From Mizuhopecten yessoensis (Eukaryota): 64,000 bases of DNA. Under the pieces are notes generated by a model. That model saw nothing but the letters and a program-made list of their open reading frames with translations, did no database searches and was not told the DNA's origin. The translations under genes and the position numbers were made by a program. Location of the stretch: the NCBI RefSeq assembly GCF_002113885.1, contig NW_018408629.1, positions 1,321,971 through 1,385,970 on the forward strand. Reading direction: 5' to 3'. This document shows positions 1 through 64,000 of the stretch, one piece after another; the stretch's first letter is position 1; every line of letters begins with the position of its first letter.

Positions 1-949
1 TTGATTGTCTCATCGAGTTAGCATGAGTAGAAATGTAGAAACATAGTACAAGCCTTCAGGTTTAAATTCTGTAAATTCCACTATGTGATATAAGCATATA
101 TAAAACACAAACTGAAGTAGGAAAAGGAAATATCTAGCAAATATAATTAATATAGTTGATATTTACATTAGCAAGAAATACAATACTGTCTTTATTCTAA
201 GTAAGAACTCCAAGTAATAACCATTTGTATTAAGGATAATTATAATACTACCAAAATCTGTAACTACACATTTGAAAAGCATTTTCTAGCATTACAATAG
301 CTCTGAAAAATAATTTCTGAAAAGAAAACCATACTCTACGGGATTTTACCATAAACTAATAAATCTGATAAACAACAGAGTACTGAGAGCAAACATATGC
401 GGGTCTAGATCGACTGAGCTACCTGGTCAACATAAGTGTCCTGACCAAACGTTGCCACATTTATATTTTGTCAAAACACACATGTATAAGAGCTATATTT
501 ATCCTTTAGCGTCTTGAAGAAAATATTATTGAAATCCACATCGATCGTCAGAAATGCCTATCAAGTAAAAGCCGAGACATGCTTTGTGAAGGCAGTTTTG
601 AAGCTCTCCATGTATTGGTTTTGTTACGAAAACCTAAGATGTTTATTCAAGATAAAATATAAGGCGTTAAGCTCGAGAAACATGGCATGCATGTGTTTAT
701 TAACAAGCAATCAAATGGGGGGATGTTTAAACAAGATAGATGCATGGCAGTGCACCATTACTGATTGTCAGAGTCAGTTAATATGAGACGCCATGAATCG
801 AAGGTTTTCCTCTTTGTCTTGTTCGTGGAGACGAACAATAAACCTAAGTATGTGTGCTGCCTTTGAACTTCTTCGTTTCCTTCCTTAACTATAAGCATAC
901 GCTTTCTTATCTATATTGTCGTCTTTGTCACGTCGTTGTCAGAAAACAA

Positions 950-1080
950 TATGTCGTAGTTGAGAACCCAGGTCCCGACCTTTGATATTGTTCTTTAAAT
1001 GTGGCTCTGTCGTCCTTGGACACCATCTCAATACGACCCTAGCTGAGGACGTCAATCACACTCAAACTTATTTACTTTAA
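950..1080 (+). mobile_element. Highly degenerate SINE remnant (possible B-box relic and I/Nimb-type 3' tail)
   Basis: 'gaccctagctgaggacgtcaatcacactcaaac' resembles the tail 'tagctgttaataggacgttaaacaaa' of the SINEs at 14114-14338 and 45335-45853. Confidence 0.3.
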
Positions 1081-1175
1081 ATTTCTTACTAACATTATCG
1101 CAGCTGGTAAACAAAATCATTGCATCTCTGTCCAATAAGACGTTCCACAGAAAAAATATTAGCAATAATAGCCCC

Positions 1176-2100
1176 TGTTATGAGAGATAGGTTATAAAGT
1201 TCAAGTCAAATGTGTAATTTGTCATTTTTATTAAGTCTGGTAGACAGTTTGCAAATTGCCCCCATGAACATTGTGGTGTTTCCGGAAAATCTGTCCGGAA
1301 TGCGACTCTTTATTACTCGTTTCTTGCGTATCCGGATTGTCCGGATTTCGGTTTCTTGTTTTAGCAGTCTCCTTGAAAATGTCCGCCATGTTGTGCAAGT
1401 CTGTTTATACAGAAGAAATGACGTTTGCATTACTGTATGCAATATGTTTTGATGCACCACAGAGTAAGTTTAGATTGTTTAAATCATGTACTTTATGTGC
1501 AGTGTAAGTTTCTCTGAAGTTGATAGGTTTAATGTTGATTTATCCGACATGTAAAATCGGTGTTTGAAATTTCGCATTTTTCTTTCGTGGCATTATGGAA
1601 AACATGGTCACGTAATTTTAGATATTTTCTAGATGATCGTGTTTATTATTTGTTTGATTGCATATAATTAGGTAAAAACACTGTAGACTTCCCGTTTATG
1701 TGATTCAGTGATAATTACATGTACGTGTAATTTCCGAGTCGGTACATTTTGTATACACAGATCCTGTCGTGATTTATGAAAATTGGCATAGTGTGCAACG
1801 TAGTCTGGATATTTTCGTATTCCTATTTTGTTTACTAGTTTTCAGTCTGATGAGTTATTTCGAGTGGTAACAAAGCTAAAATCATGATGTTTTGTCCTAT
1901 TTGTGGTAGCATGTTATAGCGTCAAGGAGTAAATATAACTTGCTGTATTTTGACATTGTTAGACTTTCGTGTAATGTTAGTTTAATTTCATGTGTTCCAG
2001 ACTTTTACCCTCGCTGGAGGAGGCAATAAACATCGAACTAGAAGATGTGTTTGTTATTCTGCACAAACATTTTAAAGGTGCTAAAATTGAAACCGTAAGA
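1176..2100 (+). mobile_element. Probable solo LTR (~925 bp)
   Basis: Begins TGTTATG (1176) and ends AACCGTAAGA (read as mutated ...GTAACA, the inverse of TGTTA). AATAAA at 2025-2030, ~70 nt before the end. CpG-richer 5' part, T-rich body. No matching TSD and no PBS/PPT seen. Confidence 0.55.
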
Positions 2101-3643
2101 TAGTTGCATATGGATTACAAACCAACATTTAGTATAAACCTTAATTTTACTTGTGTCAATAAGTATGTACAATTACCAAGACATTTCATTCCGATGATTG
2201 GAAAACAAGTACTTTTGTACTTATAGTCTTTCTCATCGTTTATAACAAGCTTAGCTGCTAGTACATACATGTATATACCTTTGCAGTGATAGTCTGAATA
2301 TGTACAAAAGAAACTGTTTAGAAAGAAAGATAGAACATGATATTAGGGATAAACATTTGATATGATATATTGAAATGATATATTCAGGAAACGATCATCG
2401 TGTAGCGAAAACTATGCTGGCATGTTTAAACCCGATTTAAACAATATAACATTGACTAACCGAAATGTTCAATCCGTAACACTGACACCTTTATGCAAAC
2501 TTTTTAACAATCAATATAAAACGGGAATTGGAAAATACAAAAACGTGTGAGAACGTTTTCAAAACATTGTAAAATTAAAATTTAATAAAAAATATATTTC
2601 GACAATGACAAGTCATGGTAAAGTACAACTGTGATTATGGCAATACCATCCCCAGACAGTGTTTGGTACTCATTGCTAATATATTCACAATGTGATGGTC
2701 CAGGTATCGATTCACGTCAGGCTTATAACGAGTTCCCAGCTGCCGAACTGATATTAAGTAATAAACGTGCAATTGCATGTCTGTGTAGGCGGATTTTTCT
2801 CTCCAAGCAAGACAAGCTGGATTACCTCTTTTTTATGTTTAATGTAAATTGTCTTATACTTAATATTGATTGAAACTTGAAACACGCTGTGATAGGTATT
2901 CGATCCATAACGGATGAAACAGAACAAAACCTCAAATACATTTATTCGAAAATCCGTAAAAAAGTCGAAATTAAGAAAACTGTTGATGTGATATTAGTTG
3001 CTTAATCTACACAGATATTTGATCAAAACACAACAGATTGCGATGGTGGTAGGGGATGGGGTCATTATACGTTAGGTATCCTTTCGTTAACCAATCATAT
3101 GTTGACATGGCCATCAAATGACCTTCACTTTAATGGGAACGCAATATTCTAAACTATCAGACGAGCTCAAAGGCTATAGTGAAGCGTAGCCACGCTGAAA
3201 CCTAGACACGACACCGTTAAATGAGCTCGTTTCATTACAACAGTAGACCAATCAGAGTTGCGATGAAAGACACCGACCGACAGTAAAGACAAAGAATAAA
3301 ACACGATAAAGGTCCAAAGAAATTTAAAAAAAAACGTTGTAAGCTGAAGACGACATATCCAACCCAATCAAATTTGGATTGATTGTGCGACCCAGAGCCG
3401 TGAATAAAACCTCGTTTGTAGTATCGGTGTATAAGCCCTTGAGGTTTTTTATCCAAACAGAACCAAAATATTTATTTAATATACATATATATCGCATTTT
3501 CGACCTTGATAATGAGCTTAGGAGCTTGAAACGCAAACTCTTTCCTCTTTCTTTCGTACCAAACAGTTCGTCGAGCATTTTTCTTTCATGCCAACGCGAT
3601 GGAAAATGAGGTAAGTTGCGTGACCTTTCAATTAAAAATATAT

Positions 3644-3870
3644 GATAATAATTATTCGAGGTTCTTATATACCGCTTTATCACAACCTAGTTCGTAGGTC
3701 GTCTCAAAGCAGTTCACAAATTATTATCCGTGGTTATCGGGCCTTGCAACCAGCCAATATATTTTTCAACTCCCTGGGGAGCATACAGCCGGTGCTGCCA
3801 TTTCGGCGTTCACAGCTAGTAGTCAACCAGAGCCTACCGTGCCTTCTATTCATACTGTCAGGCCCAATGA
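3644..3870 (-). mobile_element. 5'-truncated copy of the CORE-type SINE at 29002-29353
   Basis: About 190 bp collinear with 29010-29200 (tatcacaacctagttc...gggagcatacagccgg...ttcggcg), with (TAA)n tail. Confidence 0.8.
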
Positions 3871-5399
3871 CTTTGAACTGCGCCTTTGCCTGAAACTCAA
3901 ACTGGTTCGAAGCATCGTTGAACTAAACATGTGAAGTTCAATCATCAAGATCAAATAAAGGATGAGAGCAGAAGAGTGTACCTTTATGTTACAGTAAAAT
4001 GGGCATATTTTCTTTTATTTGAGGACACCACAAGGTATGATGGACGTATGATTAGGTGCAATATAGAGTCAAAATTGTTCCTATACCAAAGGAATCTAAT
4101 TTGACGAAGTCTTGAAAAGTTATAACAGAAATACTTTCATTTATTACTTACTCAAATTTTAATGTAAAATTCTGTCTCAAAACAAGAATATATTTCATGG
4201 CAAAACCGAGACTCTATTTTATAACCATGCTAAAGGACTTTTAGTACTTAAGAGAAGGTAAACATGACGTCATTTATCCATTTCTATACCAAACAGGATA
4301 GCATGTTTATCCCTGCAAATTAAATACAGTATTCGTAGCCAATGTCACCAGAGCACACCAAAGATATGGATTCATTTTATATCTTTTGTTAAGATAATAA
4401 AGCCCGACATTTTAACTCCGTCGTCCGAGATTTATGGGAATGGCTAATACAATTTTATAAAACATCAATCTTGCTGAATCTTGCTTTCTGTTGAAAGTCA
4501 AATAACACGCCAATGAACACAGGCATCCTCCGATTAAATGAATGTCATTTCAATTAATATAATTAAATACAAAATGTTCTTCGGCCGAGATTTATTGGTG
4601 TTGAATCACGTTTGGAGTGCATGGTTCTTCTAAGCCATGCTCAAACCAAATATAATTTAGACGAATAAAACATATTGAAACTCGTAAATAATTTCAATAG
4701 GCCGACAGAAAATGTAAACAGGTTTTCATACACTCAAGTGGCGTGCGGCTAAGCGGGGTTTAATCATCTCTTGTCTTTCTAGAGTTTAAATTGAATTACT
4801 TGTCAGAATTTTAATAGGAGGCGCATTCTAAATCGGTGTGTAGGTGCGAAGTATTTTCAACGAGATGTGTACGAAATGTCTTGAAATATGAATTAAACTA
4901 CGTAGCTATTTGTATAAGGCTTTGAATGACGACCAGTCACTCAATGTTATTTTCCCGTTCACACAACATTGAACCACATTTAAATGATAAAATGTTATGC
5001 TACAAGATACATAAACATTTAATGTTCACACATGATGAAGGGTTACATGTGCAGGAAGTAATTGGCCAGTAGACAGCAAGATTATATGGCTTTCTGTTGA
5101 ATCAAAATGAAACCATAGTGTCCATGGCATGCTAACATGTCTAGGTTTGGATATTTTAGTGATATGGTTAATTAAAATGGTGCCAGAGCTGCCCGATCAT
5201 TTCGCAGACACCGTTTCCAGGTGACATAAGCAGCTGCAATAACAATAACATACTATGTATAAAGTATAAGAAATATAATCGATCTTTAGGATTTAACGGG
5301 GATTCACATGTTCGTGAATTAAGTCCATTTTATCTACTTTCCTAAAATATATCCATTAATTAGATAAAGCTATGTCACCTGTTATCTTCAGTCTGGTGA

Positions 5400-5615
5400 T
5401 AATACACAGTTGTTTTATGCCTTATCCATCAACAGTCAAAACTATTTTCCCTCACAGTTGGGATCCACCAGAAGACTGTTTCCCGAGGCCGCTGTAGCTA
5501 GGCTTAAAAAATGATGATTGGACGAAAGAAGGAAACAGTTCTTCTGGTGGTTTCCAACTTCGAGGGAAATTAAATTGACTGTTGATTGACTTGGCATGAA
5601 ACAGCTGTTTTTTCA
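5400..5615. repeat. Long imperfect inverted repeat (fold-back non-autonomous DNA element, Crypton-type appearance)
   Basis: Left arm acagttgttttatgcc..atcaacagtcaa..ttccctc..agttggga.ccaccagaagactgtttcc mirrors right arm ggaaacagttcttctggtggtttccaact..gagggaa..ttgactgttgat..ggcatgaaacagctgt. Superfamily assignment is inference. Confidence 0.7.
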
Positions 5616-6229
5616 CTTGACCAACTTGACCAATTGAAGAACAAACATTTCAGAAAGCAATCAGCATTGAGTATCTGTAAGCATTCACAGGTCTAACTGC
5701 ACATTTCTTTATGTAATGTCTTACTGATTACTGCGTCAAGGTTTTCAAATAATTGCAGCAACGCTTCGTCGTTTATATCTTCAAGTCTTTCTATCACTTA
5801 GACCTAGCAATCGGGGCAGCTGACAAACATTCCACATTCTTCGTCATAGTCATGAAGATGTTTGGAAATATATGCGTTGATCACATAATGTATATCAAGT
5901 GATCAAGCAACAGTCTCAGGTGACTAGTCAACAGTCGAAGGGAAGCAAAAATGAGCATAAGGTCGGATTACAATTTAGTCTGTTACTGACTCTATAGTAG
6001 TTCAGTAAGATTTAGCAGTATATGGATAAGACTGGTTTTAATTTACACATCTTAAATCAAAGGAGGTAGTTTAGCTATTGATTACAGAACAGGTAGATAT
6101 ACTACACACAATACGACTACGACATGTATTTCATATCTTAAACCTTTTGATCAACAAAAACTAGTGTAAATGGTAGTTGTGTCTATATATTGAATAATTG
6201 ACAAAGAAACACAACTGCTGAAGGAAGAC

Positions 6230-6327
6230 AATTTCATGGCTCGTGCACTGTACGGGCCTCGAACTCACGAATTACGGCTCCGAATCAGGCGAGAAATACA
6301 TGCATTCCTTTCCACTACACTAACCCA
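6230..6327 (-). mobile_element. tRNA-derived SINE head fragment
   Basis: Minus strand reads gggTTAGTGTAGTGG (A box) ... gtgaGTTCGAGGCCC (B box); no intact cloverleaf. Confidence 0.45.
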
Positions 6328-9300
6328 CCTTCGTGGAAAAAGTTTCGGTGTTGCCGTGGTCAACAGCCCGATACTCTCGACATACATTGGATATGGGTAT
6401 GGATAAAAAGATCATAAGTCTTTGTCACAGTCATTAGCAAATGACAACTGTGCCATTAGACGATCGACACATTTAAGTGTGACATTACACGTAACGTCAA
6501 ATTGTGGATATGGTCGACACCTCATCTGATCACAAATCATTACGAGAGCCGGCTATCCAGAGGGGCATGGCTAGACATCACTTAACGGAAACCTTGCTTG
6601 TTTGTGTCAACTTAACATAGGATGTAATATGAAAGCGGTATACAGATGGGGTGAGGCTAGACAAATGAAGCGTCAATGAATGATCATTATATGAACACGG
6701 TAGCTAAAACTCGCCAGACACATCATTCGGACGACAAAATCAAAACGTATAGTAACAAGAAAAGACATTATTGATGTTTCAATTGAGACTGTCCGCTTAC
6801 CTGTCCATATTCAGGGGGTACAAAAGACAGCCCCAATCGTACAAAAATCTATTTGAATCTAGGACTCTAGCTGATCGTGCCAGATTGGATTACCAGTGAA
6901 TATCCTATCTGATAATCACAAAAGTAAACATCATCTACTTCTATACTATATTATGGGGACGAAAAAGAAACCAATATTGATCTGCAGCCTCTCTTGGAAT
7001 ATTAAAAATTTTCTTTGCATCGTACTTGCACTTTCTTTTTGGTGATGGCTACTTAGTCATCTCTGGTAAGCCCATTGTGAGATTAATGTTACAGGTAGGG
7101 ATAGTATGTTATCTTTAATAGATTGTGGATTTTAAAGGATATGTGTGTCATTGGTGAGGCTAGAGGACAAAGAAGCTGGAAACCTACATGGGTATAAACT
7201 ACTGTTGAAACAGAGTGTCAGATGAGTGAAACGCCCTAAATTATAAATTTAATTTTAATCTGTGAGTATTGTTAAATTTCGTTTTAAGTAATCTGTGAAG
7301 TGGGTATATCATGAAACATGTACCCAAAAGAGACAACTGTGGCCATCAAGGTTACAGCAAACCTCGGGGACTAAATGATCCACCAGCAGAGTAAACCACC
7401 TTTTATTTTGAATGATGAACATACCACACACTGGAGAGCACCTTTAACCTTTGGTAACATATGCCATATGGCTTAGGATATTGCGTAGACGCAAGAACAT
7501 TTAGAAAACAAGAAAACCGCTTCCAAATACACAATGAACACGAGATACATGTCATCATTTATTTGTAACCATTCATATGACGGCAACATTATTAAAACAT
7601 ATTAACCTGTATTATTATGAGAGACAATGTTTATTTTTATCGTAACCGATATGGTTGGTCTATACAATTGTATAAATATGATCAGAACATGATTCGAGAC
7701 AGAAAGCTCACATTGATGCTATATTAAACCACATTGTTACCTTAATATCAGCTTGGCGTACAATTTATAACTAGGCTCAACCTATGAATAAAACACAATA
7801 AGTGCTTCATGGACAAAATCTCAACGCTATATTCACCGAAATAATATTACACTTGTTCTTATTTTTGAAATGCCATAGTCATACGAAAACATGCTTGATC
7901 TTCATAATTCTTAAACAAATGCAATTTGAAGGAATCATGTAACGGCTAGACCAGATTTTTTTTTTTTTGAATTTCGAGGCATAATCAGCAATACATATCA
8001 CCAAAGTACATTTCAAGATACGTCTAAGATACAGTAGGTAATCACTTAGAAATTAACATTTGATTCAGTCTGTTTACATTCATATCCATTTATATCGTAC
8101 TAATTCACTTATTCATACTAGATCACTTGTTATATTTTATGTATACAGAGAATAGACAAGAATTCTTAATAGCTGCTCTTACCTACGAGTTAGTCGGAAA
8201 ACCTGTATTTTAATTAGGTTAAATAAGTCGTATGCTAAATGCAACAGGACATGTCGATAACATGATCATGTGAAAGTATCTAGTGACTAGATGACTCTCC
8301 ACTGTGACATATGCAAACGTATAATTAGAACGTTTCATTTTTCAAGTCATTCGGGTATTGAAGCTAGTTATATCTAGCTCTAGATGGATGAATTGTTAGA
8401 AACACATGTGACTGCGCCTTTATAAATTGGTACTACATACAGCATTACCAAAATGGGTAACACTACATCATTCAGTTGTTTCGTCATTCTAACACTTATT
8501 CCGTTATGGTAGGGGCAAAAGGGGGATACAGAATTGATGGAAACTGATGTTGACTGAAGGGGGAAGAGGTGCGTGGTACTCCTTAGCTATATAAACTGTT
8601 TACGTATACCATCTAAATAAGTTTTAAAGTTAAGATCTTTTTGTATAACTGGAAAAAGCAGCACGTTGTAAAATATGTGCTTGTCAATATTTTTTGCGAT
8701 GTAGTGAACAAAGCTAACAAGGCTTTTTACGATAAGAGTCTGTCAGTAGATATCTGAATATCGACGTTCAAACACTCAACTGTCTGGATCAGATTATCTA
8801 GATTTTGTCAATGATTATCTCCCTTGTGTTATATCATGTGCTGTCACGCAGATATATGTGGTTTTATTTCGTGATTTTAACCATTAACAGGTTATATTGC
8901 ATGTGAAATGGGATACTGCATGTACAAGCTTTCCGCATTTCACCCTTGATATATATTCTTGCCTTTTTTTACATGTACTGATTCTCTGAATTAATCTTAC
9001 AAGACTGTCCTTATTATTAGTGAAATAAGTTTCTTATGTATTGCCGGGTAATATTTAATTTCAGAATGAAAGTTGTGCCATTGCATACATTGTAAAAGAT
9101 TATATCCTCCGATGACACCGAATCTTTTACGATGATCGTGAGTGTTCATTTCATTTTATTACATTATAATTACCATGATATCTTGATTATATTATTAAGC
9201 AGCAGTAAAAATATATACATCTTAACAATAACGTTCAAATCCGTAAAACGATCCCGAAGACCTCAATTTGCACTTTTGCTGATCTCTCGACAATCTTGGC

Positions 9301-10245
9301 CATCTGGGCATGGAAACAGCGATAACGGTATATTTCCAGACTTATATTAACGTGTAAGAATATCCAGAGATACACGCTTCTGAATACTAGCTACATGTAT
9401 GGAACCGTTGATCAACCGCATTCATCGTTATTTGTTAAGTTTCCAAGAGCCGCTTGACAACGTTTCAAACACTGAAGAGTTCGAATTTTCACATTTGAAA
9501 ATTAACATTGTCTTCTTAAATAGTCGAAGAAAAATACAATGTCCAGAGGAAACTACAATAAAACGCGCATGAATGTCACCTTAAGATAGGGATATTGAAA
9601 AAAAATGCAATATCGAATGAAATTGAATATTTCGTAAAACAATAACAGTACTGTATCACCTTTCAACAGTCAAGAGTATTATCATACATTTTTGTATAAT
9701 CATTCAGAAGAAAAAATGACACTTTCCTTCAACAGTATTATATCCCAAATGAATGTTATGAGTTTGTTTATGGACGAAATCGGTTATTGGAAAACTAACA
9801 AGATTTACATGTTTAAGTTAGCCTATTGTGATAGTTATGTGACTTACTTGGTATATAAACACTGATGCAGAGAGACAGATACTGCATAGGGATAACGTTA
9901 TCGTAATCAAAAGAGAAAAAGATATACAGTAACAAAATGCATGGAAATAACTGTCTTGGCTTAATACATAGTTATAAAGTAAACATTGATTGCGAATGGG
10001 TAAAATATTGATTTATAATTCTAACTGTTTTAAATACTACTACATATGTATAGGTTTTCATTTTGTAACATGATCACAACGCGCACTGATAATGCTATAA
10101 AAGTACAAATATATAATGTCCAAATCCTTTTCGTTTTTATATTCAGAATATATTTTTCTGCCATAAAAAACATATATAAATTGCAGAAAAATCATCTGAC
10201 TGAAATAAAAATCTTGTTTTCATTTTGAAACTACTTATAACTTAC

Positions 10246-10355
10246 ATTTGAATTTAATCTATCCTCTTCATCTATTCTGTCGTTGGAACGATGACTGTTT
10301 ACATCTCCCTCCTCATCACTGGACTCGGGAGATGGAGGTGCGGGTGACACTCGTC
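10246..10355 (-). CDS. Internal coding exon of host gene (phase 1 to phase 0): (G)RVSPAPPSPESSDEEGDVNSHRSNDRIDEEDRLNSN
   Basis: Acceptor tttattttcgttccAG, donor AAT|GTAAGT, open frame, raised GC, Pro/Ser/acidic composition. Start phase matches the end phase of the exon at 40260-40503. Confidence 0.75.
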
Positions 10356-10776
10356 CTGGAACGAAAATAAAGACGAATAATCGTTTGCCATTTATGATAT
10401 TTAAGCCCGGTAACTGCTGAGGGCTCATGCAGACGGTGACAACTTCGGGCACACTTAAAACTGTCGTCCTATTGAAATGTCTTATTCTGAATACGTTAGT
10501 TTGACATATAATGCAGTCACACAACGGGCGTTAATTAGGTACCCAGAGGAAAACACTGCAATTCAAAGAATATGATAAAAAGAAAGGCCCCAAATGTTTA
10601 GACCGAACAATTTTGATTTCCTATGTCCTTTAAGAGAGGGCACATAGAAATAAAATCTGTAGTATTTTGTTACTTCACAATAAGAAAAAATGAGATATTA
10701 AAGGTTGATCCTTTACCCTAAATTGCAGGGAAAATATGTGGTCGGTTTATGAACGGAAAGCAATACGCTAAGATGT

Positions 10777-10886
10777 AACTGTGTCTGATAAATGCTTTCT
10801 GTCTTTGTGATAGACAGTCAACTTCAGTACAAACTGTGTTTGATAAATGCTTTCTGTCTTTGTGATAGACAGTCAACTTCAGTACA
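10777..10886. repeat. 55-bp tandem duplication (2 copies, 1 mismatch)
   Basis: aactgtgt(c/t)tgataaatgctttctgtctttgtgatagacagtcaacttcagtaca at 10777 and 10832. Confidence 0.95.
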
Positions 10887-11123
10887 TTTTGTTTGCTTTG
10901 TACTGAAGGATGAACTTCACAACAGAATCCGCTTTAATGCATATTTAAAAGGTGGTTGAGTTTGTTTTGTTCAATAACCAGTTGAATGCAATTCTTAAAT
11001 ACTATATTACAGGTTAATATATTCTGTAACTACCTTTTTGTTAATTAAAATGTAATAGCGTGCGTTTTTTCAGTGTTTCTTCAAACTTTCAGTCATTTCT
11101 AGGTCATTTAGAGGTGTTTCTCA

Positions 11124-11330
11124 TTAAGATTCAACAGGCCTACTAAAAGATGGAATAATAACTCAAAATACCAATCCCCAGATGAGTCATGTTCAAATAA
11201 TCAAATGAAAAAATTGGAAATATTAACTATGTGAATTCCGATTGTTATTTGTTATCCTTGAACATGACTTATTAAGGGATTGAAATTGTGGAAGGCTATA
11301 TCATCACTTTAGGGGCTTGTTGAACCTTAC
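11124..11330. mobile_element. MITE with ~80-bp imperfect TIRs (TTAA-like flanks, GGTTCAACAAGCCCC-type terminus)
   Basis: Left ttaagattcaacaggcc..aatccc..agtcatgttcaa; right ttgaacatgactt..gggatt..ggggcttgttgaaccttac. Same terminal motif as the 50937/61381 pair. Confidence 0.75.
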
Positions 11331-13321
11331 CTAACATTATGTGGTGTAACGAAATCTAGGAAAAAACAAAAAGGTAACAAAATAATGATAAAATATCCGT
11401 GAAAATTACTTTATTTAAATATTTTTTTACCAAACTCAGGTAGGAAAAGGAGTACAAAGAGAAATTTGAAAACGAACACTGAGAAACACATATGACTAAA
11501 TGAAAAGCAGTTGTTTAATAATACAATGGGCCGATGGATTTTCAATTGCAGCGGGTTTTTTTCAAAGTTCAACTTTTAGATACTACTCAGAGTTGTTATG
11601 CCAAACAGAATATCTCCATAAACAAGCAAGTAGTATGAACTACTAATCGAGCACGCGCTTCTGGTTTGATGTATTCCAAGCTAATAATTAATAAATGAAC
11701 ATTACCCCTTTTTTTACCAAAAACAGTGTTTCGATTGAATGTGATAAAGCGTAACTAGAGCCACAAAGCAGAATATGAGATTAACACACTACAAACCCTA
11801 ATACAGTGCGTGTCATTTGACCATGACCATTTATAAACAAGTACTAAAATTAGGTGTTAGCATAATGTTTCCGGTAAAATCACTCGTGTCTGAATCGATA
11901 GGTGCTTATGTGTGCCATTCGTCATCATTAAGGTTTGGGTGCTACGTTTTCTTGAAGAATCCTTATAGCGTTTTAGGAGTCGACTGAACACTTTTGAAAC
12001 ACGCAATCGGTAAATTTCGATTTACCTTTTTGTGTTTTGATAGAACCTATTTCAATAGCCCTATTTGAACATTGATTAATAAATGTGTGTCGTCATACTA
12101 TGACTTCATCTGATGATTTAAGATTGATTTGAATTAACCGATGATGTGCAGCTCGTCAAATTAGTAATTTCATTTAAGACTGATTCTGTGAATGCGGTAA
12201 ATGGTATGTGTGCTGAAAGTCATTCAACATAATTGACTGCTCTGTATGTTGGAACGTAGACTCAACAGATTTATCTGACAAATTTGAAATCTGCGTCTGA
12301 CTGGAAGAGTTTACATTTAAGGCTTTTGACAACAGGTTCTGAATATTTCATATGGACATCATCCTTTTGATAGAAGGATTGAGGGAGATATAACCTTATA
12401 ATATTACAATATATTCACTGTGTGGTCGGAAAATAAGAAAAAAACCATTGACAACGTTTGTGAAAAATGAATACCCCTACTGACATCGCGTCGTCTATCC
12501 ATCAAGTCCTAAGCTTGTCGCCTAGAAACGCTTACTCACTCTAGGTTTTCATAAACATAATATTTGCACAAAGTTTCAGTTACATCAAAAAACAAGAGAC
12601 ATAAAAATTCAGTTAATAACAATGGTTTTTGATTTATAGAAACAGTGATCTTAACCTTGATATGCATTTCATATAACACAAACTCTTTTGAGGAAATTGA
12701 ACACACAGTTTCATCTAATACATAGAAAATAATAAAAGTAATAGAGCAACACTTAAGATTTTTCATTTATAGTAAACCTGACCTTGACTATTGATACACA
12801 GAGCATCTTACTCGTGATCATTCGACGAATTTATACTGGACAAGTATGGCTTTTAACAGTGAAGGGCGACAAATGGAATGATCATATAAATACAACAGCG
12901 GAGTAATGATGGAGATATATTACGGACGAAGAGATGTATGCCCTTCAATGTTATGGTAAGGGAATTAAATAGTAAGGTGACGCCAATGTTGGACCCATTA
13001 AGTCAGTGACAACACACATTCTTTTATTTCATTAGGGTCGTCTGACATAATGATATACTTTTGTAACAATCAGATTTAGGACGGAAAATTCTTAATCTTT
13101 CGCAGAGGCACAACGCATTTAGGGCCTAAACAGACAACATAATCTACGCCAATGCTGGAAACAGAAAAAACAACCATCTGAAAAAAGTCTTCAAGGTTTG
13201 CAGTCATATGATGTAATTGTTTAGTATGGACCTTGCCATTAAGAACACTCTAATGAAATTGGCCATTGTACCTTCCAAGACAACACTATCAGAAAACAGT
13301 TTTTTGGTGAAAAGGTCATAA

Positions 13322-13510
13322 TATTCCGTCTTTGCGTATTACAGAGTTATCTTCTTTTGAGAGCAGGTATTGATTGTTACGTCAATTGTTAGTGAGAGTA
13401 ACGTCATAATTTTTTGAGAAAACGACGTAATTTTCTCACACAAACCAATGACGTAACAATCAATACCTGCTCTCAAGAGAAGATAACTCTGCAATACGCA
13501 AGACGGAATA
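13322..13510. mobile_element. Palindromic MITE, family A copy 1
   Basis: Termini TATTCCGTCTTTGCGTATT..AGAGTTATC / GATAACTCTGCAATACGCAAGACGGAATA; near-complete hairpin; three copies in window. Confidence 0.9.
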
Positions 13511-14113
13511 TATATAACTTATCTTTTGTTCTTTTGCGTACTTAAACATATTTCCCGCTGTCGCATTATTTGCGTTTTTACGTGATCTGTGCGTTATGCT
13601 GATGTATAAAGTGTTTGAATAATTATGTAACCGATACATGCTAAAGTAAGGCATGTGAATCTACAAGCCATGCTTCAGTTACTGTACCAATTGTTAACAT
13701 TATATTTACACCACTATAATATGTTTCAAACTCGTTAATTTCATTGTGTTAATGTTAGGTGCTTTCGTTTCAAAGTTTGTAAATTGTCGTAATACAAACA
13801 CTATTTTATTGTATTTAAGGAGTTTACATAGCGTTCACCATATTTTAATTTATACTCTCTGAGGACTCAATGAAACTACCAAACGTTGTATGACTATTTT
13901 GCTAATAGAATTGACCGGGATCAAAAGTACAAAGTTTTCGGTATATCTATTGAAATAGACAATATTGACAAACTAAAATGTACATACATTCTCTATGCTT
14001 TTGTGCAAATAATGTTTCATTAGAAATCATTTATTTTAGACATGGTCAATGACAACGAACAATCAATGACAAACTCTATATTTAAACACCAATTGTACAC
14101 ATCATCTTTCTTA

Positions 14114-14338
14114 GTTTGTTTTGGTTTGTTTGTGTTTTACGTCCAATTAACAGCTATGGTTATTAAAGTAGTGCCAAGGTTTGGTAAAAGTTTTGAAGGA
14201 AAGGAATACTCGTAGAAAAACCTCCGCTGCGGCCAGTACCAGGCGACTACCCCAACGTAGGATTCGAACCAAGTAGTGGAGGGCTTGTGCTACAATGTAG
14301 CAGAATGTCAGAAGCCTTAATCACTCGGCCACTGCGGC
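14114..14338 (-). mobile_element. tRNA-derived SINE with degenerate V-like body and I/Nimb-type tail
   Basis: Minus strand: gccgcagTGGCCGAGTGATTAAGG (A box), GGTTCGAATCC (B box), ggtttttctacgagtattcc, tail gctgttaattggacgtaaaacacaaacaaacc. Confidence 0.75.
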
Positions 14339-29001: not shown

Positions 29002-29353
29002 GATAATAATAATAATTTGAGGATTTTATATACCGTTTTATCACAACCTAGTTCATAGGTCGTCTCAAAGTGGTTCACAAATTATTATCCGTGGTTATAG
29101 GGCGTTTGCAACCAGCCAATATCTTTCTCAACTCCCTTGGGAGCATACAGCCGGAGCTGCCGTTTCGGCGCTCACAGATAGCATTCACCAATTCTAGCAC
29201 TGCCCAACCACGTACTCATTAACAGCTGACTAGACTGGAACAAGCGGAGTAAAGTATCTTGCTGAAGGATACAACACAGTGCCGTGACGTGACTCGAATC
29301 CGCAACCATTCAGCTACGAGCCCGGGGTCCTAACACTTGACAAACGTGCCTCC
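29002..29353 (-). mobile_element. Full-length CORE-type SINE with L2-like 3' tail
   Basis: Minus strand: tRNA-like head (ggaggcacg..ggattcgagtc), CORE-like gttgtatccttcagcaagatactttact, tail ctttgagacg..cggtatataa..(tta)n. Second copy at 3644. Confidence 0.8.
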
Positions 29354-32300
29354 TATAAAACTGTTATACAGTTCAAGATGTACGTGATAAACTTCAAAAC
29401 AGCTTATAATTGTTTTGCTTTATATGAAGATGTATGAACACATCAGCTTAACTAAGTTCATAAGAAGAAAGTGTGATGAAGCTAAAAAGAGGACCATGTT
29501 TAAGTAATATTACCATTAAATGTTATAGTCAGGGCATGGAGCATGATACCATTCCAGGTCACAATATTCTGATAAAGTGCCTTTTGACGTGTTTTTTGTA
29601 GAAACCATCTAAATATGTAGGCGAGAGCAGAAAAACACAAACGTCCCAAATGTTCAAATCCTTTTCCTTCTTATCCTATAATTTGCTGCGTTATATTTCA
29701 GAGATATATCGTGCAAAAGTGCAAACATCTGAAACCTTTACGATCGATATCCTTTTATGGTAATAATCCATGCATTATACACGAATATGATATATATGTA
29801 TGCTTTTCCAATTTCCTGAATAGTGCGGGTAAGACTTAATCCGGAAGAACTGGTCCATAGGATATGTACTTTTATGATAATGGCCCTTGTAAGTAGGCTA
29901 GGGCGTAAATCCATTGATTATAGTAAACCCACTTCCTTTACTATACGGCTATATACTGTTATTGATTTAGTCCCAAACGATAGTTGACAATGTCAAGAAG
30001 GATTTGTGATAGTGAGGGGGCATCGATAAGAAATGGAAAAGAATTGCGTTTTCTACTAGAGGCCTATTTGACCATATATCAAAAATACATTGCACCATAG
30101 CGTCCAAATACAACAAAAAGCAAACATCAAAGTCGAAACTAAAAACACCCCGAAGAGATCTGATTGGGACATTATATGTATCGAAAATTTGTATATTGAC
30201 GATACTTGCCATGTTAAAACAGGTCAACTCTTAGCTACGTCGCGTTTATCAAATGCGAACCGGGTTATGACAACGACACCAACAGGGATACTTATGAAAA
30301 TAATTATAAAAGTGCCGATGTTCATCTAGCCTGCGTGAGTAGAAAACTCGAATACTTTCAATGAGATCATCATTGCTACGTGACCATACAGGAGGAGTTG
30401 TAAGGATATCGTTATATTTGGGGTAAGACCGTGAAACAATTAATATATGCCAACACTGTAGTTAGAGAAACCATCGTCTCGCTTATCATACAGCTTAGCA
30501 GTAAATATTTCATTAGGAAAGCAGATGTTGACGATTATCATTACATTATTGAGCGTAGATTGATTTATCTCCGTTGGAAAACCATGACTTAGCGGTGAAT
30601 TATTCACAAGATGCATCTTTCACATTTTTCCTCTCTTGTTTGATAATGACAGCATGAACTAGAATAGCTTATTCAAACATACTGTAAACACATAGATTAA
30701 CCACCTAATAATAAAGTAACACCAGAAATATGTATGATGATGTTGGCTGGCGATGCTTAACGAATTTGTCGTAAATGTGGTACATGTACAAACCACATCA
30801 TTATCACACAATCTGGAAAGAACGACAGCTACGCTTTATTAAATAACATCAACTAGGAACGAGGAAGCGTACATGTATCGATACTTCACTGTATAGTTCC
30901 CTTTCATTTAAGCTGAGTTATATATCCATCCTATCTAATGGCAGTACAATCGTTATGAACGCGGAATAGAACGAGTAACGTTATTTTATAATTGTATACA
31001 ACAGCAGTTTAAACACGTGATTACAATAACCTACGGAACCCTTAACCTTTAGAAAGTTTGTGTTTTCAAATAAAACTATGCTCAGGTTTGTTTGTCCAAG
31101 CTCGGACCAACGGAAACACGTGTTGAAGTGAGCTAGATTAATATACACATTGGTATATTGTAAACATACCATTCATCGATTAATAAAATGTCATTCGAAC
31201 TGTTGGAAGCTACACTGTGGACAAAGTTCGTTTATACCGTTGACTGTGTTCATTTGTAACAAACACAAAAATATAATGGAAAAAGAAATTACCATAGCAT
31301 TTATTGTAACATTTAAATGAACAATAAATACAGACCGGGTACACCTTTATTCTTAAAATCAAATTAAATAGAAATAAGTTTCTATCACAGCAAGACAAAG
31401 GACACAATTTAACCATTCATCATACTAATTTCCTCCATACAAAATAACAGAAGCACCAAGCCATGCTTTTTATGGATGCCTCATTAAGAGATAAAGTCCT
31501 TGGCCGTTTATGGTAGCATGGTATGTGCTCAAGATGAAAGATGCATTGACTATCCAGCCTAATTGGTTCAATCTTGCTTGATGTAATTGCTTGATTAAAA
31601 GGCTGATTTTCTTGTAATAGCACGGCGGAGCAAGCTTCCTGTTATCAATCATTCTATAGTAACGTAACTAGAAGTGTTATACCTAAGTGGCCATATGTCA
31701 AGTAAATAGCCATTTCGTCATCAATCATGGCCCTTGCATAATGACAGGTGTTTTGATAACAACGTAAAACTATGAAAGACTATGATGCATTTATACCATA
31801 ATATGTGTTTTGATAGAAGAAAAAAGAAATGTTTTATTATATCATTATCCATCATGCCTCCTGCAATGACGTGTTATTCATAATATAAACCGTTGCTGCC
31901 TTAACTAATACTGAAATAGTAAATCTACTTTCACTCTGCTTCATCATTTTTCTCTAACTATCTTGGCACCCTGTCATACATCCTGAGATTCTGTGTTCAA
32001 GTAATAAAAAACAACAAAACATGCATTTTAATGCCAAATGAAATTTGAATTCTTGTCTTGATGCATGTTAACAGATTTGATCATTTTTAAAAATGCTTTT
32101 ATGCAAATTTGGTTCGGTTGTCTGCAAATGCTTTCAAACTGTCTTACTAATTTCCGTCAAAATTTAAGACATTACACTGTGATCCTTACTTATGTGTTTT
32201 GTGAGCAGCCATGATGTCTTTCCTTTTATTTTCGTGTCCTATCAATTACAATTATTATCTTTTTATATCTACTTGTGTTTTGAAATCTGAACTAATTTTT

Positions 32301-33254
32301 ATGTTTCTTTGATCCTGTAATATCCCCTGATATATACCAGGAGTACCCGTTGCGCCCCCTACTGGTCGCACATTACAAACACATCAACCCACCTTGTCTT
32401 ATTGATTTTCTGTGTTTTCGTCTTTGAAGTATCATACCGAAGCCAATGGATGCTGGATGATAATTATTTAATAACATATATGATATTAAATATGGATGAA
32501 TGTCTAGTTTCTGATGATACATTTGATTAGAGATTGGCTTCTGCAAATGTCTGTAATTTTAAGCATCATAGCTATGAGTTTCTGGTTGGTATTTATTGAT
32601 ATTGGAAAAATATATACTGACACTATGATATATTTGCTACATATAATGCTTCAAACTTCCGCCTCGATAGGTAGTCAGCTGTATCACTGCCGTGCAGTTT
32701 CTTTGTCCTTTCATATATAAAACCATACATAATCCAAAACTATGAATCTATTCAAACTTACTGATGATATCAATGCATTTTTTTACTACTTAAACATCAG
32801 CCTGACTTAATTTATTTTAACTGATTGCATTTATGGAAGAACAGAACTTTTTGTTGGTATGGTAGATATATCCACGGCATGTTCATTCTTTCCAGTAATG
32901 TAATTTAAACGAAAATGCGGGAGCCTATATTTGGATAAGTGTTAATATAATGAATTCATTACTGCAATAGGGTATCACGCCAATTGCTGCTATATCCTTT
33001 AAATGGATTGATGAAATCGAAAATACACCCGGATGGTCAGGAAACTACGTAGTCAATGTATCCTAATGGAGTGGGATTAATCTACACTTTAAGCGGTTCA
33101 TTGACGTCATCATGAATACCTTATTTTCAAATATAACACATTAATTGATTACTTCAAAAGTGGATTTGTTGCGTGTGGAATTGTTCGTTGTGTTCCTTTA
33201 AACTAGTCTCGGTGTGGACATTTTCTCTTTGACAATAGTGCTGAAATATATATA

Positions 33255-33381
33255 TTCTGTTTATATATAAATCTATATGATCTATTAATATATGTTCGCG
33301 TGTGGATATTTTCGCACAAATTTACTCACCGCCATAAACGCTAACATGTCCACACTGCTAAAATGTCCATTATATACAGTA
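33255..33381. mobile_element. Degenerate TACTGT...ACAGTA-type (Tc1/mariner-pogo-like) MITE
   Basis: ttttcgc repeats and 3' end aaaatgtccattatatacagta; related remnants at 37500-37690 and 39935-40007. Confidence 0.4.
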
Positions 33382-36300
33382 TATTGAAGCGAGATATCAA
33401 GACGGTACCACATTTGAGGAGAAGCTGTTAATCAACCTAGAGCGAACAGTTTCCTCTGCGGGATTGTCTTGGCATGTTTTTGGTTTTTTCAAGCTCTGGT
33501 ATGTGAATAATCTATTTCAATTTTAGATTGTAAGCATATCAATTATTGTCTGAAAACCCATTGATTTTTGCTGTTTCAGTTAATGACAGTAAATTGTAGA
33601 AGTGGGATTGTTCTGTGTTTCTCTATATGATGATGTTACCACTGCCTAATGTGTATTCATAGGGCAGATAAAATACGAAACCCGCTTTTAAATTAAATAA
33701 TCTGGCATGTTTGCCTTGAATGTTACCAGTAAACTGTAAACTGTTCTTGTAATGAAGGTATTTTGATATGGTTTCTAACACAATTTAAACCGTCGTTGCT
33801 TGGACGCAATACAGACCGAATGCATTTGGCTCTACATTACGACTACTTTGAGCGTACGTGATGGATTTCTGCATCACCAGTCGATTTGTTACGGATTACG
33901 ATTACACACAGAGAATGAACTCTATAGGCCCACTCCATCAATCTTAATTAAAAAACCCAGTTGATATATATCAAGCCCTGTTAATTTTGTTAGATTTTTT
34001 TTCAATCTAGTACAAGAACGATACATTCCTTTGATATACGTAAGTGGCAAAATTCTACAGTTTATAGTGTATCAAAATCAATAATTCATCTGTACAAAAA
34101 TAGAATGATAATGAAATACAAGGCATAACAGGAATGAATTAAGGGGCATAACATCAATTAAAATACTGTGATCATAACATAACTGCTTCCTTGTAAGTAA
34201 TTGCCTTTTAGCTTAAACAATATTTGAAATCAACAGGACGACCGGAAATGAAAAGTATACTGCGTCTGTGCGCACTCGGAAGTAAACATAACGTGACATG
34301 GGGGAAAAGAAACACTCCTTATAAACAAGATATCTATCAAATGATATATGTTTGACAGTTGAACACTTTTGACAAGCCTTTGTCGAAGTAACTACGAAAT
34401 ATATAACAGCTTCACGTAATGCTTTGACGTGCACATGTGAGTAAATATCCTGTAAACAACTCTCTCGTATTCTAACCAGGAAATGTGATTGGTTGAGGGA
34501 GGTATTTCCCGTTAGTATAAACCTTCTTTAGCTTAAGTTAAGACATTCCTTAACTTAAGCCATGCTTCCATATTGGATAAATACAGTTAAGGAAATTATC
34601 CTAGTTGGTCAGATAATTAGTGAAACCGGAGCTATCAATAATATACATGGGATTCAAATTGTTGTTAACAAATACAAAACTTAGTTGAAGAATACATCAA
34701 TACAAATCCTCCACACTTATTTTTACAATGGTTTATGCAAGCAGTCTAACATTCAGACAACCGGAATCGATTCCCGGCTGGAAGAAATCAAATACACATA
34801 TGTCTGGGATCAAGCTGAGGGTAGGTAGCCACCATTATAGGAATTGGCAACTAAATAACACATAACGAGCAAAAATGAAATAAAATATTTTTGACGCCAT
34901 TTATAAATATATTCATAATAACGAATAACTATTGTGAATAATATTTGTTGATGTGTGGCGTTATCCAACATTACAATAAAAGCAATAATTATACAGAAAA
35001 GCCGGGAAGGTTTAAATCATTCAACTTCATGTGAAAATAACATACCGAGGTTTTATTCCGTTAATATGATGTCGTCATAGCAACCGGTGTAATGATCTTA
35101 ACGTGAATGGCCCCTTCTCCTCCAACTACATTTTTAACATTATATATTCACTCCAATCACAAAACGCACATGATATGAGCCATACATACGTATTAACCAC
35201 CAAAGCACGTCTAGGCAATAGAGGAACATAATTCTTTTTACTGAAATACGTATTCGGACATGTACATGCAGTGTCAAAGATCGAAGTCAACGGTAAAAAT
35301 AAACACCACAATATATTTCTCAAATGTATTTATTTAAGCGCGGAATACAGTGGATTTCTGGAACGTAATTGTTGAACTGCAGAACTTGATTTGATGACAC
35401 ATTGTATATATATATATGAGCATTATGATGATTGTACAAATGGCGGTATTCCAAAGCCAATGACAAAGTATCAGCAAGCGGAAGCGACGTTGCAAAAATT
35501 GCCCTGGCTGTAGGTTAAGGTTATAATAAACGTGTTTGGGCCATTGTGTTCATATTATACTAGCCTAAATATTAACATCTCTGTGCGACAGAACATTGTG
35601 AGCTTCAACTATTTTACGCAAAAATAAAAATAAATTTGCAATGAATTTTTTGCATAAGAATGGTTTAACCAAAGCCAACTTGAAAACGTTGAATACATTA
35701 TGGCATAACGATGTTTAAAAGTTCAGTACGTGTAGATGCTAACACGTGAACAATAACATACAATGGACCATTCAAAAGGTTGAGCAAATACAGAAATATA
35801 TAAAGAGTGTTAATCAATGTATATTGAACAAACAGAAAGCATAGGGGGAAAATCATATCACACTGTACTTTAGATTAATCTACCAGAGACGTGTCATTTT
35901 TACTTCCGCTGAAAGAGAATCAAACAGAAAAACAAGTAGACGGCAGGCTTTCGTTTATTGATTTGTTAAAAATGACTCATTACCATGATCTGTTAACGAG
36001 CCGAGTACGGAATAGGTCTTATTGATTTTTCAAGTTAGTTTGAATTCACATCTTCCGGTTTATGGAAATGACGACAAAAGCACGTATTTAGAACATTCAA
36101 AAGGTTCTCTGTTTCATCTATAATACGTTTGCTATATTTGTCGAATGAAATTAAATGATCATGTTACATACGCTTCTCGAGCACAGAACAATGTGTTCAA
36201 CTTTTCCTTATCGCTTTATTTCAAATATGTTTCGAAATTTGTTAACCACTGTTTGTTAAAATTTCGCAATTAGTGTACTACAACAAACAATTATGTGCTC

Positions 36301-37499
36301 GTGATATTACGCTGAGGGAGTATATGTTTATTCCATACTTTACATATGTCCTATGTAGATATTACCAGATGGTGACCTATCTATTCATATATTCCTTCCG
36401 TAGAAGTACACACATTACTCTGAATGGGCTTTTTTTCATGTCAAAACTAGTATGAAGAAGTGTAGCTGTCTTGTATAGAAAAGTCTCTATGATACTTTGA
36501 GGTTTTATCATAGTCACATTTCTACCAAGATTACAAGGATCGACAGGTTATACTTGTAAATATTTCAGGAAGTGAAATAAAATTCAAAGACCTTGTGTGT
36601 TCAAGGGTTTGAATAGTAACTGCTTGTGATTTCAAAGGGAAGATTTAAAAAAAAAACTCAAGCGAAATTTTGATGTGGAACAGTCGGAGTCCATAGGGAG
36701 TTGCTGCTCAAATAAAAGTATTAAAACTTAATGAGCTGATCGCGTATGACAGCCTATCATAGCAAATACACAACATTTACAGCAACCTATCAGCTGACTT
36801 GATTTTAAACCAGTAGGTGTTTTTGGTTGAAAACACATTGCTGTTCGACCCTGAACAATGGTGACATAATAGTATGTACTGCATCACACACTATTCCATT
36901 TATGCAGAAAGCATCCTCGAGAAACAGCATCAACAATTTTGTAAACGTGCAACCTGTAATGCTTGTCAACTGTCACGCTGTGGTGGGGTAAACGAAGACT
37001 AAAATTAAATCGTCCACATATCTGATGATATTCGGAGTTTAATGATGTTTTGATAGAGGATTGCATCCGACAAAAATGTGAACTGGTGATTAGGTCACTC
37101 AAATGTTATTTTATAGAGCAATTCAACTGAAATATCACAAGTATAGGGTTCACTGATGACGCCCAACTCAGTATCAACAGTATGTCATTGGACTAGATAC
37201 GGTTTTGTGTCTAGCTAATGACATTAAAGCACAAACTTAAAGCTTGTTTTCAAATCTTTGTTATACAAGACTTCTAAAATGTTTAATTTGAAAGTTACGG
37301 TAGCGTATTGAGTCATTTCGTTGTAATGCATATTCCCCCCGAGCAGACGAAATCATTTAGCATTAATTCTCGTTGTTTCGTCTCAACAAACTTTAATCCT
37401 CGTTTTTATCAGATGGCATTTTTAAATGGTCATTGATTGATCACAATATATGATCCTAATAACTTTTGCAGATAAAAAAAAAACTAAGCGCGTTTTGTT

Positions 37500-37690
37500 T
37501 ACTGTGGACATGCTTATTTTGACACAGTCAAATTTTAGCGCATTATCGTATTGATGAATTTGCGCACCATCGATATGGTATGATGCACTAGAAACTATAT
37601 ATAGACACTGTATTTAGCGCTATCATTGTTTAGCGCAATATCGCAAACGTTATATTAAGAATACCACTGAAATATGTGCATCTGTAGTGT
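37500..37690. mobile_element. Degenerate TACTGT-type MITE
   Basis: Starts tactgtggacatgcttatttt, has internal tttagcgc repeats, ends aaatatgtgcatctgtagtg. Confidence 0.45.
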
Positions 37691-39230
37691 AAACAGTAGA
37701 TTTATTTCATTAACATGAGATTATTTGAAAACCTTAACAGAACAAAAAACTCTTCATGTGAGTTCACACAAAAGAAAAAAGAAACAGAGGGGTTACCAAT
37801 GCATAAGGAAATAGCGATTACCCACATCGTATCATCGAAGGCAAAACCAGGCACTTTGGAAGACAAATGGGTTTAAATTATGTTATAAAATGTGCAGATA
37901 GGCAATGTAAATATTTGTCAACTGCTTAGGTAATACTGCCTATTAGTCATCTGTCTGTCTGACCAATGTCAGATATTGACAAGCATATGTCAGTGGCTGT
38001 TATATCTCAGCGACGTTTCGTTGTCCATGCTGAAGCAATCGATTTCACGCACGCGACACATATATCAGGCCGTTTATCAGTGGAGCTAATGGATAAATAC
38101 GTCACTGGACTACCAACAAGTGAAGATTGCTTCAGACACCGGTAGCAGTTGTGAACAGTGAAAAATAACACCATCTGAGTAACATGTATCAAAGCTTTAC
38201 ACACAATCAATGTTTCCAAACCAATTGATCCCTTTATCAAATTATGACTGAAAGGAACCAGTCGGTCTTGAAACGTTGTGACACAATTTGGTTCGTGCAT
38301 ATACATTGTTTGTTGTGTTACGTAAACCTTTGATACACAATCATTCATAACTGGTGAACCCGTTAAAGTTCTTCCAGTCATAATCTCATCTTACAGAATG
38401 TACCGTAGAGTTTAGACCTTAAGTGTTATCAACATTCTGGACTTCAATAAGATGGTATTTTCAAATATTTCAATAATTCAATAAGGTTATGTAATGTTAA
38501 GTCTTCACTGCCAAAAAAGAGTTATTTTAGCAATTGTACAATATCATTGAAAACATTAAGGGTTATTAATCAAATTCTGCCACCATGGCAATTATTGTCA
38601 TACCCTCTATATAGTTGTATGCATGTTATTTCAAACGTACCTTGCCGTCAAACTGTGTAATGTGATCAAGCGATGGCTTGAATCTAAACTAGTTTCTTTA
38701 ACAAACTTTGCTTAATTTCCTTATAAAACATCAAAATGCAATAAGAAAATTTTACTATCAATGTAAACCGAAGCGAATCCTAATGTGTGTCCTGATTTTT
38801 GTAACCGAAGAACGCGGGATCGATTTCTGTTTGTGATTTGGTTCCCCTGACTTACGTGTCATCAAATTGACCCAGACATTTGGCTCCAATTTCTTATTAG
38901 CAGACACATTTCGCAGAAGGGCGTTACTTAGTATTAGACCTCGAATAGCTCTCCTCTAATTTTAAATTTGCTGGGTTATCTCAGCGATTATACTGGTGAA
39001 AATTAAGTTTTACTGGCGGCTCAGAGTCCTTGAAGTCGAGCTATGTTTAACTGCTGGATTGTTCTGGTCTGGTACACATATGAGGGAGCTTTAAATAGTC
39101 AACCTTCTCAATCTGAAAAGGTCACTACAGCTGTATTGTGTAATGTAGTTCATTTTTGTCACTGTTATTACAACCAATCTTAAAAGTGCAATCTTTCGTT
39201 CATCTTTCTAAATAATAATGATATACAACA

Positions 39231-39410
39231 TTTAATAATGCGCCCTATCTAGCTAGAATAATCCGCTCTAAAGCGCTTTACAGTACATAGATATACAGAT
39301 TAATTAGCATATACATTAATCAATACAATTTTTGAGGAATTCGAAGGAGCTTCCTTATCAGGCGCTTACTACTAGTCCTATGCCCTCCCTATATGAGCAT
39401 GCCTGCGTGT
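39231..39410 (-). mobile_element. SINE/LINE L2-type 3' tail remnant
   Basis: tttaataatgcgccc...ctctaaagcgctttaca is the reverse of the L2-type tail tgtaaagcgctttagag...gcgc.ttattaaa. Confidence 0.45.
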
Positions 39411-40259
39411 TTGCTGGAGATGTATTATGATGGATAATTCTTCGAGACAAAGGAGCGATATTCTTTTCAAATTTATAATGAAATATCAGTTTCAAAGCGA
39501 ACATAGATAGAAATGCCAGCTTTACTTCGTGTTTCTAGGTTACTATTTTAGGTATAAAGATAGTTGATTCTGGTTGTGAACTACATACAACTGTCCTCGA
39601 GATCAGCTGTAACCTTTTACAAAGCAGGCGGAAATCATTCTTGCATGATTTACATAAATTCAGACGTATTTCGAGGGGGAAAATGAGATTTAAGCAGTAA
39701 TTTAGACCAAATTTTTAATTTCCAACGTTTTGGTCGCGATGGACGAAACAGCTGTGTGGTGCTGTTAATTTATTTCGTCAAATCTTAATGTGCAATCACT
39801 GGCAGGTGGCAAACTTTGCTGGTGACAACAACTATCTCATTTGAGTAATGAGTGCTAATAAATCCAAACAGTGAAAATAAGAACACAATATAATATACAT
39901 ACCAATACATGTAACATGTCACGGGCAAAATTAACACTGTGCGAAATCGAAATTTCTGCCAGTGAAGGGCGAAATTTGGCTGGGCGAAAGTTTACCGACA
40001 TACAGTATACGCACTTAACTAAAAATTAACCAGTAATACTTTAATTTTGAAATTCATATAATGAGGGGGATTTAAGCAACTCCCCATTTTAGACCAATTT
40101 TGATTTTTGGCCCAAAGCACCACTAACGAGTCAGAACGAAACAGACGTACGGTACAGTGTAATTCTTTTTGTCATACTTTTAACAAGTTTTACCAAATGT
40201 ATACGTGTAATCACATATGCGAGTCTTACGTTCTGTAAATAAAATATGCATCTATTTAC

Positions 40260-40494
40260 CCGTGTGGCGATGATATCCATTTGTCCCCGAGTGATCTGAT
40301 CTAAATCCGTTACACTCCGATAAATATTCCTGTTTCGCCTTCTGAATAACGTCCTGCACAAATTCATCTATTAACTCAGAATTATCGCTATCCACACTAG
40401 AACTTTTATTCCAGGACATCTTCAATTTGATTTTTCGTCCAGGACCTTTTCTAAATGCAGATTTGGACGGTTCTATCCCAACGGCGTCCTCCAT
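40260..40494 (-). CDS. First coding exon of host gene (exon 40260-40503, ATG at 40494); encodes candidate AKAP-type amphipathic helix
   Basis: Acceptor tgttctttctattttAG at 40504-40505, acaATGG Kozak-like start, 78 open codons, donor G|GTAAAT (phase 1). Confidence 0.75.
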
Positions 40495-42019
40495 TGTCGT
40501 ATCCTAAAATAGAAAGAACAATTAAAAAAAACATCTCACAGAGACTATGCTATGGTTAAATCACGTGATTAAATTTCGAATACAAACCAAACTTGCTCGA
40601 AGACTTGGTTGATTAATAATTTAAGTGATGATATAATGCTGATCCCTAAATACCCTTTCAGTAGCAGTGTTTGACCAGAAGATCGGGATCGAGGCTGACC
40701 TCTGGAGAGTAGGCACGTGCACTTTAAAGGGTCTACATGTGCCAGGTAGAAAATAACAAGCTGATATAGCTAGTTTACAGTTTATCTTCGTAAAACAAAT
40801 TAGATTTACATATTTATTCACAGAAAATTGATGACATTTAGTACACAAAGATCAAAAACTCTTATAGCTAATGTCATATATTACCCGCTAAGGATATTTG
40901 ACGAAAAGAAAATTCTCAAGACGTTATTTTGGTCACGCGTTTCCTAAGCACAACGCACCATTTCAACAAGTACGCTCCAAATTTGATATAGATGTAGTTA
41001 CAACTGGTTGTTTCTGCTCTAATAAAGCAACACATGTACACTGTCCTTTTTTACGAAGGGAGAGGTGGCAGAATGTATGGTTTGGGACATATATGCACTA
41101 TTACGCAATAATCAAACGAAATAACGACTTAAGTGTTATCCCAATTTCAATGTATGTTTTGAAGAGGCATCGACGAGGAATCTATTGACGCAATAAATGT
41201 AGATAATATTTCATTTTATATAACAAATTACCTGTCAATTGCAGTTATATAGCTTCCCTAGCAATTGACGATATTGGAATAGGTACAGACTGCAATAGGT
41301 ATGCATGTCGATCATTCTTATTGTATAACGTGAACGAAGAGTGTAGGGTTTATCCATAGCTATACGTATCATCCTTGTAAAATACCAGCCGCCGCTTCCT
41401 ACCAGCTCGTCTCGGGAGAAGTTCTCTTTAGCTCATTAGGTAAAGCATAAGACTGATAAACCAGTGGTCCTTGGATTTTCGAAATCATGGGATGCATACA
41501 TGCAAAATCCGCGACTCATGTTTTGAACATTCTTGTGATTTTTCTTCGACAACTTGTGATATATATTCGAAAACTTGTGATTTTTTTTTAATGTGCAAGA
41601 TGTCTATTCGAAACAGAATTATTTATATACTAAATAAATCTTGGAATTTCTTTAAAAATCAAAATCATGTTATTCAAAATCGAAATCGTGTGATTTGCGT
41701 TCAATATACATTTTGCACCACAAGTAATCTGACATAATCTACATTCTTTATAACGATATTTCCGTTGGCTGCAGACTTCTTGCTTTATCAATACCACGAT
41801 AGGGATCTTGAGACGGAGAAACTCAATTTGGACTGAAAAGGGAATGACGAATAGAGATACTCAATTATGACGGCAAGAGGCGTTCGCTGCTACTTTACCT
41901 CAACAATTTCTGCAGTCATTGGGAGAGAAACAATAATAATATCAATCCAATTAATCATGGTCTATTTATTATCAATAAGATCTAGCTTTCGAGTCATTTT
42001 GTATAGGCTTTTCGTTCCC

Positions 42020-42322
42020 GTCTGTATGTTTGGGTCCTTGTATGTTGCCTTACCTTTCTTTCCTGTCTCTATTTTTGGTTTGCATGTAGATATTGTTCCT
42101 GACTGTAAGTTTAGTTCCTTGTGTGTTGACATTTCACACCTATTAGTATAAGTTCGGGTGCGTTGACCTTTCCTTTATGCATGTAATTGCGGGTCCTTGT
42201 GCGTTGACATTTCTTATTTGCCTGTAAGTACAAGTCCTTGTGCGGTGGTCTTTTAGTTTTGCTTGTAAGTACAAGTCCTTGTGCGATGGTCTTTCATTTT
42301 TGCCTGTACGTTCGGGTCTTTG
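42020..42322. repeat. ~42-bp tandem minisatellite, about 7 diverged copies
   Basis: Recurring tgtaagt(tcggg/acaag)tccttgtgcgttgac..ttt. Confidence 0.85.
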
Positions 42323-44519
42323 TGGTGTGGTTATGATAATTTATTTTAATGCAATGTCAGCTATAACAACAGTCCTTTTTCTTTATCCGCCATGTGATCA
42401 ATTAGATTGAACTTCATGAACGTTTTAGTGACTGTATCAACTGAACCAACTACGTGTTCTGTCATACGGGAACTAATCGATTGGAACTACGTAAAAAGGC
42501 GGGGTCACAACATTTGGCCCCCACTTAGATTTCTTTTATTCTTTCTCCATATGTGATACATAAAAAATATCAATAACCGCATAAATGATTATTCATAATT
42601 ACTACTAATAACCGCAGTTGACCTCCTTGCATAACACCATGTTGAGTGACGGGGGTATCCTAACAAATTGACAGATAAATGTTACAGGCGAATGTTATTT
42701 TGAAAATGAATTATGAATATACAGTGTATAAAATCACTATTATTTTGATACTAAATATGTCATATTGGTATACATGAAGTAAGCGTAGTGATACTATTAA
42801 TTAGAAAAACATGAACGAAGGTCAAGGTCATCAACGTTTACAAAACTTTGAACAACCTACTTCCTAAATATCAAGTCCAAAGGACCTTTGGTCATGCAGA
42901 CACACAAGTTAAAGGAAAAGTGGAAAGAAAGCTATGTTTTTCCTTCTTTGAATCAAAAGTGTTATATTGACAAATTTCCCGGTTGTCAATTTTTATGAAA
43001 TTCCTGATGTTGAAAGATAATATTAGTAGGCAACTTTTAAGCAAGTATGAAAAATAGACTCGTTTTAGAACTATGTAAATTAACGTGTAAAACAAATGAA
43101 ATGTTCTCATTAGTAAAGAAATTTCAAATACTTTTCTTCTTAAATCTTCAATAAAAAGGACAATCGTTTCTTGACATACTGAAATATTCGGTTTCAAAAT
43201 AACAGTTGGACTATGTTGCACATGATGGTGATATAATTCTATAGTAAATGTGTCATTTAAATGCTCTCGGAGGACGTGTATAACCGTACCTTTAACACCC
43301 ACACAGGTGTAGGTCAATGAGGTCCCATTTATCATAAAATGAATTCTGAAACTAACTGTTCCTGATTTAAGCTCCCTACCTATACCAATACCTTTTTGGA
43401 TTTATCTGTTTTTGTTAAATTCGAAGCGGAGACCGACGCTTATGTTAAATCTTCATAGGCGTTGACCCTACCTTGAGTAATTTGCAACTTCACAACCATA
43501 CATGTCTGAATAACAACATTGTTTTTTTCTGGTAATTTGCGTCCTCGTGATAGCATTAAAGGGGCATCACGGTGAAGTAGCTTTATCTTTTGTCTTTTTG
43601 TCAAATAATACATAAACATACCAAGTGAGACTCCTTATGGAAAATAACGATCGGATTTGGCTGAAATAGATTCATAAAAATGAATAAATCTAAGAAAATC
43701 ATCGGTATTTCTACCTGTCTGACCAACGTTTTGTTCAGGGATTTCCCTATACTAGCGCATGCGCATAGCACACCAGTTCTTTGTAAACAGAATGACTGGC
43801 CGTGTGAAGTAAGCGAAAGAAAGTGTCGTACCGTGTCAGCTACGAAACGAAAAGTTGCCAAATGGTCAAAGATAGCGCAAGGAGTACGTTACGGAATCAT
43901 TATTGAAGGTGTGCAGTATTCAAAGGAGAAAATAACTGCCGTAGCAGTTAGTATGGTGCATGTATTCTTCCGGATAGCCGGTTAAGCTGAAATGGAATCG
44001 ACAGAAATGCTAGCGCTGTTTATGTTATGAATAAATATCTAAAACTATTAAGCTCGCTAGTATCTTTGTCTGAGTTTGAACACAGATGAACTTAGTTTTA
44101 TATGTTAATGGGCATGTATTGGAGAGAGTTTACTTTGTGTTTCTATAATTATACAGTGGTTTATGCGAAAGGAAGGGATAAGTGACTGGTTAGTTTGATT
44201 TTGCCATGAGGCCCTCCAAGGGATAACTGTTGTGATGGCCCACGGCGTATTTTCTGGGTCACCGAGATACGTGTTATCTAAGTCCGTGGATTTACATAAT
44301 TTATAATATTACCGGGTTCAATAAAATGGTATGATTTAATTATATTGCTGAATTAAACGATTATTTTTGTTTTTACATGCAAGATTTAAATTAGTACTAA
44401 TATGAATACCCGGCCTCCTCTGCCCCGGCAATATATAAAAAAAAATCAGAAAGGTTTGTCCCTTGGTGTAGGGAAGGTGTTTAGCCCCTTACCATCTGTA
44501 CCGGACAAATTCCGGTACT

Positions 44520-44695
44520 AAATTCAATATATATTTAAATACATCTACTTTATGTTTATGCCTATTATCATTGTTGACATTTAATTGTAAATGTATGACG
44601 GGAGAAGGCTGTGATAAATTGTAAAAACTTGTGCACCATCCCTTGTTTTACTTTATAATTACAGATATAAAGAATAGATAAAGAATAGATAAAAT
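44520..44695 (+). mobile_element. Probable LINE (CR1/L2-group) 3' end fragment
   Basis: gggagaagg..ataaattgtaaaaacttgtgc..atccctt stem-loop followed by short tandem tail (ataaagaatag)x2. Confidence 0.4.
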
Positions 44696-45334
44696 GGACT
44701 ATGTGATATATATAACGTCAAAGAGGGTAAGGTGAGTTAAAATACATCAGTCTATATAATAGAACGATGTCTTTCAATAATAAAATAATGCATTCGAGTC
44801 CACGGAACTGAAAAGAGTTTTCATATCCAGGACTCGAACGTAGTTATCACGAATGTGTTTCAAATCGGAACATTCTATTAAAAATGTTCTACTGTAAATG
44901 GAGTGTCACATGCGTGGCATGAAGGTGGATCTTACCGTTTTAAAAGGTACGAATGAGTAGGAAATGTGTGCCCAGTACAGAGCCGAGAGAGGACAACTTC
45001 TTCTCTACGATCTTTCCGACTGGGAACAGATGTTTTAAGTTTCAGTTGTATTTTAAAGAGTTTGTTGCTGGTCTTGAGAGACCATCGTTGCTGCCATTCA
45101 TTTTGAATAGCTGTACGAATAAATGGTTTAAAATCTGTATATGGTAGTTTGATATTTGTTTTTTAGAAATTTAACGCTTAATTTGCCTTCCTGTCAACAA
45201 ATTCGTTGCCTTTAATTCCGACATGGCTCGGAATCCATAGTAAAGTTATTTGAGATTTTTTTAAGACACGAGATTTGCGAAAAGCAAGGTTTTGTACGAG
45301 TGTGTTTTTAGGATCTCGTGACTGTAAACTTTGT

Positions 45335-45853
45335 TTGTTTGTTTGTTTGTTTGATTTTGTTTAACGTCCTATTAACAGCTAAGGTCATTTAAGGACGGCC
45401 TCCTCTGTGTGCAAGATGCATGTGTGTAGTGTATGTGTGTGTATTTTGGGAGGCTGCGATATGTTCGTGTTTGTCTCCTTGTGATAGCGCGGAACTGATG
45501 CCGACTTTATAGTGCTACCTCACTGAAACATACTGCCGAAGACACCCAGCAGGACGCCCCACCCGGTCACATTATACTGACAATTGGCAAACCAGTCGTC
45601 TCACTCCTATAAGTATATACTACCATTTTCAAAGACTTTGGTATGTCTCGGCCAGGAGACAGAACCCAAAGCCTTCCTCACAGAGGCGAACGCTCAACAA
45701 ATGGCCAAAAGTGAGGCATTGCAAGGGAGACATTAGGAAGAAGAAAGTTATTTAGAACGTAGAGAAGAGATAAGGTCCCAAATTTAGTCGCCTCTTACGA
45801 TCATGCAATTGGGGGCAGCAGGTACAATTCTTACGCCCTACCTGCAGGGTCAT
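45335..45853 (-). mobile_element. Composite Meta-type SINE with (AAAC)n tail, bounded by an 11-12 bp TSD
   Basis: Meta-like body (minus: gactggtttgcc..tgtcagtataatgtgaccgggtgg..ttcagtgaggtagcactataaa), tail gctgttaataggacgttaaacaaaatc(aaac)n. TSD tgtaaactttgt (45323-45334) / tgtaaacttgt (45854-45864). Empty site visible in the paralogous repeat near 63680. Confidence 0.88.
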
Positions 45854-47115
45854 TGTAAACTTGTAGGACAGATAGAGACTCTAAACAAAGTATTGCCTTT
45901 TAAATGCGGTGTTCATCGATATGGTCGAAGGCCAAACCAATGACGCATGCTTCGGCAGATGGAGGTGCCGTCTCGTAGTCGATCTGAAATGCAAGAATTA
46001 GCAGTACAGCAGGCTGCTGCCACTTTCTCACCATCTTTGGAACCATCGGTGTAAAGTTGTGTATGAGAAAGGTAATTAGCAACATGTTAAGAAAGTATCA
46101 TTTTTCTAACGAAGTGATACTAATGGTAGGTAGTCAAGTGAATCATGCTTCAAAACGGTTCAACTGGTTTGAGTTACTTTAAGCTAATATCTTTGGGACA
46201 ATGGGAAGTTTATTCGCCTCTGAAATATTATAACCACTAACTTAAAAGGTGAAACGTAAATACTATTTATTCGAATTTTAATTTATATTTAGTAGTGAAT
46301 TATAAAGCAGCCAGCAACACAGTACGGTTATATAAGGCCAGATGTTAGCGAAAACGTTAAGGATTGGTGGGACCAGCGAGATGTAGACGCGAAAGGTTAC
46401 AGTAAAAAAAGTTGACAGGTGTTCAGTAGCCTAACTGCTTTTGGTGATAGTTCCGTTTCGTAGAATGGTTTTGTTTGGTTGGTTCTGTTTTAAAGACCTC
46501 GCAACATCCATTGTCATATGAAGACGAGTTCTTATGTCAACACCACTGACAAGAAAGATTAGGCAAGTGAGAAAAAGAAAAAGAAAGAAAACCCGAGTGT
46601 TGGGATAGGGGCAGGAGTTTAATTTTGGTCTCTTCAATGTCCCGAAGACGGAAGGAACAGACAAAAAAAATCAATTTTGTAGGAGGCCCTGCATAAGTAA
46701 ACTATTATAACAGGTAAAGGGATACAGCAAAGCCTTTTTTCTCGGAACCTGCAGAGGTCTAGTCAAGTAAACAGAAGGAAACCGAATATGTGCAGGTAGA
46801 CACACATACGTCGTCCAATATCGTCAGGTAGTGGAATTCAGCTTTCTATTCCTTTCCCAAACATGAATAGCAAATAGTGTAAATAGGCGTTAGTGGTGAA
46901 AACTAGGTCTACTGACTGTCAATGACTGCTTGTTAGATTATCACTGACTTTGTCTACGTAAGTGAACGGCCTTCACAACGAAGTATCAAGTTACAACAAA
47001 TCGAAGGACAAAGCAACCGATTTCTTGTATCAACTAACTGGACTAATATATAAGATATTGTAAACTTGATATGCGTAATAACACCTCTACCTAAGTAGCA
47101 GTTATACACGTAGAT

Positions 47116-47247
47116 CAAGCTGACAACTAAGCACAATATGCAGTATAACAAGCTGACAACTAAGCTCAATATGCAGTATAACAAGCTGACAACTAAGCAC
47201 AATAAGCAGTATAACAAGCTGACAACTAAGCACAATATGCAGTATAA
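47116..47247. repeat. 33-bp tandem repeat, 4 near-perfect copies
   Basis: caagctgacaactaagcacaatatgcagtataa x4. Confidence 0.95.
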
Positions 47248-49290
47248 TAAGGTGGCAATTAAGAAAATGTACACACATAAAAAAACTGAAGTCAAACAAT
47301 TACTTTAAAAATGTCGTGACAATAAAACACCTCATTGTACGTAACAGCTCAGTTATTAAATAATTGACAAGTGACAAACTACTTGATTTGTATAGCAGAG
47401 TCATAACAAAGCAACACTTGGATTTATAAGATAACTAAACAACACAGCAGATGTGAGGTCATCAAGCATACGAGATGACATGTTCAGTTCAATACATAGA
47501 AAACATATATACAAAAGTAGACAAGAAGAAGGCAGGATTCGATACTAGGCCTTAATTGTAATGTAATTTAGGATATCAACAACGTATGTCTTTGATTCAT
47601 ATGGAAACTTGCGGACTTGATTTGCGTGTTAACCAATAAAATGGTAAATATGTCTCATAGCTGAAATTCATAATTGCTTAGCCTAACGTTAGCACTGTAT
47701 GCGGTTATTATTGCTTGTTCTTAATGCAATGATATCAAAACAAAAGACAAAGCATCCAGAACTCCTTCAAACCCAGGTACACTGGAAGGTTTAGCGTTTT
47801 CTGCAACACATGTGACTTATTCCGATGTTAAACTTGAAACCCACATAGATCCATAAAGAACTATAGTCGATAATGATATTTCAAAACAAATTGCTTAATT
47901 AATTTCTTAATTCTCTTAAGGCACTGTTTATTGCTTTCACGCGGCCATTCCTTTTTGTTCCCGTAGACCGTAGACCGTAACTAGTGTCTGGTTGATTTCA
48001 TCGTCTTACTTAAGTATCGTCCCAACAGCTTTAATGGTGTCATTATATGTTTACAGTATACAGAATATATACATATCCATATGTCTATTTTATTTAAATT
48101 TGGTTATGTTAAAAACTAACAACCGAAAAATGCGATATTTGCCACCGCCACGTAGGTTGATGTGGGAAACTTCATATATAAGGCTTACGATATTATTCAC
48201 ATATTTGAGATTGCTTAAATGGCATACGATATATGTTTCACGGATGTAGACAAATAGTGAAAATGAAATAAATCAGTAAAATTGTACAAATCCATTAAAA
48301 CAGCAATACTTCTCTCTGAGATGCAATACCATCAAATATATATTACAGCAGTTTTCACACATTTCGCAATATCTTTGAGCTTTCTGTGTTGCCGGTACAG
48401 CTGTTCTCTGTTAAAGCAGTATCATGCTTTGCCTCAATTCTGCAATTGCAGCGAAGCTATAAAGTAAGTGAACACAAGAAAAATAAATACCAAGTATACA
48501 CAGGTAGATGCAAGACAATATATATATACATACTTACTTTCGATTTTTCCAAATGACCTATTCTTGTATGGCTAATTCAGAATTTAACTGGTATAATACA
48601 ATCCAAGGAATGATTGAGCTAATTTCCAATTTCTCAGTCAAACACTGTCATTATGATCCCGATACTGCTCCGTACCATTAATGTGACTAGCCCAGATATA
48701 TCGTACTACACGCTTGTCAACACTCTAGCTTAGAACGGATCGTTATTTTTGTCATGACTGCGCACGCGTGACCACGAAGCTGTGTTGGATGCAATGCTTT
48801 ATCGCGACACCGCTATTGTGCCATCTGTCAACTGAATCCTTGGAGCGCTTTATTTACCCTGATCAGCTTAACGCTTTAAACAATGCTATTTTCTATACAA
48901 TAACCTTAAACTGTGTTCTGAGTCAATTTACGTTACCAACACCCCATCCCCTATCAGTTTTTAAAATAATATTAATCAGAATGGCTAATGTATCAAGATA
49001 TCCAATACGCTTCTCAGTAGTACATTTGTTTCAAACGAAAGCTTACGCTCTGAATAGTTCAAAATGCGGTATACCGTGACTGTGACGTTGCCAATATCGA
49101 CCCGTTACGTCCTGCTGTCGTGTCACCCCGACAGTCACGACCGAGTACTTTAGGTTTGTCTACCTGAATAATACATGCCTCTGTAGTAGTTCTTCTCCAT
49201 GGTATACGATGGTAATGGTATCATCTCTGTACTTAAGATAATTACGTTAAAGGGATGGCGGGACAACGAAAGACTGCCATACACGTACAC

Positions 49291-49520
49291 TACAGTTAAA
49301 CCTCGCTATCTCGAAATTAAACAACTTTGAGATAAAGGGTATTGAAATCCACAAGTATATGCCGATTCGTACCAAAAGTTCCTTCGCTTTATATATTAAA
49401 TGCGATTTTGGGTTCATAGTTATTCTATTTTCAAAGAAATCGACCATACTCTGTTGCCTACCGTTTTGCTTTTTTCTATGCATCTGAGAGTTTCATGAGC
49501 TTAAAGAAATATTTACGCTG
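49291..49520. mobile_element. Tigger/pogo-like MITE end
   Basis: TA|CAGTTAAACCTCGCTATCTCGAA terminus typical of pogo/Tigger TIRs; partner TIR not found. Confidence 0.5.
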
Positions 49521-49799
49521 AACTCGAACCAATTATATGTTTTTAATCAATTCATAAACAAGAGCACATGCATACTTTTAAGAAACAAAACAGGAACTTT
49601 TGTTAAATAGTTCAACATTATATAATTTATAAATGATGCAATCACGACGGCACGAAATTAGTACTTTCAAGTTTAAATGTTGTTATAGTGTTTCGTTTTG
49701 ACTATACCGACAGTATTTTGAATTATAACTAAGGACTGTGGAGTCAAACATAAAGTACTGACATTCATTTTGCGTGTTTGCATGCTAAATTTGTTTGAC

Positions 49800-50255
49800 C
49801 TCTGTGACTATCTCCATGACTAAATGTTTTTAGTTAATATATCAGTGTTAATGAAACTCACCTTTTAAACCGCTGTTTTTGTCATTGTAGGTTGGTTTTA
49901 TTGTGTTGCTTATTTTCATTTTGTAATCTCATTAAGGTCCATTCAAAAATGACTGCATTATTATTTTATGATTTGGTGTTATAGGGCTATGTAGGTAGGG
50001 ACTGGCCCAACCACCTGTCTTGCTACACGTTTTAGTGCAGTAGTCTGTAGATATTGTTATATCAACACTAACCTTTCTTACATAACTTTAGTGTATTTTA
50101 ATTAGCCGACCTATATTTTATTCATATCTATTTGCATGTTATTGTTGTTTGTTTAATACTATACCTATGTTTGTCGCAGAAATAGCTCTACCGAGCTAAC
50201 GTTTGTATGTTTATGGTATGCGACGTGAAATAAATATTCTTGTATCTTGTATCTT
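49800..50255 (+). mobile_element. Probable LINE 3' UTR with terminal stem-loop and tandem tail
   Basis: gtcgca..tagctc-tacc-gagcta..tgcgac hairpin, then AATAAA and (tcttgta)n tail. Left boundary approximate. Confidence 0.5.
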
Positions 50256-50936
50256 TGGTCCAGATTTGTAATGAAACGTGTATCAGCGCGATATATTTGG
50301 TGAAGTGTTATTTGTTTAAACCTTTTGTCTTTATCTTTCACCCCACGTACATTTTGTCGAGACTGTTAAAACTTAACAAAAAATAGATGACCGTTATAAT
50401 ACTAAACAAAAGAAAAAGGACATCTTGAATTTTCACAAAATATCGGAGACGAAACGGATAACCAGTTAAGGTTCAATTGTATTACACCATAACCGGCATA
50501 TATATCTTCAGTCTTAACCTGTGAAATTATGTTGATAACCATATATCTAAGAGATATAATAATTTTACGTCTTCAGCAAACAGACGTAGAAAAATGATAG
50601 AAATAAGAGATATCTTTAAAAAGACAAACGGTAGAGTTTTCGTTTTACAATTAAACATTTGAAAAAGCTGCGTATCTCCTGACATTGAAACAATGGACCG
50701 GCGTTAAAAAAATCAATTATACAAACCATTCTTATCGTTCAACGGGAGATAACTCAAAAGTGCCAAAAGCATGTAGGATTCGATAGCATTTATGTGTATT
50801 ACACGTACACTGCCTAATGAAGTATAGAGATGAAAAAGTGTTTGATATTGCTGATATTCTTGTGAAAGATAGATATTTTATCATTATTATGAGAGGTGCT
50901 AGGGAAAAGAAAAAAAAACATATGAGCATACTAAAA

Positions 50937-50972
50937 GTTCAATAAGCCCCCTTGAAGAGGCTGTAGTCACCC
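50937..50972 (+). repeat. Left terminal inverted repeat of an interrupted MITE/DNA transposon
   Basis: 31/36 identical to the reverse complement of 61346-61381. Confidence 0.85.
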
Positions 50973-51079
50973 TAAAGTTTACCACGTTTTGTTTCTTGAA
51001 TGACTTTCTGTCCCTTGTTGCATGTATCGATGCCGTGATGACTGATGTGACTTATTTGTAAATTGATCAACTCACCACT

Positions 51080-51862
51080 ATGATTCCGGAAAAAGTTTTG
51101 CATATTTTGAAAACTTACGATTTGGAGCTCGCTAATTTAGACTGTTCTTTTGTTTTGAGTGAGAACACGGACAGTGTTTCCCTTACATTAAAATGGACAA
51201 AAGTAAGCATGCCATATTCGTAAACCAAATTTAATACTTCAAAAGCGAGTGACAGTGTGCAGGCACCTCCTGTTCAAATTACCAGGAAGCACAAGTCGCT
51301 GTCCCAACTCCGACATGACAGGAAACGAAGGAGGGAGTGGAAACAGAGGAAAAGGTCTTCCCATGAAAAGAAACCGATGTTTCCTGATCATTCACCATAT
51401 CCACGAGAATCTACTGGTGAGCCGCCCATACACCATGAAGATAAACATATTTGTAATACTGTGAGTGTGGAACCAGTTTGTGAGAAACTTGATGCAAAAC
51501 CCAAGGTTCAACATCAACAGCCAACTACTTTTGCCCCAGTTCTACATAATGCTATTGTTAATCATGTATCATCTCATTCTGTGCCGTCTACGGGACCACA
51601 TTTGAAAGCTGCTAGGTCAGTACCGACATCAGTCCCTGAAGCATGTGTTTCTATTGACAGCAAGGACATGCTAGCATTTTAACAGGAAAAAGAAGCGATC
51701 TTCCTCAGAAGCTTGTGTATAGGTAGACATTTATCAAATGGAACACTATTATTAGCATAATGATTTGTGAATCTTACATCATGACATTCTAGAGGATACT
51801 TATTCATTTTTGATGGACGTTGTTCCCCAATGAAGCCTATAGTTACCTTGATCAACCATTAA
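51080..51862 (+). pseudogene. Decayed uncharacterised ORF of an LTR-type element (MIPEKVLHIL...VSLTLKW...RKHKSLSQLRHDRKRRREW...)
   Basis: ATG 51080 is in frame with track ORF 51257-51682, separated by one TAA (51221-51223). The frame looks protein-like through further stops to ~51862. Followed by PPT and LTR. Confidence 0.6.
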
Positions 51863-52211
51863 CATTTCAGTATATCGATATTTTGGCCAGAACTTAACTT
51901 TACCATATCCTGTTACTTCATTGTTGTGTTACTATAGCTGTCATTGCTGCACGTTTGTCGATTTTTGATAGTTATTCAATCATCTTGATTTCAAAGACAC
52001 TTTTTTTTGGTACACGTCATGTGTAACTTACAAGTAGTTGTGTACATGAAACCGTATGTAAATTGTATAATCAGTTTATGTTTTGCCAATTTCGAATTAG
52101 TAAAACAAAACTTGATGCCAGTATAGCATTAGAATATATGTTATTGGGAAATGTAATTCTGTATATTCAATTGATGGTTGTTTAAAAAAATTAACTGGTC
52201 AATATTTGTTT

Positions 52212-52222
52212 TGCGGGGGAGA
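52212..52222 (+). other. Polypurine tract
   Basis: (t)GCGGGGGAGA directly abutting TGTTAT. Confidence 0.7.
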
Positions 52223-52427
52223 TGTTATATACATGGTATATATTATATTATAACCATCAATAGAATATCCGGAATTTACCGTTTTTGTGTATTATGGTAT
52301 TCCGTCTCCGTATCTTGGTTTTATGTTGTTTGACTTCCTGTTCCGGGAATAAAATGAAAAGTTGAAGAGTGAAATTGTTTCGATTCATCTGTTAATAATC
52401 CTCTCACATCGCAAACCCAGTACAATA
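52223..52427 (+). mobile_element. Short (~205 bp) 3' LTR of the ORF-bearing element
   Basis: TGTT start after the PPT, AATAAA at 52348-52353, likely end cccagtacaata (for ..aaca). An alternative end at GTAACA (52760) cannot be excluded. Confidence 0.55.
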
Positions 52428-53935
52428 TGTCATTTCGTAGCATTAAGTTGGGTTTCAAAAGAGATTGACATGTTATAAGTCCGATGAACTATTTTGATGA
52501 AAACATCGGCTGTACTTTACCGGATGTTGACAGTGCCTTTCCCATGGATTGATGGTTTGACAAGCTTCAGTCATATTTACTGGATAATTTGATATATTGA
52601 GGGATTTGTGGACCTCTCTTCATTCATTCAGCTATTTCTTTTGGAAACTTTGTAATACTGACGAGAAACAGTGTGTATTCAGAAGAGGAGACCCATATTA
52701 ATGAACTTCACACATGGAGGTATGCAGACAGCAGACCCGTGCAGTTTTGAGCCGGTAACACACGTGTGACATTTCATTAATGAATGACATTAATAGTTCA
52801 TATACGGTGCTTAACACTGTTTGTGTGTATCTAAATATTAATTCATTTGGATTTATTGTTGCCATGTCTATTTTTGTGATCAGTGTGAACGTGTTTTTGT
52901 GAGCATGGAAAGTGGATTCCCCTGCCCTGCTAGTGATTTCCTACAGAAAGGTTAGTAACTTGGTATTTTTGGTTAGTTGAATTTATTTATATTTCAGAGT
53001 TTTCTTGACTATTCGATTGATTCTGGCTAACAGATATTGCTGACATTATTATACAGGTTGAGACATCATGACGACCTTACTCTGATGACATCTTTGTGTA
53101 TGAATATATGTTGATGTTCTTGTGTGTCTGTTACTTGTGTGTTGCACTTATGCGCTTGCGACTTGTAGCATTTTGCTTTTGAAAAACTTGGAGTAACGTG
53201 AGTCGCGACATAATAATTTCTTATAATTTTGTTTCGCGTTGACTGAAATTTGATTTTCTCTATATTGGTGTCATATTTCATTTTCATGAATTCTTGTGTA
53301 TAATTTTGACATAGTGATCATAGTTATCTCCCTTTGATATCCACTTTTGATTATCCCCCTTGATTTTGTGCTAATTGTATATATATAGGTACAGGGTAGC
53401 TTATACTTCATACTTTGTTATCATTTATTGACAATTATCCATACTTTTGGACTTTGAAAATTTCATTTCATATTATTAGGTGATTATTCTATATAGGCTT
53501 ATTAGGTTATTATTTTCAGTTTGTTTACACATTGAATTTATTTATTATTTTGTCACTGATTGCACTGATACTGCTCAATCATTCTTTAGTATTTTGGATA
53601 TTTCAGTATATATTATTTGTCTTTTTGTGATTTCTGTTTACATTGTACTCATTTGATCTGATTTAATTTTGGTTTTTTCATTTCTCTTCTAGTTTTGTTG
53701 TAAATTTCATATTTCAGGAAAATCTTTTGGACTTTGAATTCTTGTATTTATTTTGTATTTATCATTTTTTTCTGGCTTTTTGATTCGGAAAACAGTTTGG
53801 ACGTTGCGGATTCAATGTGTGTATTTGTACATTCATGAACTTTGATATTTGTCTACAGGATTTATTCTCACTTTGGATTTCATGATTGTGTTATTTGTGT
53901 TACTCTGTTTGTGTTCATTGTGTGATATTTCAACT

Positions 53936-55075
53936 ATGGCTGAAGGCAGTGAGGAGCAGGTGGCACATTTATTGGAGGCATTTTCGAGCATGGACCTCAA
54001 ACCTAACTTGGAGTCTAAGGATGCTGCAGCTAAATGGTTAGCTGATCTATTATCAGGAGGAGCCAAATCCAAAAATCCCAATGTAAAATTAGAAGTGTTG
54101 GATCCTTCACCACAGGCAGACGTTCAAGGTCATCAAGAGGATGCTGCACCTCCCAGTAACCAATCAAGTGTTTCATACAATGTTCCAAAGATCTCCATAT
54201 TCTCAGGATGTTCTCAAGTTCCTAATGGAGAGGTCTCCTATGACCAATGGATATATGAGGTCAAGATGTTACAGCGAGATGGTGTATACAAAGATCATGC
54301 TATTTTTCAGGCTGTGAGAAGATCCTTGGGAGGAGAAGCAGGAAAAACAGCGATGAGACTTGGTTCTTCAGCAACACTTCAACAGGTACTGGACAAGCTG
54401 GTCAGCAACTATGGTAATATTGCTGCTACTGAGGATTTACTTGCCAAGTTTTACTCTGCCAAGCAAACAGATACAGAGGATGTGACATCATGGGCTGGCA
54501 GACTAGAAGATATACTAGACAAGGCTAGGACCAGATGCGAACTTACTCCAACACAAGTGTCAGAGATGTTGCGTACCAAATTCTGGCGAGGACTTAAGAA
54601 GTCATTACGTGACATCACCGGTTATAAGTTCGATACCATCTTAGACTATGACAAGCTGCGTATTGCTGTTCGACAGATTGAGCAAGCAGATTCTTCACCT
54701 GAGAAGCCCAAGACTGCTAAAGTAGCCATTCACCACAGTGATGACATTAAAGAAATGAAAGCTTTGGTAAAAGATTTAACTTCTGAGATGTCTAAGTTGA
54801 AGAAGGACATATCCACTTTACAACAGAGTAGGAATCTTTCCAGTTATGGTCAACAGTCCACTTATGGGGCACGTCAGGGTTATCAAGCATCACCTCAGGA
54901 ACACACTCAGAATAGGAGGCAAGTTGTGCCATTTAGAAGAAATACTGATGGAAATGGACCGCTCTGCTGGAGATGTGGACAATCTGGACATATGAGACGT
55001 GATTGCCATGTGAATTTGGAGCACAGCAGGAAGTCTTTAAACGTTCAGATGCCTACAGGCCAGGGGCACCAGTAG
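53936..55075 (+). CDS. gag: Gag, PNMA/Ma-like capsid plus CCHC zinc knuckle (379 aa from actATGG)
   Basis: PKISIFSG..GEVSYDQW..AVRRSLGGEA..FYSAKQ..WAGRLE capsid signature; coiled coil; CWRCGQSGHMRRDC. Confidence 0.93.
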   Translation: MAEGSEEQVAHLLEAFSSMDLKPNLESKDAAAKWLADLLSGGAKSKNPNVKLEVLDPSPQADVQGHQEDAAPPSNQSSVSYNVPKISIFSGCSQVPNGEVSYDQWIYEVKMLQRDGVYKDHAIFQAVRRSLGGEAGKTAMRLGSSATLQQVLDKLVSNYGNIAATEDLLAKFYSAKQTDTEDVTSWAGRLEDILDKARTRCELTPTQVSEMLRTKFWRGLKKSLRDITGYKFDTILDYDKLRIAVRQIEQADSSPEKPKTAKVAIHHSDDIKEMKALVKDLTSEMSKLKKDISTLQQSRNLSSYGQQSTYGARQGYQASPQEHTQNRRQVVPFRRNTDGNGPLCWRCGQSGHMRRDCHVNLEHSRKSLNVQMPTGQGHQ

Positions 55076-55098
55076 GCATGATCAGTCAGCAATGCCCT
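55036..55098 (+). promoter_or_regulatory. -1 programmed ribosomal frameshift element
   Basis: T TTA AAC (55036-55042) phased XXX-YYY-Z in the gag frame, pol in -1 frame, 6-nt spacer. Stem ATGCCTAC/GTAGGCAT; loop GGGGCA complementary to TGCCCT downstream. Confidence 0.85.
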
Positions 55099-57668
55099 AA
55101 CGTTCGGAAGGATAATACTGAGTTAGTTGGAGACTGCAGTGAGGAAGAGCTTAAGATTGCAGGAGTGTGTACCACTGCATTACTAGACACAGGGTCAGCT
55201 GTAAGCACTGTTAGTCGACATTTGTATGATACTTACCTCAGTCATTTGCCACTTCAGTGCCTTGACAACATATTGGATATCGAATGTGCTGGAGGAGAGA
55301 CATTACCCTATGATGGATTTATCAAGGCTGACATTGAGACTGGGATCGACGGTCATACTTCATCGTTGCCAGGGTTGTTACTTGTTGTGCCGGATACCAG
55401 GTATAATTCCAAAGTGCCAGTTTTGGTTGGTACCAACATCTTGACAGGTATCATGGATGCATGTAAGTATGTTTACGGAGACAGATTGTTGAAGGGAGCT
55501 TCTCTCTCAACATCCTGGTATATCACTTTCAGATGTATGGCACTACGACAGCGAAACTTGGTACGGAATAATTTTCGTCTTGGACTTGTCAAGAGTGCAG
55601 AGGGTACTGCAGTTCAGATATCGCCAAATAGCCAGGTAACCATTAATGGCTTTGTGGATCGTCAAGTGGAGCATACACCAACTAGTGCTTATCTCACAGT
55701 ATCTGAGGAGTCATCATTGATGGATGATTTAGATATTTCGCCAAGCCTTATTCAATACCGCTATAGAAGGACTGGTGTTGTTTTTGTGATCATATCGAAC
55801 ATCACAACCAGGAATGTTACCATACAGCCTCGAGCTGTGTTATGTGAACTTCAGCCGGTTAAGGTAGAAGGATGTTTACAGGATGTTAACACAGAATCAA
55901 TTGATGCTCCTACATCTAAAGATACAGATATGGATTCCCTACTACAGCTGATGAAGTTTGATGACAGACTTACTGAAGAGGAGTTATCCAGTGGAAAGCA
56001 AATGATTTCTAGTTTCCCAGATATATTTTCCAAGGATGATTTGGATCTTGGTCATTCCTCAGCTGTTCATCACCGCATAGAAATTACAGATGAGGTGCCA
56101 TTCAAACAACGTCATCGGCGTATTCCACCTGCCATGCTTAGTGAAGTTCGTGATCACCTACACCAACTCTTGACAATCGGAGTCATACGTCGATCACATT
56201 CACCCTGGGCATCAGCAGTTGTATTAGTTCGGAAAAAGGATGGTCGCTTGAGAATGTGCATAGATTACCGACAGCTGAATCTTAGGTCTATAAAAGATGC
56301 TTATGCTCTTCCTAGGGTGGAAGAAATTTTGGACTCTATATCAGGTTGTGACTACTTTTCTACGCTTGATATGAAGAGTGGTTACCATCAAGTGGAACTT
56401 CACGAGGACCACAAACAACGGACTGCTTTCACTATTGGGCCTTTATGTTTTTATGAGTTTAATCGGATGCCGTTCGGATTAGTGAATGCTCCAGCCACAT
56501 ACCAGAGATTAATGGAGGAATGTCTGGGAGAGCTACATACCACCATTTGTTTTGTATATATTGATGACATTATTGTGTTTTCCAAGACATTCAGTGAACA
56601 TCTTGACCGACTGCAGATGGTATTCGACAAGATCAGATGTCATGGTCTGAAGTTGGCTCCACAGAAGTGTTCATACTTCAAGAAGAAAGTGAAGTTTCTT
56701 GGCTTCATAGTGTCAGCCGATGGCATTGAAGCGGATCCAGACAAAGTGCAAAAGATCGTGGACTGGCCTAAACCTTCTTGCCCTGAGGATGTAAGAAGGT
56801 TTCTAGGATTCTGTGGTTATTACCGCAAATTTGTGAAAGGATTTTCAGCAATTGTGAAACCATTGAATGGACTGTTACCTCCTACACGGAACAAAGGCCA
56901 CTCAAAGAAGTCGGACTTACCTGGGTGGAAGTGGGAAAAAGAACAGGAAACAGCATTTCAGACCTTGAAGGATATTTTATCTTCACCTCCCATTCTTGGC
57001 TATCCGGTATATGACTTGCCATTTGAAGTGCATACCGATGCAAGTGGAAAAGGTCTTGGAGCCATTCTCTACCAGCAGCAAGATGGTAGATCACGTGTCA
57101 TCGCTTATGCCAGCAGGGGTGTAACAAAATCTAAGAGGAATTACCCTGCACATAAATTGGAATTCCTTGCCTTGAAATGGGCCGTAACCGACAAATTTGC
57201 AGATTATCTGTATGGAAGGACGTTTACGGTAACCACAGATAATAACCCTATGACGTACGTTTTGACCACTTCCAAGTTAGATGCAACCGGACATCGGTGG
57301 TTAGCTGCGTTATCTGCATATGATTTCAACATCATTTATAAGCCAGGAAGGACCAATACAGGTGCGGATATCTTGTCAAGATTACCTTGCCATTTTGATG
57401 GAGAGGAGCAGTCTACAGCCGTGAGTGATATCTCTCTGGATTCGGTCAAGGCCATATGTAGTTCTGTTCAGCAGCCAGTGTCTTTGATTGAGACTGTTTC
57501 CATGTCTACTGCCGTTTTTGATGGTCATTGCATGGACACCGACCAGGATCTTCAGGAAATGTCTTCTAGAGACTGGAGACGGGCACAGGATAGAGACCCA
57601 GCACTTCGATATTGGATATTCTGTGTCAAAAACAGCAGGAAACCTGACAAAAGACAATTGGATCCTGC
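55036..57668 (+). CDS. pol: Pol: aspartic protease, reverse transcriptase, RNase H (uninterrupted up to the N at 57669)
   Basis: LLDTGS; RMCIDYRQLN, LDMKSGYHQV, MPFGLVNAPATYQR, YIDDII; HTDAS, KLEFLALKWA, TDNNP, ADILSR. Confidence 0.97.
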
Positions 57669-58497
57669 NATTTTCAGCAATTGTGAAACCATTGAATGGA
57701 CTGTTACCTCCTACACGGAACAAAGGCCACTCAAAGAAGTCGGACTTACCTGGGTGGAAGTGGGAAAAAGAACAGGAAACAGCATTTCAGACCTTGAAGG
57801 ATATTTTATCTTCACCTCCCATTCTTGGCTATCCGGTATATGACTTGCCATTTGAGGTGCATACCGATGCAAGCGGGAAAGGTCTTGGAGCCATTCTCTA
57901 CCAGCAGCAAGATGGTAGATTACGTGTCATCGCTTATGCCAGCAGGGGTGTGACAAAATCTGAGAGGAATTACCCTGCACATAAACTGGAATCCCTTGCC
58001 TTGAAATGGGCCGTAACCGACAAATTTTCAGATTATCTGTATGGAAGGAAGTTTACGGTAACCACAGATAATAACCCTCTGACGTACGTTTTGACCACTG
58101 CCAAGTTAGATGCAACCGGACATCGGTGGTTAGCTGCGTTATCTGCATATGATTTCAACATCATTTATAAGCCAGGAAGGACCAATACAGTTGCGGATAT
58201 CTTGTCAAGATTACCTTGCCATTTTGATGGAGAGGAGCAGTCTACATCCGTGAGTGATATCTCTCTGGATTCGGTCAAGGCCATATGTAGTTCTGTTCAG
58301 CAGCCAGTGTCTTTGATTGAGACTGTTTCCATGTCTACTGCAGTTTTTGATGGTCATTGCATGGACACCGACCAGGATCTTCAGGAATTGTCTTCTAGAG
58401 ACTGGAGACGGGCACAGGATAGAGACCCAGCACTTCGACACTGGATATTCTGTGTCAAAAACAGCAGGAAACCTGACAAAAGACAATTGGATCCTGA
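56841..58497 (+). repeat. 828-bp direct duplication across a single N (56841-57668 vs 57670-58497)
   Basis: Collinear, about 18-19 substitutions by hand count (~2%), no indels seen. Confidence 0.95.
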
Positions 58498-60244
58498 TCA
58501 GCAAGCTATGTTGCGATCATTTGACAGGTTGAAGATTGAGAGGGGTGTACTGTACCGTGGAGTTACAGAAGATGGAGCAACACGGAAGCAGCTTGTGTTA
58601 CCTTCTGCTTACCGGAAACAGGCATTATATGGTCTCCATAATTCTGTTGGACACCCTGGTCGTGATCGGACATTGTCGTTGTTGCAGGAGAGATTCTATT
58701 GGCCGGGAATGAACCAGGACGCGGAGAGATGGGTGAAAAGCCGACGCTGTGTGTCAAGGAAGGCTGTTACTCAGAAGGCACCATTAGTGAATATTCAAAC
58801 GACGCAGCCACTAGAGCTAGTGTGCATGGATTTTCTCACTTTAGGAGGATTCCAACACATTCTCGTCGTGACCGACCACTTCACGAAATAAGCCCAAGCC
58901 ATTCCGACGAAAACCAGACGGACAAGACCACAGCGGAAGCCTTCTTTTATAACTTCGTGGTGCATTATGGAATGCCTCGACGGATACACTCTGACCAAGG
59001 TGCCAATTTCGTTGGAGAGTTAATCCATCAGCTATGTGCCATGGCCAACATCAAGAAGAGTAGGACTACGCCTTACCACCCGATGGGTAATGGAAGTTGT
59101 GAAAGATTCAACAGAACGTTGCTTGGGATGTTGGGTACTTTGGATCCGAAGGAGAAAGGGGACTGGAAAAGGCACGTTGGTCCGCTTGTTCATGCATACA
59201 ACAGCATCCGGCATGATAGCACAAGCTACTCGCCCTTCTTCTTGTTTGGCAGGCATCCCAGGTTACCTATCGACTTGGCATTCGGAGTAGATATAGGAGG
59301 AAAACATCAAACTCTTTCAGGATATGTCTCATCGCTTCGTGATAATCTGAAGAAGGCATATAACTTAGCCAGGAGTCATACAGCTTCCGCATCAAAGCAC
59401 CAGAAGAAGATTACGACAGAAGAGCCAGAGCGGCTGATTTACAAGACGGGGAGTACTAGTGCGGATTGTGGCTTTCGAGGGCAAACATAAGATTTCCGAT
59501 AAGTGGGAAGCGGAAGATTATGTGGTTCTCCGTCAGCCAAATCCGGATGTTCCTGTGTATGTTGTAAAGAGATGTAATGGTGATGGGAAGGAAAGGACTT
59601 TACACCGTAATTTACTTTTACCTATCGACTTTCTTCATGATGGAAACGAGACGAACCAGGAAAAGAAAACTACATCAGAAACATAAGTTACTAAGAAGAG
59701 GACACAGACTAAGCCAGAGGATACAGGTAATTTATCGGAGTACGACTCTGATGAAGATGTCGACAAATCTGTCGTCATTTTGGATACTTTACAGGGCCCG
59801 CTATCGGACATGGAGAATGGGATTCTAGCAAGTCCCAAGGAGGATACTCCGGAACCTGATAGTCCTGAAGATGGGGCTGCTCAGTCTGCAAATGGCGACG
59901 ACCATATTCAGTCTGAGGCAGTGGATGTAGCACCACCAGGTGACGACCAAGTCTCCAGGAACGACGAGGCTGGAGGTGCTACGATCCAGGAAGAAGATGG
60001 AGATGTGGATGAACCACAGGTACCTACGCCAGCTCCCAGAAGATCTGTGAGGGCAAGGCAACCTCCTCTCTGGCAACGATCAGGAGAGTTCGTGATGAGC
60101 CAAGTGTGTCCCGGTACGTCAACGGATTGGATCACGAGAGCTGAGTATTTACAAAGCCTTGTTGAGCGTGGAATGCTTGCTCCAGACCGAGTATCTGATG
60201 CTCTAGTAAGGATTGTTTGTGGAGATAATCTTCCTGTGATGTGA
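57670..60244 (+). pseudogene. pol: Second copy of RNase H followed by disrupted integrase and acidic C-terminal tail
   Basis: HHCC finger lacks one Cys (LHNSVGH..KSRRC); TAA at 58889-58891; frame changes near 58910, 59410-59460 and 59680. Catalytic D (VCMDF), D at 58993 and E at 59101 keep D(35)E spacing. Confidence 0.9.
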
Positions 60245-60411
60245 TTTGATTATGGTTTGTACGCTGAGCTCTATTTTGTTTTATGTCATAAATGTTATAT
60301 AGGAATATGGTTTCCTTCATGATTTAGTATCGTCTGTATGATTTGTACGATATCTAGAAAGTGCATTGATTTGTGTTGTTTTAACTTGATTCCATCTTTT
60401 ATTCATGTTGC

Positions 60412-60748
60412 NNNNNNNNNNNNNNNNNNNNNNNNNNNNNNNNNNNNNNNNNNNNNNNNNNNNNNNNNNNNNNNNNNNNNNNNNNNNNNNNNNNNNNNNN
60501 NNNNNNNNNNNNNNNNNNNNNNNNNNNNNNNNNNNNNNNNNNNNNNNNNNNNNNNNNNNNNNNNNNNNNNNNNNNNNNNNNNNNNNNNNNNNNNNNNNNN
60601 NNNNNNNNNNNNNNNNNNNNNNNNNNNNNNNNNNNNNNNNNNNNNNNNNNNNNNNNNNNNNNNNNNNNNNNNNNNNNNNNNNNNNNNNNNNNNNNNNNNN
60701 NNNNNNNNNNNNNNNNNNNNNNNNNNNNNNNNNNNNNNNNNNNNNNNN
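60412..60748. other. Assembly gap (337 N), where the Gypsy PPT and 3' LTR start would lie
   Basis: N run. Confidence 0.99.
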
Positions 60749-61221
60749 GTTTTCTGCCTTGTGACGTTAATGCACGATACGTGTTGTAAGTGTATTTATA
60801 CTGTATTTAAAGTGTATTTATATTGCATCTATAATGTATTGATAGTGTATAAAGGTAATATTAAATGCATGTAATTGGAATTTCAAGATTCGAAGTATCG
60901 TAAACGTTTATGATAATGTTTAAAGTAAAATAACTATTTTGCTGAAGTCCTAGATGTTATTCTTATATCAATGAATAATTCCTTGTTGGAAAATATAATA
61001 AATAAGTACCAGAAAGTGTTGTAATTTTATTATCTTAGTACTGGTCATTGAATTGTTGAGATTTGTAGATTGGATTTTACTCGAATGTGACATATATGCA
61101 TGTAGAGCTTATACGTATTTTTATTGTGTATTTCAGAATGTTTCTATTTATAAGCATTAAAATGCGATAGAACCGAACCCAGCGACTTTGTCTTATTTTC
61201 GACAACTTCCCACCCGCTACA
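60749..61221 (+). mobile_element. 3' part of an LTR (probably the Gypsy 3' LTR)
   Basis: ATTAAA at 61156-61161 followed ~60 nt later by ...CCCGCTACA; attachment to the pol copy is across a gap. Confidence 0.6.
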
Positions 61222-61345
61222 CTATGTTAACCTCGTTAGCGAACATTTAACAGCTAATGTACAAGTTCAATATATTTAAGATACATATATAAGTTCCGAT
61301 TTTTAATTTGGGTCTTTGCATGTGACTGGATGGGGCTTGAACCTG

Positions 61346-61385
61346 GGGTGACTATAGCCTATTTCAGGGGGCTTGTTGAACCTTA
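61346..61385 (-). repeat. Right terminal inverted repeat matching 50937-50972
   Basis: gggtgactatagcctatttcagggggcttgttgaacctta. Confidence 0.85.
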
Positions 61386-63185
61386 TAATTATATCAGTCA
61401 TTATTCCAATGTCTGTTACGATGTCAATGTCAATTACAGGCTTGTAGATTGTTATCAAAATCTGTATTGGTGACGTCTGTACATAGACCTATTAAATACT
61501 GGAAAAGTCATCAACATAAACGTGTACAGCTGCATCAGAATACGTGCACAAGATACCAAACACGGATTAAGGGAGCTAACTCCAAACACGCCAGTTAAGT
61601 TTCATTGACATGCAAGTTGTCTCCCTTCTCAAGATATATAAATTTGATTGGACTATTTTACCTTTTTTGACCTACATAACTTCGGTCAGTTTTGTAAATG
61701 TTGTCTTAATTTTCTTGATTGTCTATTTAATGATGAAAAGGGCGTAAATGCCAAACATTATTTCAAATAGACATGTATTGTACGGTTTCGCTAAAAGTCA
61801 TCTTGCTGCATGCTACTTCAATTATGAAGCTTGAAGTGTATGCGACCTTAGCGATTATATAACCAAGACATGTGTTGAATGGTATTTCAGATGTTGTATT
61901 AATATATATAAAGTGTTGTAAACATATCCAAGTGTACCCCAAAGACAGATTTTGTCGCACTGAACATGTTACTCGTTAAACCAACAAGCAGTCTGCAAAG
62001 TCCTGCAATCTAGAAAATCACCAAGGTTAGGGAACTAAGTCAAACTTCAGCAATACCGGAATTGTCGAATGAGGAATGAGAAAATGAGGAAAGCTCCTGG
62101 AATTTTCAAAAAGTGGCAAGTTCAAACGTCATGTACAAAAGGCATACACAAAGCAGCCAACATTTGTCATACCCAAGTTTCTGTTGGACTTTCTCAACCA
62201 ATGAGGTTGTGTAACCCTCTTCGCAGGTGCTAATAAAACCACATGCATACATTTTACTTGGTAAATTTACATTGTTCATATGCAAAATACGTCTGGTTTG
62301 ATTGTGGTCCTAATCTCAATGTTGTACATGTACTTGTATAAAACTAAGCGTGTGAGTTATTGTCATGCTTGATATCTAATTGCATTTAAACAACAAATTT
62401 TCAGTGATTGGGTTGTGACTATCATGAACTGTTAGTGGTAGAATAGTTGAATGTTTATATGTGTCTCAGTCATCAAAGTGGTTTGAACAAAAGTCAAACA
62501 ATAGTACAAGTTCAGTTATAAGTATATGACGTTAAACAGTTGCTTTATAATGGAAATATTGAAGTAATCATGTATCAGATAAAACATTGATACCCTTGTG
62601 CTAATTGTTTCTCAATTATATGTATATAACTTTGTGGCTACCATGATGATGGAGATTTACTTCATTTCGTTCTGACGCTGCTCAAACAAAGTTATATGAA
62701 GGTGCAATACCGTGATGATTTAACGAAAGAGATGCAATTGTTGCATAGGTAATTTTATCAAAGCATTCAAGTATCTAGTGTGCGTAGGAATATCCACAAT
62801 ATGAAACGCGTCTCAGGATTGATTAATACTATCATATTATCTCCCTCAACTCGAGCCAGATTTACCTGTTTGTGTGTCACTCTTCGAAACCTGTACCTGT
62901 GAATAGACGGAAACACCACATACAGTCACTACAGCATGAGCAGTTCCAAGGTAAGTTGTATCAACATTTAATTTATTGTTTCTGTAATGATAAAGATATT
63001 TTTCAATTAATATTTTTTATGTCTGTAAATGATTTAGAGTGTAGGTATTTGCTATAGCATATTTGGATTGAGGGCAGCTACCACGTTCTCTGCTTAACAT
63101 TCGTTTAATGTTTAATGTGTTAGTTGAAAAGCGCTTGGACAGTTTAGCGTTGAGCACACGTACGTATTATCTCCCTCACAAGATG

Positions 63186-63731
63186 TTTCATATCCGGGAC
63201 TCGAAAGTAGTCATCACAAATGTGTTTAAAATAAAAACATGCTATTAAAAGATGTTCCACTGTAAATGGAGTGTCACATGCGTAGCATGAAGGTGGGTAT
63301 TCTCGTTTTAAAAGGTACAAATGTGTAAGATGTGTGTGCCCAGTACAGAGTCGAGAGAGGACAACTTCCCGACTGGGAACAGATGTTTTAATTTTCGGTT
63401 GTACTATAAAAAGTTTGTTGCTGATTTCGAGAGACCAGCGTTGCTGCTATTCTTTTTGAATGGCTGTACGAATGATAGGTTTAAAATCTGTATATGGTAG
63501 TTTGATATTAGTTTGTTCGAGATTTAACGCTTAACTATTTTGCTTTTCTGTCAGCAAATTCGTTGCCTATAATTCCGACATGGCTCGGAATCCATAGTGA
63601 AGTAATTTTAGATTTCTTTAAGATACAAGATATGCGAAAAGTAAGGTTTTGTACGAGTGTGTTTTTAGGATCTCGTACCTGTAAACTTTGTAGGACAGAT
63701 AGAGAGTCTGAACAAATGATTGCCTTTTTAA
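63186..63731. mobile_element. Right-end fragment of the Kolobok-like element (uninterrupted paralog of 44819-45334 plus 45865-45903)
   Basis: Collinear similarity over ~545 bp; ends gattgcctttTTAA. Confidence 0.85.
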
Positions 63732-64000
63732 TTTACATCATTTACACATGTCATTTGAATAAATAAAACTTAAAAGAAAAGTAAATGGATTATATATCAG
63801 GTTTATTTCGTTCTAGTCTACCAGCAGACAGTTGTTGTCTAACATTGCTGAACGAGGCGTTTTCAGCTGCTAAAAAAGACAAGGTATAAAGATATTTTGT
63901 ATCATCATATCGACTTTTTGTATTCGAAGCAGTTGATATTTTCTTGAAACTAACCTAAGTCTTGAACGTTGTAATAAAACATGTCAATAAGATGGCATTA

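Follow-up and report, generated by a model that had tools for sequence, protein, structure and literature searches.

Scallop genomes carry 520-bp MESC SINEs (Matetovici et al., 2016; PMC4758252), in which a 68-bp LINE-derived head resembling the 5' end of Nimb-17_LMi is followed downstream by a CT-rich stretch and then by a tRNA head. The same head was reported in the LP-SINEs of several molluscs, as well as in Nimb-17_LMi, I-3_DR and RTE-9_CPB, and was proposed to act as a promoter, with a call for experiments (PMC4758252). Both the SINE and its Nimb-LINE-derived head have thus been known since 2016; the sections of that paper drawn on here give neither an RNA structure nor a viral occurrence for the head.

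There are several described RNA elements with which such a head may be compared. The HDV-like ribozymes: these are found at the 5' ends of LINEs, such as R2, RTE and the L1Tc/ingi 77-mer, the last of which is both a promoter and a ribozyme, and the LINE clades with 5' ribozymes have been listed (PMC5786205; PMC4758252); the consulted portions of PMC11481361 and PMC4824008 do not mention ribozymes. The exoribonuclease-resistant RNAs (xrRNAs): these are pseudoknot-dependent elements of viral 3' UTRs, for which tandem copies are known, and a 2021 review, in the sections used here, records no characterised xrRNA in cellular RNA and raises the question of eukaryotic genomes (PMC8374639). The s2m element: this is a short conserved RNA element common to unrelated RNA viruses and invertebrate genomes (PMC8515862), a distribution that recalls the module we report here. 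Our module differs from s2m in being pseudoknotted and in defining retroelement 5' ends, and it has no Rfam match. We take the two to be unrelated in sequence. Within the literature covered, the scope of which left out most subscription papers, figures and Repbase/Dfam notes, we found no account of the fold, its covariation, its viral occurrence or its exchange with HDV-like heads.

The insertion and its SINE family

The window analysed here is a stretch of 64,000 nucleotides from Mizuhopecten yessoensis (GCF_002113885.1, contig NW_018408629.1). On its minus strand lies a 522-bp insert that ends in CAAA repeats and is flanked by two copies of TGTAAACTT (Table 1); the initial annotation had likewise described one insertion bounded by a target-site duplication, giving its length as 519 bp. 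Window positions 44813-45905 and 63180-63732 constitute a local duplication (~86% identical), the second copy of which is without the SINE and has a single target-site copy at ~63680-63690: this empty paralogous site confirms the boundaries of the insertion. The insert matches MESC elements in its length of ~520 bp, CT-rich spacer, tRNA-derived head, target-site duplication and tandem-repeat tail, and the supplementary alignment of the 2016 study holds the same leader letters, those of the knot and the hairpin (PMC4758252). The polyA signal reported in Chlamys, a species-level remark that does not define the family (PMC4758252), is absent from the window copy, which contains neither AATAAA nor ATTAAA. 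This copy has a private deletion of ~20 nt in the SINE body, and no tRNA is detected in its decayed head by ARAGORN. A first reading of the body as a V-SINE was dropped because PMC4758252 assigns this architecture to MESC.

Table 1. Parts of the SINE insertion, in window coordinates
Feature	Position	Strand	Basis
5' target-site duplication TGTAAACTT, 9 bp	45854..45862	-	repeat match; empty paralogous site near 63680
Lead between duplication and knot, 4 nt	45850..45853	-	elsewhere mostly 1-3 nt, variable
Predicted H-type pseudoknot	45818..45849	-	covariation; descriptor
Pseudoknot stem S1, 3 bp	45849-45847 with 45838-45836	-	pairing located
Single-U loop of pseudoknot	45846	-	pairing located
Helix S2, 7 bp	45845-45839 with 45824-45818	-	pairing located
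AGAAU loop motif in pseudoknot	45831-45827	-	predicted fold
Bulged hairpin	45777..45813	-	predicted fold; comparison
Helix P3 of bulged hairpin	45813-45807 with 45783-45777	-	comparison
Near-invariant P4 hairpin	45801-45787	-	comparison
Internal-loop UAA in bulged hairpin	45786-45784	-	predicted fold
CT-rich spacer	45716..45776	-	sequence; also described in PMC4758252
Decayed tRNA-derived head	45650..45715	-	A-box-like 45707-45695; B-box-like 45666-45655
SINE body, MESC/Meta by family description in PMC4758252	45395..45649	-	assigned from shared architecture
3' tail common to active I/Nimb-type LINE, ending in CAAA repeats	45332..45394	-	80-84% identity
3' target-site duplication TGTAAACTT, 9 bp	45323..45331	-	repeat match

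The window also contains other mobile elements. ARAGORN detects a tRNA-Glu at 27276-27346, which is probably the head of another SINE and has related copies at 25140-25322 and 21540-21676. An LTR-retrotransposon-like gag/pol region with four overlapping frames spans 53849-59490 and includes an 827-bp internal tandem duplication (56841-58496). Three copies of a MITE-like palindromic element of ~200 bp are located at 13309-13516, 16659-16843 and 25872-26077.

In genome G000, there are at least 810 exact matches to a 29-mer from the knot and 1324 to a 29-mer from the B-box region. When copies were selected by the body (n=29), 16 had the whole leader, with the remaining 13 starting at scattered positions between 54 and 266; the leader thereby belongs to the retroposing unit, as had been supposed, and independent adjacent insertions are rejected. 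A second sample, of 40 B-box copies chosen for lacking an exact knot 29-mer, had 18 starts at positions 1-8, 19 at 9-125 and three at 148-155, the A box lying at 146, with no class of copies that starts at the tRNA head among these 40. This absence of a pile-up fits the loss of Pol III starts. The canonical B box, GTTCRA, is found in none of 67 B-box regions, such that the degradation noted in the window copy is family-wide. Judged from these sequences, Pol III starts of the SINE are unlikely. The proposal in the initial annotation that the element gave up its Pol III dependence hence fits the data; the architecture is not new, having been published in 2016.

The 5' ends of the SINE could be mapped by their target-site duplications in 24 of 38 copies, the leader-ranked set being left out. 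As many as 21 of the 24 end 1-3 nt before S1, 12 of them exactly 3 nt before it. The lead bases vary (GA, TG, GT, GG) even among copies that are 98-99% identical, suggesting that the 5' end is measured from the structure and needs no fixed sequence. A G is present in 30/38 lead dinucleotides, and the first base is a pyrimidine at 13/24 mapped ends. The family is present in RNA-seq data (unstranded reads), with many reads that continue upstream of the module into a variety of flanks in each of three runs. Molecule starts do not accumulate at the knot in these unstranded fragment libraries, which mix many old copies.

Older relatives in G000 (L345-L351 and L386-L415) comprise copies of the same SINE with a longer spacer and short elements that combine the module with a LINE-like tail; the short elements have no visible tRNA head. 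Further, two tandem arrays (G000:C1369:880948-883246 and C4552:249019-251296) are built of 42-44 bp units containing the invariant hairpin motif.

Fold and covariation of the leader RNA

The extra leader of ~135 nt that had been placed upstream of the tRNA head is present, though only ~75 nt of it are structured and the remainder is CT-rich spacer. Its quoted letters are found exactly on the minus strand from 45853 to 45774, and the proposed 7-bp helix, the pairing of CCC with GGG in its loop (a 3-bp stem, S1) and the second hairpin were all located at the positions given in Table 1. On its own, the leader sequence of the window copy shows no gain in folding over shuffled versions (z = -0.66, 51/200 as good), and the structure accordingly rests on comparison.

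For this we used 18 diverse sequences, hand-picked and all found via the hairpin (P4) as an anchor. Changes on both sides of the helix are seen at 7/7 pairs of S2, and its covariation score is 0.346 as against 0.136 +/- 0.024 upon shuffling (0/500), with slid S2 partners scoring at most 0.14. On 73 further matches the S2 score is 0.197 versus 0.096 (0/500), in a model-made alignment that leans towards the model and includes related families. A descriptor of the full knot (S1 of 3-5 bp, a single U, S2 and a loop ending in AGAAU) beats shuffles (<=6/200) in 12/18 sequences and fails to do so in 6/18. For P3, the pairing sum with its own partner is 107, compared to 66.6 +/- 6.7 under partner swaps (0/1000); it forms at least 4 bp in 16/21 sequences and only 2 bp in three of six viral copies. 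The invariance of P4 is no evidence of structure, as it served as the search anchor, and the conservation of ~25 positions in at least 70% of the aligned sequences is in part due to the search design. The loop between S1 and AGAAU can expand by 60 nt, and between 46 and 115 nt separate S1 from the invariant hairpin across four families; the flanks nevertheless still diverge 1-3 nt before S1. The helices of the proposed fold thus covary, and the leader head (~75 nt) is likely to be an RNA module, with a predicted H-type pseudoknot followed by a bulged hairpin.

The module is unmatched by Rfam models, including those of twister, twister-sister, pistol and hatchet, in a search that also missed the predicted HDV-like fold of a LINE, L417, considered below. 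The hammerhead core (CUGANGA + GAAA) is found in 0/13 sequences, and a descriptor of the HDV-like nested double pseudoknot (P1-P2-P3-P1.1-P4 with the catalytic C) in 0/17 module sequences, consistent with the earlier impression that the fold is neither of these.

The module in viruses and LINEs

An exact 17-mer search of IMG/VR gave five matches, all near the 3' end of a contig, with L032 and L034 being near duplicates. With variant patterns added, the module is found on six distinct viral contigs, where it begins 6-122 nt beyond the stop codon of an ORF: three with an RdRp (RdRP_3 in L033 and L035 and RdRP_4 in L300, by Pfam), one with only a capsid protein (L032, Peptidase_A21 capsid in Pfam), one unclassified (L031, the ORF of which has no Pfam match) and one large DNA virus (L299). 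In the five small contigs the module lies 88-183 nt from the contig end, and in L031 a second copy follows 106 nt on, interrupted by the contig end. The sixth copy, at L299:4984-5046, is intergenic, on a DNA-virus contig of 212 kb and close to a gene for a NAD-dependent DNA ligase; this locus, which had not been used for training, reaches 65.8 bits and has all 7 bp of S2 intact, in contrast to chance anchor matches of at most 28.5 bits. The size and genes of this contig recall, in our estimate, an invertebrate iridovirus. Further viral patterns gave 1, 11, 4 and 23 matches, among which L299 and L300 were the only additions. Eighteen new loci from the last two of these patterns scored 28.5 bits or less and were rejected, and a loose pattern with at least 121 matches had only two real ones, both on already-known contigs. 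None of the viral module loci has an Rfam match.

It may be asked if these viral copies are functionless passengers acquired from host retroelement RNA. Only six contigs with the module were found among the 2.9 million searched, and these belong to unrelated groups; with s2m, there is an earlier example of a 3' UTR motif that is mobile and has no known function (PMC8515862). However, the viral S2 sequences each differ and yet pair at 6-7/7 positions, and all viral copies sit behind a stop codon, such that this explanation is very improbable.

Since RNA viruses have the module in their 3' UTRs, it cannot act at the DNA level alone. The initial annotation had suggested a promoter or a ribozyme, each of which we hold to be possible but less likely than a block of an exonuclease. 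An internal Pol II promoter, as in the 'LP' proposal of 2016, either alone or along with an RNA role, would have the copies start where transcription does, and is suggested by the extreme 5' position of the module, the fact that it has taken the place of tRNA heads in several SINEs (PMC4758252), the G-rich leads, the family-wide decay of the B box and the dual nature of the L1Tc/ingi 77-mer (PMC4758252). Unless the role is dual, though, a promoter leaves unexplained the compensatory pairs and the retention of the module in RNA viruses that have no DNA phase. Moreover, the fixed spacing between start and element seen in LINE Pol II promoters is not reproduced by the 46-115 nt span, albeit other designs are possible, over half of the mapped ends begin with a pyrimidine and the window copy is without AATAAA. 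On balance, we consider a promoter unlikely.

In tombus-like viruses, 3' translation enhancers are located shortly after the stop codon, and in small RNA viruses the module has the same place. It could hence be a binder of the translation machinery, functioning as a cap-independent enhancer in viral 3' UTRs and LINE leaders, with the SINEs docking on ribosomes that make LINE proteins. In line with this, LINE HDV-like ribozymes have been reported to help translation to start (as cited in PMC13725137), and the invariant loop suggests a protein or RNA partner. Such a role does not explain the ends 1-3 nt from the knot in independent families or the repeated keeping of the module by non-coding SINEs, and we regard it as unlikely as well.

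Turning to cellular elements, a metagenome search with the exact hairpin 17-mer gave at least 120 matches, of which 80 were examined; these represent several repeat families, LINEs included (L215), that begin with the module. A search of prokaryote genomes, the source of L308 and L312, gave nine matches: four at 41-72 bits, two of them with LINE ORFs, which likely represent host DNA, and five at 25.6 bits or less. LINE ORFs are found downstream of the module in L312, L308 and L215, which, together with PMC4758252, upholds the earlier claim of a LINE-derived leader. In a different metagenome family (L201, L204, L213, L241, L250 and L252) a tRNA-like head comes immediately after the module, a layout that was reached separately. 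In L189 and L238 the module is upstream of a segment that we take to resemble RTE 5' UTRs.

The SINE tail is common to a young I/Nimb-type LINE family of G000 (L417:705-6653 on G000:C942, also L418, L420, L423 and L502-L521), with 80-84% identity over 49-63 nt at 11/16 LINE loci. This LINE is ~5.95 kb long, encodes an ORF2 of 1222 aa with endonuclease, RT and RNase H domains, and is represented by dozens of open frames and 64 exact 5'-motif matches. Its first base coincides with that of a predicted HDV-like fold; a descriptor of this fold, relaxed after its first version missed the LINE, recovers 2/6 LINE 5' ends as against 2/1000 shuffles. Among 13 mappable LINE copies out of 24, seven start on G1, the first ribozyme base, and SINE and LINE ends differ in the frequency of lying at least 2 nt upstream (Fisher p = 3e-4). 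The module itself is found at none of 16 LINE 5' ends in G000, and a query with the L215 ORF1 was unmatched there, among the best candidates scored. L312 and L308 compare with L417 at 43% and 37% in ORF1 and 42% and 39% in ORF2, and in both the module precedes the 5' UTR segment that in L417 follows the predicted HDV-like fold: on this comparison, the module and the HDV-like head appear exchangeable between homologous LINEs.

The module therefore shares with the HDV-like ribozymes of LINEs the position at the element start, the scattered distribution over LINE clades and the exchange between related LINEs. It differs from them in topology and in the 5' end, which is 1-3 nt upstream of the fold rather than on the first paired G. 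A new class of self-cleaving ribozyme, which would cut 1-3 nt upstream of the knot and free the element from read-through transcripts, is suggested by the module occupying the place of the HDV-like fold, by the ~25 conserved positions, allowing for the search design, and by the occurrence of ribozymes in the UTRs of linear RNA viruses (PMC13725137). However, the would-be cut bases vary freely and the ends are spread over 1-3 nt, in contrast to the preference of the LINE for G1; many RNA reads span the would-be cut site; and no known ribozyme fold matches the module. In addition, cleavage where a viral 3' UTR begins would presumably separate the coding region from the genome end. The viral ribozymes described in PMC13725137 mostly precede ORFs or form tandem pairs. 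The viral 3' UTR position is better suited to a block of an exonuclease than to cleavage, and a ribozyme seems unlikely to us.

A candidate exoribonuclease-resistant RNA

As our preferred reading, which we put forward tentatively, the leader would work as an xrRNA that releases unit-length RNA from host read-through transcripts. We favor it because a block of an exoribonuclease would account for four aspects of the module's role: the action at the RNA level, the 5' end separated from the fold by a few free bases, the replacement of both a tRNA promoter and a ribozyme, and the tolerability at the start of a viral 3' UTR. In the sequence of events that we infer, an exoribonuclease, Xrn1 or Xrn2, would trim host read-through transcripts from the 5' end and stall 1-3 nt before the knot folded in vivo; this would leave a unit-length SINE RNA, which the I/Nimb-type LINE sharing its tail, as the probable mobiliser, would copy back into the genome. 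Viruses may use the module for the same chemistry.

Several features link the module with the viral xrRNAs of flaviviruses, Tombusviridae/Luteoviridae and coremin: these have a pseudoknot at the 5' edge, and the position in viral 3' UTRs, the tandem copy (as in L031) and ends a few nt upstream of the fold are alike (PMC8374639; PMC10321173; PMC5760640). The position and the tandem copy, both known xrRNA traits (PMC8374639), count in favor of the assignment, as do the covarying helices, the SINE ends measured from the fold, the exchange with the HDV-like head and the RNA reads that extend into upstream flanks. Coremin further needs a knot-like unit and a second hairpin, and the module has two similar parts. 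In contrast to the viral xrRNAs, the module has no Rfam match and no three-way junction and is mainly found in cellular retroelements. Moreover, xrRNAs are defined by a ring of 15-16 nt around the 5' end, whereas the module is known from predicted base pairing.

Other observations count against an xrRNA. Ordinary H-type frameshift pseudoknots fail to stop Xrn1, even with an added hairpin (PMC10321173), and the halt sites of flaviviruses are 5-6 nt before P1 (PMC5760640), compared to the 1-3 nt here, unless S1 is partly unwound. The frequent G in the lead dinucleotides would also fit a cap-derived G or the purine starts of a promoter; the mixed, unstranded libraries have no start pile-up at the knot; a third of the sequences fail the shuffle comparison and P3 is short in half of the viral copies; and the exchange for an HDV-like fold is just as compatible with a ribozyme.

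The module is possibly, then, an undescribed class of xrRNA, traded between invertebrate LINEs and SINEs and unrelated viruses, which makes retrotransposon 5' ends by means of stalled decay enzymes. If so, retrotransposons would have a third route to their 5' ends in addition to promoters and ribozymes, and the module would constitute the first xrRNA family in cells. The 2016 study left open the role of the ~70-nt head shared by LP-SINEs and Nimb/RTE LINEs (PMC4758252); the defined helices, the measured 5' offset and the viral counterparts make this question, and that of cellular xrRNAs, testable. Even if the module were a ribozyme or a translation element, it would represent a family of structured RNAs that retroelements and viruses have in common and that is absent from Rfam 15.

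Follow-up and report, generated by a model that had tools for sequence, protein, structure and literature searches.

In plant Gypsy elements, extra ORFs lie before the 3' LTR, the sense ones env-like and the antisense ones often nuclear, and nuclear localisation or nucleic-acid binding has been proposed for the antisense products (PMC7264820, PMC11963269). In animals, the extra Gypsy ORFs found are envelopes (PMC13524379) and the sORFs of MDG1 (bioRxiv 10.1101/2025.03.14.642691), and the main text of a survey of mollusc Gypsy elements does not contain the word 'ORF' (PMC6238403). Here, we describe an orphan, pseudogenised ORF of about 215 codons (51080..51726, forward strand) in a 64,000-nucleotide stretch of DNA, hereafter the window. 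Plant Ty3/gypsy elements, Retand and Grande among them, carry aORF-3S and antisense aORFs that are likewise extra ORFs and are described as having no database homologs, and the sense aORF-3S or env-like ORF lies, as the window ORF does, upstream of a polypurine tract (PPT) and 3' LTR (PMC7264820, PMC11963269). The window ORF differs from these plant ORFs in being sense yet encoding no transmembrane helix, in matching neither TRP28 nor any other Pfam domain, in being apparently animal and in having no pol linked upstream in the window copy.

The animal and non-autonomous systems offer partial parallels. The MDG1 group of Metaviridae in Drosophila encodes sORF1, a small nuclear accessory protein with a 1.5-kb transcript that the window ORF resembles by description alone; sORF1, of about 110 aa, has its place between the 5' LTR and gag. 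sORF2 of the same group has a transmembrane helix, which the window protein lacks (bioRxiv 10.1101/2025.03.14.642691). TR-GAG, described as a short LTR element that lacks pol and has just one ORF, would be like the window element if the latter is a satellite, but TR-GAG encodes Gag (PMC4350172), whereas the window protein matches neither Gag, capsid nor CCHC, and a pair of LTRs is not in evidence here. TRIMs, reported to be Gypsy-dependent in animals and to include the bivalve element Helenus, have a short LTR and a G-rich PPT abutting TGT as in the window, and matching G-rich-tract/TGT junctions are seen in bivalve LTR elements (PMC10886601). They are, however, shorter than about 1 kb and non-coding, whereas the window element contains a coding ORF and measures 1,345 nt or more; the LTRs of Helenus and Ajax are tRNA- or 5S-derived, whereas the putative LTR at 52223-52424 has no tRNA or Rfam (including 5S) match. 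Troyka, with its CG termini (PMC12440569), is not a fit. On the features tested, the window element is outside the TRIM, TR-GAG and env/sORF2 classes. MaLR is a non-autonomous animal LTR element with one ORF that is generally held to be gag-derived, and the window protein carries no Gag signal. HIV Rev is an arginine-rich-motif RNA binder, and the window protein invites comparison with it as an analogy. For the arginine-rich motifs of CR1-clade ORF1 proteins, binding to structured RNA of the element has been proposed with lambda N as the model (PMC3905857); the window protein shares with these a short Arg/Lys-rich helix with a trailing Trp, a largely disordered remainder and a candidate cis hairpin, a likeness that we draw as analogy only.

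We interpret 51080-52424 as what is left, at the 3' side, of an LTR retroelement that has lost its 5' part and carries a stand-alone, non-Env accessory gene that probably specifies a nuclear nucleic-acid binder, a reading to which we give slightly better than even credence. The surviving 3' end would comprise the accessory ORF, a 3' untranslated region (UTR), the PPT and the 3' LTR; we infer both the identity of the LTR and the function of the protein from the features set out below.

Translation from the ATG at 51080, which carries an A at -3, yields the ATG-initiated frame that an earlier note on this DNA had described, together with its N-terminal module and basic motif. That note had the frame broken by point stops. 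The first break is indeed an in-frame stop (TAA, 51221-51223), and a further TAA appears in the 51080 frame at 51680-51682; the second break, however, is a frameshift near 51677-51680, since the last residues of the conserved C-terminal motif lie in a different frame, in which tblastn follows the tail. The homologous tail frame stops at TAG 51724-51726, so the gene extends over 51080-51726, limits drawn from translation, homolog alignment and tblastn. The linker, reported as Pro/Ser/His-rich, is Pro/Ser/Val-rich, with His-richness confined to the window copy (10% of the linker versus 1–2% in three homologs). A leader of about 95 nt (50985..51079) precedes the ATG and contains neither an LTR copy nor a PBS; from 50977 up to the ATG, no AG dinucleotide occurs. 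Downstream lies the T-rich 3' UTR already remarked on in the earlier note (51727..52212, 40% T), which has no AATAAA or ATTAAA. A 486-nt UTR without AATAAA is weak evidence.

Four stand-alone homologs of the ORF product were identified (124–277 aa, identity 33–73%). The nearest, P0003, was one of 86 candidates in a word-based search; it is 73% identical over 123 aa and reads open across the first stop, and at 124 aa seems to end early itself. A phmmer search with P0003 against 1.84 billion representatives returned six matches including the query, among them three true homologs, P0004, P0005 and P0007 (244–277 aa, identity 33–41%). P0006 and P0008, long repetitive proteins whose best single-domain score was at most 6.2 bits, were dropped. 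Profile searches added P0009 (E 0.079; four matches listed among 6,656 candidates of 190–2000 aa) and P0010 (E 7.6; five listed among 1,485 candidates), which score 30.8 and 21.3 bits against a shuffle maximum of 10.0 (n=1,000), both having been preselected by those searches, and which are possible distant family members on sequence similarity. All close members share the position of their initiator Met. When the window copy is compared with P0003, the two N-terminal blocks are 51/57 identical and the rest 39/65 (Fisher p=2e-4); a column-wise conservation test, which relies on the poorly aligned linker, was not significant (50/63 versus 40/60, p=0.15). The longest contigs encoding homologs (1,150–1,586 nt) are close to the 1,345 nt from ATG to LTR end, which is weak evidence.

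Searches for known relatives of the family came back empty. No Pfam domain exceeded the cut-off in the ORF product or family, PHROGs, the ESM Atlas and phage records gave no informative match, and none of 59 pattern matches in GTDB genomes, nor any of 192 in a second search, was confirmed. No homolog longer than 277 aa was present among the matches listed from the 6,656 candidates of 190–2000 aa, the family matches showed no fusion to Gag or Pol (a weak negative), and the family profile matched none of six segments of the neighbouring Gypsy element (best E 0.38). The ORF belongs to a genuine stand-alone protein family under selective constraint, and its product is neither a piece of the neighbouring gag/pol nor Env-like. 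The family is apparently undescribed so far: it does not appear in the literature found, a scope that excludes Repbase, most subscription journals and bioRxiv supplements.

The family alignment runs from conserved residues 1-41 through a conserved basic block (72-87) and a variable linker to a short conserved C-terminal motif. The N-terminal module (51080..51202) is predicted to form a helix and two strands and has an invariant Trp39; the basic block lies in a predicted Arg/Lys-rich helix (KSxSQxR....R...W, 51293..51358). Both are common to all four homologs, and the C-terminal motif (51644..51726, split by the frameshift) to the three full-length ones. In the window copy and the four close homologs the basic block holds 10–14 K+R per 28 residues. 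When 3,609 six-frame segments are ranked by a profile of the C-terminal motif built from P0004, P0005 and P0007, the window frame comes out on top (E 0.0013), and the second frame is also found (E 0.2). AlphaFold2, run on shallow alignments, predicts a helix, two strands and a long, confident basic helix with the remainder disordered (pLDDT 63–75 in the N-terminal module and 87–90 in the basic helix; pTM 0.20–0.26). These low-confidence models had no Foldseek match at E<=0.001 in PDB or BFVD. A wide VIA-align search reached a best Z of only 2.6, the family profile found nothing informative among PDB sequences (best, ribosomal S21, E 0.85), and a homodimer prediction, in which the alignment was not used, scored 0.04; such blanks do not make the fold a new one. 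In Kyte-Doolittle hydropathy averaged over 19 residues, the window protein peaks at 0.70 and five homologs do not go beyond 1.18 (0.49–1.18 across all six proteins examined). These low maxima indicate that the product has no transmembrane helix; one of the env or sORF2/FAST type is absent from all six. By analogy, the basic helix is a candidate nuclear localisation signal or arginine-rich nucleic-acid-binding motif.

The link between this ORF and an LTR element comes from what lies downstream. A PPT, GCGGGGGAGA, occupies 52213..52222 on the forward strand behind a T run, and is directly abutted by TGTTAT at 52223, just as the earlier note had it. There begins a putative LTR of 202 bp (52223..52424) with TG at 52223, CA at 52423-52424 and an AATAAA at 52348 that is the sole one in 50936-53935. 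The LTR had been drawn at 52223-52427; its TGTT start and AATAAA are as claimed, whereas the natural TG...CA end, picked by eye, is 52424. Since AATAAA occurs only in the LTR, the predicted message is about 1.3 kb. Depending on the pattern, a PPT+TGT junction occurs at three or five sites on both strands of the window, and the probability that such a junction would land by chance in the interval from the ORF end to gag is 0.03–0.07. A second copy of 52223-52427 was sought across the whole window by blastn and Smith-Waterman, and nothing scored above shuffled sequence. The identification as an LTR thus retains its PPT, TG...CA and AATAAA signals and lacks a duplicate in the window, and it is from these signals that we call it an LTR. 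Absence of a second repeat is compatible with an LTR origin, given an apparently deleted 5' end and a gap downstream. The first TGG after 52424 is at 52449, with none within 24 nt, so no PBS directly follows the putative LTR, as expected at a 3' LTR.

Upstream of the ORF, no 5' LTR, PBS or matching TSD was found in the window. The TSD search gave 4-bp ATAT+TG candidates at 50055 and 50849 and none at 5–6 bp, and neither candidate begins an LTR-like copy. At 50055, ATAT runs into TGTTATAT, and a stretch of about 201 nt leads up to a TGG. As a 5' LTR this candidate was discarded: its global score was 61 where the shuffle mean was 62, 166 of 300 shuffles scored as high, and its end resembles a LINE tail. 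Only about 100 nt, without LTR copy or PBS, separate the ATG from a MITE fragment, which indicates that the element's 5' end is missing.

The surroundings suggest how this may have come about. Behind the LTR, a non-coding stretch of rising T-richness (52425..53935) has no recognisable PBS or LTR copy and is read as the 5' leader of a Gypsy-type element on the same strand (53936..60244), which encodes gag (PNMA, zf-CCHC) and pol (RT, RNase H, integrase) with a broken integrase region. A 337-N gap follows pol, and beyond it lies an LTR-like 3' end delimited by eye (60749..61221, forward strand, ATTAAA at 61156, ending ...CTACA at 61221) that shows no similarity to 52223-52424. ORF, LTR and Gypsy are together bracketed by an inverted pair of 39 bp (50934-50972 and 61346-61384; 33/39 identical, blastn E 1.2e-5), whose terminal 16-mer family also occurs in a palindromic MITE of 201 bp (11127-11327). 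Sequence 61244-61383 aligns to positions 68-201 of that MITE with a score of 238 (maximum 192 in 300 shuffles), and the left fragment, 50936..50984, aligns weakly. The left fragment (about 40–49 nt, forward strand, marking approximately the left edge of the nested insert) and the right one (61222..61382, forward strand, ending in the inverted terminal repeat) add up, at about 45 and 161 nt, to the roughly 201 nt of the intact relative. It thus looks as if the ORF, LTR and Gypsy sit within one 201-bp MITE whose left arm was interrupted by nested inserts totalling about 10.2 kb; no TSD match was found at the proposed split. The bracketing repeat has AG/GG..CC termini and flanks TAAA and TTAT, each 3/4 of TTAA, and the related MITE is flanked by TTAA and TTAC. 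The scaffold has gaps and, nearby, a duplicated 827-bp block that is probably a duplication artefact. A resemblance between the 3' region of the ORF and the post-gap DNA was discarded: under four scoring schemes it was equalled by 29, 219, 80 and 256 of 300 shuffles; only 8 and 11 of 468 other windows score as high under two schemes.

An imperfect inverted repeat (52147..52281, no strand assigned) straddles the PPT-LTR junction, its core arms (52155-52179 and 52252-52276) being complementary at 22 of 25 positions. Its score of 35 was reached at 13 of 1,254 sampled junctions, two of which are this same site and 11 of which belong to five palindromic MITE-like loci. As RNA, the repeat folds into a long stem (z -2.2, 4/200 shuffles; z -3.0, 1/200 in a fold window chosen afterwards), both z-score windows having been picked after the repeat was seen and a neighbouring one giving -2.6 among 22 sliding windows. 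The repeat is a candidate cis signal or binding site that ties the UTR to the LTR, or else an independent small MITE; in the latter case the PPT and TG would be coincidental and the LTR reading undercut.

How might such an element have worked? We infer that the ORF-bearing LTR element inserted into the 5' leader of the neighbouring Gypsy, that both came to lie within the 201-bp MITE, and that a single deletion removed the Gypsy 5' LTR together with the 5' LTR, PBS and upstream content of the ORF element. The ORF would have encoded a stand-alone protein of about 215–280 aa, neither Gag, Pol nor Env, translated from the ~1.3-kb message polyadenylated in the LTR. Its basic helix would take the protein into the nucleus and its arginine-rich motif would bind the element's RNA, with the hairpin bracketing the PPT as the candidate site; such binding may help export, packaging or expression, while the conserved N- and C-terminal modules may contact other proteins. 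Even if the rest of our reading is right, we advance this working, which is built on analogy, tentatively and give it well under even credence. Whether the intact element carried pol divides our expectation almost equally. The window does not include its 5' part, so a third ORF in an autonomous element accounts for the data as well as a satellite does; we lean marginally towards pol upstream with the ORF as a third ORF, and put an intact element that lacks pol a shade below even. The fullest version of the latter would be an invertebrate satellite LTR family without gag or pol that keeps a selected arginine-rich RNA binder for the PPT-bracketing hairpin, with the terminal modules routing satellite RNA into the export or packaging pathway of a helper Gypsy; we consider this unlikely.

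Other origins of the ORF have to be weighed against the LTR element. It could derive from another mobile element, either an unknown DNA element or a non-LTR ORF1, with the sequence from 52223 onward being the 5' LTR of the Gypsy or no LTR at all. Such an origin is quite unlikely in our estimation, but no further 5' LTR can be identified for the Gypsy, and the gap of 337 N after pol could conceal a collapsed 202-bp 3' LTR; arginine-rich motifs are known in CR1-clade ORF1 proteins (PMC3905857), and the remaining local inverted repeats in the window are MITE-like. Against it stand the lack of a PBS directly after 52424, the low chance of the PPT junction given above and the inverted repeat that links the two sides of that junction, and we saw no RT/EN or transposase remnant beside the ORF.

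Somewhat less probable still is a third ORF of the neighbouring Gypsy itself in permuted form, through a tandem copy, a one-LTR circle or a chimeric assembly in which the LTR is shared. Sharing or collapse would be expected to leave a single LTR and the same-strand order PPT, LTR, leader and gag, and the gaps and duplicated 827-bp block of the assembly would accommodate it. Against it, no PBS follows the LTR, 60245-60411 and the post-gap DNA are unlike the ORF leader or UTR, and a gap of the given size (337 N) could not hold ORF, UTR and LTR.

We give little weight to the idea that the ORF is an upstream accessory ORF in the Gypsy 5' region, comparable to MDG1 sORF1, whose nuclear product would be expressed from a short, prematurely polyadenylated transcript ahead of gag. 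The ORF does lie on the same strand 2.2 kb before gag, with one AATAAA behind it and a predicted message of about 1.3 kb, and sORF1 is described with a 1.5-kb transcript and nuclear staining (bioRxiv 10.1101/2025.03.14.642691). But this would leave the PPT and TG...CA unit unexplained, and upstream of the ORF there is neither a 5' LTR nor a PBS.

Two further origins appear very improbable. The bracketing repeats could be the ends (50936 and 61382) of a Kolobok-like TIR DNA transposon whose gene is the ORF, with the LTR elements inserted later: the inward-facing pair (33/39) encloses the ORF, whose ATG is 144 nt from the left end, and its RR..YY termini and TTAA-like flanks (3/4 each) recall the definition of Kolobok by RR..YY termini and a TTAA target duplication (PMC9587614), a group whose distribution in bivalves has been covered (PMC10294476). 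Yet the two fragments sum to an ordinary 201-bp MITE interrupted within its left arm, so that the ORF would have arrived with a later insert. The Cys-rich pattern of KolX, described for Kol0 as a P2X7 ballast-like domain, is missing from the family, whose alignments have no invariant Cys and no Pfam match, and KSPSQ does not occur in the four supplement files of the Kolobok report (PMC9587614). That the ORF descends from a lineage-specific, fast-evolving gene of the host, as a decayed retrocopy or transduced piece of it, is equally hard to credit: conserved blocks and stand-alone homologs would suit any small gene family, and no homolog could be tied to a mobile element, but the intronless ORF is embedded in nested repeats with a PPT instead of a poly(A) tail downstream, and its nearest homolog, P0003, seems to end early as decaying element copies do.

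In the literature found, animal Gypsy elements carry as extra genes envelope proteins, small fusogens and, in one case, the nuclear sORF1. If our interpretation is correct, a basic accessory protein that is conserved, not membrane-bound and encoded beside a PPT-LTR junction would be a new class, and one in which Rev-like regulation could be studied outside retroviruses. Should pol be missing from intact copies, the element would be a coding satellite without Gag, of which we met no description in that literature. The LTR context of the ORF is plausible, and should that link fail, an uncharacterised mobile-element protein family remains. Recognising the accessory protein as proposed here would name an unannotated protein family and would supply a marker for unclassified elements that are missed by repeat-annotation pipelines keyed to gag and pol.

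The gag-pol element of the Gypsy type that lies 3' of the orphan ORF has two further features of note. In its pol region an 827-bp block occurs in tandem (56841-57667 and 57670-58496), the two units being 97.8% identical and separated by a single N at 57669; this arrangement probably reflects an assembly overlap between two haplotypes or copies. The terminal part of its integrase (59687-60244) forms a long acidic tail of low complexity, for which there was no Pfam match. Closer to the orphan ORF, the sequence TCGTAGCA is found at 52435-52442, ten bases past the end of the putative LTR that follows this ORF. It appears to differ at one position from the start of an initiator-Met primer-binding site, but is too short to count.

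Palindromic MITEs occur at several places in the window. One of 201 bp (11127-11327) has RR..YY ends and is flanked by TTAA/TTAC, features that are Kolobok-like, and its terminal family is shared with the inverted pair at 50936 and 61382, the fragments that we read as a single split MITE. A second palindromic type of ~200 bp is present in three copies (13309-13510, 16659-16840 and 25872-26075) with a mutual identity of 87-90%, and a further element of ~210 bp (5401-5613) has inverted arms of 50 bp.

Putative remnants of non-LTR elements are also present. The minus strand bears two copies (44813-45334 and 63180-63691; 86% identity between them) of a degenerate coding fragment that has a weak zf-RVT match (E 0.049) and looks like the 3' end of ORF2 from such an element. 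Some 700 nt to the left of the split MITE, AATAAA is followed by short TATCTTG repeats (50229-50255), a pattern typical of a LINE 3' tail. A dispersed repeat in three copies (21540-21676, 25140-25322 and 27160-27346) is likely a tRNA-derived SINE; ARAGORN called a tRNA-Glu within one of them (27276-27346, minus strand). Another dispersed repeat of ~185 bp, which is unclassified, has two copies that are 89% identical (3642-3825 and 29003-29187), and short tandem arrays with units of 21, 41 and 33 bp lie at 19437-19742, 42158-42321 and 47110-47274, respectively.

P0009, a possible distant homolog of the orphan-ORF protein encoded on a 1,470-nt contig in ENA, ends in a CxxC...CxxC motif that replaces the C-terminal motif of the family. 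This ending hints that the N-terminal module of the family is joined to various tails.
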